A stretch of DNA of 61,612 nucleotides, filler included, from a bacterium (GTDB lineage: Bacteria; JACRDZ01; JAQUKH01), in NCBI GenBank assembly GCA_028719205.1. It is 3 parts of 3 records of this genome, joined end to end, with 100 filler letters (N's around TTAATTAATTAA, not from the genome) between each part and the next. Parts side by side here need not be neighbours in the genome. Positions count along the whole stretch, not along the records: positions 23,081 to 42,638 come from JAQUKH010000039.1; 2 more parts are not named here. One strand, 5' to 3'. The first letter of the stretch is position 1. Every line of letters starts with the position of its first letter. Both the position numbers and the translations under genes were made by a program. Shown here one piece after another: positions 1 through 61,612 of this stretch. The notes under the pieces are model-generated. The model was not told where the DNA came from. It saw only the letters and a program-made list of their open reading frames with translations, and did no database searches.

Positions 1-810
1 TGGCTGATATTTCAATCATTATTCCAGGGGATTATAAAGCTGGATTTTTTCGCAAGGTGGATTTTTATGCTGTCGGCGGGGGCATTAGCATTTACCGGGG
101 GATTGGCGTTGACATGTTTTGTAAGGGCCTTTAGCGCGACATTTCTCGCCCGTCCGAGAAGCGCGGAAGTTACTCACGCCAGAGAATCCTCATTCCCTTT
201 GCTCGCCGGTATGGGGGCGCTCTCAGCACTGTCTCTTTTATTCGGAATATTTTCCGGCCCGCTTACATTTTTTCTTGGAAAAGTAGGAAATAGCCTCAGC
301 ATTTTTCAAGGGGTACCTTCTTTGATTTCATTATCAAAAGGCCAGGGTATAATTATGGAAAACGGTTTTGCTTCTGTCTCGGGGCCCGCATTCTTTGCGC
401 TTTTCCTTGCCGTGATTTTTATAGTAGTATTTATTACTCGATCAATGATCAATGGACAACAAAAAATAAAAACCGGCGCCACCTGGGATTGTGGAACCGG
501 TTTAACTCCGCGCATGGAAATAACCGCTACGGGCTTTGCCCGTTCCATTGTTCTTATTTTCAAAGGTATATTAAAACCAAGCATTCAACACGAAATTGGA
601 TATCATGACTCTGAAAGCAGATATTTGCCGAAATCCAGAACAGTGACTTTAAGCGTAGGCGATATCCCACGGTCTTATTTTTATCAGCCATTACATATGA
701 TGGTTACCGGTTTGTCTTCGCGTGTAAAGAATATTCAAAGTGGGAACATAAATGCCTACATTTCATATATTTTTATCGCGCTCTTAATCGTATTATTTGC
801 AACATTATAA
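1..810 (+). CDS. hyfB: Hydrogenase-4 component B / EhrA-like antiporter-like membrane subunit (5' truncated by window edge)
   Basis: Frame is open from base 1 (WLIFQSLFQG...). HyfB C-terminal motifs ALTCFVRAFSATFLARPRS, TWDCG...TPRMEITATGFA and IQSGNINAY are present. Confidence 0.85.
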   Translation, partial: WLIFQSLFQGIIKLDFFARWIFMLSAGALAFTGGLALTCFVRAFSATFLARPRSAEVTHARESSFPLLAGMGALSALSLLFGIFSGPLTFFLGKVGNSLSIFQGVPSLISLSKGQGIIMENGFASVSGPAFFALFLAVIFIVVFITRSMINGQQKIKTGATWDCGTGLTPRMEITATGFARSIVLIFKGILKPSIQHEIGYHDSESRYLPKSRTVTLSVGDIPRSYFYQPLHMMVTGLSSRVKNIQSGNINAYISYIFIALLIVLFATL

Positions 811-813
811 ATT

Positions 814-1740
814 ATGAAAATACTTGTTTGGGCAATTCAATTTATTTTTACACCGGCAATATCGCCGCTTTGTGTTGGTATTATCAAAAAGATAAAAGCA
901 TGGCTTCAAAATCGCCAGGGTGCGGGTATTTTTCAGCTATACAAAGATTTATGGAAGCTCTTGCACAAAGATGAAATAATAAGCCGGGATGCCTCCTGGA
1001 TTTTCCGCTATGCTCCGTTTATTATTTTTGCCGTAACAATTGTGGTGGGCGGGAGTATCCCGCTCTTTGCATCTTTTCTCGGCAACACTTTAACCGGAGA
1101 TATGCTGGTTGTTGTTTACGCGCTGGCTGTCAGCACTTTTTTCCTGGCGCTTGGAGGTATGGATACCGGCAGCGCTTTTGGAGGATTCGGTTCCAGCCGT
1201 GAAATGACTATTTCCGCGCTGGCAGAAGGCGGGCTTATTTTTTCTCTCCTGACGGTGGGACTTATAAGCGGTACTACGAATTTATTTGCCATCTCCGGCT
1301 TCGGTATGTTCGCGGAAAGCCGGCATTTTTTTCCGGTGCTGTTGGCTTTTGGCGGATTTTTTATTGTTCTGCTGGCTGAGACAGCAAGGTTCCCCTATGA
1401 CAATCCGGATACTCATTTGGAATTAACCATGATTCACGAAGCGATGCTTTTGGAATATTCCGGAAAAAGACTGGCCCTTATGGAATGGGCATCAGCCAAT
1501 AAGCTGTTTATTTTCTCCGCCCTGGGAGCGAATCTGTTTTTTCCATTAGGTTTGGCTCAAAATATGGATGCAGGCGCGATTGTTACAGGTATCGCCGCTT
1601 TTATGGTAAAAATATTTATTTTTTGCCTGGTTATTGCACTGATCGAATCCGGTATGGCTAAATTCCGTTTTTTTCGGTTACCGGATCTTTTATTAATCTC
1701 TTTTATTCTTAATGTTGTAGCACTCGGACTTATGTACTAA
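814..1740 (+). CDS. hyfC: NuoH/HyfC/HycD-like membrane subunit (EhrB)
   Basis: Motifs KIKAWLQNRQG, DTGSAFGGFGSSRE, AETARFPYDNPDTHLELTMIHEAMLLEYSG. Confidence 0.9.
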   Translation: MKILVWAIQFIFTPAISPLCVGIIKKIKAWLQNRQGAGIFQLYKDLWKLLHKDEIISRDASWIFRYAPFIIFAVTIVVGGSIPLFASFLGNTLTGDMLVVVYALAVSTFFLALGGMDTGSAFGGFGSSREMTISALAEGGLIFSLLTVGLISGTTNLFAISGFGMFAESRHFFPVLLAFGGFFIVLLAETARFPYDNPDTHLELTMIHEAMLLEYSGKRLALMEWASANKLFIFSALGANLFFPLGLAQNMDAGAIVTGIAAFMVKIFIFCLVIALIESGMAKFRFFRLPDLLLISFILNVVALGLMY

Positions 1741-1742
1741 TT

Positions 1743-2390
1743 ATGAATATTTTAACTTTACAATTTTTACTGGAGATAATTTTCGGCACCGTTATATTTT
1801 TGCATATTACAAAAAAGAATTTTTGGGCTGTGATCGCGTATGGCGTGCAATCTTTGATGATTGGTATTATCTTTCTCAATTCTTTTTTTGAAACCGTCAA
1901 TGTGTATATTGGCATTATGGTTCTCTTAACCATTATCATTAAGGTCATATTAGCGCCATTATTTTTAACTCGTTTAATTAAAAGGCACCTGGCAATGTTT
2001 TCAGTCAGCACCTATCTTAATACGCCGCTGACTTTAATAATTATTGCCATATTGACTTTTATTGCCCGCTCTCAGAAATTCGCGCCGCTGACTAATATTA
2101 TCCCTGCTAATCAGGCGTTGTTATCACTGGCGCTTTCAGCTATATTTCTTTCTCTCTTTCTAATTATCAACCGCAAGGGAGCGTTGTCACAAATTATTGG
2201 CATTCTTTCACTGGAAAATAGTATTGTGGTTTTTGCTGTTTTTGCCGGCTTAGAGCAATCACCGGCGCTTCAAATCGGCATCATATCCAATTTTTTTATT
2301 TGGCTGATTATTGCTACAGTGTTTGTATCTATGATTTTTAAACATTTTGGGTCTCTTGATATAACTACCATGAAGAATTTAAAAGATTAA
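1743..2390 (+). CDS. hyfE: Hydrogenase-4 component E-like membrane subunit (EhrC)
   Basis: Hydrophobic 215 aa with RKGALSQIIGILSLENSI; lies between hyfC and hyfF. Confidence 0.8.
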   Translation: MNILTLQFLLEIIFGTVIFLHITKKNFWAVIAYGVQSLMIGIIFLNSFFETVNVYIGIMVLLTIIIKVILAPLFLTRLIKRHLAMFSVSTYLNTPLTLIIIAILTFIARSQKFAPLTNIIPANQALLSLALSAIFLSLFLIINRKGALSQIIGILSLENSIVVFAVFAGLEQSPALQIGIISNFFIWLIIATVFVSMIFKHFGSLDITTMKNLKD

Positions 2391-2394
2391 AGTT

Positions 2395-3837
2395 ATGGAA
2401 ATGCTATTTATTATTACAACCTTAATAATTACAGCGCTAATAAGCGCGCTGATTAAACGTAGAGGCGTTATTGAGTTTTTTTCTGTTATTGCCGCGCTTA
2501 TTGTATTGTTTGAAGCTGGCGCCATCGCTCTAAAAGTTTCTGTTTCCGGTGACTATTCTCCATTTATTTATTTCTATATTGATTCACTGGGAGCGATTAT
2601 CCTTCTTGTCGCCAGCGTTATTTCCCTTGCGGCCGCGGTTTACTCCATACAATATCTTCGTCAGGAAACTGCTAAAAATATCATTGGTTTTGCAAGAGTA
2701 AGGCAATATTATGTATTGTTAAATATTTTTTCAATTGCAATGTTTTTAGCCATAACAGCCAATAACCCGATATTCGCGTGGATTTCAATTGAAGCCACGA
2801 CACTTTCTACCGCCTTTCTCATTAGTTTTTATAATAAGCCATCGGCTATTGAAGCGGCCTGGAAATACCTGATTATCAACGCTGTCGGTTTGCTTTTGGG
2901 ATTTTTTGGGACGCTCTTATACTTTACTTCTTTCACCTTATTGAGTGAAAATGAATTTGTCAGTTGGCAGTCGCTTGCGGCAAATGCTGTTCATTTGGAT
3001 CCGTTAATCGCCAAAGTTGCCTTTATTTTTGCATTAATCGGTTATGGAACAAAGATTGGGTTTGTGCCTATGCACACATGGAAACCGGACGCATATAGTA
3101 AAGCGCCTAATCCAATTGGGGCATTATTATCAGGCGCTCTTTTGCCGGTTGCGTTTATTATGATATTGAAATTCAGGGGAATAACAGATATTGCCGCTGG
3201 CCCGGAGTTTAGCCGGCATTTATTAATTGGATTTGGCCTGTTATCTGTTGCGGTAGCCGCATTAATAATGTTTAATGCCAAAAATTACAAAAGATTATTA
3301 GCCTATTCCAGCATTGAAAATGCAGGGGTAATGGCTCTGGGTTTTAGCTTCGGCGGTTTGGGTGTTTTTGCCACTATACTTCATTTGATTTATAACTCCC
3401 TCGTAAAAGCGATGCTTTTCTTTTCCTCCGGAAATTTATTACTTAGATATAGTTCTGCAAAAATCAAGAATATCAAAGGAGCAATAGATGTTGTTCCTAT
3501 TACGAGTACGCTGTTTATTGCCGGTTTTTTAATTTTGACAGGATTCCCCCCATTTGGAATATTTTTAACCAAGATGCAAATTCTTTCGGCTGGCATGCAG
3601 GCATATCCGGCAGTCAGTGTTGCTGCTTTATCTTTTATGACGCTCGCCTTTGCTGGTTTTTTTAAGCATATTACCTCTATGTTTTTTGGCGAAAAACCCA
3701 AGGATATTGAAATCGGAGAAAGTAGTATTTGGTTAATTCTTCCGCCTATGATGTTGCTGATTATCATTAGTATTTTAAGTTTTTATATTCCGTCTTTTTT
3801 ATTAACGTTGATCAATAATGCCGTTTTACGCTATTAA
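2395..3837 (+). CDS. hyfF: Hydrogenase-4 component F-like antiporter subunit (EhrD)
   Basis: Motifs WISIEATTLST, EAAWKY, GYGTKIGFVPMHTWKPDAYS, KRLLAYSSIEN. Confidence 0.9.
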   Translation: MEMLFIITTLIITALISALIKRRGVIEFFSVIAALIVLFEAGAIALKVSVSGDYSPFIYFYIDSLGAIILLVASVISLAAAVYSIQYLRQETAKNIIGFARVRQYYVLLNIFSIAMFLAITANNPIFAWISIEATTLSTAFLISFYNKPSAIEAAWKYLIINAVGLLLGFFGTLLYFTSFTLLSENEFVSWQSLAANAVHLDPLIAKVAFIFALIGYGTKIGFVPMHTWKPDAYSKAPNPIGALLSGALLPVAFIMILKFRGITDIAAGPEFSRHLLIGFGLLSVAVAALIMFNAKNYKRLLAYSSIENAGVMALGFSFGGLGVFATILHLIYNSLVKAMLFFSSGNLLLRYSSAKIKNIKGAIDVVPITSTLFIAGFLILTGFPPFGIFLTKMQILSAGMQAYPAVSVAALSFMTLAFAGFFKHITSMFFGEKPKDIEIGESSIWLILPPMMLLIIISILSFYIPSFLLTLINNAVLRY

Positions 3838-3839
3838 TT

Positions 3840-5411
3840 ATGATTAAAGAAAAAATACAACAATATATTTCTAAAGACGCGAAAGTTGAATTTTGCGATA
3901 ATGCCGCTATTTTTGAGGTATCCGCTTCAGAAATAAAGAAAGTTGCCGGTGATTTACACGGTAATAAAAATCTTTTATTCAAACTTATAACCGCGACCGA
4001 CGAAAGGGCGGAAAATGATTGCTTTAAAATTTGGTATGTTTTTGGCATACCCAAAGAAAATTTATTTATTATTCCTTTTATTCAATTAAAAAATACAACA
4101 GAATTTCCATCGATCTCTCTTATTATTTATGAGTCTTTGAATTTTGAAAAAAAAATACAGACATTTTTTGGCCTTACTCCAACCGGAAGCTATGATCTAA
4201 GGCCGATAATACTTCATGAAAATTGGCCAACGGATATTTTTCCTTTAAGAAAAGATTTTAATTGGCAGGCAAGGCCTGAAACAGCAAGCGGTGTTTATCG
4301 TTTTCAAGAGGTTAAAGGTGAAGGCATTTATGAAATTCCGGTCGGGCCGATTCACGCCGGCATCATCGAGCCGGGCCATTTCCGCTTTAGCGTTGCCGGA
4401 GAACGCATCGTGCTTTTGGAACCGCGGCTCGGTTTTACTCATAAGGGCAGTGAAAAATTATTTGAAGTCCTGTCGCTTGGTGATAAGGTAAAGTTATCGG
4501 AAAAAATTTCCGGGGATAGTTCTTTCAGCCATTCATTGGCTTTTTGTCAGGCGTTAGAAAAATTAAGCCGTATCAATGTGCCGGCGCGCGCGCGATATCT
4601 GCGGGTTATTTATGCCGAACTGGAACGGCTGGCTAATCATTTAGGTGATATCGGGGCGATTATGATGGACACAGGTTTTAATTTTGGCGGAGCGCAAGGC
4701 GCGCGCCTGCGGGAAATAGTTATGCGAATAAATGAAAGAATTACCGGAAGCCGGTTTTTGCGTAATGTAAATGTTATTAGCGGGGTAGTCAAAGATATTG
4801 ATGATAAAGAAAAAAACAAATTATCTTTAGAGCTGGAAAAAATAAACAAAGATTTTTACGAAGTTATCGCGGTAGCGGAAAATAGCACATCTCTTTTAAA
4901 TCGTCTCAAAGGGACGGGGGCGCTTTCGGCTGAAATTTCCAAAAATCACGGTGTTTTAGGAGTGGCCGGAAAAGCCGTTGGTATACAAAACGACGCGCGC
5001 GTTGATTATCCTTACGCGGCTTACGACGAGCTTTTGCCTGGTGAAATTGCAACCGAGCAAGATGGAGATGTCTATGCAAGATTCCGTGTTCGTATCAAAG
5101 AAACTTTTGCATCAATTAAGATTATTCAAGATGCATTGCGCAAATTACCGGAAGGATGCACCAGTATAGCTGATCCTGATGTTATCTTCAAAAAAAATGC
5201 TCTTGCGATAAGTGTTGTGGAAGGATGGCGGGGAGAGATTTTATATTTTGTTACAACAGGCACGGATGGAAATATCAGCAGAGTTGCCCCTCGAGACCCT
5301 TCGTTCATTAATTGGGGGGTACTTAGATACGCGGGTTTTGGTAATATAATACCTGATTTCCCGCTGATCAATAAAAGTTTTAATTTGTCATATTCCGGAA
5401 ATGATTTATAA
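3840..5411 (+). CDS. Ehr large subunit (NuoC+NuoD-like fusion, HyfG/HycE homolog without Ni-binding CxxC)
   Basis: Motifs FPLRKDF, GPIHAGIIEPGHFRF, ELERLANH, EGWRGE, RDPSF. The L1 region reads EKISGDSSFSH and the C-terminus DFPLINKSFNLSYSGNDL, neither with CxxC. Confidence 0.85.
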   Translation: MIKEKIQQYISKDAKVEFCDNAAIFEVSASEIKKVAGDLHGNKNLLFKLITATDERAENDCFKIWYVFGIPKENLFIIPFIQLKNTTEFPSISLIIYESLNFEKKIQTFFGLTPTGSYDLRPIILHENWPTDIFPLRKDFNWQARPETASGVYRFQEVKGEGIYEIPVGPIHAGIIEPGHFRFSVAGERIVLLEPRLGFTHKGSEKLFEVLSLGDKVKLSEKISGDSSFSHSLAFCQALEKLSRINVPARARYLRVIYAELERLANHLGDIGAIMMDTGFNFGGAQGARLREIVMRINERITGSRFLRNVNVISGVVKDIDDKEKNKLSLELEKINKDFYEVIAVAENSTSLLNRLKGTGALSAEISKNHGVLGVAGKAVGIQNDARVDYPYAAYDELLPGEIATEQDGDVYARFRVRIKETFASIKIIQDALRKLPEGCTSIADPDVIFKKNALAISVVEGWRGEILYFVTTGTDGNISRVAPRDPSFINWGVLRYAGFGNIIPDFPLINKSFNLSYSGNDL

Positions 5412-5443
5412 AATATACTAATTTTTTTAAGGAGGATTTATTT

Positions 5444-5965
5444 ATGGTTAAATTATGGAGATGTGAGATCTGCGGGGACCCTTATATTGGAAATAACCCG
5501 CCGGATAATTGCCCTTTTTGCGGAGCGCATAAACAGTATATTAAAGAGGTAAAAAATGCGGGAGTTAATTTTAATGTTGAATTGAACGAAAAAGATAAAA
5601 CTAACGCGGAGCACGCCCTGCAGGTTGAAATCAGCAACTCCACATTTTATTTTTGCGCCGCGGAAAAAACTGATGATCCGGAAGGAAAATTATTATTTAA
5701 GGCGTTAGCTAAAATCGAAGCGGAACATGCCGCTATCTGGAAGAAAATATTAAAACTTTCAAGTGTTCCGAAAGGTAATGAAACGTGCCATATAACAAAT
5801 AAAGAAAATCTTGGAGAATCCCATGCGAGAGAAACAAGGGCGATCGAATTTTACAAAAAATCTTCTAAGGAGTCTAAAAATAACAGAATAAAACAGATAT
5901 TTGAGGCATTGGTTGAAATAGAGACAGACCATTTATATCTTTCAGAGGAAAGATTAAGTGGGTAG
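5444..5965 (+). CDS. Reverse rubrerythrin-like protein (N-terminal rubredoxin-like + ferritin-like diiron domain)
   Basis: WRCEICG...CPFCGA followed by ExxH pairs (IEAEH, IETDH); SD AAGGAGG. Confidence 0.8.
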   Translation: MVKLWRCEICGDPYIGNNPPDNCPFCGAHKQYIKEVKNAGVNFNVELNEKDKTNAEHALQVEISNSTFYFCAAEKTDDPEGKLLFKALAKIEAEHAAIWKKILKLSSVPKGNETCHITNKENLGESHARETRAIEFYKKSSKESKNNRIKQIFEALVEIETDHLYLSEERLSG

Positions 5966-5988
5966 GGTATTGCAAAAAAAGTTAAATT

Positions 5989-6558
5989 ATGTTAAAACAT
6001 ATTATGATTAGAAATGGTATTTCGCAAACATTAGCGCTGGAAATAGAAAAACGGACAAAAATAAATGTTTTTGGCTGCTACCAGTGCGGAAAATGTTCCG
6101 CGGGCTGTGTTTTTTCTTACCTTATGGATACCCCGCCGCATCTTTTGATGAGATTAATACAGTTAGACATGAGAGAAAAGGCGCTTTCTTCCAATACTTT
6201 TTGGGGTTGTGGCGCGTGTGTTACATGTTCATTCCGTTGTCCAAGGGAAATAGATGTTTTAAGAGTAATAAATACCGTAAGGAGCATCGCGATAGAAGAA
6301 AGAGTTTTGTCCCGGAACAATAGCCTGAAAGATGTCCCGATTTTTAATGAGATATTCATGAATAATATTATTGGAAATGAACATGTAAATGAATTTTTAC
6401 TTGGAGCTAATTTTAATCTTAAAAGCCTGAAATTTTTTAAAGATATTTCGCTTTTGCCGGTTTTATATAAAAAAGATAAACTTACGGCTCGTAAGAAAGC
6501 ATCTACTAGAAATATAAAGAAGATAGTTGAAGGATTAAAAGGTAATAATGGAATATAG
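5989..6558 (+). CDS. hdrC: Heterodisulfide reductase subunit C
   Basis: CYQCGKCSAGC and CGACVTCSFRCP ferredoxin motifs; precedes hdrB. Confidence 0.85.
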   Translation: MLKHIMIRNGISQTLALEIEKRTKINVFGCYQCGKCSAGCVFSYLMDTPPHLLMRLIQLDMREKALSSNTFWGCGACVTCSFRCPREIDVLRVINTVRSIAIEERVLSRNNSLKDVPIFNEIFMNNIIGNEHVNEFLLGANFNLKSLKFFKDISLLPVLYKKDKLTARKKASTRNIKKIVEGLKGNNGI

Positions 6559-7411
6559 CTATTATCCCGGTTGTTCTCTAAAAAGCAGTTCAAAAGATTA
6601 CGCTGAATCTGTAAAACAGGTATCTGATAAGCTAGGTATAACTCTGATCGAACTTTCAAACTGGGCCTGCTGCGGCGCGAGTGTGTCTCATATACCCGAG
6701 GAATCATTAAGTTTGGCTTTGCCGGCGCTTACTATAGCGGAAGCGGATAAATATTCACGCGATATCGTCGCCTCCTGCGCGGCCTGCTTTAACAGATTGA
6801 AGAGTACACACCTTTTATTAGGGAAATATCCGGAGAAAAAAATAGAAACAGAAAAATTAATAGGGAAAAATCTCTCCGTGAAAATTAATGTAAAACATTT
6901 TTTGGAAGTATTATTCGAGGAAGTCAAAGATTGGGATTCTATAATAATAAAAAAACTAAAAGGTTTAAAAGTTGCATGTTATTACGGATGTTTACTCACC
7001 AGGCCAAATGATATGATCAAAGACGGGAAAAGCGAAGACCCGCGGATGATGGATAACTTAATGGAAAAATTGGGAGCAGCCTCTATTGATTGGCCATTTA
7101 AAACTGAGTGTTGTGGTACAAGTTTTGGATTGTCCAAACCGGAAGTTGTATTAAAACTTTCAGGCAGGATTTTAAGATCGGCTAAAAAATCAGGAGCGGA
7201 ATGTATTGTAGTTGCCTGTCCTTTGTGCCATTCTAATCTTGACCTAAGGCAATCACAGATCGAAAAATACAATAATTTGAAATTTGACCTGCCTGTATTT
7301 TATTTTCCGGAATTAGCAGCTTTAGCGTTAGGCATAGATTATCGTAATTTACTATTGGATAAACATATTGTGGATCCGATGCCATTGCTAAGAAGGAAAG
7401 ATTTAATTTAA
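6548..7411 (+). CDS. hdrB: Heterodisulfide reductase subunit B
   Basis: YYPGC, WACCG, CAACF, YYGC, CCG and ACPLC CCG-domain motifs. Confidence 0.9.
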   Translation: MEYSYYPGCSLKSSSKDYAESVKQVSDKLGITLIELSNWACCGASVSHIPEESLSLALPALTIAEADKYSRDIVASCAACFNRLKSTHLLLGKYPEKKIETEKLIGKNLSVKINVKHFLEVLFEEVKDWDSIIIKKLKGLKVACYYGCLLTRPNDMIKDGKSEDPRMMDNLMEKLGAASIDWPFKTECCGTSFGLSKPEVVLKLSGRILRSAKKSGAECIVVACPLCHSNLDLRQSQIEKYNNLKFDLPVFYFPELAALALGIDYRNLLLDKHIVDPMPLLRRKDLI

Positions 7412-7432
7412 GTGAAGGGGAGCGAAGCGACA

Positions 7433-9397
7433 ATGCGAATCGGAGTTTTCATCTGTCATTGCGGAACAAATATTTCAGGCGTAGTAGATGTAGTTAAGCT
7501 TGCTGAAAGTATATCTCATTACCCCGGCGTTGTAATATCTAAAGAAAATAAATATATGTGTTCGGATCCGGGACAAAACCTTATTAAGAGCGCTGTTAAA
7601 GAATATAACCTGGACCGTATCGTTGTCGCGTCATGTACACCTAAACTTCATGAAAATACATTTCGTGCCTGCCTGGAAGATTTGGGCTTAAATCCTTATA
7701 TGCTGGAGATAGCCAATATCCGCGAGCAGTGTTCCTGGGTGCATTCTGATAATCCTGAATTAGCTACTAAAAAGGCGGAAGACCTTATAAAAATGGCTAT
7801 CGCAAGGGTTCGTTTTGCTAAGGAACTTACTTGTTCAAAAGTTACTATTGAACGCAGGGCGCTGGTTATAGGAGGCGGAGTCGCAGGGATCCAATCCGCG
7901 CTTGATATTGCCAATGCCGGGTACCATGTCACTTTGGTTGAGCGGACACCGTCTATAGGCGGGCGCATGGCACAGCTTGATAAGACATTCCCGACATTGG
8001 ATTGTTCCGCCTGTATTCTTACTCCAAAGATGGTTGAGGCAAACCGGCATCATTTGATAAAGATCCTTACATATTCGGAGGTAGAAGAAGTATCCGGATT
8101 TGTTGGAAGTTTTGAGGTTACAATCAGAATGAAGTCACGTTCTGTTGAAATGAAAAAATGCACAGGCTGCGGGATGTGTCAGTCTAAGTGCCCGGTTAAA
8201 GTGGATAGTGAATTTGATGAAGGATTATCAAAACGGCGCGCAATCTATATGCCTTTTCCCCAGGCAGTGCCGAATATCCCGGTGATTGACCGCGCGAATT
8301 GCAGGTATTTTTTAGAAAAGAAATGCGGGGTTTGTAAAAAGGTATGTCCGTCAGACGCGATAGATTATGACCAGGAAGACACAATTCTAAAAGAAAAATT
8401 CGGGAGCATCACTATCGCGACAGGATTTGATCTTTTTGATCACAGCGCGTATGGCGAATATGGCTACGGGAAATTAAAAAATGTAATTACCTCTATCCAG
8501 TATGAACGGCTGGTCAATTCCTCCGGGCCTACCGGAGGGCATATTATCCGCCCTTCGGATGGAAAAGAAGCTAAAAAGGTCGCGTTTATTTCGTGCGTTG
8601 GTTCAAGGGATAATAAAATGGGAAAGCCTTATTGTTCCAAGGTATGTTGCATGTATACCGCGAAACACGCGCTGCTTTTAAAAGAACATGTGCCGGATGC
8701 CGAGGCATATATATTTTATATAGATATAAGGGCGGCCGGGAAAAATTATGAAGAATTTGTTTATCGCGTGCAGGAAAATTACCGCGTGAAATATATTCGT
8801 GGCAGGGTATCTAAGATATTTGAAGAAGGAGATAATCTTATTGTCAGAGGATTTGATACCCTTTCAGGGGAATCCATTGAAATGGAGTTTGATCTTGTTG
8901 TTTTGGCAGTAGGCGTAATTCCCCGCAAGGATTCGGATAGTTTTGCCAGAATGTTAAATATTTCGCTTGATGCTAACCATTTTGTGGGTGAATTGCATCC
9001 AAAGCTTGCCCCTGTTGAAAAAAATACTCCCGGAATATTTCTGAGCGGCAGCTGCCAGTATCCGCGGGACATTCCTGAATCTGTGGCAATGGCGGGAGCG
9101 GCTGCGGTAAAATCACTTTCTCTTTTCGCGAAAGAATTTTTAACATCAGAACCGATGATTTCCGAAGTGAATACTTCAATATGCACCGGTTGTTTGAATT
9201 GTAAAAATATCTGCCCATACCGGGCAATAAATGAAGAAGAAATTAAAGATTTGGACGGAAAGATACGAATAGTCGCAAAGGTGAATGAAACTATCTGCAG
9301 AGGTTGCGGGACATGCGTGGCGAGCTGTCCCTCGCAGTGTATTAATTTAAAAGGTGTCAGTAACGAGCAGATCTTAGCGGCAATAGAGGCACTTTAA
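7433..9397 (+). CDS. hdrA: Heterodisulfide reductase subunit A (FAD, bifurcating)
   Basis: MRIGVFICHCGTNI start (ATG 7433 after GGGGAG), GGGVAG FAD motif, LDKTFPTLDCSACIL, YCSKVCCMY, ferredoxin domains. Confidence 0.95.
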   Translation: MRIGVFICHCGTNISGVVDVVKLAESISHYPGVVISKENKYMCSDPGQNLIKSAVKEYNLDRIVVASCTPKLHENTFRACLEDLGLNPYMLEIANIREQCSWVHSDNPELATKKAEDLIKMAIARVRFAKELTCSKVTIERRALVIGGGVAGIQSALDIANAGYHVTLVERTPSIGGRMAQLDKTFPTLDCSACILTPKMVEANRHHLIKILTYSEVEEVSGFVGSFEVTIRMKSRSVEMKKCTGCGMCQSKCPVKVDSEFDEGLSKRRAIYMPFPQAVPNIPVIDRANCRYFLEKKCGVCKKVCPSDAIDYDQEDTILKEKFGSITIATGFDLFDHSAYGEYGYGKLKNVITSIQYERLVNSSGPTGGHIIRPSDGKEAKKVAFISCVGSRDNKMGKPYCSKVCCMYTAKHALLLKEHVPDAEAYIFYIDIRAAGKNYEEFVYRVQENYRVKYIRGRVSKIFEEGDNLIVRGFDTLSGESIEMEFDLVVLAVGVIPRKDSDSFARMLNISLDANHFVGELHPKLAPVEKNTPGIFLSGSCQYPRDIPESVAMAGAAAVKSLSLFAKEFLTSEPMISEVNTSICTGCLNCKNICPYRAINEEEIKDLDGKIRIVAKVNETICRGCGTCVASCPSQCINLKGVSNEQILAAIEAL

Positions 9398-9433
9398 AAT
9401 AAGTTGTAAGTCAAATGTCACAAGTAAAAAGGT

Positions 9434-9898
9434 ATGATAAAAATGGATAATAATAATCAGCAAACCTGGGAACCAAAAATTTATGCGTTTTTATGTAACT
9501 GGTGCAGTTATGAAGGGGCGGACCTTGCCGGCGGGGGAAGGCGGATTTATCCGGCCAATGTCAGGATCATTCGTGTGCCTTGTTCAGGGCGTATTGACCC
9601 TGTTTTTATTCTGAAAAGTTTTGAACGCGGGGCTGATGGCGTTCTGGTTTCAGGCTGCCACCCGGGAGATTGCCATTATACGGAAGGAAATTATTTCGCG
9701 CGGCGCAAATTTGTCCTTGTGAAAAAGCTGCTGGAATATGTGGGAATTGAGCCTGAACGGTTTCAGGCCCGATGGATTTCTGCGTCAGAGGCAATAAAGT
9801 TTGTTGAAACTGTGAAAGAAATGACTGAAAATATAAGAAAACTAGGGCCGAATACAAAATTAGTGAAAAATATAAAAGAGGAGATAACATGTCAATAG
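9434..9898 (+). CDS. mvhD: MvhD/FlxD [2Fe-2S] subunit
   Basis: Motifs [32 protein letters not shown]. Confidence 0.9.
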
Positions 9899-11874
9899 AA
9901 TCCGGATTGAAAGAACAGAGAATATTTTATCCTCCTAAAAATATAAGCGAGAAGGCTTACATTAAAAGTTTAGGGGAGTATGAGAAACTTTATAAGGAAT
10001 CCGTGGATAATCCTGAAAAATTCTGGGGAGGCATGGCGGAAAAAAATCTTTCCTGGTTTAAAAAATGGGATAAGGTTTTAGAATATGATTTTTCGAATAT
10101 CGGCGAGATCGAAGGCCCATATGTGAAGTATTTCCAGGGCGGCAAGTTAAATGCTTCCTATAACTGTCTTGACAGGCATCTCAATTCATGGAAAAGGAAT
10201 AAGGCGGCGATCGTCTGGCAGGGGGACAAGGAAAATGAAAGGCGGACAATAACTTATCAGGAATTACATACACAGGTAAACAGGTTTGCCAATGTATTAA
10301 AAAAACACGGAGTGAAAAAAGGCGATGTGGTCGTAATTTATCTCCCGATGATAATTGAGCTGCCTGTTGCCATGCTCGCGTGCGCGAGGATCGGCGCGAT
10401 ACATTCGGTGGTTTTTTCCGCGTTCAGTTCATCCGCTTTACAAAACAGGATCATGGATTCAAGCGCGAGAATGGTTATTACGGCAGACGCCGGTTTCCAT
10501 GGAGGTAAGATCGTTGAGTTAAAAGAAAAGACAGATGAGGCGCTGGAAAAGTGTAAATGTGTTGATAAGGTTATTGTTTTTAACCGTGGCAATACAAAAG
10601 TTAATATGCAAAACGACAGAGACTTTTGGTGGAATAGTGAAATGAATTCTCCGGACATTAAAAATTTTTGCGACCCTGTGAAAATGGATTCAGAGGACCC
10701 TCTTTTTATATTATATACAAGCGGAAGCACCGGGAAACCTAAAGGTGTTCTGCATACAACAGCGGGATATTTGCTTTACGCGAATCTTACTTTCAGATTA
10801 ATATTTGACGTAAAGGATGAGGACATATTCTGGTGTACTGCGGATATAGGATGGGTTACAGGGCATTCTTACATTGTCTATGGCCCATTGTCAAATGGAG
10901 CTACCGCGCTAATGTTCGAGGGTATTCCAACTTACCCCGAGGCGGACAGGTTCTGGAAGATAATAGAGGATTATAAAGTAAATATTTTCTATACCGCTCC
11001 CACGGCAATAAGGGCTTTGATGCGGTTTGGTGAAGAATTACCCGATAAACACGACCTGTCAAGCTTGAGGATCCTTGGTTCAGTCGGCGAACCGATCAAT
11101 CCGGAAGCATGGATGTGGTATTACCGTGTTATTGGAAAAGAGAAATGTCCAATAATGGATACATGGTGGCAAACGGAGACAGGCGGGATATTGATCACCG
11201 CGCTTCCAGGGGCTATACCTACAAAACCGGGATCCGCGTCGAAGCCGTTTTTTGGTGTTGAGCCGGAGGTTTTACGGGAAGACGGGACACTAGCGGACAA
11301 AAATGAGGGAAGCCATCTGGTCATTAAAAAACCCTGGCCCGGAATGATACGCGGGGTTTACGGGGATAAAAAAAATGAGCTTATAAAAAAAGTATATTTT
11401 TCCAAATTTCCAGGTAAATATCTGACCGGTGACGGATGTCACGTGGATGAAGATGGATTTTATTGGCTTTTAGGCAGGATTGATGATGTTATGAACGTTT
11501 CAGGGCATCGTTTTGGAACTGCCGAGATCGAAAGTGCGCTTGTTTCAAACGAAAAAGTCGCGGAAGCCGCGGTTGTGGGTTATCCCCATGACATTAAGGG
11601 CCAGGGAATTTATTGCTTTGTAACATTAAAGAAAGGAATTGTCCCTTCAGATGCGCTAAAAAAGGAATTAACGGGCCATGTCAGGGTTCAAATAAGTCCG
11701 GTTGCCACACCGGATAAGATCCAGTTTACTGACGCGCTTCCTAAAACCCGTTCGGGTAAAATTATGCGGAGGATCTTGCGGAAGATCGCGGAGGGAGATA
11801 TTGAGTCGATAGGTGATACTTCAACTTTAGCGGATCCGTCAGTAGTGGATTCATTAGTTAAAGGTAAACAATAA
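9889..11874 (+). CDS. acs: Acetyl-CoA synthetase (AMP-forming)
   Basis: Motifs [47 protein letters not shown]. Confidence 0.95.
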
Positions 11875-11897
11875 AAATAAAACAGATATAAAAAATT

Positions 11898-12797
11898 ATG
11901 GATATTAACTCTGAATTGCAAAAAAAAGTTTATAAGCTTTTTGAGGAAGGCACAATCAAAAGGTTTATTGGTTACGAAAAAGGGTCGCTTCCCTACAAAA
12001 CAAGGCCATGTATTATAACTAAAAAGGAAGACGTAAACCGGTTGATATTTGACCAGTTTTGTGTCAATAATCTTTCCATTTACCTTCGAGGAGACCTTGA
12101 GAAGACCGGAATTCTGGCCAATATGTGCACACTGAAGTCAATTGTCGCGTTACTGCAGGGCAATCAGGTCAAACCGGAAAATCTTTATATCCTGGCGGTG
12201 AATTGCCCGGGGATGGTTGATCCTGATAAAGCTGAGTTGAGCAGCTTGCCTGCTCAAACGAAACTTATGCCCTTTGGGTATAAAAATTTATATGATAAAT
12301 GCAAGGCCTGTCATCATGAACTTCCGAAGATTTATCAGGACCTGATCGGTGAAGAAATTTCTGTCGCCTGTGAACCGGTTGATGAGTATGCCTTTATCAA
12401 GGATATGGAAAAACTTACTCAGGATGAGCGGTGGAAATTCTGGGAAAAGCAATTCAGCAAATGTATCCGTTGTTACGCGTGCAGGAATGTGTGCCCGATA
12501 TGTTATTGCAAAGAATGCATGGTTGATAAAGCAAATCCACAGTGGGTCAGCAAGTTGAATCAATCTTCGACCAATGAATATTATAATCTTATGCGTGTGA
12601 TACATGTGATGGGCCGGTGTACCGATTGCGGCGAATGTGAAAGGGTTTGCCCTGTGAAAATACCTTACCGCAAATTGATCAAAAAAATGGAAAAGGAAAT
12701 AAAAGAATTATACGGCTATGTTCCGGGTAAAGACCCGAAAGAATTGCCTCCGCTATCGACATTTAAGGAAGAAGATCCGGAGAAAGGGATAAAATAG
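11898..12797 (+). CDS. FlxC-like 4Fe-4S protein (FrhB/FdhB-related)
   Basis: CIRCYACRNVCPICYC and CTDCGECERVCP motifs; position in hdr-flx order. Confidence 0.75.
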   Translation: MDINSELQKKVYKLFEEGTIKRFIGYEKGSLPYKTRPCIITKKEDVNRLIFDQFCVNNLSIYLRGDLEKTGILANMCTLKSIVALLQGNQVKPENLYILAVNCPGMVDPDKAELSSLPAQTKLMPFGYKNLYDKCKACHHELPKIYQDLIGEEISVACEPVDEYAFIKDMEKLTQDERWKFWEKQFSKCIRCYACRNVCPICYCKECMVDKANPQWVSKLNQSSTNEYYNLMRVIHVMGRCTDCGECERVCPVKIPYRKLIKKMEKEIKELYGYVPGKDPKELPPLSTFKEEDPEKGIK

Positions 12798-12806
12798 TTG
12801 AAGATG

Positions 12807-12895
12807 GTAACAAGTAACTATGTCACAAAGTCACCAGCAAGGAGAAAAAAATCGTTCTTTTACTTGTGACGTTGTAACTGGTGCGCTTGTGACTT
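12807..12895. repeat. Inverted arrays of short GT(C/A)AC(A/C)A-type repeats
   Basis: GTAACAA GTAACTAT GTCACAAA GTCACCAG ... TTGTGAC GTTGTAAC TGGTGCGC TTGTGAC in the flxC-flxB intergenic region. Confidence 0.6.
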
Positions 12896-12911
12896 TTAAA
12901 CGGGAGAAGTA

Positions 12912-13925
12912 GTGGAGAAAATAGTAAATTTAAGTAGATTAATAGAAGAATTGGTAAAGGAATACGACGTCTTTGCTCCTGTGGGTGATGATAATTTCAG
13001 TCAATTCAGCCCGATAAAAAATTTAGGCGAGGCTAATCTGGATCTGATAAATACCACAAAGCCGTTAAAAAACCTTTTTTTGCCGCAAAGCGAAAAACTT
13101 TTTTCGGTTGACGGCGCGAAGGAAAATATTACTCTTGAACCAAAAAAGAATATTAACAATAAACGTATAATTTTGGGCGCGAAGGCCTGTGAAGTAAAAG
13201 GGATAGAATTATTAACAAAAGTTTATACGGGCGGGACATTGCCTGATGAATTATTTGAGGAACGGAGAAAAAACACGATTATTATCGGGCTTAGCTGTCT
13301 GGAACCACGGGATACATGTTTTTGCGCGGCGCTGGGAGTGAATCCTTTTGAAGAAAAAGGCATGGATCTGGTGCTTACAAAAATAAACGGCAAATTTGTA
13401 ATGAAATCATTAAATCAGAAAGGTGAAGAATTTTTTAAGAAATATCCTGATGTTTTCAGTGAAATAAATAAAGAAGACCTGGAGAAAAGAGATAAGCTTA
13501 AAGAGTCCGTGTTAAAGAAACAAAATTTATCATTGGATCTTAAAGAAATAAAAGAGAAACTGGACAAAGAGGTTGATAATCCTTTATGGGAAGAGATCAG
13601 CCAAAGATGTATCAATTGCGGGATATGCACATATCTTTGTCCGACATGCCAGTGTTTTGATATCCATGATGAAGCAGGAAAGGGCCAGGCCCTGTGCAGG
13701 TTCCGTACCTGGGATAGCTGTATGTTCCCGGATTTTACGCTTATGGCCGGCGGCCATAATCCTCGGGGCAAAAAAAAGGCAAGGATCAGACAGCGTTTCA
13801 TGCACAAATTTTCATATTTTATAGATAATTTTTACGAACCGGGATGCACCGGCTGCGGCCGTTGTATAAAATTCTGCCCGGTGAATGTTGATATTTTGGA
13901 GATATTGAAAAAAGTTAAGGATTAG
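12912..13925 (+). CDS. FlxB-like 4Fe-4S protein (AsrA/HydB family)
   Basis: Motifs CINCGICTYLCPTCQCF, RTWDSC, RQRFMHK, CTGCGRCIKFCP. Confidence 0.8.
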   Translation: MEKIVNLSRLIEELVKEYDVFAPVGDDNFSQFSPIKNLGEANLDLINTTKPLKNLFLPQSEKLFSVDGAKENITLEPKKNINNKRIILGAKACEVKGIELLTKVYTGGTLPDELFEERRKNTIIIGLSCLEPRDTCFCAALGVNPFEEKGMDLVLTKINGKFVMKSLNQKGEEFFKKYPDVFSEINKEDLEKRDKLKESVLKKQNLSLDLKEIKEKLDKEVDNPLWEEISQRCINCGICTYLCPTCQCFDIHDEAGKGQALCRFRTWDSCMFPDFTLMAGGHNPRGKKKARIRQRFMHKFSYFIDNFYEPGCTGCGRCIKFCPVNVDILEILKKVKD

Positions 13926-13930
13926 TTTTT

Positions 13931-15778
13931 ATGAAAGAAATGCCAACATATTATTATGAAATACAGCCTGCGGGTAATTTTGATAACTATGCTTTTGAAA
14001 AAAAAGGAACTTTAGGTAAGCTATCGTTAATAAATTTATTTGTTGGTGCGAATAATACAGGGAAAAGCCGCTTTTTAAGAAATATTTTTAATAATGAATT
14101 TATGTTTAACACAAATAATTTTAACGCAACAACATATAATAATTATCTTAAAAAAATAAAAATAGATATTAAGGAATCTTCATTTATAGGACGTGTTAGA
14201 GTTAATGGAGCAGAATTTAGAGGCATATTAGATATAAATTATTTTGATGGTTGTCATGAATATAAAAATGAAATATTTCCGCCTGATATGGGGGAAGTTA
14301 AAAGACTGAAAAGTTTATTGGAAGAATTGAAAAAAGCATATGGTCTTGAAGATGCTAAAAGACCTGAGGATAAAATTAATGATGCACATAATTTTGCAGA
14401 GAAATGCTTAAATGAACTAAATATATTCGAATTTGAATATAAAAAGCGTTTTTATGTTCCAGTGCTTCGTGGGATGCGTCCATTAACTTCTAGTTTTAAT
14501 GATAATTTATATGAAAATCGTACGCGTGTCGATTATTTTGATAAAGATAATCCCTTAAACAATGTAGAAGGGCATGCTAAGGTAATTTTTACTGGATTAG
14601 ACCTTTTTGCAATTTTAAAAGATAAATTACTTGGTGAACCACAAGATAGAGAAGCAGTATATAACTTTCAAGAATTTTTAAAAGAGAAATTTTTTAACAA
14701 TAAAACCATTACTTTAATACCAAGAGAAAAAGATAATGTCGTTCATGTCAAAATTGGGAATGATGTGCAACTGCCAATTTACAACTTAGGTGACGGTCTA
14801 CAGAATTTGATCATAATTACTTTTAATATGTTCATGGAAAAAGAAAAATGTCTTTTCTTTTTAGAAGAACCTGAATTATATATGCATCCCGGTTTTCAAA
14901 GAATTTTTCTTGAAGTATTATCTTCACCTCAATTGAATCATCATCAATATTTTATTACAACTCATTCAAACCATTTATTAGATATGACGCTTGATTTTGA
15001 AAATATGTCTGTGTTTTTATTTAGAAAAAAAGGGGAAGGGAAAGAGGCAAAGTTTTTGATAAATCAGGTGTCTTCGCGTGAAAGAAATACGCTTAAAGAA
15101 CTTGGTGTCCAAAATTCGTCAGTATTTTTAAGCAATGCCACAATATGGGTTGAGGGGATTACAGACAGACTGTATTTAAGAAAATATATGGATAAATTTA
15201 AAAAGGAAATAGCAAGTAGTGATAAAGAATATTTAGAAAAAATTAAGAATTTCAAAGAAGATTATCATTATTCTTTTGTCGAGTATCAAGGTTCAAATAT
15301 CACACATTGGACATTCGATGGAGAAGAACAAGATAAAATAGATGTAAATAGTTTATGCGCTCAATGTTTTTTGATTGCGGATGGTGATATTGAAGAAAAA
15401 GGTACACGCAAAGCAAATTTGGGAATTGCACTAGGTGACAGATTCGAAATACTAAAATGCAAAGAAATTGAAAATCTTATACCTGAAGAAATTGTTAGGG
15501 TAGTTGCAGGCAATAAATTAAAAGGTGAAAAGGCTGATTTAAATTTAATTAAATATGAAGAATATTCCAAGCCAAATGAACCTTTAGGAGATTATCTTAA
15601 TTCCAAACTAAAGACAGACAAATTTGCTGAAGAAACAGGAACTATTAAAAATAAAGGGAATTTTTGTGAAAAAACAATTTCTCTTATGGATAATACAGAA
15701 TGGGCTTTAACCCCTGAATTAAAAGCAATTTGCAAAAAAATTTATGATCATATTTTTGAATGGAATAATGTTTTATGA
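13931..15778 (+). CDS. OLD-family ATP-dependent nuclease (ABC ATPase + TOPRIM)
   Basis: Walker A VGANNTGKS, signature LGDG, Walker B LEEPE..HP, H-loop ITTHS, TOPRIM WVEGITD and IADGD. Confidence 0.8.
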   Translation: MKEMPTYYYEIQPAGNFDNYAFEKKGTLGKLSLINLFVGANNTGKSRFLRNIFNNEFMFNTNNFNATTYNNYLKKIKIDIKESSFIGRVRVNGAEFRGILDINYFDGCHEYKNEIFPPDMGEVKRLKSLLEELKKAYGLEDAKRPEDKINDAHNFAEKCLNELNIFEFEYKKRFYVPVLRGMRPLTSSFNDNLYENRTRVDYFDKDNPLNNVEGHAKVIFTGLDLFAILKDKLLGEPQDREAVYNFQEFLKEKFFNNKTITLIPREKDNVVHVKIGNDVQLPIYNLGDGLQNLIIITFNMFMEKEKCLFFLEEPELYMHPGFQRIFLEVLSSPQLNHHQYFITTHSNHLLDMTLDFENMSVFLFRKKGEGKEAKFLINQVSSRERNTLKELGVQNSSVFLSNATIWVEGITDRLYLRKYMDKFKKEIASSDKEYLEKIKNFKEDYHYSFVEYQGSNITHWTFDGEEQDKIDVNSLCAQCFLIADGDIEEKGTRKANLGIALGDRFEILKCKEIENLIPEEIVRVVAGNKLKGEKADLNLIKYEEYSKPNEPLGDYLNSKLKTDKFAEETGTIKNKGNFCEKTISLMDNTEWALTPELKAICKKIYDHIFEWNNVL

Positions 15779-17385
15779 TGACCACAATCGAAGAATTTAA
15801 CAAATGGCTGGAAAGGCCGGAAGGGCTTCATCTTGAATTTAAGGAAGCGAAAGCGGAATGGAGTGATAAACATGCGATTGAAGATTATTGTGCTGCTCTC
15901 TCAAATGAAGGAGGAGGAAAACTTATCTTTGGTGTGAGAAATAATGGAGATGTTGTCGGTACAAATGCTTTTTCGGGTACGTATAATAAATTGTCGAATG
16001 ATTTAATGGTAAAAATCGGTATCCGAATTGATGTCGAAGAGTTGAAACATCCCGATGGAAGGGTGTTAATTTTTCACGTTTCTAATCATTATATTGGTAA
16101 ACCGATTAAGCATAAAGGTATTTATTGGATGCGAGCGGGTGAGTCGTTAACTGCTATGGACGAGAAGACATTGTCTAATAAATTAAATGAAGCCAATCCC
16201 GATTTCTCATGTCAGATAGTGAAGGATTTGGGTGTGTCCGATTTAGAAGAAACTGCCTTGGAAAATTTTAAACGCTTATGGGCAAAAAAGGCGCAAAGAG
16301 AAGATTATCTAAGTTTTACAAACGATAAGATGCTTAGAGCTATTGGATTGTTATCCGATAGCGGCTTAAATTATGCAAGCCTTATTTTATTCGGAAAGAA
16401 AAGTAAGATTGATCAATTTCTGGCATGTAGTGAAATAATATTTGAATGGCGGCAAGATCCTCGAAAAACTCCTTATGATTTCCGTATCAATTGGAGAGAA
16501 CCCTTTTTTAAAATATATGATTTGGTATGGGAAACTATTAACGTAAGAAATTTGCGATTCCCTTTCCAGGAAGGACTTTTCCAGCGAGAAGTTTATGCCT
16601 TCAGTGAAAAACCTATTCGTGAAGCATTATTAAATGCCGTTACCCATCGCGATTATACCTTGAACAGCCAATCTATTTTTATTATGGCATCTCCTGAAGA
16701 GTTTGTTATTGAAAGTCCAGGAGGTTTTCCTGCTGGAATTACTTTAGATAATGTTCTTTTCAAAAAAGCATGGAGAAACAGATGTATTGCTGAAACGTTT
16801 GAAAAAGCTGGGCTTGTAGAGCGTTCCGGTCAGGGAATGGATGATATTTTTGGAAATACTATCAGAGAAGGCAAAGGAATGCCTGATTTATCTGAAGATT
16901 CTTTTAGTGTTAAATTAAAAATACCTGCGCAGGTTAAAGATAAGAATTTTATACTATTTCTAGAAAAAGTTGCAAAAGAAAAACAATTTCCTCTTTCTTT
17001 TGAAGAGATATATGAATTAGAAAAAATACGTGAGAATAAAAAATTTGGAAACTTGAAGTTCAAAAATAAATTTCTTGAACTGGGTATTATTGAGCAAGTA
17101 GGTAGAACAAGTGGAGCAAGGTATATACTTTCACATAAATATTATGTTTTCGAAGGGAAAATTGGAAAGCATACGAGGTTAACTGGTATACCTCGTGAGA
17201 AAGAAAAGGAATTCATATTAAAACATTTGGAAAAGAATGAAAAGGGGTTCATGAAAGATTTTAAAGATATTTTCCCAGAGTTAAAAATGATGGATATTTC
17301 AAATTTATTACAGGAGTTGAAAGCTACAAGGATTATTGAACATGTAGGTTCATCCAGAAATGGTTATTGGAAATTACAAAAGTAA
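15775..17385 (+). CDS. Schlafen/AlbA_2 domain + HATPase_c_4-like + C-terminal wHTH protein
   Basis: EGLHLEFKEA, AALSNEGGGKLIFGV, REALLNAVTHRDY, IESPGGFP, ERSGQG, C-terminal GSSRNGYW wing. Confidence 0.85.
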   Translation: MMTTIEEFNKWLERPEGLHLEFKEAKAEWSDKHAIEDYCAALSNEGGGKLIFGVRNNGDVVGTNAFSGTYNKLSNDLMVKIGIRIDVEELKHPDGRVLIFHVSNHYIGKPIKHKGIYWMRAGESLTAMDEKTLSNKLNEANPDFSCQIVKDLGVSDLEETALENFKRLWAKKAQREDYLSFTNDKMLRAIGLLSDSGLNYASLILFGKKSKIDQFLACSEIIFEWRQDPRKTPYDFRINWREPFFKIYDLVWETINVRNLRFPFQEGLFQREVYAFSEKPIREALLNAVTHRDYTLNSQSIFIMASPEEFVIESPGGFPAGITLDNVLFKKAWRNRCIAETFEKAGLVERSGQGMDDIFGNTIREGKGMPDLSEDSFSVKLKIPAQVKDKNFILFLEKVAKEKQFPLSFEEIYELEKIRENKKFGNLKFKNKFLELGIIEQVGRTSGARYILSHKYYVFEGKIGKHTRLTGIPREKEKEFILKHLEKNEKGFMKDFKDIFPELKMMDISNLLQELKATRIIEHVGSSRNGYWKLQK

Positions 17386-17494
17386 ATCTATTTTATATAT
17401 TTAATCGCGATAGATATGTATATCTTATTGAAAATAAAGTATATTTATGTTTGAAATTAAATCTATTCTAAATCTATTTTAAAGGAAGTGCCTT

Positions 17495-18322
17495 GTGAAA
17501 AACATTTATTTACCCTATTTAATGGTAGTAAAAAATATTATTCAGGAAACGTTTGATGTGAAAACTTTGCAGTTGGTTTTCAAAAATGAAGAGGAAGGGA
17601 AGAATTTCTCGTTTTTACCGGGGCAATTCTGTGAATTTTCGGTTTTTGGGGCGGGGGAGGCGACTTTTTGTCTTGCTTCTTCACCAACGAGAAAAGAATT
17701 TATCGAATGCAGTATAAAAAAGATTGGGAAGATCACAAATGCCATTCATGAATTAAAAGAAGGTGATATTGTAGGCCTGCGCGGCCCTTACGGGAATACG
17801 TTTCCGATGGATTTGATAAAAGGAAAAAATCTTTTATTTATCGGCGGAGGGATCGGGATAGCGCCGCTTCGTTCACTAATAGATTATTGTATAGACAACC
17901 GCGCTGATTACAAACAAATTGAAATAATTTACGGGGCAAGGACGCCTCAGGACTTGGTATATACAAGAATATTTGATGAATGGAAAAAGCAACAAAATGT
18001 TAACCTACACATTACAGTAGATCGAATAGTCGGCGATTGGAAAGGGCATGTGGATTTTGTTCCGACATATTTAAAAGAATTAAAACCCTCCGCGGAAAAT
18101 ACCGTCGCTATTACCTGCGGCCCGCCGATCATGATCAAGTTTGTAGTTGAGGCTTTAGTCGCGCTTGGTTTTCCTGATGACAGGATAATAAGTTCACTGG
18201 AAATGAAAATGAAATGCGGTGTCGGCAAATGCGGCAGATGCAATATCGGCAAAACCTATGTCTGCAAAGACGGCCCGATTTTTAGTTATGGAGAAATAAA
18301 GAACCTGATGAGGGAGTTTTAA
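17495..18322 (+). CDS. FlxA-like FAD/NAD(P)-binding oxidoreductase (AsrB/HydG family)
   Basis: PGQF, RGPYGNTF, GGGIGIAPLRS, CGPP, MKCGVGKCGRC...VCKDGP [2Fe-2S]. Confidence 0.85.
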   Translation: MKNIYLPYLMVVKNIIQETFDVKTLQLVFKNEEEGKNFSFLPGQFCEFSVFGAGEATFCLASSPTRKEFIECSIKKIGKITNAIHELKEGDIVGLRGPYGNTFPMDLIKGKNLLFIGGGIGIAPLRSLIDYCIDNRADYKQIEIIYGARTPQDLVYTRIFDEWKKQQNVNLHITVDRIVGDWKGHVDFVPTYLKELKPSAENTVAITCGPPIMIKFVVEALVALGFPDDRIISSLEMKMKCGVGKCGRCNIGKTYVCKDGPIFSYGEIKNLMREF

Positions 18323-18331
18323 AATAATAAG

Positions 18332-18883
18332 ATGGATAGCCGAAAAATAATGAAAGCTAATTTAAGCTTAATTCAGGGTGATATTACAAAACAAAAGACA
18401 GATGCAATCGTTAATGCGGCGAATTCTACATTAATGGGCGGCGGCGGGGTGGATGGCGCTATCCATTATGCCGGAGGGCCGGTAATTTTAGAAGAGTGCA
18501 AGGAGATCCGAAAAAAACAAGGGCTATTGCCAACGGGTGAGGCGGTAATTACTTCAGGCGGAAAGCTTCCGGCGAAATATGTTATCCATACTGTGGGCCC
18601 TGTTTGGAAGGGCGGAACTCACAATGAACCGGTTCTTTTGGCGAATTGTTACCGAAACAGCCTGAATCTTGCGAAAAAGAAAGGTTTGAAGTCCATTTCA
18701 TTCCCGTCCATATCTACCGGTATTTATTCTTATCCGGTTGATAAGGCATCTGAGATCGCGGTCAAAACTGTAATTGGATTTTTAAATAATAATAAAGGTA
18801 TCGAAGAAGTTTATTTTGTTCTATATGATTCATTTACATTTTCAACATATAAAAAAGCTTTGGAGGAATATACAAAAAAGTAA
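18332..18883 (+). CDS. Macrodomain O-acetyl-ADP-ribose deacetylase (YmdB-like)
   Basis: Motifs GDIT, IVNAANSTLMGGGGVDGAIH, VIHTVGP, FPSISTGIY. Confidence 0.9.
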   Translation: MDSRKIMKANLSLIQGDITKQKTDAIVNAANSTLMGGGGVDGAIHYAGGPVILEECKEIRKKQGLLPTGEAVITSGGKLPAKYVIHTVGPVWKGGTHNEPVLLANCYRNSLNLAKKKGLKSISFPSISTGIYSYPVDKASEIAVKTVIGFLNNNKGIEEVYFVLYDSFTFSTYKKALEEYTKK

Positions 18884-18912
18884 TTGACCTGAAAATAAAA
18901 AAAGGGTAGAAT
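18884..18912 (+). promoter_or_regulatory. Sigma70-type promoter
   Basis: TTGACC-N17-TAGAAT upstream of SD AAAGGAGG and a small ORF. Confidence 0.6.
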
Positions 18913-18945
18913 TAATCAATAAAGTAAAAATAAAAGGAGGAAAAC

Positions 18946-19116
18946 ATGAGCGCACCTGCGGCAGGATCTTATTTATATTACGTAAATAGCTGGCTTTTGG
19001 CAAAAGGCGGATACGTGTCTGTTTTAGGAACGTTTTGTTTCAAAGTTGCCTTTATAATTCTTATACTTGGCATATTTGTTTATTCCTTGAAGAAAAACAA
19101 TACATTTGAAGAATAA
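18946..19116 (+). CDS. Small membrane protein, 56 aa (not in ORF track)
   Basis: MSAPAAGSYLYYVNSWLLAKGGYVSVLGTFCFKVAFIILILGIFVYSLKKNNTFEE; strong SD AGGAGG 5 nt upstream; hydrophobic stretch followed by KK. Confidence 0.65.
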   Translation: MSAPAAGSYLYYVNSWLLAKGGYVSVLGTFCFKVAFIILILGIFVYSLKKNNTFEE

Positions 19117-19132
19117 ACTTGGGATAATATTA

Positions 19133-19540
19133 TTATTCCTTAGCGCCTATTGTAAAAACTAATCTTTTTATAACGGTGCTATCGTTAATTGTTGCTTCTA
19201 CCTGCCATTCTCCTTTTTGGCTTGGGTTGATCCGATAGTAGCTCCATGTGCGGTATTGCCCTGCGCCATACTCCAGTTCTGTTTCATCAAGTTTTGTATT
19301 TTTATAATACCATGAATGCTTTATTGTTCCGGATTTACTGCTTTTTATTTCTGTAAAGAAAAAAAGCTTTTCCGTTGTTTCAGGAAAATTAACATCGTTT
19401 CCAACCGGTTCGTGGCCCTGGATATCAGTACATACTGCCGCCCTCGGAATAGAAACATCAATGCTTGTCTCTTCCGCGTAAACAGAAAAAATGAAAATAG
19501 AAATTACCGGTAAAAATAATAAATAAGTTTTGAATTTCAT
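19133..19540 (-). CDS. DUF2914-like secreted protein
   Basis: Start MKFKTYLL after GGAGG; signal peptide; HEPVG..FFFTEI..HSWYY..YRTWSY..GEWQVE. Confidence 0.7.
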   Translation of the reverse strand: MKFKTYLLFLPVISIFIFSVYAEETSIDVSIPRAAVCTDIQGHEPVGNDVNFPETTEKLFFFTEIKSSKSGTIKHSWYYKNTKLDETELEYGAGQYRTWSYYRINPSQKGEWQVEATINDSTVIKRLVFTIGAKE

Positions 19541-19563
19541 TTCTTTAATCCTCCAATTTTTTG

Positions 19564-19746
19564 TTATATTTTTTCTTTGCAGCTCGGGCAAATAGTCAGG
19601 TTATCTGGGATCATTTTGCCGCATTTCTTGCAATTTACAAATTTTTTCCCGCAAGGTTCACAAAATGCGGTTTCTTTGCAAATTATGCTTCCTCCGCAGT
19701 AAGGACAGGTACAAGCTTTTTTAGACACGGTTTTACATTTTTTCAT
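19564..19746 (-). CDS. Small double zinc-ribbon protein
   Basis: Four CxxC pairs in 60 aa; SD GGGAG. Confidence 0.65.
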   Translation of the reverse strand: MKKCKTVSKKACTCPYCGGSIICKETAFCEPCGKKFVNCKKCGKMIPDNLTICPSCKEKI

Positions 19747-19792
19747 ATAACGCTCCCTATTTTAAAATTCAAAAGTTGTAAGTTTTTTATAA

Positions 19793-20146
19793 CTAAAAAT
19801 TTGTTTTACTATTGCTTAGAACTGCTATAGATTCTCCGATCCACCGAAGATAATCTTTATTTCCCCCAATAATTGATACTGCAATTACTTCAGGGACTTT
19901 ATAAGAATGCAATTCTTTGATCCTTTTAGTTACAAAAGGAATATTTTTTTCAAGAGTTTTAATAATTAATAGCATTTCATTAGCAGTATCTATTTTCCCT
20001 TCCCACCAAAAAAATGATTCGATAGATGGAAGGATGTTTACGCAGGCAGCTAATTTTTCTTCAAGTAAAGCATTTGTTATTTTTTTTGCTTCCTCTTTTG
20101 ATGAAACCGTGCTAAAAATGACTGTATATGAAGTAAAATTTTCCAT
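19793..20146 (-). CDS. cutA: Divalent-cation tolerance protein CutA
   Basis: LLEEKLAACVNI, WWEGKI, LHSYKVPEVI. Confidence 0.9.
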   Translation of the reverse strand: MENFTSYTVIFSTVSSKEEAKKITNALLEEKLAACVNILPSIESFFWWEGKIDTANEMLLIIKTLEKNIPFVTKRIKELHSYKVPEVIAVSIIGGNKDYLRWIGESIAVLSNSKTNF

Positions 20147-20148
20147 TT

Positions 20149-21087
20149 TTAATTATTAAAATAAACCCCGGCATATTTTTTGTCTTCTTCTTCCGTGAAT
20201 TCCTGAAACCATCCGTTATCAAGCCCGTACATTTCAGCCATATTGATAGTATTTTGATATTCTTCAAGGGTAATTTTTCTTGTTAGTTCAGGGAAATCGG
20301 ATGCTTTGTGATATGGAAAATACTGGCTCATCAGGCTTAATAAGATTTTATCATTAAAATTTTGAGAAATAAACTTAAAAATACTTTTTGACGCGGAAAG
20401 GTTATTAGGCAGGATCAAATGGCGGATAATAACACCTTTTTTAATGATATTATTTTCATCTGTCTGTACTTCCCCTGTTTGATGAAACATTTCTTTAACA
20501 GCTTCCTGATTGACCGGGAAATAATCTTTAGCGTTAGAATATTTTTGAGAAGAAATATCATCTCCGTAACGCATATCAGGCAGATAAACATCAACAATTC
20601 CATTTAGCAGTTTCAACACCTCTATTTTCTCATATCCGCTTGTATTATAAACTATCGGAATAGAAAGGCCGTGTTTTTTTGCCTCATAGATGGATTCCAG
20701 AATAAACGGCAGAAAATGTGTCGGAGTTACCAAATTTATATTATGGCATTTTTGATCTTGAAGCCAAAGCATTTTTTTGGCCAGGTCTTCTTTTGATATT
20801 TCATCACCTTCACCTTTCTGGCTGAACGGAAAATTCTGGCAATAAACGCAATTAAGGTTGCAATTGGAGAAAAAAATTGTTCCTGACCCATATGTCCCTG
20901 AAATTGGAGGTTCTTCACCAAAATGAGGAAATATATGACGGACTTTCATCTTATAATCTGCCTTGCAAAATCCTTTTTCACCTTTTTTGCGGTTAACTTT
21001 GCAATTTCTCGGGCATAGAATGCAGGGGCTCGCAAGCGCGTAAGCCTGATTAATGCGGTCATTTAATTCAGGAAGGGTAATGTCCAT
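20149..21087 (-). CDS. Radical SAM protein, PflX-like
   Basis: CILCPRNCKVNR, HFGEEPPISG, CNLNCVYCQN, HNINLVTPTH, YLPDMRY. Confidence 0.85.
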   Translation of the reverse strand: MDITLPELNDRINQAYALASPCILCPRNCKVNRKKGEKGFCKADYKMKVRHIFPHFGEEPPISGTYGSGTIFFSNCNLNCVYCQNFPFSQKGEGDEISKEDLAKKMLWLQDQKCHNINLVTPTHFLPFILESIYEAKKHGLSIPIVYNTSGYEKIEVLKLLNGIVDVYLPDMRYGDDISSQKYSNAKDYFPVNQEAVKEMFHQTGEVQTDENNIIKKGVIIRHLILPNNLSASKSIFKFISQNFNDKILLSLMSQYFPYHKASDFPELTRKITLEEYQNTINMAEMYGLDNGWFQEFTEEEDKKYAGVYFNN

Positions 21088-21162
21088 AATTTCCTCCCGT
21101 TTTTATTGTTCAGTAATCTTTACCCACAATGCGACAATCGGAAATTGAACTCGCTTCGCTCT

Positions 21163-21185
21163 CCATAGGGGCTCCGCCCCTATGG
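21163..21185. repeat. REP-like perfect hairpin
   Basis: CCATAGGGGC-TCC-GCCCCTATGG. Confidence 0.55.
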
Positions 21186-21312
21186 CGTTCACTTCGTTCA
21201 CTGTCACCCCTTGAAGAAAACTTCCGTTTTCTCCAAATCTCTTTCCCGTTCAAGTCAAACGGTTCTAAAAAATCACTTCACTTTTTATGTTTACTGATGG
21301 TTATTTTTTAAA

Positions 21313-21388
21313 TGGAGGCGACAATCGGACTTGAACCGATGAATAGCGGTTTTGCAGACCGCCGCCTTAGCCACTTGGCTATGTCGCC
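21313..21388 (-). tRNA. tRNA-Cys (GCA)
   Basis: Reverse complement reads GGCGACATAGCCAAGTGGCTAAGGC...CTGCAAA...GGTTCAAGTCC...TGTCGCCTCCA; cloverleaf with encoded CCA. Confidence 0.95.
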
Positions 21389-21404
21389 CCTAAATTGTAT
21401 AAAG

Positions 21405-21433
21405 ATTCTATATTAATTGGTTTCTAAAGTCAA
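21405..21433 (-). promoter_or_regulatory. Sigma70-type promoter of tRNA-Cys
   Basis: TTGACT-N17-TAGAAT on the minus strand. Confidence 0.65.
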
Positions 21434-21524
21434 GCCAAATTAGTTTCAAAATATTTGTTTGTATGATATAATTTAAATTAAATTTTGTAAAATGATCACA
21501 TTGTAAAAAAGGAGGATAAGAATT

Positions 21525-22247
21525 ATGAAATTTTTCAGGAACAGCGTTATATCCGTAATATGTTTTTTATTATTAATTTCTGCCTCTAACGCGGCAGATT
21601 TAAGTATCTCTAATTTTGCCCAGACAGAAGTGGATTCTTTTGGAAAACAGGTCGGTTTTTTAGTAGCCAGGAGGCAGTACAGAGGAGCGAATCCGTTAGG
21701 AGTAATCGGTTTTGATCTTGGACTTGAGGTAACTGCGGTAAAATTGGATGATAAATCATTATGGACTAAATTAGATAGCACCTGGAGCACGCCTTCTTAT
21801 TTGGCGCTTCCAGTAGTACATGTTAAAAAAGGACTTCCTTTTAATATTGATGTCGGTTTACGCGGAGGATTAGCGCCAAATACAGGTTTATCTTTGATGG
21901 GGGGAGAAATAAGTTATTCTCCGCTTGCCGGAAACATCGCAATGCCTGCGGTAAATTTATTTCTGGCCTATTCTGTTTTAAATGGCGGTAAAAACTTTGA
22001 TGTGAACTCTACAAGCTTTGGAGCCTCGATCAGTAAAGGCCTTGGAATAGTTACCCCATACGCGGGTCTAAGCTTAGACAGGTCAAAACTTTCTGTTAAA
22101 GATTTACCGTTACTGCAAGGCGTGACGAAATCAGGCCTCAGGCAGTTTATCGGATTAAGACTTAATATGCTGATTTTAAGCCTATGCGCCGAAGCCAATT
22201 TTGGCGAAATGCAAAGCTACGGATTGAGCTTAGACATTGGGATTTAA
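21525..22247 (+). CDS. Putative outer-membrane beta-barrel protein
   Basis: Signal peptide (ASNA), alternating hydrophobic strands, C-terminal YGLSLDIGI; SD AGGAGG. Confidence 0.55.
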   Translation: MKFFRNSVISVICFLLLISASNAADLSISNFAQTEVDSFGKQVGFLVARRQYRGANPLGVIGFDLGLEVTAVKLDDKSLWTKLDSTWSTPSYLALPVVHVKKGLPFNIDVGLRGGLAPNTGLSLMGGEISYSPLAGNIAMPAVNLFLAYSVLNGGKNFDVNSTSFGASISKGLGIVTPYAGLSLDRSKLSVKDLPLLQGVTKSGLRQFIGLRLNMLILSLCAEANFGEMQSYGLSLDIGI

Positions 22248-22249
22248 TA

Positions 22250-22980
22250 ATGAACAACAATCTTGCTTTAGTTACCGATTTAGGCGGAACTTTTATAAAA
22301 TGTGCTTTAATTAACAAAAGCGGCAAGATCTTATATTCAAATAGTGTGCCTACAGAAGCGCAAAATGGCAAAGATCATGTTATAAAGAAAGTAATTGAAC
22401 AGCAAAAAAAAATTTTTGTAAATAAACAAAATTTGTTTGAACGTGTTGCCGGTATTGCAGTCGGGTGTCCGGGACCTGTAAATATTAAAAAGGGTATTGT
22501 TTCTAAACCGCCAAATCTTCCCGGTTGGGGTAATGTCCCGATGAGGACTATAATTTCTAAAGCGTGGGCAGTACCTGTTTTTATTGAAAATGACGCTAAT
22601 GCGGCTGCGTTAGGCGAAAATTGGCTGGGCGCGGGCAGGGGCTCAAAAAACATGGTCTGCATTACCCTGGGAACCGGTGTGGGCGGAGGGATCGTTATAG
22701 ATGAAAAAATTTTTCATGGCGCAACAGGTATAGCGGGTGAAATAGGGCATATAACGATTGAACCTGAAGGCAGAAAATGTAATTGCGGGAATAACGGCTG
22801 CCTGGAAAGATATGTCGGGCGGCAGGCGATAGAAGAAGAGATGCTAAGATTGTTAGGGGAAAAAGGCTCACCAAAGGAATTAGGCGCTCTTGCAAGGTTA
22901 AACAATAAAAACGCCTGTAAGATCGTAGATAACATTGGTAAAAAAATTGGTATAGTTACCGCGGATATAGCAGATTTTTT
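22250..22980 (+). CDS. ROK-family sugar kinase (glucokinase-like), truncated by contig end
   Basis: DLGGT, IENDANAAALGE, ITLGTGVGGG, AGEIGH, CNCGNNGCLE. Confidence 0.9.
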
Positions 22981-23080
22981 NNNNNNNNNNNNNNNNNNNN
23001 NNNNNNNNNNNNNNNNNNNNNNNNTTAATTAATTAANNNNNNNNNNNNNNNNNNNNNNNNNNNNNNNNNNNNNNNNNNNN
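22981..23080. other. Artificial contig linker
   Basis: N44-TTAATTAATTAA-N44; genes on both sides are truncated. Confidence 0.95.
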
Positions 23081-24646
23081 CGGCGGATCAAGAAAGGCCA
23101 GATAACCTCTTAGAATTAATCCGGTTTCATCTTCCTTGGAATACGCGGATTTTCGTTCCATTTTTTTATAGGCAAGCGCCAAGACCCTGAATCCATCCGC
23201 GTGAAGATCCTCGTATTCCTGCCTTAAGTCATTAATAAGTACCTGATCCAAGGGATATATCTGTCCTTCAAGTTCAAATCCGGTACAACGCTTGAAAATT
23301 TCTTCCGGTGCCCCTTTAGAGATGATTTTGTGGGTATCATCCGGCATTTCAACTACTACGGACATGATCCTGCGGGAGAAATCAAATGGAATTTCATCAA
23401 TTTTGCTGTATTCAGGCATATTTAATTCTTCATGAACTTCTTTATGCTGGAGAATAGCACGGTCTAATACATTTTTTAAACCGGTTTGAAAATAACTGTT
23501 AAGGTATGCAAGAGACAGGACATCATCATCCTCATTTTTTACAACATCACAGTGCCTCTCAATAATGACTCGATCAAGAGTAAGTGTGCCGGTCTTATCA
23601 GTACAGAGGATATCCATTGCCCCAAAATTTTGTATGGAGTGAAGGCGTTTCATGATGACTTTTTTCTTTGACATGGCTATAGCGCCCTTGGATAAACAAA
23701 CAGTTACAATCATGGGAAGCATCTCAGGCGTAAGGCCTACTGCAACCGCCATGGCGAAGAAAAAAGCCTCTCTCCAATCGTGTTTTGTCAACCCGTTTAC
23801 TAAAAAAACTATCGGTACCATTACCAGCATGTAGCGGATCATTAACCAGGTAAATTTATTAATTCCCTTGTCAAAACTTGTTTCTACCTGCTGGGTTACA
23901 ATAGCGCCGGACATAGTGCCAAGGTAAGTTTTCAGGCCGGTAGTTATGATGACCGCGGTAGCAGTACCGCTTTCAACGCTCGTACCAAGGAAACATATAT
24001 TCTTTAGTTCCAGTGCCTGCCGTGTTTCGTTTTTTTCATTAACTTCTGATTTTTCAACCGGGAGAGATTCCCCTGTCAGGCTGGCTTGCGTTATAAACAA
24101 ATCTTTGGAAGAAATAAGCCTTACATCTGCAGGTATCATATCTCCGGCGGCAAGTTTCACTAAATCACCGGGAACAAGTTCTTCCAGTTTCACTTCCCGC
24201 GGTTTACCGTCTCGAATCACCGTTGCGGTAACATTAATCATTTCTTTAAGTTTGGCTGCCGCCGTATCAGCGCGATATTCCTGGACAAAACGCAGAGTAA
24301 CTCCTAAAACCACCATAGCCGCTACAACTACAGCGGCACGAATATCGCCGGTCAAAAAAGAAACTATTGCCAAAATCGTTAACAGGATTACCAGTGGATT
24401 TATCACAGCCTTACTGAGCAGATGGATCCATCCGTGCTGTTTCTCCTGGGCGACAACATTCGGGCCATGTTCCTCTAACCGTTGTTCTGCCTGTTCCTGG
24501 GTAAGGCCGTTAGGCGAGGCCTGCAATTTATTAAAGACATCGGGAATATCAGACTTTGCGGCTTCTAAAAGTAATGGCGAGACACTAATATTTGAATTTA
24601 ATTTAACAGAATTTCCAAACCGAAAATATCGGTTAAAAATTGACAT
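23081..24646 (-). CDS. mgtA: Mg2+-importing P-type ATPase (3' truncated)
   Basis: LTGES, VAVGLTPEMLPM, DKTGTLT, LNSYFQTGLKN, DEIPFDF, KGAPE. Confidence 0.92.
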
Positions 24647-24712
24647 TAGGCAATCTCCAGGGATGATACTAATTCAGATCAATCTTGAATAAGAAAGATC
24701 AATTTTTTTTGT

Positions 24713-24740
24713 ATTATAGACCACAATAATTAATTGTCAA
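24713..24740 (-). promoter_or_regulatory. Probable mgtA promoter
   Basis: TTGACA-N16-TATAAT on the minus strand. Confidence 0.5.
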
Positions 24741-24823
24741 TATATTTGTCAATTATAATCGTTTAAAAGTATTTGTATCGGTATTAACGGTAAAAAAGGC
24801 AGGAAGATGCTCCGTTATTTACA

Positions 24824-25684
24824 TTATTTTTCATTATTGTCAAACCTTTTAAATACAAACCATTGTTCAGGGTATTTTAAAATAAAACCTTCCAGTATCT
24901 TTGCCAATTTTTGCGCGTTAAACTGAATATCCTTTTTATAATTACCGGTCTTTTCCATCTTCAACAACGGCGATACCAAAATTCTATATCCTGAACCGCT
25001 TTTAATACAAACCGCGGGAATAACAGGAATATCATATTTTAAAGCTAAAACCACAGCCCCCGCCGGCAAACCATAATTTACACCTAAAAAATCAACTAAA
25101 ACTACCTGGCTGTCATAACTAATATCCCCTAAAATGGCAATATTTTTTTTCTCTCTAATTGCCGAAATCAGGGCTTTAAAATCCCTGCGGTCAACGATCC
25201 CGAATTTATGCTTTAATCTTATATTATTAAAGAACTCAGAAACATTTTTGTCCGGATGTCTTTCATAAACCGCCGTAAAATCGTATCCCCTATATGTTAA
25301 GAAAGCCCCGCCCAATTCCCAATTCCCCATGTGGAGCGTAACTATGATCGTTCCTTTATCTTTTATTTCATCTAAATTTTCAACGCCGTGTATGTCTAAA
25401 AATAATTTATTTATTTCTTCCTGAGGCAATACATCTAAACAGACAAGGTCTATCAAATATCCCGCAAAATTGCGAAAAACCTGTTTAGCCTTATTATTTA
25501 TATCAACCCTTTCCCCTTTTAACCCGTAAATTTTATTAAGGTTATAATGAACATTTTTTCTTATATCAGTCGGAAAAATGTAAAATATATCGGATAATAA
25601 ATACGCGACAGCGTAATTAAATTTTACCGGAAAATAACGCGCGAAGAATTTAATTGCTTTATAAAATAAATATGTCTCGTTAAT
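24824..25684 (-). CDS. Lysophospholipid/lipid A acyltransferase (LpxL/HtrB family); start uncertain
   Basis: HMGNWE, ILGD, PEQWFVF. The frame stays open to 25699 with family-like N-terminal sequence but has no ATG/GTG/TTG above 25456. Confidence 0.8.
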   Translation of the reverse strand: MNETYLFYKAIKFFARYFPVKFNYAVAYLLSDIFYIFPTDIRKNVHYNLNKIYGLKGERVDINNKAKQVFRNFAGYLIDLVCLDVLPQEEINKLFLDIHGVENLDEIKDKGTIIVTLHMGNWELGGAFLTYRGYDFTAVYERHPDKNVSEFFNNIRLKHKFGIVDRRDFKALISAIREKKNIAILGDISYDSQVVLVDFLGVNYGLPAGAVVLALKYDIPVIPAVCIKSGSGYRILVSPLLKMEKTGNYKKDIQFNAQKLAKILEGFILKYPEQWFVFKRFDNNEK

Positions 25685-25733
25685 AAGATGTTTTCTCCAC
25701 TAACAAGGATGTATATAGTTCCCTGGTTTTCTT

Positions 25734-25762
25734 AAGACAAGGGGTCATGCCCCATTGCTCTT
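25734..25762. repeat. Imperfect REP-like palindrome
   Basis: AAGACAAGGGGTCATGCCCCATTGCTCTT. Confidence 0.4.
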
Positions 25763-25764
25763 CT

Positions 25765-27144
25765 TCAGAATTTTCTTCTAATGGTGTAAGTTAAATTTTC
25801 ATCTTTACCTGAAGGGGCTTTGACTGTAAAAACAACTGTTCCGGCATCTTTTAAAGTATACTTTTGGTTGCTTTCAGTGATTTCCCAAATACCGTAAAAG
25901 TGTTCTTCTACCTCAATTGAAACCTTTTCATCTTTGGAATTATGAATTATTATCTCGATCTGTTCATCCTGAACCTTTTCACTGACCTTTTTCTGCGAAA
26001 TAACCTTTCTTTCCGCTTTCAGATCAAACGCGAACCCGCTTTTCACTTCAACCTTTTCATCTATAGGTGTATTTATTATCATATCTTCGCCCAAAAATTC
26101 CAGGCTGTCATCTTTCGAGTTTTTATATATCCTGACTTTTCCTCCCGGCGAAGGCTGATTTATCCCGCTTTCTTTGTCATTTGTAAATCTGATACCCATC
26201 GCGACCTTCTCATTCGTTTTTTGGAAATCAATTTTATAAAACTTTTCTATCGCGACATCACGGGAATTAAAAAGGCTTATCTGTTTAATGCTTTTATTTT
26301 TCAATGTTACCGGCTGGTCTAATGAATATAAATAATAATCAGATAAGGGCTCTTCTTCAAATTTCGACATACCGTCAACCGATGCGCCTCTCATTTGCGC
26401 CCTCATCAGCACCGGCTCAGATCTCTGGCCGGCAAGATTAATATCTCCGGCTACCAACTTAAGTTTAGCTTCGTAAAAATCCATTCCGCTCTGATTATCC
26501 ACTGAAACAAAACATGCCAGCCTGATAACTTTATCATCCTTGTCCAATATCGCCGTGTATTCACTATGCCAGTTTATCCCTCTGGTTAAATAAGAAATCT
26601 CCGTTATCTGATTTCCTTCTTCTTCACTGAAAATATTCCATAACAAACCCGGTTTTAACTGCAATTCTTTAGGTATGTTTGGAAAACGGATCTCTTTCAA
26701 ATTCCCTCTTTTTATCAATTGCAGCGAACCAAGAGGAATATTTTCAGATAAAATAATATATTCCGGATCATAATTCAGCAAGGTCCCGGAATACAGGTCC
26801 CCGCTTTCATTAATAAGCTGTATAGTCTCACCCTTAAAGCTTTCCAAAATCGCGGAAGTATTTTCAATATTATATTCATAATTTTGTTCCACGAGAAAAC
26901 ATTTATCTGGAGAGCTTACTGACCTGAAAAATACGCTGTTCGGATCGATCATATAAGGAATCTGATCAAAATTAATTTTATTCACGCCCTTTTTAAAATT
27001 AAAAAATCTTTTTTCCTTAACTAAAGAAATATTTTTATTGTAAATAGTCAGATTTATATCCCTTTTTTCTTCAGATTTCACCAAAGCGTTATTATTATTG
27101 TTTAATAACAGAATAAAACCGATAATAAAAAATATTTTTTTCAT
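25765..27144 (-). CDS. DUF4139-like secreted protein
   Basis: Start MKKIFFII after GAGGTG; LTIYNKNISLVKE, ISYLTRGINW..Y, NQSGMDF..AKLKLVAGD, FLGED.I.NTP. Confidence 0.75.
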   Translation of the reverse strand: MKKIFFIIGFILLLNNNNNALVKSEEKRDINLTIYNKNISLVKEKRFFNFKKGVNKINFDQIPYMIDPNSVFFRSVSSPDKCFLVEQNYEYNIENTSAILESFKGETIQLINESGDLYSGTLLNYDPEYIILSENIPLGSLQLIKRGNLKEIRFPNIPKELQLKPGLLWNIFSEEEGNQITEISYLTRGINWHSEYTAILDKDDKVIRLACFVSVDNQSGMDFYEAKLKLVAGDINLAGQRSEPVLMRAQMRGASVDGMSKFEEEPLSDYYLYSLDQPVTLKNKSIKQISLFNSRDVAIEKFYKIDFQKTNEKVAMGIRFTNDKESGINQPSPGGKVRIYKNSKDDSLEFLGEDMIINTPIDEKVEVKSGFAFDLKAERKVISQKKVSEKVQDEQIEIIIHNSKDEKVSIEVEEHFYGIWEITESNQKYTLKDAGTVVFTVKAPSGKDENLTYTIRRKF

Positions 27145-27182
27145 TTTCACCTCAAAAATATTTGTAATTCCAAAATCCAATT

Positions 27183-28223
27183 TTAGACTTTGGGGCACCC
27201 GTTTTCCTCATCAACTCCGCGCAGATTGATCTCTGAGGAATCTCCCAGATTGATCTGGTTCTTCCATCCATTAAACACTGCCCTGTAACCTATCAGAGAA
27301 GAGGACAAAACCATATTACTGACTTTTGCCCCTTTATGTATAATACTATTTTGAATAATTACGTTCTCTAATTTAGCTTCATCCCCTATAGAAACATATG
27401 GGCCTATTACCGAGTTAATGATCAATGCTGTAGGAGAAATATAAACAGGCGGACAAATAGTGGATCCTGAAATAACTTTTGGTTTATTATGATATTTCCC
27501 CAGCAGAAACTTATTTGTGCTTAACAGTGTCTCCGGTTTGCCGCAATCATACCAGCCGTCAATTTCTTCCGCGTAAAATTTTTCCCCTTTTCTGATCATT
27601 GATTCTAAAGCATCCGTCAACTGGATTTCTCCCTTGGTAGTTTTATTATTTTTTATATTTGTTTCAAGGCTCCTGAAAAGACTTTCGCTGTTTTTAATAT
27701 AATAAACCCCGACAATTGCCAAATTTGTCGGCGGATTTTCCGGTTTTTCAAGCAAATGGGATATATATCCGTTTTTTATCTCAACGACACCGAATCTTCT
27801 TGGATCTTTTACTTCCTTAACTCCTATCCAGCTTTCCCCCCGCGAAAAAGCCTTTTTAAAATTTATATCAAGGATAGTGTCACCCAATAAAATAAAAACA
27901 GGACCTTTAACTTTATTTCTCGCCAGATAAACAGCATGCCCCAAGCCTTTCAATTCATTCTGAGGCACATATTCTATATCAAGTGTTTTATATTCTTTCT
28001 CAATATAGTTATAAATATGTTCTCTCATTTGCCCAACAACCAGAACAATTTTCTTTATACCTAATTTTTTAATATTATCAAGCACATGCCCTAGTATCGG
28101 CTTGTCCGCGACCCTTAATAAAACCTTCGGAAGAGTATGTGTATGGGGTTTTAATCTTGTCCCCATCCCCGCGATAGGCACCACAGCAGTCACATTAGAT
28201 AAATCAATCTTTTGTTTTGCCAT
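27183..28223 (-). CDS. Sugar-phosphate nucleotidyltransferase (long-form glucose-1-phosphate thymidylyltransferase-like)
   Basis: AGMGTRLKPHTHTLPK, GLGHAV, EKP, GEIQLTDAL, WYDCG, C-terminal beta-helix. Confidence 0.85.
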   Translation of the reverse strand: MAKQKIDLSNVTAVVPIAGMGTRLKPHTHTLPKVLLRVADKPILGHVLDNIKKLGIKKIVLVVGQMREHIYNYIEKEYKTLDIEYVPQNELKGLGHAVYLARNKVKGPVFILLGDTILDINFKKAFSRGESWIGVKEVKDPRRFGVVEIKNGYISHLLEKPENPPTNLAIVGVYYIKNSESLFRSLETNIKNNKTTKGEIQLTDALESMIRKGEKFYAEEIDGWYDCGKPETLLSTNKFLLGKYHNKPKVISGSTICPPVYISPTALIINSVIGPYVSIGDEAKLENVIIQNSIIHKGAKVSNMVLSSSLIGYRAVFNGWKNQINLGDSSEINLRGVDEENGCPKV

Positions 28224-28366
28224 ACAGTTCTACTCCTTTTTATTAAATTAAATAGTATTATTATATCCTAATTTTTAAAATTTTATGTATATTTTTTAAT
28301 GATTTTGCAAATAAAATAGAGTATAATTTAAAAAGTTCCGGGGCCCTATTCAAGAAAGGATCAATT

Positions 28367-28861
28367 ATGGCAAATTTTTCTTTCGATATAGTTTCAGAAA
28401 TAAATATGCAGGAGGCTGACAACGCGATAAATCAGGCGCAAAAAGAACTTGCTACACGGTATGATTTTAAAGGCAGTAAGTCTTCTATCGAATTTAAACG
28501 TGAAGAGAAGAAAATAATCTTAGTAGCAGATGATGATTTTAAACTGCGGTCATTAACGGATATTTTAGATAGCAAAATGATCAAGCGCGGGATCTCACCA
28601 AAATTCTTGAATTATAAAACCGCTGAAAAAGCGTTTGAGGGAACACTTAAGCAGATAGTAGAAATATCAAACGGCATTGACCGCGAAAAGGCGAAAGACC
28701 TGGTTAAAATAATTAAAGACACAAAACTAAAAGTCCAGACCCAGATCGAAGGCGAAAAATTAAGGATAATCGGCGCTAAAAAAGACGACCTGCAGGCAGT
28801 CATGGCACATCTAAAAACAATTAACTTTCCTCTGCCGCTCACTTTCTGCAATTATAGATAA
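28367..28861 (+). CDS. yajQ: YajQ family nucleotide/c-di-GMP-binding protein
   Basis: SFDIVSE, RYDFKG, QIEGEKLRI.G.KKDDLQ, NYR. Confidence 0.92.
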   Translation: MANFSFDIVSEINMQEADNAINQAQKELATRYDFKGSKSSIEFKREEKKIILVADDDFKLRSLTDILDSKMIKRGISPKFLNYKTAEKAFEGTLKQIVEISNGIDREKAKDLVKIIKDTKLKVQTQIEGEKLRIIGAKKDDLQAVMAHLKTINFPLPLTFCNYR

Positions 28862-28891
28862 CTGCGAGCTGTCTTACATATCCCAAATTTG

Positions 28892-29203
28892 TTATTTCTG
28901 CGGCCTGTTATTTTTAACGTATCTCCCGAATCCAAACACACTATATTCAACGCCATACTCCTTTTTCAACTCCTTAAAGAAATCGCATTTAAAACAATCT
29001 TTTTCTTTATGTTTTTTGCTCCCCTGAATGACTCCACCGCAAAAAGTACCATCAATAAAAGCGCATCCCCTGCCGCCATTTTTACCATCACAAAAACCAT
29101 CAGCTTCAGTTGCACTTGCAGCAGGACAAACACCTAACTCTCTGACTTTCACACCGTCGACCTCACGTCCGCATTTTTTGAATTCCCAGCAATTTTTAGT
29201 CAT
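28892..29203 (-). CDS. Two-CW-type cysteine-rich domain protein
   Basis: NCWEFKKCGRE..CPA..GKNGGRGC..GTFCGG.IQG..CFKCDF. Confidence 0.65.
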   Translation of the reverse strand: MTKNCWEFKKCGREVDGVKVRELGVCPAASATEADGFCDGKNGGRGCAFIDGTFCGGVIQGSKKHKEKDCFKCDFFKELKKEYGVEYSVFGFGRYVKNNRPQK

Positions 29204-29239
29204 TTAATTTTTTTCCTTTTAGTTGTTTTATCGGAATTT

Positions 29240-32053
29240 TTACTGTATCGCCTTGAGATGGCGGTTTAACTTATCAAGTTTTTCTTTCATTAAAACTATT
29301 TTATCTTTTTCTTTTTGGACTATATCCTTTGGAGCGCGTTCCACGAAATTCTTGTTCTCTAATTGCGCGGAAAGCCTTTTTATTTCATTTTCGATGTTCC
29401 CCATTTCCCTTCTCAAACGGGCATTTTCCTTGTCAAGGTCGATAAGGCCTGCCAGCGGAACAAAAATCTCGATCTTACCTACTAAAGCGGAAACTGAATT
29501 TTCAGGTTTTTCAGCGTTAAGATCGATAGATATATCTTTAGTTTTAGTTAATCTTTTTATATAGCTTTCAGTTTGCTTTAAAATATCCGATTCTTTTTTT
29601 GACTTCGGCTTAATTACAGCGTTAATGTCCTTACCCGGCTCAATGTTCATTTCCGACCGAATATTCCTAAGAGCAGTCACTATATCCATCAACAGGTTCA
29701 TTTCATTTTCTTTTTCAGGATAAATAACTTCCTTTTCAAGTTCAGGCCATTCCGAGATCATAATGCTTTCTTTCCGTTCCAGAAAATACGGCAGGTTCTG
29801 CCATATTTCTTCGCTGATAAACGGCATAAAAGGATGCAGAAGCCTCATACTCACTTCCAGTGTGGAAACAAGCACATATTGAACCGTCAATTTTTGTTTT
29901 TCATCTCCGTTCAATAAACGGTCTTTTGCCAATTCCAGATACCAGTCACAATATTCATGCCAGATAAACTCATAAATAGTTTGAGCCGCCTCATTAAATT
30001 TATATTCCGAAAGAGCGTCCGTAACTTTTGCGATAGTATGCTGCAGCCTGCTCCTTATCCAGAAATCAGCAAGGTCAAAATCAAGTTCCCAGGGAACGAT
30101 CTTCAAAGAATTAAAACCCGATAAGTTCATTATCACGAAACGCGACGCGTTCCAGATCTTATTCGCGAAATTACGGTATCCCGCGATACGCTCTTCTGAA
30201 AGCACGATATCCCTTCCCTGAGCGGCAAAAGCGGCCAATGTGAACCTCAAGGCGTCCGTCCCGAATTTATCTATCATGATCAGGGGATCAATTACATTCC
30301 CGCGCGACTTGCTCATCTTATGCCCCTGCGCGTCGCGCACCAGGGCATGGATATAAACATCTTTAAAAGGAACTTTTTTATTGAATTTCAGCCCCATCAT
30401 TATCATACGGGCGACCCAGAAAAACAAAATATCAAAACTTGTCACAAGGCAGGATGTCGGATAAAAAGCTTTAAGCTCTTCCGTTTTTTCCGGCCAGCCT
30501 AAAGTAGAGAACGGCCAAAGAGCCGAACTGAACCATGTGTCAAGAACATCCGGATCCTGATGAAGGTCCGTTGACCCGCATACCGGACATTTTTTCGGCT
30601 CTGTAATCGAAACAATGACTCCTTCGTTTCTCTGCGTTTCGGACTCTAACTTGTGACTTGTGACTTGTGACTTGGAACCTTCTTTTTTTTCACATTTCGT
30701 ACAATACCATACCGGTATCCTGTGCCCCCACCATATCTGGCGGGAAATACACCAGTCACGGATATTGTTCATCCACGAAGAATATGTGCTATTCCAGGAT
30801 TCCGGAACAAATTTCACCTTCCCGTCTTCTACCGCTTTTATCGCGGGTTCAGCAAGAGGCTTCATCTTCACAAACCACTGCAGGGAAAGATACGGCTCGA
30901 CAACCGTTTGACAGCGGTAACAATGCCCCACCGCGTTCTCATAATCCTTTATTTCAAACATCAGGTCCTGAGCCGTCAAGTCTTCAATTATTTTTTTTCT
31001 GCACTCAAAACGATCCATACCCTGATATAAAGGCGAATTCTCGTTTATATGCCCTTTTTCATCCATTATTCTAAGAATAGGCAAATCATGCCGTTTTGCC
31101 ACTTCAAAATCGTTAACATCATGCGCGGGAGTTATCTTCACAACACCCGTTCCAAACGCCATATCAACATAGTTATCAGCCACAATAGGGATTTCGCGAT
31201 TCACCAAAGGTAAAATAACTGTCTTTCCGACCAGATGCTTATACCTCTCATCATTCGGGTTCACCGCCACCGCCGTATCTCCCAGCATCGTTTCAGGCCT
31301 AGTAGTAGCAACGATCAGAAAGGGCGATTCATGAATCGCCCCTACATTTCTGGTGACTTGTGACTTGTCACTTGTGACTTTTTTTATTGGATATTTGATA
31401 TGATACAGCTTCCCTTTCGTCTCCTGATATTCCACTTCAATATCCGACAACGCCGTATGGCATCTCGGGCACCAGTTGATTATATAATTGCCGCGATAAA
31501 TAAGGCCATCGTTATAAAGCCGGACAAAAACTTCTTTAACCGCTTTAGATAAACCCTCATCCATCGTAAACCGTTCTCTCTGCCAGTCACAGGACGCGCC
31601 AAGCCTTTTTAATTGAGAAATAATCGTTCCGCCGGATTTTTCTCTCCATTTCCATACCCGTTCTATGAACTTTTCACGGCCAAGCTGATGCCGGTTGATT
31701 TTTTCTTCTTTAAGCTGGCGCTCCACGACATTCTGCGTGGCAATGCCGGCATGATCCGTACCAGGCATCCAGAGAACATTGTATCCCTGCATGCGCTTCC
31801 ATCGGGCTAAAATATCCTGCAGTGTATTATTCAACGCGTGGCCGACATGAAGCACTCCCGTAATATTAGGCGGAGGGATAACTATACAATAACTTTTTTT
31901 ATCGCTTTTTGTGTCCGCGTGGAAATAATTTTTATCCATCCAGAAAGAATACCAACGGTCTTCAACAAGTTTCGGGTCATAAACTTTCGGTATCTCTTTT
32001 ATATTTTCAGAATTGTCTTTTTTTTCTTTAATAATTAACTCAGGAATATCCAT
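29240..32053 (-). CDS. valS: Valine--tRNA ligase
   Basis: PPPNITGVLHVGH, DWCISRQIWWGH, KMSKS, C-terminal coiled coil. Confidence 0.98.
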   Translation of the reverse strand: MDIPELIIKEKKDNSENIKEIPKVYDPKLVEDRWYSFWMDKNYFHADTKSDKKSYCIVIPPPNITGVLHVGHALNNTLQDILARWKRMQGYNVLWMPGTDHAGIATQNVVERQLKEEKINRHQLGREKFIERVWKWREKSGGTIISQLKRLGASCDWQRERFTMDEGLSKAVKEVFVRLYNDGLIYRGNYIINWCPRCHTALSDIEVEYQETKGKLYHIKYPIKKVTSDKSQVTRNVGAIHESPFLIVATTRPETMLGDTAVAVNPNDERYKHLVGKTVILPLVNREIPIVADNYVDMAFGTGVVKITPAHDVNDFEVAKRHDLPILRIMDEKGHINENSPLYQGMDRFECRKKIIEDLTAQDLMFEIKDYENAVGHCYRCQTVVEPYLSLQWFVKMKPLAEPAIKAVEDGKVKFVPESWNSTYSSWMNNIRDWCISRQIWWGHRIPVWYCTKCEKKEGSKSQVTSHKLESETQRNEGVIVSITEPKKCPVCGSTDLHQDPDVLDTWFSSALWPFSTLGWPEKTEELKAFYPTSCLVTSFDILFFWVARMIMMGLKFNKKVPFKDVYIHALVRDAQGHKMSKSRGNVIDPLIMIDKFGTDALRFTLAAFAAQGRDIVLSEERIAGYRNFANKIWNASRFVIMNLSGFNSLKIVPWELDFDLADFWIRSRLQHTIAKVTDALSEYKFNEAAQTIYEFIWHEYCDWYLELAKDRLLNGDEKQKLTVQYVLVSTLEVSMRLLHPFMPFISEEIWQNLPYFLERKESIMISEWPELEKEVIYPEKENEMNLLMDIVTALRNIRSEMNIEPGKDINAVIKPKSKKESDILKQTESYIKRLTKTKDISIDLNAEKPENSVSALVGKIEIFVPLAGLIDLDKENARLRREMGNIENEIKRLSAQLENKNFVERAPKDIVQKEKDKIVLMKEKLDKLNRHLKAIQ
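30651..30671. repeat. Heptamer tandem repeat (TTGTGAC)x3 in frame within valS
   Basis: Read directly from sequence; falls in the segment encoding SKSQVTSHK. Confidence 0.8.
31321..31378. repeat. GTAG-type REP palindrome plus four TTGTGAC-like heptamers in frame within valS
   Basis: Minus strand GTAGGGGCGATTCATGAATCGCCCT (31345-31321); TGGTGAC TTGTGAC TTGTCAC TTGTGAC (31351-31378). Confidence 0.8.
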
Positions 32054-32077
32054 TTTGCTCCCCTGGTGTAATATTAA

Positions 32078-32138
32078 TTACACCTGATTACACAGATCCG
32101 CCACGGCGGACAAGTTAAAATACTCGATTACACAGATT
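32078..32138. repeat. GATTACACAGAT direct repeats with embedded TCCGCC-AC-GGCGGA palindrome
   Basis: Copies at 32086-32097 and 32126-32137; palindrome at 32097-32110. Confidence 0.55.
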
Positions 32139-32146
32139 CATAGGAT

Positions 32147-33727
32147 TTAATGCAGTTTTTTTTCGAAATCTTTAAGCAGTTTGTATTCGAAGCTGTCCAC
32201 CAAGGCCTGCCAGCTTGCCTCAATAATATTTTCCGATACCCCTACTGTTCCCCACGTATCTTCATGGTCACCGGATTCGATCAAAACACGCACCTTCGCG
32301 ATCGTGCCCACACCTTCAGTCAAAACCCTTACTTTATAATCTAACAGTTTCATCTCTTTAAGTTGAGGATAAAAATCTTCCAGGATCCCGCGAAGCGCGT
32401 TATCCAGCGCGTTCACAGGGCCGTCACCTTCGGCAACCGTATAATTCCGCTCGCCATTGACCATGACCTTAACGACAGCCTCTGAAATAATATCTTTTAT
32501 ACCGCGTTTTTCAACAAGTACCCTGAAACTTTCCAGGTCAAAAAACTTTTTATATTTGCCTGTCGCTTTTTTAACCAAAAGTTCAAAAGACCCTTCAGCG
32601 CCTTCGAACTGGTATCCCATCTGCTCCAGTTTTTTTACATTCTTTAAAATTTCTTTTACCTGGGGGTCATTTTTAGTAAAATCAAGCCCATAGTCTCCCG
32701 CCTTGCTTAAGATCGTACTCTGGCCTGAAAGTTCTGAAACCAGTATCCTGCGGGCATTACCCACTAAGAGCGGATCAATATGCTCATAAGTAGATTCATG
32801 TTTCCTTACCGCGCTGATATGAATACCCCCCTTGTGCGTAAAAGCCGATTTACCCACATAAGGCTGGTTTTCACGATGCGGCAGATTCGCAAGTTCGCTA
32901 ATAAACCTCGAAACCTCAGTGAGCATCTGAAGCCTGCGCTCCGTCAAATAATTAATTTGTAATTTTAACTGCAGGTTTGGGATTATCGAACAAAGATTCG
33001 CGTTACCGCACCTCTCACCATAACCATTTATCGTTCCCTGTACCATATTCACGCCGCATTTAACCGCGACCAGAGAATTGGCAACAGCCAGGTCGTTATC
33101 ATTATGTGTATGAATACCTAAACTAATTTTTGGAAAACATGCTTTTACCCCGCCAATAATTTCCTCTATTTCCCAGGGCAGAGTGCCGCCATTCGTATCA
33201 CACAGGCACAAACAATCAGCCCCAGCCTCATGCGCCTTTTCCAGAGTTTTAAGCGCGTAATCCTTGTTTGCCTTGTAACCGTCAAAAAAATGTTCCGCGT
33301 CGTAAATAACTTCTTTTCTTTTTGACTTAAGGAATGAAACTGTTTCATAGATCATCTTAAGATTTTCTTCAAGCGTGGTTTCTAAAGCCTTTTTGACATG
33401 AAAATCCCAGGATTTTCCGAATATAGTAATAACTTCTATTCCGGCTGACAATAAAGCCTGTACATTGGCATCTTCACTAGTTTTACTATCCGGTTTACGG
33501 GTACTTCCAAACGCGCAAATTTTAGCATGTGAGAGTTTAATTTTCTTTACTTCCTGAAAGAATATTTCATCTTTTGGATTTGATCCCGGCCAGCCGCATT
33601 CAATATAATGTATCCCGAACTCATCCAGTTTTTTTACGATCCGGAGTTTATCTTCCAAGGAAAAAGAAACGCCCTCTCCCTGCGCACCATCCCGTAATGT
33701 AGTATCATAAATTTTTAGTTTTACCAC
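32147..33727 (-). CDS. cimA: Citramalate synthase (LeuA/CimA family)
   Basis: [68 protein letters not shown]. Confidence 0.9.
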
Positions 33728-33798
33728 CCCTTTTTCCCCTCCTTCGCAAGGAGGGGATTCAGGGGAGGTAATTCTTTCAGTAATTTTGTATTGTCCAT
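33721..33798 (-). CDS. Putative 25-aa upstream ORF overlapping the cimA start
   Basis: [33 protein letters not shown]; its stop lies just past the cimA GTG. Confidence 0.35.
33722..33770. repeat. Long hairpin element overlapping the cimA SD and start codon
   Basis: Minus strand TACCTCCCCT-GAA-TCCCCTCCTT-GCG-AAGGAGGGGA-AAA-AGGGGTGGTA. Confidence 0.7.
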
Positions 33799-33880
33799 TT
33801 TGCCTCTTAAGCCCCCCACGCCCTTATTGATTAAACTATATCTTATCTTGTGATTTTTTGCAATAAAAATATTTGGATGT

Positions 33881-36229
33881 TCATATCTTTGTGAAATCTA
33901 CACCGGGATTATCTAATACTCTCTTGAGTCCGGCTAATTTCGGTATGGGTTTTTCTTCTTGCGCGGAAAGCGGCTGTTCGACCGGAAGATAAATATAAAA
34001 AGTTGTACCAAGATTTAATTGGCTTTTGATCTCGATCATCCCGTTATGATCCGCAATGATCTGATGTGAAATAGACAGGCCAAGGCCGGTTCCATCGTCT
34101 TTAGTCGTAAAAAAAGGCGTAAACAGATTCCCAAGATTTTCTTCGCTTATACCTTCACCTGTATCACTTATATCAATCCTGATATAATCCTTACCTTTTA
34201 TATCTATCTTTTGAGTAGAAACAGATAAAGTTCCGCCCTTCTTCATAGCTTCGATCGCATTCATAAAAAAATTAATAAAAACCTGCTTCATTTTTTCCGG
34301 ATCAAACATAATCATAGGGATCTTGACATCATAATGTTTTTCGAACTTTACATTTTTCCGTTTAGTTTCCATTGCTACAAATATTATTATCTTTTCTATA
34401 AAGACATTTAGGTTTTCTGATACTAATTTAGCCCCTTTTTTTCTTGAAAATCCCAGGATCTCGTCAACTAAGCGGGAAATTCTGTCTGCCTCGCCCATCG
34501 CGAGTTTATAAAAATCAGTCTTGAATTCTTCATTATCACAACGTTCAGGGAAAAGCTGAAAGAAGGTTTTGATCGTCCCCAGCGGATTCCGGATCTCATG
34601 CGCTACGCCTGAAACAAGAAGCCCAAGCGACGCAAGTTTATCCATATGCCTTACCATCTGAAACCTCTGGGTATCCATTTCAATAAGCTGCGCGTTTTGG
34701 ATCGCTACCGCAGCCTGGGTGCTTAAGGTGTTAAGAAGCACCAGATCCTCATCTGAATAAGCATCTTTATTACCCTTCATATCCATGCTGATTATTCCGA
34801 CCAATTTATCATGCAAAAATAGCGGGATAGATATCTCCGCTGAGATCATCTTCATTTCTTTCACAATGAACCAGTAATTTAATCTTTTCCATTCTTTTTC
34901 CGAAAGCCCTGATATTTCTCTTTTATTTTCCACCTCTTTTTCTTCTTGCCCTTCAGCATCTTGCTTCTGACTTTCTTTATATTTCTTTATCGCATCCTGA
35001 TAAACCGGTTCTTCGAGCATCCGTTCTCTTTCCTCTTTGATTATAATTTTCTTTGTATCTTTCATCGCGTCAATAAAATGATCAGAAGGCATGATTTTAA
35101 AAGAATCAATTAATTCCTGTTCCAATCCGTTTGAATAAAATATTTTATAATTATTCTTTTTTTGATCTAGCGCGATGATCGAGATCTTGTTTACTTCAAA
35201 CGCCCTGTTTAATTGCTCCACAATAACTTTAAGCAGGCTATGCAGATCTAAAACATTTACAATAGCATTATTTAACTCATCAATAACTTCTTTGTAATCG
35301 TATTTTTCCCTAAAAAATATATCTTTAAATTTCTTCTGCATTTTGGCTATAATTTTTGGGTAAAATAAACTGACAATTAAAGTAATCAAAAATACAGTAA
35401 TACTTATCCACCAATTAAATACCACCATATTATGATTTGTAATTCCTCCAAAAAGGTAATCTTCCCATGCAAGCAATACCGGAACGAATAAAAGCGCCGT
35501 TAAAATTGATAAAACAAAATAAGTTGCAGCTTTGGTGATAATTGCGTGGATGTCCAGAAGATGATGGCGAACAATAGCATAGGTCATAATCAAAAGATAA
35601 CCTATTGATATGAAGTTATCAATGGGAGGAACTTCGATTCCAAATAAATTTAAAAAAACTACTATTATTGCTAAAATACCTACAGATGAAGCTAATAGAA
35701 AATATTTTATTTGGGTCTTCTTTAATCCTGTAGTTCTTTTATAATAATAAATCAATTTATAAAACCAATAGCAAATAACCCAAACAGTAAATAATGTTAC
35801 GAGGTTATATAATATACCAGGTTTTGGGAAATATCTGCTATAGCTTGTTGTTTTTTCAAGAATTAGGTCATTTAACATAAATGGAGTAAATAAAGTTAAA
35901 ACCCATAATAAGAGAGGAAAATAATTTAGAAAATATCTAAAATATTTTTTAGGTGATTCATCAAAAATTGAGAGACTAAGTCTAGCAAAAGCTGAAGGGA
36001 AAAATATAGTGCCAATATGCAGGAATTTTATTATATAAAGATATAGAGTTTTATCTATGGGTAATTTTAATGCCAATAAAAAATCAGATATAGCCCAAAT
36101 TCCTGTTGTTAGGCATACAAAAGCATAAGCTCTATTTTGATTCCCATATCTATTTCTAAAAAAAACAAAAGTACCTAATAAAAAATAGGCTAATAAAACT
36201 ATTAAAGTTGATATTGAATAATAATCCAT
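33881..36229 (-). CDS. Sensor histidine kinase: N-terminal multi-TM (HisKA_7TM-like) + GAF + HisKA + HATPase_c
   Basis: About 8-9 hydrophobic segments ending near YAIVRHHLLDI; GAF (IPLF..LVGII..YSDED); AHEIRNPL, QVFINFFMNA, DTGEGI, FTPFFTTK, GTGLGL. Confidence 0.9.
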   Translation of the reverse strand: MDYYSISTLIVLLAYFLLGTFVFFRNRYGNQNRAYAFVCLTTGIWAISDFLLALKLPIDKTLYLYIIKFLHIGTIFFPSAFARLSLSIFDESPKKYFRYFLNYFPLLLWVLTLFTPFMLNDLILEKTTSYSRYFPKPGILYNLVTLFTVWVICYWFYKLIYYYKRTTGLKKTQIKYFLLASSVGILAIIVVFLNLFGIEVPPIDNFISIGYLLIMTYAIVRHHLLDIHAIITKAATYFVLSILTALLFVPVLLAWEDYLFGGITNHNMVVFNWWISITVFLITLIVSLFYPKIIAKMQKKFKDIFFREKYDYKEVIDELNNAIVNVLDLHSLLKVIVEQLNRAFEVNKISIIALDQKKNNYKIFYSNGLEQELIDSFKIMPSDHFIDAMKDTKKIIIKEERERMLEEPVYQDAIKKYKESQKQDAEGQEEKEVENKREISGLSEKEWKRLNYWFIVKEMKMISAEISIPLFLHDKLVGIISMDMKGNKDAYSDEDLVLLNTLSTQAAVAIQNAQLIEMDTQRFQMVRHMDKLASLGLLVSGVAHEIRNPLGTIKTFFQLFPERCDNEEFKTDFYKLAMGEADRISRLVDEILGFSRKKGAKLVSENLNVFIEKIIIFVAMETKRKNVKFEKHYDVKIPMIMFDPEKMKQVFINFFMNAIEAMKKGGTLSVSTQKIDIKGKDYIRIDISDTGEGISEENLGNLFTPFFTTKDDGTGLGLSISHQIIADHNGMIEIKSQLNLGTTFYIYLPVEQPLSAQEEKPIPKLAGLKRVLDNPGVDFTKI

Positions 36230-36232
36230 TTT

Positions 36233-37444
36233 TTAAATAATTTCCAGTTTTTTCCCAACTTTTTCAAGTTTATTCAACAAATAATCTATTTGCTTTTTTG
36301 TATGTGTAGACATAAGTGAAAACCTGATTCTCGCCTTTCCTAAAGGAACAGCAGTATATCTAACACATAAGGCAAAGATACCTTCTTCAAATAATAACTT
36401 TGCCATTTCAATTGCCATTTTTTCATCCCCGATTAAAATCGGTATAATCTGGCTTTCGCTCTCCATCGTATCAAATCCTAATCTTTTAAACCCATTTCGT
36501 GTATAATTAATATTGTCCCAAAGTTTTTCCCTTAATTCAGGATGTTTTTCAATCTCTTCTATTGCCGCATTGACTCCCGCCATCATCGCGAATGCCGGCG
36601 AAGCGGTAAAAATATATGACCGTGCGGATATTCTTAAAAAATCAACCAGATCTTTTGAACTTGCAATAAAACCGCCAACTCCTCCCAATGTCTTACTAAA
36701 AGTTCCCATTTTAATATCAATTTCTTTTTCCAGGCCAAAATGTTCTGCCAAACCATGGCCATGTTTCCCAAAGATTCCTGTCCCATGAGCCTCATCCAGC
36801 ATAATTAAAGCGTTATATTTTCTAGCCAAGCTTACTATTTCAGGTAACGGAGCAATATCACCATCTAAACTAAAAACTGATTCAGTAATAATCAGCTTAT
36901 TTCTATTATTTTTATTATCTTTTAAAATCTTTTCTAATTCTTTTAAATCTTTATGTCTATAAATGGCTTTATCAACATTAGCCAAATGGCAACCATCAAT
37001 TATACACGCATGATTTAATTCATCGCTTATAATCAATCCTTTATCTAATTTTTTATTTATCCCTAAAGCCTGCTGCCACTTATCTAATCCATTGAACATA
37101 GCAGGAATTATACCTAAATTAACAGTATAACCTGTTGAAAAAACTATTGCAGATTCTGTTTTCTTAAATTCAGCAATTTTTCTTTCAAGTTTTTCATGGA
37201 TATCACTCGTCCCACTCATTAATCTTGCGCTACATGGACTTAATCCATATTTTTTTATTGCTTTAATTGCTGCGTTTGTAACATTTTTATTCGTCGATAG
37301 CCCCAGATAGTTATTCGAACAAAAAAGCAAATATTTTTTACCATCAATAATTACCTCTGGTTTTGGAGAACTACATACAGTCTTAATCTCCGGATACAAT
37401 CCTTTTTCTTTGATTAAATTAACAACATGTCTAATTTCTTCCAT
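36233..37444 (-). CDS. PLP-dependent alpha-oxoamine synthase (BioF/Kbl/SPT/CqsA family)
   Basis: FCSNNYLGL, SDELNHACIIDG, ESVFSLDGD, LDEAHG, GTFSKTLG (PLP lysine). Confidence 0.9.
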   Translation of the reverse strand: MEEIRHVVNLIKEKGLYPEIKTVCSSPKPEVIIDGKKYLLFCSNNYLGLSTNKNVTNAAIKAIKKYGLSPCSARLMSGTSDIHEKLERKIAEFKKTESAIVFSTGYTVNLGIIPAMFNGLDKWQQALGINKKLDKGLIISDELNHACIIDGCHLANVDKAIYRHKDLKELEKILKDNKNNRNKLIITESVFSLDGDIAPLPEIVSLARKYNALIMLDEAHGTGIFGKHGHGLAEHFGLEKEIDIKMGTFSKTLGGVGGFIASSKDLVDFLRISARSYIFTASPAFAMMAGVNAAIEEIEKHPELREKLWDNINYTRNGFKRLGFDTMESESQIIPILIGDEKMAIEMAKLLFEEGIFALCVRYTAVPLGKARIRFSLMSTHTKKQIDYLLNKLEKVGKKLEII

Positions 37445-37465
37445 AGTATCCCTCTTTTTATTTTA

Positions 37466-38926
37466 TTAGAATTTTAATTTTTTTGCATAATTATGTAAGC
37501 TTATTGTCCCTAATAATGATGAAAGCGAAGGCTCTTTTTTATTTATTAAACCTTTCCATAAAATTTTATTAGATTCCCAATCTTGAGATAAAAGACTTTT
37601 TAGAAAAAGGGAAAAACCATTTTTAGTAAATATTTTACGTTTATTACCATTCTTTTTTACTAAAATACCCTTATCCCATAAACTTCCAAATCTTTTATTG
37701 ATTGACTTATAGGAATATAGTTCTCGCATTAACCAGATATATCCTTTTTGCAAAGCTTCATTGGAGATTAGTTTAGGTTTAAAACAAACTACACCACAAC
37801 TATAATTATTCCAATCTTCGTTAAGAATTCTTCCTTCATCCTTTAATCTTTTATATAATCGTGTCCCTGGGAAAGGGGTCAAAACAGTTATTTGGGGGAA
37901 AGCAATACTATTATCTTCTATAAAATCTTTTATTTTTTCAAATGAACTTTCATCCGCAGAATCATCCCCTAAAATAAAAGCACCTATAATAGAAATTTTA
38001 TTATTATGAATATTATCAATTATTTTAGAATAGTTTTCAACTTTATTTATTTTAGGCTTATTCACCTGTTCTAAATTTTTTTCAGATAAAGATTCAAAAC
38101 CCAAAAGCAGCTGTCTACAGCCGCTTTTATACATAATATCTAACAATTCAGAATCAATTCCAACATCAACAGCTGCTTGTCCTACCCAATGAATGTTATA
38201 TGGAATTAAAGCTTCGAAAAGTTCTCGCGCATATTTTTTATTGGCAGTAATATTATCATCAGAAAAAAAGAAGATCTTATTTTTTTTTATTTTTAATAAC
38301 AATTCAATTTCTTTAATAATATTTGCAATTGGCTTATAACGGTATTCTTTCCCAAAAAACAATTTTACTGAGCAAAAATCACAGTCAAATGGACAACCTC
38401 TCGTTGTCTGGATTGTATGATAAGTATATGAATCTGTCTTTACTAAATCCCACCTTGGAATCGGTGAATTTTCTAATTTTGGTTTACTATTACTCGAGTA
38501 AGTCTTTTTTAAGTTATTTTCTTTAAAATCATTTAATAATTCCCCCCAAACCTCCTCTGCTTCTCCAATAACCACTGAATCAGCATGTTGAAGAGCTTCT
38601 TCCGGCAACACCGAGGTATGTATACCTCCTAAAACTACAGTAACATTTCTTTTTCTGTATGTATCAGCAATTTCATAAGCACGATTTACCGTATAAGTAT
38701 TTGTAGTTATACCTACTAAATCAACTTTTTCGTCAAAATCAATATGTTCAATATTTTCATCGCAAATTTCGACATCTATTCCAGAAGGTGTAAGTGCGGC
38801 TAATGTAGGTAATGCTAAACTAATTTGAGAATATCTTTTATTTGTTAATTTTGCAAATGTACCCATTTCCCAAAAATTAGAAATACCTGATTTTTTATTG
38901 CTTGCAGCAATCAATTTTATCTTCAT
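37466..38926 (-). CDS. Cobalamin-binding radical SAM enzyme
   Basis: B12-binding domain (LPTLAALTP, DLVGIT, VVLGGIH, VIGEAE) plus TTRGCPFDCDFC, FFSDDN, LTPFPGT. Confidence 0.9.
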   Translation of the reverse strand: MKIKLIAASNKKSGISNFWEMGTFAKLTNKRYSQISLALPTLAALTPSGIDVEICDENIEHIDFDEKVDLVGITTNTYTVNRAYEIADTYRKRNVTVVLGGIHTSVLPEEALQHADSVVIGEAEEVWGELLNDFKENNLKKTYSSNSKPKLENSPIPRWDLVKTDSYTYHTIQTTRGCPFDCDFCSVKLFFGKEYRYKPIANIIKEIELLLKIKKNKIFFFSDDNITANKKYARELFEALIPYNIHWVGQAAVDVGIDSELLDIMYKSGCRQLLLGFESLSEKNLEQVNKPKINKVENYSKIIDNIHNNKISIIGAFILGDDSADESSFEKIKDFIEDNSIAFPQITVLTPFPGTRLYKRLKDEGRILNEDWNNYSCGVVCFKPKLISNEALQKGYIWLMRELYSYKSINKRFGSLWDKGILVKKNGNKRKIFTKNGFSLFLKSLLSQDWESNKILWKGLINKKEPSLSSLLGTISLHNYAKKLKF

Positions 38927-38944
38927 AAATCTCCAAATCCAATT

Positions 38945-39340
38945 TTATTTCTCTATTTCTTCCATGATTGATTTTACTAATTCTTTCGTATCTTCCAGAA
39001 TTTGCCCTAATTCTTTCTTATCCAATTTTGAAGCCATCAAAACAGGATATTCATCGTCAGGCCAATGTTTTTTCATAACCTCATGTAACAACTGAAATTT
39101 CTCAAAGATATTATTGCATGATTCCGCCTCGCTGAAAAGCTGGCCGATCTCCTGAATTTCTTTGACACTTTCCGCTTTATAAAAAGCGTAACCTGTCATA
39201 TATTTCCCGACTGCCTCCTGAAGATGAGCGCAGGCTAATGCCAGATTCTCTTCCTCAAGCTGATCCTCCGCGTCAGAAAAATCTTCACCCGCTTTTGAGA
39301 AATAATCCTTGTAACGATAGAAAGATTTATCTTCCTGCAT
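38945..39340 (-). CDS. HEPN-like domain protein (degenerate)
   Basis: A.EDF..AE..L....ACAHLQEAVGKY resembles the HEPN N-terminal helices; SD AGGAGGT. Confidence 0.55.
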   Translation of the reverse strand: MQEDKSFYRYKDYFSKAGEDFSDAEDQLEEENLALACAHLQEAVGKYMTGYAFYKAESVKEIQEIGQLFSEAESCNNIFEKFQLLHEVMKKHWPDDEYPVLMASKLDKKELGQILEDTKELVKSIMEEIEK

Positions 39341-39368
39341 AAATTACCTCCTATTTTAATCCGCCCCT

Positions 39369-40202
39369 CTAAATACCAAAATCCAAACCTCCTCCGGCAA
39401 TAATAAAAAACCCATTTTTTCTATTAGGATCGGATAAATAAACTCCTGACTGAATAAATAGCCTTGGATTTTTCCTGCCCCATATAATATCATTTGGGAT
39501 GTAATACAATATCCCGCCTAAACGTTTACTTACGAGATCAGTATTATCGGTACGCACAAATTCATAATAAGGTCCCATGATAAGAATTTTTTTATCGTTC
39601 TCATTTATAACCTCATAAAGCACTTGCAATTTATTCGCGATTATACTATCCTTTTTTTCAACGAGCAGATCATATTGATTAACCAGAAAATTCGGCCCGT
39701 CTCCGTAAAAAGAATAACGCGTAAGGTCTGTTTGATTTACAAGAATTACTTTTCCTAACTTCATTTGTAACGTCGGCTGGATCAATGCCGCGTTACTGCT
39801 TCCTGTATCTTCGTTCCCTTTATATTCTTTTCTTATACTATCTCCAAAATCAGACGTGGAATCAAAGGAAAGTTTATAATTCCCGAAATAAGTGGAGGCG
39901 TCATAACCCAAACGCAATTTAAATATCGCGATGGGCAGCCATTCCAAAGAAACAGAGCCCGTTAAATAAGCAGGCGTTACAGTTACACCAAGGCCCTCCT
40001 GAAAATATAAACCATTCCAGATGGGAGAAGTATCTTTATGATATATATAGCGATTATCCAGTTCAATTATGCCTGCCAATCCGATAGGATTATACTGGGT
40101 AATAATATCAGCCGCTATTTTTGCTTTAGCTTCCGCACTCGTCTTGTTTGAAAAAGAAAACAAGATCATAAAAATAAAAAATATAATTATTTTTATTTTC
40201 AT
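39369..40202 (-). CDS. Hypothetical secreted/outer-membrane beta-barrel protein
   Basis: Signal peptide, beta-strand pattern, ends GGLDFGI. Confidence 0.5.
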   Translation of the reverse strand: MKIKIIIFFIFMILFSFSNKTSAEAKAKIAADIITQYNPIGLAGIIELDNRYIYHKDTSPIWNGLYFQEGLGVTVTPAYLTGSVSLEWLPIAIFKLRLGYDASTYFGNYKLSFDSTSDFGDSIRKEYKGNEDTGSSNAALIQPTLQMKLGKVILVNQTDLTRYSFYGDGPNFLVNQYDLLVEKKDSIIANKLQVLYEVINENDKKILIMGPYYEFVRTDNTDLVSKRLGGILYYIPNDIIWGRKNPRLFIQSGVYLSDPNRKNGFFIIAGGGLDFGI

Positions 40203-41842
40203 AAATTTATTTTACATGCTATAGGCATTCTCCAACCGGTTCCAAACGCGCGGTCTGTTACCTTCAGCCCGGGGGCCGCCTGCCTTCTTTTAAATTCCGC
40301 TTTCCCAACCAGGTTCAAAATTTTTTCCACTGTTTTTTTATCAAAGCCTTCCGCGACAATTTCCTCTCCGGACTTATAAAGCTCGATATGCCTGTATAAA
40401 ATGGCGTCAAGCACATCATATGGCGGTAAACTATCCTGATCAGTCTGGTTAGGCCTTAATTCGGCAGAGGGCGCTTTATCTATTATCGCCTGCGGGATCA
40501 AATTATTTTTTGTCTTATTGATCCAATTCGCAAGATTATAAATCATTATTTTAGGGACATCCGCGATAACTGCCAAACCTCCTGACATATCCCCGTAAAT
40601 AGTGCAATATCCGACAGCAAGTTCCGACTTATTTCCAGTCGTTAAAAGCATCGCGCCATATTTATTAGAAAGAGCCATTAACAAATTACCCCTTATGCGG
40701 GATTGGACATTTTCTTCGGTTATATCCTCTGAAAGGCCGGCAAATGCCTCTTTCAAACTATCACTAAAAACTCCCATAATATTTTTTATCGGTATGGTTA
40801 GCGTTTTAATTCCTATCCTTTTGGCAACTTCCAGAGAATCTTCGATACTTCCCTTGCTTGAATACACGGACGGCATAAGTACGCCTGTCACATTTTCTTT
40901 TCCGATTGCTTCCGCCGCGATAGCCGCTGTCAGGGCCGAGTCAATCCCTCCTGATAAGCCAAGTATCGCCTTTTTGAAACCGCATTTATTAATATAATCA
41001 CCGGTACCAAGGACTAACGCGTTCCACAATTCCGCCTCCGGCATAAAATCATCTTTATAAATATTTCCCGTGTCGGATTTTATATCCACTATTAAAATAT
41101 CTTCCGAAAATGCCTTGCCGCGCGCTGTCAAAACACCATTCGAATCAAAGGCGCAGCTCCTGCCGTCAAACACAAGGTCATCATTGCCACCCACCTGATT
41201 CACATACAAAAAAGGAATACTGTGTTTTTTGGCTATACTGCCCAGCATTGCTTCACGTATCTTCTGTTTCCCGATCGTAAAAGGCGAGGCGGAAAGATTT
41301 ATTACACACTTTACATTTTGAGAAGCCAGGCTCTCTACAGGATCATAATCATATCTTTTTGTTTTCCAGAAGTCTTTGTCATTCCAGATGTCTTCACAGA
41401 TACTAATCCCGATCTTAGTTCCGCCCAATTCAAAATATTGAGGTGAAAAAGATGGTTCAAAATATCTGGCTTCATCAAAGACATCGTAAGTAGGCAAAAG
41501 AATTTTATGAAACTTATTCAGTATTTTTCCACTGCTTAGCAATACAGCGGAGTTATAAAGCGGCCGGCCCTGGCCGGTCAGGTTCGGTTCAGCTATACCG
41601 ATCAGTACCGGCGGGGCGTCTTTCAACGCTTCCGCGATTTCTTCGAGTTTCCGCCATGCTCTTTTAATAAAAGTCTGATCCAGAAGCAAATCCCTTGGAG
41701 GATAACCAAGCAAAGCCAATTCAGAAGTAACACATAGCTCAGCCTTTTGTTCTTTTGCTGTCTTTACCGCATTAATGATCTTCACGGCATTACCATCTAT
41801 ATCACCCACAGTTAAATTAAGTTGTAATAACGCGAATTTCAT
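40199..41842 (-). CDS. nadE: Glutamine-dependent NAD+ synthetase
   Basis: Nitrilase domain (ELALLGYPP, K.LLPTYDVFDE.RYF, ICEDIW) plus GLSGGIDSA, ENVQSRIRG, TTGNKSE, PSAELRPNQ. Confidence 0.95.
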   Translation of the reverse strand: MKFALLQLNLTVGDIDGNAVKIINAVKTAKEQKAELCVTSELALLGYPPRDLLLDQTFIKRAWRKLEEIAEALKDAPPVLIGIAEPNLTGQGRPLYNSAVLLSSGKILNKFHKILLPTYDVFDEARYFEPSFSPQYFELGGTKIGISICEDIWNDKDFWKTKRYDYDPVESLASQNVKCVINLSASPFTIGKQKIREAMLGSIAKKHSIPFLYVNQVGGNDDLVFDGRSCAFDSNGVLTARGKAFSEDILIVDIKSDTGNIYKDDFMPEAELWNALVLGTGDYINKCGFKKAILGLSGGIDSALTAAIAAEAIGKENVTGVLMPSVYSSKGSIEDSLEVAKRIGIKTLTIPIKNIMGVFSDSLKEAFAGLSEDITEENVQSRIRGNLLMALSNKYGAMLLTTGNKSELAVGYCTIYGDMSGGLAVIADVPKIMIYNLANWINKTKNNLIPQAIIDKAPSAELRPNQTDQDSLPPYDVLDAILYRHIELYKSGEEIVAEGFDKKTVEKILNLVGKAEFKRRQAAPGLKVTDRAFGTGWRMPIACKINL

Positions 41843-41866
41843 ATGAAGAATAGACTCCTGTATTGT

Positions 41867-42638
41867 TTAAAACAGAACATTAGCTCCTAATCTAACCGTG
41901 CCGGATTTTAAAGTATAACTTCCGGGCAAATTATCAATTACACCATCTCCATCAACATCCTGAACATCAATAACCCTGCTTTTCGCGGTCAAATATTCAT
42001 ACCCGCAGATAAATTCCACAGTTTTAGTGCTATACCCTAATGACAGTTCTATGGCCTGTTTAGTTCCGCTATCTCCGATCCATGGGGTCAAGGTCTTATC
42101 AGGGATCGGGCTTGGATCAATATAATATCCGGTATAAACATTTAAATTATTATCAATTTTATAATTCAAACCCACACTGTATCTTATAGTATTTTTCCAA
42201 TCATTTATTAATGTACTGGTTGGACTTATTAATGCTCCGGGACTATCGTTATTTATAATAAATCTGTCATAACTGGACCATTCAGTCCAATCCACATCAA
42301 AAGAAACTGTTGATTTTTCTTCCGGCCTGTAAACCATACCAAATCCAAGATTTGCCGGTAAAGCTATTTTGGTGGAAGAGGAAGATCTTTCTGAAACAAT
42401 AACACCCATGCCCGGGGCATAAGCGTTAACCTCTGTATCCCCGCTGAGTTTAACACTTGTAGCGGAACGGTAAGTCAATCCTAATGTGAACTCTTTGTTA
42501 ACCTTGCACAAAACTCCGATATTTCCGCCATATCCCCAGCCATCGCCTTTTAAACGGCTATCAACCGGAATATTTAATCCCGTTAACAATGTATCAAATG
42601 ATGCCCCCGGCAAAATTGTGGGGCCTCTTTGTTCGATA
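41867..42638 (-). CDS. FadL/OmpP1-family outer-membrane transporter (5' truncated)
   Basis: GDGWGYGGNIG, LGLTYRS, LPANLGFG, DVDWTEWSSYD, DPSPIPD, C-terminal F. Confidence 0.8.
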
Positions 42639-42738
42639 NNNNNNNNNNNNNNNNNNNNNNNNNNNNNNNNNNNNNNNNNNNNTTAATTAATTAANNNNNN
42701 NNNNNNNNNNNNNNNNNNNNNNNNNNNNNNNNNNNNNN
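42639..42738. other. Artificial contig linker
   Basis: N44-TTAATTAATTAA-N44, identical to the first linker. Confidence 0.95.
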
Positions 42739-42756
42739 ATTTTGAATGCTGTATTT

Positions 42757-45723
42757 TTACAACTCAATACTATTTTCCCTTGCTTTTTTGAGCAATTCAT
42801 CATCACTGCTGCCATCATCCGGATATGTCGCGTATCCGAATTCTAATTTAACCTTGTCGGCCAGGTTCTTCTTATCTAAATAATCATAGGCTGCCTGCTC
42901 CAGTCTGCCCTCAACTATCAACGCTCCTTCCTTACCGCATCCTACCATAATTATTATATCTTCTGATTCCTTAAAAATCATATCTCCGGCCCCGCGCAGG
43001 CCATTTCTTAAAACATCTTCCAATTCTCTCAGGATATGTTCTTTCTTCTCTCCTGATAAATCCTTTGATGTTTCAGTAAAAACAGTAATAATGGACATTT
43101 TTATATGATCCTTCATTGCCTCTTTTATCCCTTTATTAATCGATTCCTTGAAAACCATTTCTCTGGTATATTTTGGCAAAGTAAAGATGAACCTGGTGCC
43201 CCTGCCAAGCTGGCTTTCAATCCAGATCTTTCCGTTATGCAGCTCCACCAGCGACTTGGCTATTGAAAGGCCTAAACCGGTTCCTTTTTCACCGGTTCCC
43301 GGAATTCGGCCAAATTGCTGGAATTTGTTGAACACTTTTGGCAAGTCATCTCCTGAGATCCCGATACCGGAATCAGCCACAGTACACTCTATCTCATTTT
43401 CTTTTTCTATAACTGATACCTCTATATATCCCTTTTCTACAAACTTCATGGCATTGGACATAAGATTGGTAAAGATCTGGATTACCTTTCCCTCATCAGC
43501 ATAGATTTCTATTTGTTCTTTAGGAAGTCTGACTTTTAATTCTAAACCCTTGTCATTTGCCTGCTTAGAAAAAGAAAAGATAATCCCGCTGATCAATTCG
43601 TTAAGATTAACTGAAGCTCTCTTTAGTTCTAACTTTCCTGCCTCGATCTTTGAAATATCCAAAAGGCTATTGATAATATTTGTCAACCTGTCTATATTAT
43701 TCTTCGCGATAGTAAGAAACTTCTCTTGTTTTTCATTTAGCTCCCCCAGGGTTTTATCCAAAACAAGGCTAAGGCCCTCTTTTGTAATAGAAAGCGGTGT
43801 CCTGAGTTCATGGGAGACTATAGAAATAAATTCGGTCTTCATACGGTCAACTTCCTTTTCCTTTGTAATATCCCTCAAAACCGTAAGTATACCTATAGGC
43901 TCTCCGTGTTCGTTTTTTACCTGTGTCGTTTCGCAGGATAAAATTACAGTTTCTCCCTGTAAATTAACCGAGATCTCCCCGGAACCTTCGTCCTTATATA
44001 ATTTATTGTCTTCAATCTTTTCTTTCCATTCAGCGGCGCTTATTTGTTGTTCCGCAAAACCCAAATTTAAAAATTGTCTTGCCCGCGGATTTATAACCAC
44101 TACCTCGCCGCGTTCATCAACCATTACAACGCCTTCAGTCATACCATGGACCATGCTGTCCATCTTATATTTTTCGGCGTTAATAACTGCCTGCAATCTT
44201 TCGATGGCATTGGAGGTCTGGTTAGTTATTGTGTAAATAAGCCTGATGTCGTTTTCTTTAAAGGAATTATCTGTGCAATTTGAGATATTTATCATACCTA
44301 CGATCTTACCGCGCACGATAAACGGCACATTAAAAAAAGACCTCACTTTGTCGGATAATCTATTTTTGCCCGGACCGGTATTAGAGTCCAAGGGAACAAT
44401 AAAAGTGTTTATCCGTTTCTTCCTGATCTCTTTGCCGGTAAAGAGAGAAACGGAATCAAGAAGGTTATTCTTGATCTCATCAGCAAATTTCACACTGCCG
44501 GGATAGGCGGGCTTTATGGTTATATTGGCTGTATTTTCATCAAATAAAAGCGAGGCGCATATATCATAGTTTATGACCTTAAATAGGGCTTCCATAATAA
44601 GCTTCAAAAGCGTCTGGTAATCCAGCGTATAGGAAATAGCATTGGATACTTCATTGGATACTTCATGAAGAATGGCTAATTCCGAGGTCCGTTCTTCTAT
44701 CTTTTCCTCAAGGTCTTTAGTAAATGATTCCAATTTTTTATTCGCTTCCCCAAGTTCCTTGGACTGTTCCTCGATCTTTTCTTTTTCTTTCCCCAGATCT
44801 TCCAGTATGCTTAAGATCGCCTCCCGGGACTGAGCCAGGTCTTTGGTACGCTCCTCAATTTTTTTCTCCAAATTATCTGAGAACTCTTTGATCTCAGACT
44901 TAGATTTCTCTAAGTTATCTATAAGGGCTAATGTTTGACGCATATCACGGGCTATGCCGACAATACCAGTGATTCGTATGTCGCGGTTCGCGGTTAGTGT
45001 TTTGTTTGACGATTCATGATTTACGAATGACGAACCTTGAGATTCATACATCACTGAACCCGAGAAACTAACCGGAATCTTTTTCCCTCCCTTGGAAACG
45101 AAGGAGATACTTAGATCTCTGACCGACCCTGCCTCGATCAACTTCCTTAACCCGGCCTTACTAAAGATACTGTTCTGCTCTTCTTCAAGAAACATACCTA
45201 TTTCTCTGCCGATGAGTTCCTCTTCTTTATATTCCAATAAATCACAGGTTGACCTGTTTACCTTTTGTATTAATCCGTCCGGTGTAATTACGATCAAGGT
45301 GTCGGTCATTGAAGAAATGATGCCATCAAGATACGACTTGCCACCCAGGATCTCTTTTTGTTTTTCTTTTATCTTTAACACCATATGGCTGAAAGAATCC
45401 GCAAGATGGCCCATTTCATCATTTGTCGCGATCTCTATTTTAGTATCTAATTTGTCTTTTGCTATTTCAGCCATGGCATTTTCCAATTTTTTAATCGGAA
45501 GGGAAATCGACCGGGAAAGGAAGATACTGCCTAATAACGATATTGTGAATAAAATTATGACTGAGATTATTATAATAATTTTGACATTTAGCGATAAATT
45601 CACCTGATTTGTTAAATCATATTTTGTAATTAAATTTTGGTAATATATCGCAATTCCGCCAATAATGCCGACTAACAAGGAAATCCCTATAAATCCGATA
45701 GTTAATTTATGCCCTATTTTCAT
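42757..45723 (-). CDS. Sensor histidine kinase: 2TM-HAMP-PAS-coiled coil-GAF-PAS-HisKA-HATPase with degenerate GGDEF-like tail
   Basis: DEMGHLADSF (HAMP), VSHELRTPL, NLMSNAMKF, DSGIGI, GTGLGL, tail GYATYPDDG..DELLKKA. Confidence 0.9.
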   Translation of the reverse strand: MKIGHKLTIGFIGISLLVGIIGGIAIYYQNLITKYDLTNQVNLSLNVKIIIIISVIILFTISLLGSIFLSRSISLPIKKLENAMAEIAKDKLDTKIEIATNDEMGHLADSFSHMVLKIKEKQKEILGGKSYLDGIISSMTDTLIVITPDGLIQKVNRSTCDLLEYKEEELIGREIGMFLEEEQNSIFSKAGLRKLIEAGSVRDLSISFVSKGGKKIPVSFSGSVMYESQGSSFVNHESSNKTLTANRDIRITGIVGIARDMRQTLALIDNLEKSKSEIKEFSDNLEKKIEERTKDLAQSREAILSILEDLGKEKEKIEEQSKELGEANKKLESFTKDLEEKIEERTSELAILHEVSNEVSNAISYTLDYQTLLKLIMEALFKVINYDICASLLFDENTANITIKPAYPGSVKFADEIKNNLLDSVSLFTGKEIRKKRINTFIVPLDSNTGPGKNRLSDKVRSFFNVPFIVRGKIVGMINISNCTDNSFKENDIRLIYTITNQTSNAIERLQAVINAEKYKMDSMVHGMTEGVVMVDERGEVVVINPRARQFLNLGFAEQQISAAEWKEKIEDNKLYKDEGSGEISVNLQGETVILSCETTQVKNEHGEPIGILTVLRDITKEKEVDRMKTEFISIVSHELRTPLSITKEGLSLVLDKTLGELNEKQEKFLTIAKNNIDRLTNIINSLLDISKIEAGKLELKRASVNLNELISGIIFSFSKQANDKGLELKVRLPKEQIEIYADEGKVIQIFTNLMSNAMKFVEKGYIEVSVIEKENEIECTVADSGIGISGDDLPKVFNKFQQFGRIPGTGEKGTGLGLSIAKSLVELHNGKIWIESQLGRGTRFIFTLPKYTREMVFKESINKGIKEAMKDHIKMSIITVFTETSKDLSGEKKEHILRELEDVLRNGLRGAGDMIFKESEDIIIMVGCGKEGALIVEGRLEQAAYDYLDKKNLADKVKLEFGYATYPDDGSSDDELLKKARENSIEL
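44969..45040. repeat. Heptamer arrays in frame within the kinase PAS domain
   Basis: GTGATTC GTATGTC GCGGTTC GCGGTTA ... TTGACGA TTCATGA TTTACGA ATGACGA ACCTTGA. Confidence 0.6.
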
Positions 45724-45740
45724 TTTATATTACCTTTAAA

Positions 45741-46604
45741 TTACCGCCCCTTATCTTCCAGTTTTGTTTCCAACTCTTTAATTTTCTTCTTTAACTCGAT
45801 CAATTTAAGCTCTCTTCCAACCGCAGCCTTACTAAATATCTCTAAATCGTGCAGTTTCCTTTTTAATTCTTTTTCTTTATCCTTAATAAAGGTGATATCC
45901 TTGGCAATATGCACCGAAGCGATAAGTTCTCCCTCATCATTAAAGATAGGCGAAACGGTGATAAGAAGAGGTAGCCCGATATTTTTGTCATATACCTCCT
46001 GAGTATGGGCAGCCTTATCTTTTTTCGTCCGTTCGAACGGGCAATCCGGCCATGGGGCATTTAACTTATGAAGTAATTCAAAACATTTTTTACCCACTAT
46101 ATCCTCGGGCACCATTTTGAGCACGGTGGTAAAGGCTTTATTTATCCTCAAAATTGTGTGGTCATTACCCTGGATAAATATCATGTCCGATATGCTGTCA
46201 AATGTTTTCTGCCATTCCTCGGTTAATTCTTTAGCCATCTCCTGCGCCTTCTTGCGCTCGGTAATATCAGTACCGAATCCAAACAAATAAACCATATTGT
46301 TTTGTTCATCTTTAATTAAATATAAATTGAAACCTAAGATTTTTTTTTCACCGCTTCGAGCCACAATTTCTAATTCCAGCCGGTATTGTATTTTACTGTT
46401 TTCCACAGTGTCTTTTAAAAATAATTTGTATTCCGCCTGATTTTTTTCTGATATGTAATTCCCAAAATTCTTACCTATCATCTCCTCCTTGGTATAACCA
46501 AAAATATTCTGACAGGCATCGCTCAAATCAAGAAAACCGCCGTTGGTATCCAATTTAAAAAATAAAGTACCCAGCAACTCTATAAATTTTTCGTCTATTT
46601 TCAT
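45741..46604 (-). CDS. Tandem PAS-domain protein with C-terminal AVGREL coiled coil
   Basis: PAS motifs (FGYTKEEMIGK, DITERK, GKKCFELLH..CP, KDIT); tail FSKAAVGRELKLIELK. Confidence 0.8.
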   Translation of the reverse strand: MKIDEKFIELLGTLFFKLDTNGGFLDLSDACQNIFGYTKEEMIGKNFGNYISEKNQAEYKLFLKDTVENSKIQYRLELEIVARSGEKKILGFNLYLIKDEQNNMVYLFGFGTDITERKKAQEMAKELTEEWQKTFDSISDMIFIQGNDHTILRINKAFTTVLKMVPEDIVGKKCFELLHKLNAPWPDCPFERTKKDKAAHTQEVYDKNIGLPLLITVSPIFNDEGELIASVHIAKDITFIKDKEKELKRKLHDLEIFSKAAVGRELKLIELKKKIKELETKLEDKGR

Positions 46605-46605
46605 A

Positions 46606-47310
46606 CTAACTTTCCCTCCGTTTCAATTCTTCTTCAAGTCCTGTAATCCTCTCCTTCAGTTCCCTTATTCTAAGTTCTCTTCCTACCGCTATTTTATTGA
46701 ATTGCTCAACCTCTTCTACTTTTTTCTCCGCGATCTCTTTGGCCTTTTGCGCCATATTGCTGATCAAATGTAATTCTTTAGTAGCTGATTCTAACTTTTC
46801 ATTAGACTGCCGTAATTCTATATTTGAACATTTAGCCTCTTCCATACTGGCCTGAAGCTCTTTATTAATCACCTCTATATATTTCATTTCTTCCTGGATT
46901 TTTTTGCTTGATTCCTTAAGATTTTCAGACATGCAATTGAATGAAACAGCGAGCTCCCCGATTTCATCTTTCAAATTAATTTCAGCTTTGGTACCTATTT
47001 TCCCGTTATTTATTTCAACTGTCGCGTTCTTTAGTTTTGCTAAAGGCCGTACTATAGATCTTGCGATAAGTAAATTAAAAAAAGTACCTGCTAAGGCAGC
47101 GAAAACACTTAATAAGATATTGTTTTTTATCACAGAATTAACAATTGTTCTAATATGCTCTGTTTCCGCGGATATTCCTTTTTCTGAAAGCGTAATATGA
47201 TCAAGATGGCTCTTTATCTCCATTTGAGCTTTTATGATAATACCGCTGTAGATAGCTAATATAAAAATAAATCCCACTAAATATAAAGTAAACTTCTGAA
47301 TTATTCTCAT
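46606..47310 (-). CDS. Membrane HAMP-domain protein with C-terminal AVGREL coiled coil
   Basis: Two TM helices, DEIGELAVSFN HAMP, tail FNKIAVGRELRIRELK. Confidence 0.8.
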   Translation of the reverse strand: MRIIQKFTLYLVGFIFILAIYSGIIIKAQMEIKSHLDHITLSEKGISAETEHIRTIVNSVIKNNILLSVFAALAGTFFNLLIARSIVRPLAKLKNATVEINNGKIGTKAEINLKDEIGELAVSFNCMSENLKESSKKIQEEMKYIEVINKELQASMEEAKCSNIELRQSNEKLESATKELHLISNMAQKAKEIAEKKVEEVEQFNKIAVGRELRIRELKERITGLEEELKRRES

Positions 47311-48089
47311 TTTACTTGCCCCCCACCTGCCCCCGTAAGAATATCAGAGGTCAAACTGCTTACCAGACGCAAAAACATAAGCACATAATCCCTGTAGGCA
47401 AGGGCAATCTTTTTGACGGGTACTTCTTTGGATACCTTATCCACACCCTCCAAAGATAAACCCTTGTTTAAGAATTCCACCGATTTCATAAACTCATAAT
47501 CCGTTCCGACTAACTCATTTACGCGTTTAATTATTTGCGTAATGATCAGCGGCCCTAAAATTGTATTTATTTTTTCTATTATCACACTATTAAAAATGAC
47601 CGGAGAAAGCGCGAAAAAGTCTTCGTGTTCCATCTGGCCCGCCAGATCAATTAAATAATTGACATAATTTAAGTCTACCGTCTTCTTTCCTCCAGACCTA
47701 AGCTCAATGTTTTTAAATACATTTTTTACGCGCTCAAGGAATGAATCTATCTCCAAGGGTTTAAGCATAAAGATATCCACCCCTGATTCGATAATGGCAA
47801 TTATATTTTTTATGTCTTTTCTATTGGTAAGAACAACTACAGGCAGGCCTTTAAAACGCGCGCCGGTTTTTAACATCCGTATATCGGCTTCGCTAAAGGC
47901 AGGTACTGAAACCGGTGAAGGATCGATGTCTATCAGAATGATATCGAATTTTTCATTAATAAGAAATGATTGAGCTTCACGAAGGTCTTCTATGGATTTC
48001 ACATTATAAGATTCCCCGCTAAGCCAACCGGTAAAAATCCCGGCTTGCACCTTGTCCGGTTCTATTAATAATATTTTTTTTGTAGACAT
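47307..48089 (-). CDS. Response regulator (receiver domain + unknown C-terminal domain)
   Basis: KKILLIE, DIILID, VVVLT, DIFMLKP; likely start MSTKK. Confidence 0.75.
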   Translation of the reverse strand: MSTKKILLIEPDKVQAGIFTGWLSGESYNVKSIEDLREAQSFLINEKFDIILIDIDPSPVSVPAFSEADIRMLKTGARFKGLPVVVLTNRKDIKNIIAIIESGVDIFMLKPLEIDSFLERVKNVFKNIELRSGGKKTVDLNYVNYLIDLAGQMEHEDFFALSPVIFNSVIIEKINTILGPLIITQIIKRVNELVGTDYEFMKSVEFLNKGLSLEGVDKVSKEVPVKKIALAYRDYVLMFLRLVSSLTSDILTGAGGGQVK

Positions 48090-48187
48090 GATTTTTCCCG
48101 CTGTTTGCGCATATTTAATGATGATCGATCTTACCCTAATCATCGGTTTAAAAGCTTTTTACTTTAAAATCATTTTCAAAAATATTT

Positions 48188-48943
48188 CTATTTAATAATT
48201 TTTCTTTTGATCAATTTGAACGGCAGCGGCATTAATAAGAAGGTAATAATAATTATCCAGATAATATCCGCGAAGACTTTGAAAAATTCTCCCTGGGAAA
48301 AAGCCCTGCAGATATTTACAAGATGATAAAGCGGGGTAAAATACGCTATTTTGGAAAGGATCGGGGAAAAATTCGCGACAGGGAAAAATATTCCTGAGAA
48401 AAGGAATAAGGGAGTCATGATAAGCGTATAAAAATAATTAAAAGAATCAATACCAGGCACGATCGCGGTAAAAATAAGCGACACCTCCGCAAAGATCAAG
48501 CCGCTTATAAAAAGTATCGGGATCAAAAAAATAATTAAAGGAGAATCCACGAGCCCGAAAATCGAGATCACAAGGATTATTATCGCGCCGTAAAACATGC
48601 TCTTTGTAGCGCCCCATAACATCTCTCCCATCACGATATCATCAATATTGACCGGAGTGGCAAGTATAGCCTCAAAAGTTTTCTGAAAGGTCATGCGGAC
48701 GAAACTTCCGTAAGTGCATTCATAAGCGCAGGCAAACATTGCCGAAGAGGCAATTATACCCGGCGCGATAAATTTTACATACGGCACACCGTTAACATTA
48801 TTTATAAAGCCGCCTAAACCCAGGCCAAATCCCAAAAGATAAAAAACCGGATCGGCAAAATTCAGGGCAATGCTTGACCTGTACAGTTTGGTATAAACTG
48901 TGAAATTTCTCTGCCAGACACTGAATGCTCGTTTAAAATTCAC
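48188..48943 (-). CDS. ABC-2 type exporter permease (NodJ-like)
   Basis: FIAPGIIASSAM, EAILATP, PLFLFSGIFFP, PLYH. Confidence 0.85.
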   Translation of the reverse strand: MNFKRAFSVWQRNFTVYTKLYRSSIALNFADPVFYLLGFGLGLGGFINNVNGVPYVKFIAPGIIASSAMFACAYECTYGSFVRMTFQKTFEAILATPVNIDDIVMGEMLWGATKSMFYGAIIILVISIFGLVDSPLIIFLIPILFISGLIFAEVSLIFTAIVPGIDSFNYFYTLIMTPLFLFSGIFFPVANFSPILSKIAYFTPLYHLVNICRAFSQGEFFKVFADIIWIIIITFLLMPLPFKLIKRKIIK

Positions 48944-49665
48944 ACCTTTCTCCCCGTTAATTTCAAATAAATCTCTTCCATGCTCCCGCCATATTTTTCC
49001 ATAAGTTCAGAAGGCGAAGCAACATCCATAATCTTTCCTTCATCCATAATCGCCACCCTGTCACAAAGTTTTACCGCTTCTTCCATATAATGCGTGGTTA
49101 AAATGAGAGTGGTATTTTTTGATTTAAGATAATTTAATCTTTCCCAGACATAGATCCGGCTGTAAGGGTCAAGCCCCACGGTCGGTTCATCCAAAATCAA
49201 AAGATCGGGATTATTTATCAATGCCCTTGCCAATATAAGCCTGTGTTTCATTCCTCCCGAAAGCGCGTTTATATTGACATCCGCCTTTGATTCCAATTCA
49301 ATGAACTTAAGTAATTCCCGCGCGCGCGCTAACGATTCTTTTTTTGGAATATTAAAATATCTGGCATAAACAATAAGATTTTCCAATACACTAAGATCCG
49401 GATCCAGATTTTCTTCCTGCGGGACAACTCCGATCCTTGCTTTGACCTCACTCGGCTTTTCCATGACATTCATATCAAACACCCTGACTTCTCCCGAGGT
49501 CGGAGGCATAAAACAATATATTATTCCCATTATTGTAGTTTTGCCCGCGCCATTGGGCCCGAGGAAACCAAAACATTCGCCTTTTTTTATTTCGAGATCG
49601 ATATTATCGACTGCCCGCAGGGAATCATAATCTTTGCTGACGCCTTTTATTCTAACAATATTCAT
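48940..49665 (-). CDS. ABC exporter ATP-binding subunit (NodI-like)
   Basis: GPNGAGKT, LSGGM, LDEPT, TTHYMEEA. Confidence 0.9.
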   Translation of the reverse strand: MNIVRIKGVSKDYDSLRAVDNIDLEIKKGECFGFLGPNGAGKTTIMGIIYCFMPPTSGEVRVFDMNVMEKPSEVKARIGVVPQEENLDPDLSVLENLIVYARYFNIPKKESLARARELLKFIELESKADVNINALSGGMKHRLILARALINNPDLLILDEPTVGLDPYSRIYVWERLNYLKSKNTTLILTTHYMEEAVKLCDRVAIMDEGKIMDVASPSELMEKYGGSMEEIYLKLTGRKV

Positions 49666-49906
49666 AATTTTTTACCTACAAGTTTTTTATCCATAGTATT
49701 CATCCACTTCCCATTCCAGAGGATTATTTACAATATATTCCCTGACACTTTTTAAATCATTTTCATCACGAATAACGTGTTCGTAATAATTTCTCTGCCA
49801 TATTCGTTTATCAAACGGTTTCCAATTATTTAATTTAACACCATCAATATATTTTTTCGTTGTCAATGATTTAAATCGTTCCAAAACATTCAATAATGAC
49901 AATCCC

Positions 49907-49932
49907 GTAGGAGCAACTCCCCGTGATTGCCC
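49907..49932 (+). repeat. GTAG-type REP (inside RAYT)
   Basis: GTAGGAGCAACTCCCCGTGATTGCCC. Confidence 0.8.
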
Positions 49933-49986
49933 TCTTTTACTCTGTTTCTCCTCTTCCCATTCGGTTTTATGCCATCCTCCGGTTCA

Positions 49987-50012
49987 GGGCGGCCACAGGG
50001 AACCGCCCCTAC
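49987..50012 (-). repeat. GTAG-type REP (inside RAYT)
   Basis: Reverse complement GTAGGGGCGGTTCCCTGTGGCCGCCC. Confidence 0.8.
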
Positions 50013-50297
50013 AATTACAATTCCATGGATATGATTCGGCATTATTTGAAATTCATCGATATCAATTCCATCATAATATTTTGGTATTTCATCCCAAATA
50101 TTAAAAATCATCTGCCCAGCATTATTCAATATCATCTTCTTGTTCACAATATCACCAAATAAATAGGACCGTTCATTTACACATATCGTCACAAAATAAT
50201 ACCCCCCATCTGAATAATCAAAATCTTTTAACCTAATGGAACGCCTGTAATGAATGTCGGGATTGTATTTCATGTGTTCTGCTAACCTGTTTGCAAT

Positions 50298-50323
50298 GTA
50301 GGGGCAACTCCCCGTGGTTGCCC
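50298..50323 (+). repeat. GTAG-type REP upstream of RAYT
   Basis: GTAGGGGCAACTCCCCGTGGTTGCCC; 24/26 identical to the copy at 49907. Confidence 0.85.
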
Positions 50324-50336
50324 GTTTTTTTTCCTT

Positions 50337-53300
50337 TCAATCATTCTTAAAATATAAACTTATCTTATCAAAAACATCCTTCGGAATCAAATATTTGCTG
50401 GTAGCAATTTTTTCTACTGCCCAATTAACCGCAGAATCCTTATGGTTATATATACTTGCAAGCAAAATTATCATAATTGGTGCAATATACTTTTCATGGA
50501 GACTAACAGATTTGAGACTTTTTGCTCCATCCATCAATGTATGAACAACTATTAGATCATGTTCATTAAGTCTATTCCATTGAAGTCCTTTCCAAAAATT
50601 ATAAAGATAATTTCCAATAGCTTCCAATTCTTTAAGATCTTGATTTGACAAAGAAATTGCTTTAATCATTTCCAATTGTTTATCTGAAATATCTTTTATA
50701 CTTTTACTAAATTCTGGATAAATAAAACAAAGTTCATGTGCACTTATTACAGTTACATCATAGTTATTTGATTCAATAGCTTTTTTATAAGCATCATCCC
50801 ATAAATAATATCTTTCACTTTTTACTATTAAATTTTCGGTTAATTGTGCTTCTCTTAAATAAATTTCTGCCAGCCACCAGGCTAAATTATCTTTGTTTGC
50901 TTTTTTTATCTCGGACTCTATTTCAGTCAATAACATGATAAATTCTTTTCTGTTTATCTCATCCAATTCTGGCATAATATTATCAAAAGCTGAAAATACC
51001 ATATGTGATGAGTTTCTCAAACTCCATTGAGAATTTTTTACAGAAATACCTCTAATAATTGAATTTCTAATTTCTTTTTTGCTACCATTTGGTAATATCC
51101 CAGATAAAAAACTATTAATAACTAAAAGACTGGGATCAAAACTTAATTTGATTATAGCCTCAGAATTTATGGACATTCGAAGACATTTTATTTTTCGACT
51201 TATATTTCCTAAATGTCCATACAGTTCACCTAAAATATAAAAGGCCAATAACCCATCAGCTCTGGGTTTAGCGATACCTAACACTCTTGTATATACATTT
51301 TTTTCAAATTCAGGGGAATACATCCCAGCAGCTAAATTAATGGACCTATTTTCTAATTGAGCGGTAAGTCTTTCTAAATGTGCAACTACAACAGTAACTG
51401 CCGGGCCAAAAGATATTTTTTTATTTACATAATATCGTCGACACATCCATTCGGCAATTCTAACAAATTCATAGTATTTACCTAACTGAACTAATGTCAC
51501 CCCTCTTTCCCCTTCACTTCTAGCACATGAATCTTCATATCCTAGGAAATTAAAAGTAGCACTGGCCTCTCTAAGATATTTCTCGGATTCACTCGGTTCA
51601 GTAGAAATCAAGCCTAATTTGTAAATTGCCCATGCATAATCAAATGTCTTTTTATTTTTTCCTTGGCAGACCAATGATCTTAAATATGCAATCCTAGCAT
51701 TACTATAATCATTCATAAGATAATAAATATCGCCCTGTAACAGCTTTAACACATTTTCAACAGATTGATATAATAATTGATTTTCTTGGCATAAGTTTAT
51801 TGCTTTTTCTACATATTTTACTGCTGATTCTGTGTCTTTTTTTTCTAACGCATACTGTGCCCTAACAGTATTTTCTAAAATTGCCCCAAATGGATTTCCC
51901 AAAGGTAAATAATCCATTATTTCATCAATTTCAATTTGTTCATTTTTAGCTTTTACCCCTAAGTGTAAAGCAATGGATACTATAATAGCTATACCTGCTT
52001 CGTCTTTTAAATTAACACTATTAATAATTTTATTTAATATATTTTTGTCTATACCTTTTAAAGGCAATTTTAAAATAGCATTTTTAAGAACATTCAGTAT
52101 ATTTAATTGCTTAATAGAATAGTCTTTATTCATTTTATTAAAATCTATTTCAGATAATGCTTCGATAGATTTAATTGGATCATCTTTGGAAAGCAAAAGC
52201 ATCTTTAATCCTTTAGAGTATTTTATAAATAATTCAAAATATTCTTCCTTATTTTTATCAACATATTTTATATCTGGCATTTTAATCTTATTCAACACAA
52301 TAATGGCTTTTCCATAGACCTCAATACGGACATAGGCAAAAGACAGTGAAATTAATGCTTTATAATACTTAATTAATGTGTCAGAATCATTCGGACAATT
52401 TATTGCGCTTATTATTTCTATACGATCAATGATAACGTTAAGTTCTCTTTTGGACACGTTTTTATCGATCGCTGTTTTTAATAAAACTGTGGACCAATGG
52501 AAAGCGTCTTTAAATTTTTTAGCTAACAAAGCATAAACTATACCATCTGATATTTCATTAGCATTTAATATATTATTTATTGGTTTTAAAAGCTCATTAC
52601 TAACAGCTTCAAAAATCTCCTGTTGTAGTTGTGTATCTTTTGTTTTTTCATTTGCAACTTTTTTATATACATATGCAATAACGTATCCCTGCCTTTCATC
52701 CCCTTCTATGACTGTTCCTCTAAGTTTATCCAAAATAAGACTAAAAGGTTTAACTATTTTAGGATCAATTTTATCAACGATAATTTGCATAACCCTAGTA
52801 TTTGCTCGATAAATAAGTTGTGACAGTCTAAGAACAAACAATAAAGAATCATTATCTGTTAAAATATCTTCGAATAGCAGATTTTTCACATCTGCGGCTA
52901 GGTCTTCATCAACCATAGATAGCTGAAAATTAGACGAGAATAATTCAGTTATTGATAAATATTTTCTTGCTAAAGCTACTGCCACAAGAGGATGACCTCC
53001 ACTCATTGCTTCAAGCATTTCCAAATACTTATCGTTTTTCTCATACGAATATTCTGATAATTTTTCAGATAATATTTTTTTGATTTCTTCTCTTGTCCAT
53101 GGAGGGGATGATAATTCATTTGATATTGACTGACATAAATGTTTTAAAGTTTTATTACTCAGGAAAACTACTCCAACAAAATTTATCAGATCCAATTTCT
53201 TTATTTTAGCTAACATAAAATGAAGTTTTTTTAATTCATCTTCAGGAATATATTCTGCATTATCCAAAACGTATACTGTAGGCAGAAATGATTTATACTT

Positions 53301-54320
53301 TAGGCTGTTTGCATCTATCGATTCTAAACTGGAAATACCTTCGGATATTTCTGTGGCTTTTTCTGGAGGAAGAAAAATGTTCCAAATATCTCTGGAAATA
53401 ACTTTTCCTAATGATATGTTTTCAATTTTGTCAAAAGGACAATCAAACCATTTCACATTTAAACTTTTTGATTCCCAATATTTTGCACATTGAGCAACTA
53501 AATATGTTTTTCCGATTTTGGGAACACCTAATATACTTTGTATTTTCCCTATAGGATTTAAAATTAGAAAATTCTCCGGTATATATCTCTCAATATTTCC
53601 CGGTTTAGGAATTGGGAATCTTTCGAATTTTGATTTTAATTCATCTATTTTACTTAATGCATAAGTTCTAGCTTCTTTTTCATCTAAGTAATATTTGTCA
53701 ATTGCATCTTTTGCAAATTTTAATGCACTCTCCATTGGAATTGGTGTCTTTTGATAAAGCTCTACAGCTAACTTATTTTTACTTGCTTCTAGAAAATTAT
53801 TTATTCTTTCATTAATATCTGGAAAATACTTCTTGAAAATATTTTGGAAAACTAAATTGCTTAAATTATCAGATAATACTTTTTCTATTTCACTAACATT
53901 TATTAACACAATTAAAGCTCTTGTTTTTTCTTTCGCATACAAAATTATTTCAGTTTTCGCATTTGCATTACTTGTCGAAATTTCTTGATTTGAGCATAAA
54001 ACTATTTCTTGAACATTACTAAGGGTTTTAATACATTTATCTATATCTTCACAAGGCTTCCATTTACTTATATCTTTGGGCTTTTTCCAATAATCATCCT
54101 CCGTACTACATTGGACTGCAATTTGCTCCCCATTTCCAAAAGTTTTGATTAAATCTGGTGTTCCCTTTCTAGTCTGCCCATCTGCTGTTCCTCCATGTCG
54201 TTCCAAGCCTCCATAATTTCTATTATAAAGAGGCAAGTAATCAAGGCAAAAAGATTGCAAAGTACCCGCTTCCATTGATTTTAATGTATCTGACATTTCT
54301 TTAATCAATACTTGGCTCAT
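50337..54320 (-). CDS. Large putative nuclease-STAND NTPase-TPR protein (Avs-like)
   Basis: N-terminal GTPD...IAVQCS (PD-(D/E)xK-like), P-loop GVPKIGKT, Walker B YVLDNAE, SGGHPL GxP motif, long helical TPR-like C-terminus; very AT-rich. Confidence 0.65.
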   Translation of the reverse strand: MSQVLIKEMSDTLKSMEAGTLQSFCLDYLPLYNRNYGGLERHGGTADGQTRKGTPDLIKTFGNGEQIAVQCSTEDDYWKKPKDISKWKPCEDIDKCIKTLSNVQEIVLCSNQEISTSNANAKTEIILYAKEKTRALIVLINVSEIEKVLSDNLSNLVFQNIFKKYFPDINERINNFLEASKNKLAVELYQKTPIPMESALKFAKDAIDKYYLDEKEARTYALSKIDELKSKFERFPIPKPGNIERYIPENFLILNPIGKIQSILGVPKIGKTYLVAQCAKYWESKSLNVKWFDCPFDKIENISLGKVISRDIWNIFLPPEKATEISEGISSLESIDANSLKYKSFLPTVYVLDNAEYIPEDELKKLHFMLAKIKKLDLINFVGVVFLSNKTLKHLCQSISNELSSPPWTREEIKKILSEKLSEYSYEKNDKYLEMLEAMSGGHPLVAVALARKYLSITELFSSNFQLSMVDEDLAADVKNLLFEDILTDNDSLLFVLRLSQLIYRANTRVMQIIVDKIDPKIVKPFSLILDKLRGTVIEGDERQGYVIAYVYKKVANEKTKDTQLQQEIFEAVSNELLKPINNILNANEISDGIVYALLAKKFKDAFHWSTVLLKTAIDKNVSKRELNVIIDRIEIISAINCPNDSDTLIKYYKALISLSFAYVRIEVYGKAIIVLNKIKMPDIKYVDKNKEEYFELFIKYSKGLKMLLLSKDDPIKSIEALSEIDFNKMNKDYSIKQLNILNVLKNAILKLPLKGIDKNILNKIINSVNLKDEAGIAIIVSIALHLGVKAKNEQIEIDEIMDYLPLGNPFGAILENTVRAQYALEKKDTESAVKYVEKAINLCQENQLLYQSVENVLKLLQGDIYYLMNDYSNARIAYLRSLVCQGKNKKTFDYAWAIYKLGLISTEPSESEKYLREASATFNFLGYEDSCARSEGERGVTLVQLGKYYEFVRIAEWMCRRYYVNKKISFGPAVTVVVAHLERLTAQLENRSINLAAGMYSPEFEKNVYTRVLGIAKPRADGLLAFYILGELYGHLGNISRKIKCLRMSINSEAIIKLSFDPSLLVINSFLSGILPNGSKKEIRNSIIRGISVKNSQWSLRNSSHMVFSAFDNIMPELDEINRKEFIMLLTEIESEIKKANKDNLAWWLAEIYLREAQLTENLIVKSERYYLWDDAYKKAIESNNYDVTVISAHELCFIYPEFSKSIKDISDKQLEMIKAISLSNQDLKELEAIGNYLYNFWKGLQWNRLNEHDLIVVHTLMDGAKSLKSVSLHEKYIAPIMIILLASIYNHKDSAVNWAVEKIATSKYLIPKDVFDKISLYFKND

Positions 54321-54443
54321 TAATTTTTCCTAAATAATTATTTAATAAATTCCTACTTTTTTGACATACTAACTAACCCTACAATAATATTAACAACTCC
54401 CCTGTTTAACCTTCCCTTTTGTATATATCACATACATAAATTC

Positions 54444-54469
54444 GGGCAGGCACGGGAACCTGCCACTAC
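54444..54469 (-). repeat. GTAG-type REP
   Basis: Reverse complement GTAGTGGCAGGTTCCCGTGCCTGCCC. Confidence 0.7.
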
Positions 54470-54597
54470 AATCCATACCCGTATATTTTAAATAATCATG
54501 GAATAAACATAATAATCGTGTAAATATATTCATACGCCCGAACAATTCAAATTCCCAGTTTATTTTGGATTCATTTCGGGTTAAAATATACACCTTA

Positions 54598-55671
54598 TTA
54601 TTTCTTCTTTTTTCCATCCCCGATTAACTCCGCCTCAATATCTTTAATTGAAGGGAGGCTGGATTTGAATTTTTTAGGCAAAGATTGCGTTAACCAGTAT
54701 TCTGAAACGCCGATTGGTTTTTTAATGTCGCTTAATGCGTATTCTACTACAACTTTATCTTTGGTTTTGCAGATGATTATACCAATCGTTGGCCGGTCTG
54801 ATTCGCTTTTTAACTGGCGATCTACTGCTGTTACATAGAAATTTAATTTGCCGGCGAACTCCGGCTGAAACGCTATTGTTTTGAGTTCTATCACCACATA
54901 ACAGCGAAGTTTTAAATGATAAAAAAGCAAATCTATATAAAAATCACTTTTACCAACATTCAATGGGACTTGCCGGCCCACATAAGCAAAACCGGTACCC
55001 AATTCCAACAAAAATTTTGTTATATGCCCTACAAGAGCATTTTCCAAATCTTTTTCATTGTATTGTTCGGTTAAACTTAATAAATCAAAAATATACGGAT
55101 CTTTAAGTGTTTGTATAGCCAAGTCAGATTGAGGCGCTGGAAGGGTTCGGGAAAAATTGCTGACCGCTTTTCCCTCCCTGCGAAAAAGCCCCCATTCTAT
55201 CTGATGCACGAGTACCGCACGGCTCCAGTTGTGCTTAAGAGTATTTTGCACATAAAACATAGCTTCTTTGATATTTTTGCATTTGGTAATGATGACAATA
55301 TTATGCCCCCATGGTATCTGAGTAATTTGTGCAACAGCCTGTTGCACAAATTGTCCAACAAGTTGTTGGACAATTGTATTTTTTTGGCTATAAAACAGGT
55401 ACCACTTTTGGACATACATAAGGTTTCTTCGGGAGAATCCTTTCATGTCAGTGAATTCGGACGATAAATCTTTGCTTAACTGATCAATCAAACCATCGCC
55501 CCATTTGGCCTCAGACTGTTTATTAACAATATCCGCGCCAAGTTCCCAATAAAACATTAAAAGCTCTGTATTTACTTTTACAGCGGCCTTAAGCTGTGCC
55601 TGTCGAACCCGGGCTTTAATAGCAGACAGCCATTTTATATAATTTTGATCATGCCTTAACTCAAGTTTCAT
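54598..55671 (-). CDS. YhcG/DUF1016 family PD-(D/E)xK nuclease-like protein
   Basis: VNTEL..YWELG, GFSRRNL, KDPYIFD, FLLELGTGFAYVGRQ, IDLLFYH..VVIELK. Confidence 0.92.
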   Translation of the reverse strand: MKLELRHDQNYIKWLSAIKARVRQAQLKAAVKVNTELLMFYWELGADIVNKQSEAKWGDGLIDQLSKDLSSEFTDMKGFSRRNLMYVQKWYLFYSQKNTIVQQLVGQFVQQAVAQITQIPWGHNIVIITKCKNIKEAMFYVQNTLKHNWSRAVLVHQIEWGLFRREGKAVSNFSRTLPAPQSDLAIQTLKDPYIFDLLSLTEQYNEKDLENALVGHITKFLLELGTGFAYVGRQVPLNVGKSDFYIDLLFYHLKLRCYVVIELKTIAFQPEFAGKLNFYVTAVDRQLKSESDRPTIGIIICKTKDKVVVEYALSDIKKPIGVSEYWLTQSLPKKFKSSLPSIKDIEAELIGDGKKKK

Positions 55672-55788
55672 ATAACCTGACCTTTCCCCGTTTAGTGGAT
55701 ATTAGAAATACAAACATTTCTCAATATTATAACTTGTTTTTTCCATTTGTTAAAGCTATAATCAAAACAATAATTTTTGGGTTCTCAT

Positions 55789-56598
55789 ATGCTTAATTAC
55801 AAAGAAAAGATAAATTTAAATTTCTCAAAAGCCGCATTAAATTATGACCGCGAAGCCGTATTTCAACAGGAAACAGGCCGGCTTCTTGTTGATATTATCA
55901 GAAAAGAAAAACCAAGGGCGGATACTATTCTTGACCTGGGAACCGGAACCGGATTTTTAATCGACAAGATATCAAACTTTTATCCAAAGGCGCAAATATA
56001 CGGGCTTGATATAGCCTCCGGGATGGTGGAAATAGCTGAAAAAAAATTTAAGGACAAAAAAAACATATCTATAATTGAAGGAGATATTGACGCTTTGCCT
56101 TTTCCACGAAACTCTTTTGACCTGATTATCTCAAACGCTTCTCTTCAATGGTGCGCGCCATTCGACGCGCGCAAAGATCTGGAAAATACATTTAAAGGAA
56201 TCGCTGATGTATTAAAAGAGGATGGAGTTTTTTACGCGAATTTATTCGGGGAAAAAACTTTTAACGAATTAAGATCTTCGCTGAAAACTTTAGATCTGAT
56301 TTATCCGTTAAATTTTTTAGCAAAAAATGCTTTACACGATCTGCTAAAAAAATCCGGCTTTATTTCTCATATCGAATCAAAACTATTTTATAAATATTAT
56401 CCTGACCTGATGACTTTTTTAAAAAAAGTAAAAGAGATCGGCGCGGGGAATATAACTCCGTTAAAGGACAATCTCGGGCAGAGAAAATTATTATCTGATC
56501 TGGATAAAGAATATACTGAAAATTTTAAAGACAAAAAAGGATTAAAGGTAACTTACGAATTAATCACCTTTAAAACAAAAAAGGCCGGTCATTTCTGA
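55789..56598 (+). CDS. bioC: Malonyl-ACP O-methyltransferase BioC-like
   Basis: FSKAALNYD..A..Q, ILDLGTGTG, DLIISNASLQW, KEIGA, VTYE. Confidence 0.8.
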   Translation: MLNYKEKINLNFSKAALNYDREAVFQQETGRLLVDIIRKEKPRADTILDLGTGTGFLIDKISNFYPKAQIYGLDIASGMVEIAEKKFKDKKNISIIEGDIDALPFPRNSFDLIISNASLQWCAPFDARKDLENTFKGIADVLKEDGVFYANLFGEKTFNELRSSLKTLDLIYPLNFLAKNALHDLLKKSGFISHIESKLFYKYYPDLMTFLKKVKEIGAGNITPLKDNLGQRKLLSDLDKEYTENFKDKKGLKVTYELITFKTKKAGHF

Positions 56599-56605
56599 CC
56601 GGCCT
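56577..56605 (-). terminator. Rho-independent terminator between convergent genes
   Basis: AGGCCGGTCA-TTTC-TGACCGGCCT with a preceding A-run (U-tract on the minus strand). Confidence 0.75.
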
Positions 56606-56628
56606 CTGAAACTTTACATATTATTAGA

Positions 56629-57168
56629 TTATCTTTTGGTAAGCGAATAAGTTCCTACAGTAAAATAAGTTCTAGCATTACTGCCTGTGACAATAGTATC
56701 AGATCTGTAATTCCCGGTTAAGGTATTTCCGCTTATTGTTCCACTGACTTTTGTAGTAGTTGTCCATGAACTATTACCGGTTGAACCTGTTTGTGTCAAA
56801 TCCATACCTAAATTATTTCCAGTAACTTGTCCAGCAGTTATTGTGGAGTTATTTGTTAAACCGGTGCCAAACTCCTGTGTAAAACCTGTCCCGGTAATAA
56901 AATTATTTGTCTGATTAAAAGTATAACGAAGTGTTCCACTTCCAATATGTCCCATATTATCAGTAGTAAAATTATCAGTATATGTCCCTTCCCATGTACC
57001 GCTTACACCAGCAGTCGTACCTACTGTAGTACCACCTGTTGCTCCGCCTGTATTTGATGTATTATTGTTATTAGTGTTTCCTGTCCCCGGTATTTCGCAT
57101 CCCAGGCTTATAAAAAGAATTGCCAGCAACAAGCACTTTAATCCTAAATATTTCACTTTATTCTTCAT
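56629..57168 (-). CDS. Lipoprotein, G/T/N-rich, one beta-rich domain
   Basis: Lipobox ISLG-C, Gly/Thr linker, VSGTWEGTY domain; SD GGGAGG. Confidence 0.7.
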   Translation of the reverse strand: MKNKVKYLGLKCLLLAILFISLGCEIPGTGNTNNNNTSNTGGATGGTTVGTTAGVSGTWEGTYTDNFTTDNMGHIGSGTLRYTFNQTNNFITGTGFTQEFGTGLTNNSTITAGQVTGNNLGMDLTQTGSTGNSSWTTTTKVSGTISGNTLTGNYRSDTIVTGSNARTYFTVGTYSLTKR

Positions 57169-57232
57169 TTTTTCCTCCCTGTTCTTCTTGGTATATATCC
57201 TAAATGTTTAAAATCGTAAATATGAAATACTT

Positions 57233-58153
57233 TTATTTTTCTTCTTTTAAATAATCATCTTTTGTTACACCGCTGGCATCTGTTTCAGCAATGGAAAATT
57301 TTTTTTCAACCTTAATTATTTTAGCCGTTCCGATTTTCTTTTCTTCAGAACCAAGAGAAACTCCGCTCTCTGGATCAATAAGTTCTTCCGATTTGCGGAA
57401 AATAGCCACTACCCGTCCTGTTTTCTCACCGTTTTCTTCTCCGGAATTAAGATATATCTGATTGCCATCAATTTTTATGATTCTCGCCGTCCATGGTTCG
57501 CTGCTTTCAGACGCAACAATATCTTTGGCTGCCATATCAACCGCCTTGCGAACTGCTTTACCAATAACCGTCTCATCAAAACCGTCTTTCCCGAAATCCA
57601 CGCTGGGGGCTACGTCCAGATCGATCGAAACACCTGTACTCTTCTCTTCTCCCTCACCCTTCACCGCTTTAAGTATCTCCGCTGTTGTAGTATTTATCAT
57701 CCTCAAATCCATCGCGACGACAGCCTTATTGGTCTTTGTGTCAACACCGCCTCCAAAAGGAAGCACTCGCCCGAGATTTCCAACACCAAGCTTGCTTTCT
57801 TTTATCCCAAATTCCGTTACACTGCCGGTAATTATATAAGAAACTCCCAGCACCTGGCCTATTTTGGCCGCCGTCTGGGCACTAACCGCACCGCTCTGAC
57901 CAAGAGATTGTTCATTCATAACCTTCTGCAGCTGTTCCCTTTCAATAACAATAAATTTATTGGATTTTACGAGCGCCGTCACGAGCATATCCGACATCCC
58001 GCTGCCTACATTATGCCAACCACCATGTTGCCCCTGTGTTTTATCTTCAAGATCCATAACACAGATTTTTTTCTTACCGGCAGCATACAATGGTTGAATC
58101 AACAACATTAAAACAGCTAACACTACAACTGGCCTTACAAAATTTTTCATCAT
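57233..58153 (-). CDS. CsgG/HfaB-family protein with FlgT-like C-terminal domain
   Basis: GMSDMLVTALVKSNKFIVIERE.L..V..EQ.L, IITGSVTEFG, DLRMINTTTAEI, LIDPESG.SLG. Confidence 0.8.
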   Translation of the reverse strand: MMKNFVRPVVVLAVLMLLIQPLYAAGKKKICVMDLEDKTQGQHGGWHNVGSGMSDMLVTALVKSNKFIVIEREQLQKVMNEQSLGQSGAVSAQTAAKIGQVLGVSYIITGSVTEFGIKESKLGVGNLGRVLPFGGGVDTKTNKAVVAMDLRMINTTTAEILKAVKGEGEEKSTGVSIDLDVAPSVDFGKDGFDETVIGKAVRKAVDMAAKDIVASESSEPWTARIIKIDGNQIYLNSGEENGEKTGRVVAIFRKSEELIDPESGVSLGSEEKKIGTAKIIKVEKKFSIAETDASGVTKDDYLKEEK

Positions 58154-58221
58154 TCTGCTTATCTCCTTTTCAAATTTTCAAAAAGAAATCACTCAGATAA
58201 TTCTGATACAAATGTTTTTAA

Positions 58222-58250
58222 ATTATACTTAAAGGAATTACTGTTGTCAA
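58222..58250 (-). promoter_or_regulatory. Consensus sigma70 promoter for the csgG-like gene
   Basis: Perfect TTGACA-N17-TATAAT on the minus strand. Confidence 0.75.
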
Positions 58251-58258
58251 CATTAAAC

Positions 58259-58289
58259 AAAAAAAGCCGGCCATTTCCACGGCCGGCTT
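58259..58289 (-). terminator. Rho-independent terminator
   Basis: AAGCCGGCC-N8-GGCCGGCTT with an A-run (U-tract on the minus strand). Confidence 0.7.
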
Positions 58290-58313
58290 ATAATTTATAA
58301 TTCTTATTACTGA

Positions 58314-59243
58314 TTAAATTTTATTTAATGTAAAATTCCCTTTTGAAGTCTCCGTATGAGGAGGATTCTGGAAATTGGTAGTAGCCTCATAAGTACCAGT
58401 CATTGTATTCCCATTTACTGTTGCAATGTCAGTAATAATACTGCTCCATGAATTATCACTGCTTGTTTCCATCAGTGTATAATTAAAATTATTCCCGTTA
58501 ACTGTTCCGCTGGTTACGACATAATTTCCATTTAAAGTTAAATTAAGGCCGTTCCCACTAATGTTATTACCTGTCTGTGTAAAATTAAAATGAATTACAC
58601 CGTTACCCAACATACCGGTACTGTGAACTGTATCATTGTAAGTTCCTTGCCATGTTCCTGTTAGATTAACGGATGTCGATCCGATTGTTGTTCCACCGGT
58701 TGTTAATGAAAAATTTCCTTTAATTACCGCAGGACTATTTCCTTGTGTTATAACAGTACGTTCAAATGTACCGCTAATTGTATTACCATTTAATATACCA
58801 TTATACTGTATTGTATCTGAACCTAATGGACTCAACGGACCATTTGTAACCGTAAAACTTATATTATTCCCTGAAATCATTCCATTACTGAAATTATTTA
58901 AATTAGCCTGCGGCATACCGCTCCTCTGAAAATAACCGCCTCCGGAAAATGAGGTAAAACTGTTCTGGTTAAAAGTAAAATAAAGGATACCGCTTCCTAA
59001 CATCCCGGGTTTATTATTGGATGTTTCCTGAAATGTACCCTGCCAGGTACCATTCATCTGCCCGGCAGTTTGAGTTCCGCCTGTTCCGCCAGTAGTACCA
59101 CCGCTCCCGCCTGAACCACCTGTACCACTTGCTGAGGTTGTATCATTATTGCTGCTACTGCCTGGCAATTCACAGCCAGAACTAATAAAAAACACAAAAA
59201 TTGCGATTACACAACTTAATCTAATTAACAATTTACTTTTCAT
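58314..59243 (-). CDS. Lipoprotein paralog with two beta-rich repeat domains
   Basis: Lipobox ISSG-C ELPG; two GTWQGT...GMLG.G...F.F.Q...GNT..GT...KGNF.L repeats; SD AGGAGG. Confidence 0.7.
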   Translation of the reverse strand: MKSKLLIRLSCVIAIFVFFISSGCELPGSSSNNDTTSASGTGGSGGSGGTTGGTGGTQTAGQMNGTWQGTFQETSNNKPGMLGSGILYFTFNQNSFTSFSGGGYFQRSGMPQANLNNFSNGMISGNNISFTVTNGPLSPLGSDTIQYNGILNGNTISGTFERTVITQGNSPAVIKGNFSLTTGGTTIGSTSVNLTGTWQGTYNDTVHSTGMLGNGVIHFNFTQTGNNISGNGLNLTLNGNYVVTSGTVNGNNFNYTLMETSSDNSWSSIITDIATVNGNTMTGTYEATTNFQNPPHTETSKGNFTLNKI

Positions 59244-59299
59244 TTAGCCAACCTCCTATTTTTAGATATTATATCAAATTACATATTTTTTTTCAATAC

Positions 59300-59334
59300 A
59301 AAAAAAAGGAGTTCCGATAAATCGGAACTCCTTT
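59300..59334 (-). terminator. rRNA operon terminator
   Basis: AAAGGAGTTCCGAT-AA-ATCGGAACTCCTTT with an A-run, downstream of 5S. Confidence 0.8.
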
Positions 59335-59344
59335 AAATTTTAAT

Positions 59345-59463
59345 CCCCAGCAGCGTCCTACTTTCCCATACAGTCTCCCATATAGTATCATCGGCCCTCG
59401 GAGGCTTAACTGCCGTGTTCTGAATGGGAACGGGTGTTTCCCTCCCGGCAAGGCCACTGGAGA
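59345..59463 (-). rRNA. rrf: 5S rRNA
   Basis: Reverse complement contains ACACCCGTTCCCATTCAGAACACGGCAGTTAAGC and GGGAAAGTAGGACGCTGCTGG. Confidence 0.95.
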
Positions 59464-59527
59464 ATATCTATTTTCTTAAACAATTAATATATCTTACAAT
59501 TTTATATTCAAGTCGAAAGCTAAACTA

Positions 59528-61612
<2,085 letters not shown>

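Follow-up and report, generated by a model that had tools for sequence, protein, structure and literature searches.

Gene content and setting of the locus

The window, meaning the whole 61,612-nucleotide stretch of DNA that was analysed, is built from three contigs with N runs between them, at positions 22981-23080 and 42639-42738. On the 19.6-kb middle contig, three intact minus-strand open reading frames (ORFs) encode a B12-domain radical SAM enzyme, an alpha-oxoamine synthase (AOS) and a HisKA_7TM sensor histidine kinase (Table 1). The genes are separated by gaps of 21 nt and 3 nt, exactly as described in the sequence-only reading that preceded this analysis. Genes from NadE through ValS all lie on the minus strand, and dense co-directional packing is common across this contig; hence, tight spacing alone carries little weight, and the linkage of the three genes is carried by the comparative evidence. 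Promoter and terminator scans gave no operon boundary signal above that of shuffled sequences, and none of the RNA runs searched contained the locus. GC content was 0.30-0.34 over the cassette, compared with 0.40-0.45 in its flanks.

Table 1. Features of the locus, with positions counted along the window
Feature	Position	Strand	Description
B12-domain radical SAM enzyme with DUF4070 tail	37466..38926	-	486 aa; Pfam B12-binding, Radical_SAM and DUF4070; proposed acyl thioester tailoring
AOS of the 7TM-linked clade	36233..37444	-	403 aa; PF00155; proposed to off-load the acyl chain, giving an alpha-amino ketone
HisKA_7TM-GAF-HisKA-HATPase sensor histidine kinase	33881..36229	-	782 aa; Pfam; proposed product receptor
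Kinase sensor region, residues 1-300	35330..36229	-	Seven TM helices followed by two more helices; a beta-hairpin loop joins helices 4 and 5; AF2 model
HisKA (residues 535-597, phospho-acceptor) and HATPase_c (residues 643-751, ATPase)	33977..34627	-	Pfam coordinates converted to the window
FadL/TodX-type outer-membrane channel fragment, tentative accessory	41867..42613	-	Pfam Toluene_X, 121.6 bits, profile positions 194-415 of 421

A scan of 11 neighbouring ORFs against Pfam and curated family profiles confirmed the earlier observation that no response regulator or biotin genes adjoin the trio, and the neighbouring ORFs scanned also held no ACP or acyl ligase beside the trio and no threonine-degradation genes (tdh) adjoining the AOS. 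Approximately 3 kb upstream lies a FadL-like ORF that is truncated by the contig end at 42638; between it and the trio are NadE, a gene for a 277-aa secreted protein and a HEPN gene. Tentatively, this channel may be an accessory, as it could pass a hydrophobic molecule. A PAS kinase at position 42757 is on a different contig from the trio.

Identity of the two enzymes

The radical SAM enzyme matched the Pfam families B12-binding (PF02310; 48.9 bits, cut-off 32.1), Radical_SAM (PF04055; 64.4 bits) and DUF4070 (38 bits). Its N-terminal B12-binding domain and intact CxxxCxxC motif (C178/C182/C185; C178 and C185 invariant in an alignment, C182 nearly so) place it, by domain and motif, among the class B radical SAM proteins. 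It shares an N-terminal Rossmann B12-type domain and a radical SAM barrel with class B enzymes (MgmA, CysS, TokK, TsrM and OxsB) and with AprD4, although its sequence similarity to solved members is low (best E 1.8e-12, core only) and it scored under all NCBIfam cut-offs (e.g., HpnJ, 119 against 578; BchE, 119 against 481). The top fold match of its AF2 model (pLDDT 88.5) was the diol dehydratase AprD4 (6fd2), followed by MgmA/QCMT (9ccb), OxsB, CysS, TsrM and TokK (model TM 0.6-0.77). AprD4 is a dehydratase that is not known to require cobalamin. Since a dehydratase ranked ahead of the methylases MgmA, CysS, TsrM and TokK, the methylase role first proposed for this enzyme is unsupported and can be regarded only as a guess. 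According to their titles, the CysS and TokK structures involve pantetheinylated substrates, which fits a window enzyme acting on a thioester-bound chain. The B12-domain/DUF4070 radical SAM family yielded at least 605 matches, hundreds of them unannotated.

The product of the second gene matched Aminotran_1_2 (PF00155) at 188 bits, and its catalytic residues H145, D217, H220, T248 and K251 were invariant in a 25-sequence alignment. Based on the domain match, the PLP lysine and the His/Asp/His residues, it is assigned to the alpha-oxoamine synthase superfamily (PLP fold type I). It fell below the curated cut-offs for bioF (TIGR00858, a near miss at 415.0 bits against 426.45), Kbl (NF005394, 409.6 against 460), serine palmitoyltransferase (SPT; NF047600, 409.5 against 640) and CqsA/LqsA-type enzymes (NF005526, 186.7 against 428). 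We placed it alongside BioF, Kbl, SPT-like and CqsA sequences in a 149-row FastTree phylogeny and in a second, IQ-TREE run on 62 rows, with CqsA as the outgroup. In the former, it belongs to a starred clade (support 99) of 34 rows, made up of the window, six rows from loci and 27 database rows without context; IQ-TREE recovered the same clade (SH-aLRT 99). In both trees, this clade lies outside BioF, Kbl, ALAS, SPT-like enzymes and CqsA, as sister to the BioF/Kbl/ALAS assemblage. The curated cut-offs and tree position thus reject an identity as BioF, Kbl or SPT, in agreement with the earlier suggestion of a non-BioF enzyme. They likewise place it outside the CqsA homologues as narrowly defined; the sole CqsA reference in the trees (L193), a genuine CqsA-type protein scoring 628 bits with NF005526, sits on a long outgroup branch. 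Two histidine kinase-linked members of the clade exceed the bioF cut-off (L178, 443.6 bits; L093, 441 bits), so the bioF score is a weak criterion, and BioF-like chemistry stays compatible with the sequence.

Solved structures closest in sequence to this AOS are of the BioF/Kbl/promiscuous Thermus AOS type (PDB 7poa and 8s1y; E about 1e-92), with SPT also among the closest, and it has the same catalytic residues and overall length as 7poa and 8s1y. It differs from BioF and Kbl not only in score but also in a loop insertion of 10-18 residues and in having no adjoining bio or tdh genes. The insertion is clade-wide (25-33 residues between two motifs, compared with 15-17 in other AOSs) and upholds part of an earlier claim of deviations near the substrate pocket. 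The remainder of that claim concerned two motifs that are not signatures of the module, as they are confined to the window AOS with or without its closest relative, P0004: GLSPCSARL occurs only in the window (GLSPCSSRL in P0004), as does NHAC, where other clade members have NHAS and G-x-G-x-G-S-R. The same genome encodes a further BioF-like copy (G000:C20) and an SPT-like copy, and no ortholog of the AOS was found in the same-genus genomes searched (best identity, 44-45%). With the GC dip, these features mark the AOS, as judged from sequence, as something other than a housekeeping enzyme. Its closest named relatives are proteins of CPR bacteria and Omnitrophota.

The HisKA_7TM sensor kinase

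The kinase matched HisKA_7TM (PF16927) over residues 9-227 with 37.0 bits (cut-off 28.6), and also carries a partial GAF domain, HisKA (43.4 bits) and HATPase_c (86.9 bits), with the H-box visible in the translation. This score, the seven N-terminal helices (plus two more in the model) and the intact HisKA/HATPase core identify the protein as a HisKA_7TM kinase, the sole above-cut-off match to this family in its genome. Its core resembles AtoS, ZraS and NtrB in curated profiles. For the AF2 model of the sensor (pLDDT 88.6, pTM 0.81), the top Foldseek matches were all GPCR 7TM bundles; these matches were weak (E about 2e-3, TM 0.43-0.51), with none at E ≤0.001, and the model gives a weak indication that the sensor domain is GPCR-like in fold. 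At E ≤0.001, HisKA_7TM matched approximately 2,200 cluster representatives. In a sample of 201 Omnitrophota genomes of about 1-3 Mb, 159 were matched, with roughly 500 matches overall. The sensor also occurs as free-standing and tandem copies.

Linkage of both enzyme clades to 7TM kinases

A survey of gene neighbourhoods found both enzyme clades recurrently linked to the 7TM sensor family. In the AOS clade, a HisKA_7TM gene lies no more than 3 kb away in all seven rows whose context could be read, and in the radical SAM tree (118 rows), where the window is one of 30 rows in a starred group (support 97), all four rows with context adjoin a 7TM kinase (the window, L013 from Spirochaetaceae, L014 from Nitrospirota and L175 from the same genus), these counts being small and the relatives not independent. 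The sister group of the AOS clade (95 rows, including BioF, Kbl and ALAS) gave one weak case of a HisKA_7TM neighbour. Among the 201 Omnitrophota genomes, four carry a radical SAM match at E ≤1e-100; in each of them a 7TM kinase shares its strand and lies no further than 3.5 kb away, and in three it is the direct neighbour.

Conservation of the three-gene linkage, on which the sequence-only reading had depended, holds for each pairwise link, all of which recur in other phyla, but none of the other loci examined contained the exact trio (both enzyme clades with a 7TM kinase). For radical SAM relatives, an AOS was nearby in one (L069) of the best 80 loci from at least 605 matches; conversely, among the matches listed for the AOS, none of 80 loci had a relative of the radical SAM enzyme nearby. 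One further locus (L192) combines an AOS, a B12 radical SAM enzyme and a kinase, but the enzymes belong to other clades and the sensor is of a non-7TM type.

The three genes might be neighbours by chance, with an ordinary BioF/Kbl-type housekeeping AOS, a radical SAM enzyme acting elsewhere and an unrelated kinase. The near miss to the bioF cut-off, the single-strand packing of the whole contig and the promoter and terminator scans would fit such a reading. Set against it are the 7TM neighbours of both clades and of the four strong Omnitrophota matches, the abundance of HisKA_7TM matches across Omnitrophota genomes of this size and the separate BioF-like gene, with no biotin or threonine-degradation genes next to the AOS. 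Hence, we consider chance highly improbable, and the three genes are, from these comparisons, predicted with confidence to be functionally linked.

Related cassettes and exchange of the predicted off-loading enzyme

Accessory genes in related loci point to acyl chemistry. They include AMP-binding ligases (L098, L179 and L204-L206), ACP (L204-L206), NAD_binding_4 thioester reductases (L175, L205 and L206), a FeeM N-acyl amino acid synthase (L013), KAS (L014) and ICMT/PEMT methyltransferases (L106 and L178). The genes following the kinase encode REC and GAF/REC-HD-GYP proteins (L022, L178, L179, L205 and L206) or sigma-54 regulators (L014 and L204). Two cassette types recur: one consists of ACP, acyl-AMP ligase, thioester reductase, B12 radical SAM enzyme and 7TM kinase, and the other of acyl ligase, AOS and 7TM kinase. 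The window trio looks like a hybrid of the two, and the predicted functions place the AOS or the reductase in the thioester off-loading slot of each type.

FadL or another outer-membrane channel is present at L014, L179 and L206, and a full FadL opens the cassettes of L179 and L206. A FadL-type channel with an acyl ligase is the classic pair for uptake and activation. These channels and the acyl-AMP/CoA ligases that accompany them, like the FadL fragment upstream of the trio, could be taken as signs of catabolism or scavenging rather than self-signalling, whereby FadL would import a fatty acid or similar exogenous hydrophobic compound, the kinase would sense it and the enzymes would convert or detoxify it. 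We regard this as improbable, as AOS, thioester reductase, FeeM and B12-domain radical SAM enzymes are biosynthetic or tailoring enzymes rather than parts of beta-oxidation, and no degradative genes were present in the related loci read. Moreover, three unrelated genes separate the window FadL from the trio, which has no ligase.

A genome of the same genus (G001) carries a radical SAM enzyme (47%), an NAD_binding_4 acyl-thioester reductase and a 7TM kinase (54%), with the reductase in the AOS slot. Between the two kinases, 67 of 221 positions are identical across sensor residues 1-230 (30%), compared with 201 of 266 in the DHp+CA core (76%); CimA and ValS of the two genomes are 87-88% and 80-81% identical, respectively. 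Hence, it is the sensor, and not the core, that diverges where the neighbouring enzyme differs within the genus, the pattern predicted for a sensor that recognizes the product.

A putative make-and-sense system

We propose, giving the idea an even chance on these sequence comparisons, that the AOS off-loads a tailored acyl thioester in the form of an amino-ketone, which the GPCR-like 7TM domain then senses, in a system that would work like CqsA/CqsS while lying outside that family. First, the radical SAM enzyme would tailor a fatty acyl thioester bound to CoA or ACP, perhaps by C-methylation or, just as possibly, by a radical reaction without methyl transfer. The AOS would then condense the acyl group with an amino acid to give an alpha-amino ketone, a reaction type taken from the established acyl and amino acid condensation chemistry of its family. 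The hydrophobic product may partition into the membrane, or exit and re-enter via a FadL-type channel, and would be bound by the HisKA_7TM domain. Binding would switch the kinase, leading to phosphorylation of a response regulator encoded elsewhere in the genome; in relatives, this role may fall to a neighbouring REC protein that acts on an HD-GYP enzyme, or to a sigma-54 activator. Any methylation, the product and its sensing are what we infer from the gene set.

Adjacency to the kinase fits regulation of the enzymes as well as sensing of their product. Accordingly, the enzymes may make a membrane lipid or secondary metabolite (a sphingoid-like or amino lipid, or a branched fatty aldehyde or alcohol), with the 7TM kinase sensing another cue, such as membrane state or an external compound, and controlling their expression. 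The kinase shares operons with lipid-type enzymes (PlsC-like acyltransferase, KAS, ACP, reductase and ICMT/PEMT methyltransferase), the SPT-like AOS in the genome implies that amino-lipid chemistry is in use, and SPT and promiscuous BioF/Kbl are among the closest solved relatives of the AOS. Nonetheless, sensor divergence coincides exactly with the change of neighbouring enzyme within the genus, and the cassettes are small, patchy and missing from close relatives, unlike core lipid pathways. Several loci also have multiple or free-standing sensor copies beside the enzymes, and the outputs are HD-GYP and REC signalling proteins instead of lipid genes. Overall, this explanation appears unlikely, if far from negligible.

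Extending the make-and-sense proposal beyond the window, we tentatively suggest that HisKA_7TM kinases could form a large receptor family, GPCR-shaped and so far undescribed, for lipid-like signals made by the cell itself, with every kinase paired to its own small cassette of interchangeable enzymes (AOS, thioester reductase, FeeM or B12-domain radical SAM enzyme, often with ACP and ligase). Swaps of the off-loading enzyme and fast sensor divergence would create "dialects" even within one genus, in a quorum-sensing-like language across Omnitrophota, CPR, Nitrospirota, Spirochaetota and the small candidate phylum of the host. If the make-and-sense reading is right, the orphan sensor domain HisKA_7TM would gain its first ligand class, many uncultured lineages a candidate cell-cell signalling chemistry, and one clade of B12-domain/DUF4070 radical SAM enzymes its first biological setting. 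The locus offers a compact experimental handle of two enzymes and one receptor, and has a same-genus comparison partner with a reductase in place of the AOS and a diverged sensor.

Relation to known signalling systems

In the CqsA/CqsS (Vibrio) and LqsA/LqsS (Legionella) systems, an AOS-family PLP enzyme makes an acyl amino- or hydroxy-ketone that is sensed by an adjacent polytopic membrane histidine kinase. The window shares this layout of an AOS beside a membrane kinase and, putatively, its logic. It differs from CqsA/CqsS in that the AOS is not CqsA-type, a B12-domain radical SAM enzyme is added and no response regulator is nearby. CqsS has a six-helix sensor, whereas the window sensor is a HisKA_7TM domain with a GPCR-like model, a difference drawn against the general description of CqsS. 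The earlier idea of a CqsA/S-like layout with a different receptor family is borne out to this extent. At a CqsA locus (L207), no kinase ORF was found downstream.

AOS genes (as CqsA homologues) adjacent to sensor kinases have been proposed in silico to form complete signalling systems, with 51 adjacencies in CPR (Bernard et al. 2020, PMC7567580). The window likewise pairs an AOS with a sensor kinase, and the relatives of its AOS include CPR proteins. The portion of that article available to us does not identify the sensor as HisKA_7TM, nor does it mention a partnering radical SAM enzyme or the exchange of enzymes; relative to that portion, what is new is the link to a radical SAM enzyme, the swap of enzymes and the non-CPR host. 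That the host is not a CPR bacterium follows from its 2.6-Mb genome, LptF/G in a same-genus relative and the FadL fragment in the window.

Organization of the locus

ORF calling placed the radical SAM enzyme, the alpha-oxoamine synthase (AOS) and the kinase on the minus strand with gaps of 21 nt and 3 nt, exactly as the sequence-only reading had described three co-directional, tightly packed genes. Its statement that no response regulator or biotin gene lies beside them also held, as none was present among the 11 neighboring ORFs that were profile-scanned. Read along the minus strand, the genes are a FadL fragment truncated at the contig end, then NadE, a 277-aa protein, a HEPN-domain protein, the radical SAM enzyme, the AOS, the kinase, CimA and ValS. 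The window consists of three joined contigs, as two runs of N reveal, with the trio on the middle one; genes across these runs are not physically linked, and hence a nearby PAS kinase is no neighbor of the locus. Alignments placed the CxxxCxxC motif of the radical SAM enzyme at C178/C182/C185 and showed conservation of H145, D217, H220, T248 and K251 in the AOS.

The GC content is 0.30–0.34 over 34–40 kb versus 0.40–0.45 on either flank. This low-GC stretch includes the two genes that separate NadE from the radical SAM gene: the HEPN gene, which has no adjacent nucleotidyltransferase partner, and, upstream of it, the 277-aa ORF, whose N-terminus resembles a signal peptide and which matched neither Pfam nor NCBIfam. 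The numbers of promoter-like sites (51, versus 40.1±7.4 after shuffling) and terminator-like sites (10, versus 7.4±2.7 after shuffling) did not stand clearly above background, and the scans gave no signal of an operon boundary. Among sequencing runs containing the locus, no RNA run was found, and the single full match was a DNA run.

Coordinates of features in the window and in loci and genomes used for comparison
Sequence	Feature	Position	Strand	Size	Content
Window	N run	22981-23080			
Window	Kinase	33881-36229	-	782 aa	HisKA_7TM (residues 9-227), 2 further hydrophobic helices, partial GAF, HisKA, HATPase_c
Window	AOS	36233-37444	-	403 aa	Fold-type-I PLP enzyme, AOS group (Pfam)
Window	Radical SAM enzyme	37466-38926	-	486 aa	B12-binding, Radical_SAM, DUF4070 (Pfam)
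Window	HEPN gene	38945-39340	-		
Window	277-aa ORF	39369-40202	-	277 aa	
Window	N run	42639-42738			
Window	PAS kinase	42757-45723			
L013	FeeM	9543-10409			N-acyl amino acid synthase
L094	Gene 3' of AOS	8208-8954		~250 aa	
L106	Gene 3' of AOS	4165-4929		~250 aa	
L178	Gene 3' of AOS	8072-8845		257 aa	
L204	Locus	G188:C1:642000-656000			
L207	Locus	G044:C11:1-7000			
G004	CimA/LeuA-type match	C208:5262-6821			2 in-frame TAA
G004	CimA/LeuA-type match	C153:1205-2593			1 in-frame TAA
G005	CimA/LeuA-type match	C205:3118-4623			1 in-frame TAA

Identity of the alpha-oxoamine synthase

The AOS scored under all curated equivalog cut-offs compared: TIGR01825 (443.5, cut-off 535.4), bioF (415.0, cut-off 426.45), Kbl (409.6, cut-off 460), SPT (409.5, cut-off 640) and the CqsA/LqsA type (186.7, cut-off 428). 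Nor is it the sole copy, since the genome holds two additional AOS genes, one SPT-like (621 against a cut-off of 640) and one BioF-like and truncated where its contig ends (381 bits over 329/365 positions). Its nearest relative among 5.8 billion database proteins was 70% identical (one sequence) and all others were ≤56% identical; the best matches in the same-genus genomes G001 and G002 reached only 44–45%.

For phylogenetic analysis, 149 sequences were compiled from AOS genes of 119 fetched loci, 27 database matches, the window and labelled references, leaving out rows <300 aa and L001, a duplicate locus of the window. The references comprised one CqsA-type, one Kbl, one ALAS and several BioF sequences, each above its NCBIfam cut-off, together with SPT-like rows that score below theirs. 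FastTree placed the window AOS in a 34-row clade (support 99), sister to a 95-row group with BioF, Kbl and ALAS, with the SPT-like rows and CqsA outside both. The same clade was recovered at SH-aLRT 99 by IQ-TREE (LG+C20+F+G4, quick search, 62 rows). Hence, the tree comparison, the curated cut-offs and the other BioF-like gene in the genome all agree with the earlier proposal of a non-BioF enzyme. A loop insertion noticed in the window AOS proved to be clade-wide, with 25–33 residues between two motifs (31/34 rows measurable by pattern) versus 15–17 residues in other AOS (74/115 rows measurable). Two further motif deviations do not characterize the module: GLSPC is confined to the window AOS and database protein P0004, and NHAC to the window AOS alone.

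Both enzymes are linked to HisKA_7TM genes

The proposed neighborhood search located a HisKA_7TM gene within 3 kb of the AOS in 7/7 clade members with readable surroundings (the window, L093, L094, L098, two copies in L106, and L178), and the 95-row sister group contained one weak case (L160). Locus L098, for example, encodes an AMP-binding ligase, an AOS and a 7TM-GAF protein, and L106 combines three 7TM genes with two AOS genes. In L178 (Omnitrophota), the AOS (52% identical) is followed by a 257-aa protein, an ICMT/PEMT methyltransferase, a 7TM-GAF-kinase, a REC protein and a GAF-HD-GYP protein. Proteins of ~250 aa encoded directly 3' of the AOS in L094, L106 and L178 are mutually homologous (25%–38% identity) and have no Pfam match; judged by this homology, the AOS-7TM cassette has a conserved accessory gene, as yet unnamed, that is absent in the window. 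The 277-aa ORF of the window was considered as a relative and rejected, as it had no BLAST match to them.

Similarly, the radical SAM enzyme fell into a 30-row set (support 97) within a 118-row tree, comprising the window, 26 database rows, L013 (Spirochaetaceae), L014 (Nitrospirota) and L175 (same genus), and a 7TM kinase adjoins the radical SAM gene in 4/4 members with context. Across 201 Omnitrophota genomes (7 candidates scored per genome), matches to the radical SAM enzyme reached E ≤1e-100 in four, each sharing its strand with a 7TM kinase that was directly adjacent in L022, L205 and L206 and three genes away in L204. The HisKA_7TM sensor model gave ~500 matches in 159/201 of these genomes, or about one gene per several hundred kb, which puts the probability that a given gene adjoins one by chance at the order of 1%. 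The linkage of the trio genes is real, and the kinase is its hub.

The expectation that the three-gene arrangement would recur thus held for each enzyme with the 7TM gene but not for the full trio, which was found nowhere else among the loci examined. Among loci listed, an AOS lay near a radical SAM relative in 1/80 (L069, other clades) and a radical SAM relative near an AOS relative in 0/80. A further locus, L192, encodes REC-PAS-LuxR, an AOS, a B12 radical SAM enzyme, a FemAB-like protein, a kinase and a second B12 radical SAM enzyme; its AOS and radical SAM genes belong to other clades, and its kinase lacks a 7TM sensor. Two pairs of database proteins with equal longest contigs, AOS P0017 with radical SAM P0146 (6526 each) and AOS P0020 with radical SAM P0144 (7895 each), were considered as sharing a contig and left unused; with ~120 × 120 pairs, some equal values are expected by chance and are hence no evidence of co-location.

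Acyl chemistry suggested by neighboring genes

Locus L206 encodes FadL, an acyl carrier protein (ACP), an acyl-AMP ligase, an NAD_binding_4 thioester reductase, a B12 radical SAM enzyme, a 7TM kinase, REC and REC-HD-GYP; L205 shares this core and has a second 7TM kinase, and L014 adds KAS and an outer-membrane channel. L204 carries a PilZ-ACP fusion, which hints at possible c-di-GMP control of the carrier protein, together with two 2-hydroxyacyl-CoA dehydratase D-component genes and a BcrAD/BadFG activator ATPase; the locus also has an AMP-binding ligase and a sigma-54 regulator in addition to its B12 radical SAM enzyme and 7TM kinase. In L013 (a Spirochaetaceae MAG), FeeM is flanked by two B12 radical SAM genes and adjoins a 7TM-PAS hybrid kinase; by gene content, it is a further predicted enzyme type in this kind of cassette. 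The ligase, ACP, reductase, FeeM and KAS families handle acyl chains bound to a carrier or CoA. By known family chemistry, off-loading of such a chain yields an amino ketone with an AOS and an aldehyde or alcohol with a thioester reductase.

The radical SAM model (pLDDT 88.5) matched, in order, AprD4, MgmA, OxsB, CysS, TsrM and TokK. The top match, AprD4 (TM 0.72–0.77), is a diol dehydratase and MgmA is a methylase; according to structure titles, two of the matches were crystallized with pantetheinylated substrates. The nearest solved protein by sequence was 9CCB (E 1.8e-12), described as a glutamine C-methyltransferase (PMC12931638). Given these matches, action on a thioester-bound chain is plausible, and methylation is a candidate reaction.

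Sensor domain and kinase

A confident AF2 model of kinase residues 1–300, built from an alignment of 54 sequences (pLDDT 88.6, pTM 0.81), contains seven helices, of which the fourth and fifth are separated by a beta-hairpin, followed by two more helices. Foldseek gave no match at E ≤0.001; the top matches (E ~2e-3, TM 0.43–0.51) were all GPCR 7TM bundles, namely GABA-B, CaSR, mGlu5 and chemokine receptors. By these matches, weak as they are, the modelled shape is receptor-like rather than transporter- or enzyme-like. A rhodopsin-like Schiff-base lysine for an aldehyde or ketone product was rejected, as no invariant or nearly invariant lysine occurs in the 54-sequence alignment. The HisKA_7TM family has 2,218 cluster representatives at E ≤0.001 (532 at 1e-10), including free-standing and tandem sensor copies. 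In the literature searched, the name is mentioned only in domain surveys, with no ligand in print, and nothing combines an oxoamine synthase, a histidine kinase and a radical SAM enzyme. By profile scan, the kinase core is AtoS/ZraS/NtrB-like; with at least four NtrC-type regulators and 14 HD-GYP-type proteins encoded elsewhere in the genome, candidate kinase partners are available.

Sensor divergence within the genus

On a 5.4-kb contig of G001, the radical SAM enzyme (47% identical) and the 7TM-GAF-kinase (54%) are separated by a 375-aa NAD_binding_4 reductase, which occupies the off-loading slot held by the AOS in the window. As in the window, CimA and ValS immediately follow the kinase in G002 (65%), on a contig that ends inside the kinase. 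The same-genus baseline is 87%–88% for CimA, 80%–81% for ValS and 81% for a nucleotidyltransferase. Between the window and G001 kinases, identical residues number 67/221 in the sensor (residues 1–230), 38/69 in helices 8–9, 84/140 in the linker, 59/70 at the end of the GAF and 201/266 in DHp+CA; the sensor has thus diverged far more than the remainder. This divergence, tracking the switch of off-loading enzyme in one genome pair, is the strongest single hint that the sensor may read the enzyme product. The main rival, in which the kinase controls a pathway for a lipid or metabolite but does not sense what that pathway makes, appears unlikely to us. Our preferred reading, that the trio is a cassette that makes and senses a lipid signal, we regard as evenly balanced between right and wrong. 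Of the signal synthase/receptor system originally proposed, the functional linkage and the non-BioF AOS are supported, and methylation, product and sensing remain putative.

In a tree of 21 sensors, the window joins its own genus and next the radical-SAM-linked L204 and L205 (SH-aLRT 87), not AOS-linked sensors. This weak 21-domain tree suggests that the AOS may have been recruited into a radical-SAM-type cassette. Separately, CimA/LeuA-type matches with in-frame TAA codons were observed in two same-phylum genomes (G004 and G005), which could reflect assembly error, pseudogenes, read-through of neighboring ORFs or a code change.

Comparison with known systems

The module would work in the manner of CqsA/CqsS and LqsA/LqsS, but by score and tree placement the window AOS lies outside that family. 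The earlier description as a CqsA/S analogue with a different receptor family is retained, with an AOS of non-CqsA type and a HisKA_7TM sensor. A CqsA-type synthase (628 bits) was observed in L207, from a Pelodictyon MAG, with no obvious kinase ORF ≥100 aa in the 2.7 kb downstream. A Haloferax quorum-sensing two-component system was set aside as a comparison, as its kinase is cytosolic (PMC13464002). In CPR bacteria, 51 CqsA-homologue genes were reported to adjoin putative sensor kinases, and complete alpha-hydroxyketone systems have been proposed (Bernard et al. 2020, PMC7567580); the basic idea is thus already in print as a prediction. To this, the locus adds another, independent partner of the HisKA_7TM sensor family in the form of a B12-domain radical SAM clade, a view in which AOS and thioester reductase can replace each other for off-loading, divergence specific to the sensor inside one genus, and a host outside the CPR, as indicated by the 2.6 Mb genome, LptF/G in a same-genus genome and the FadL fragment in the window.
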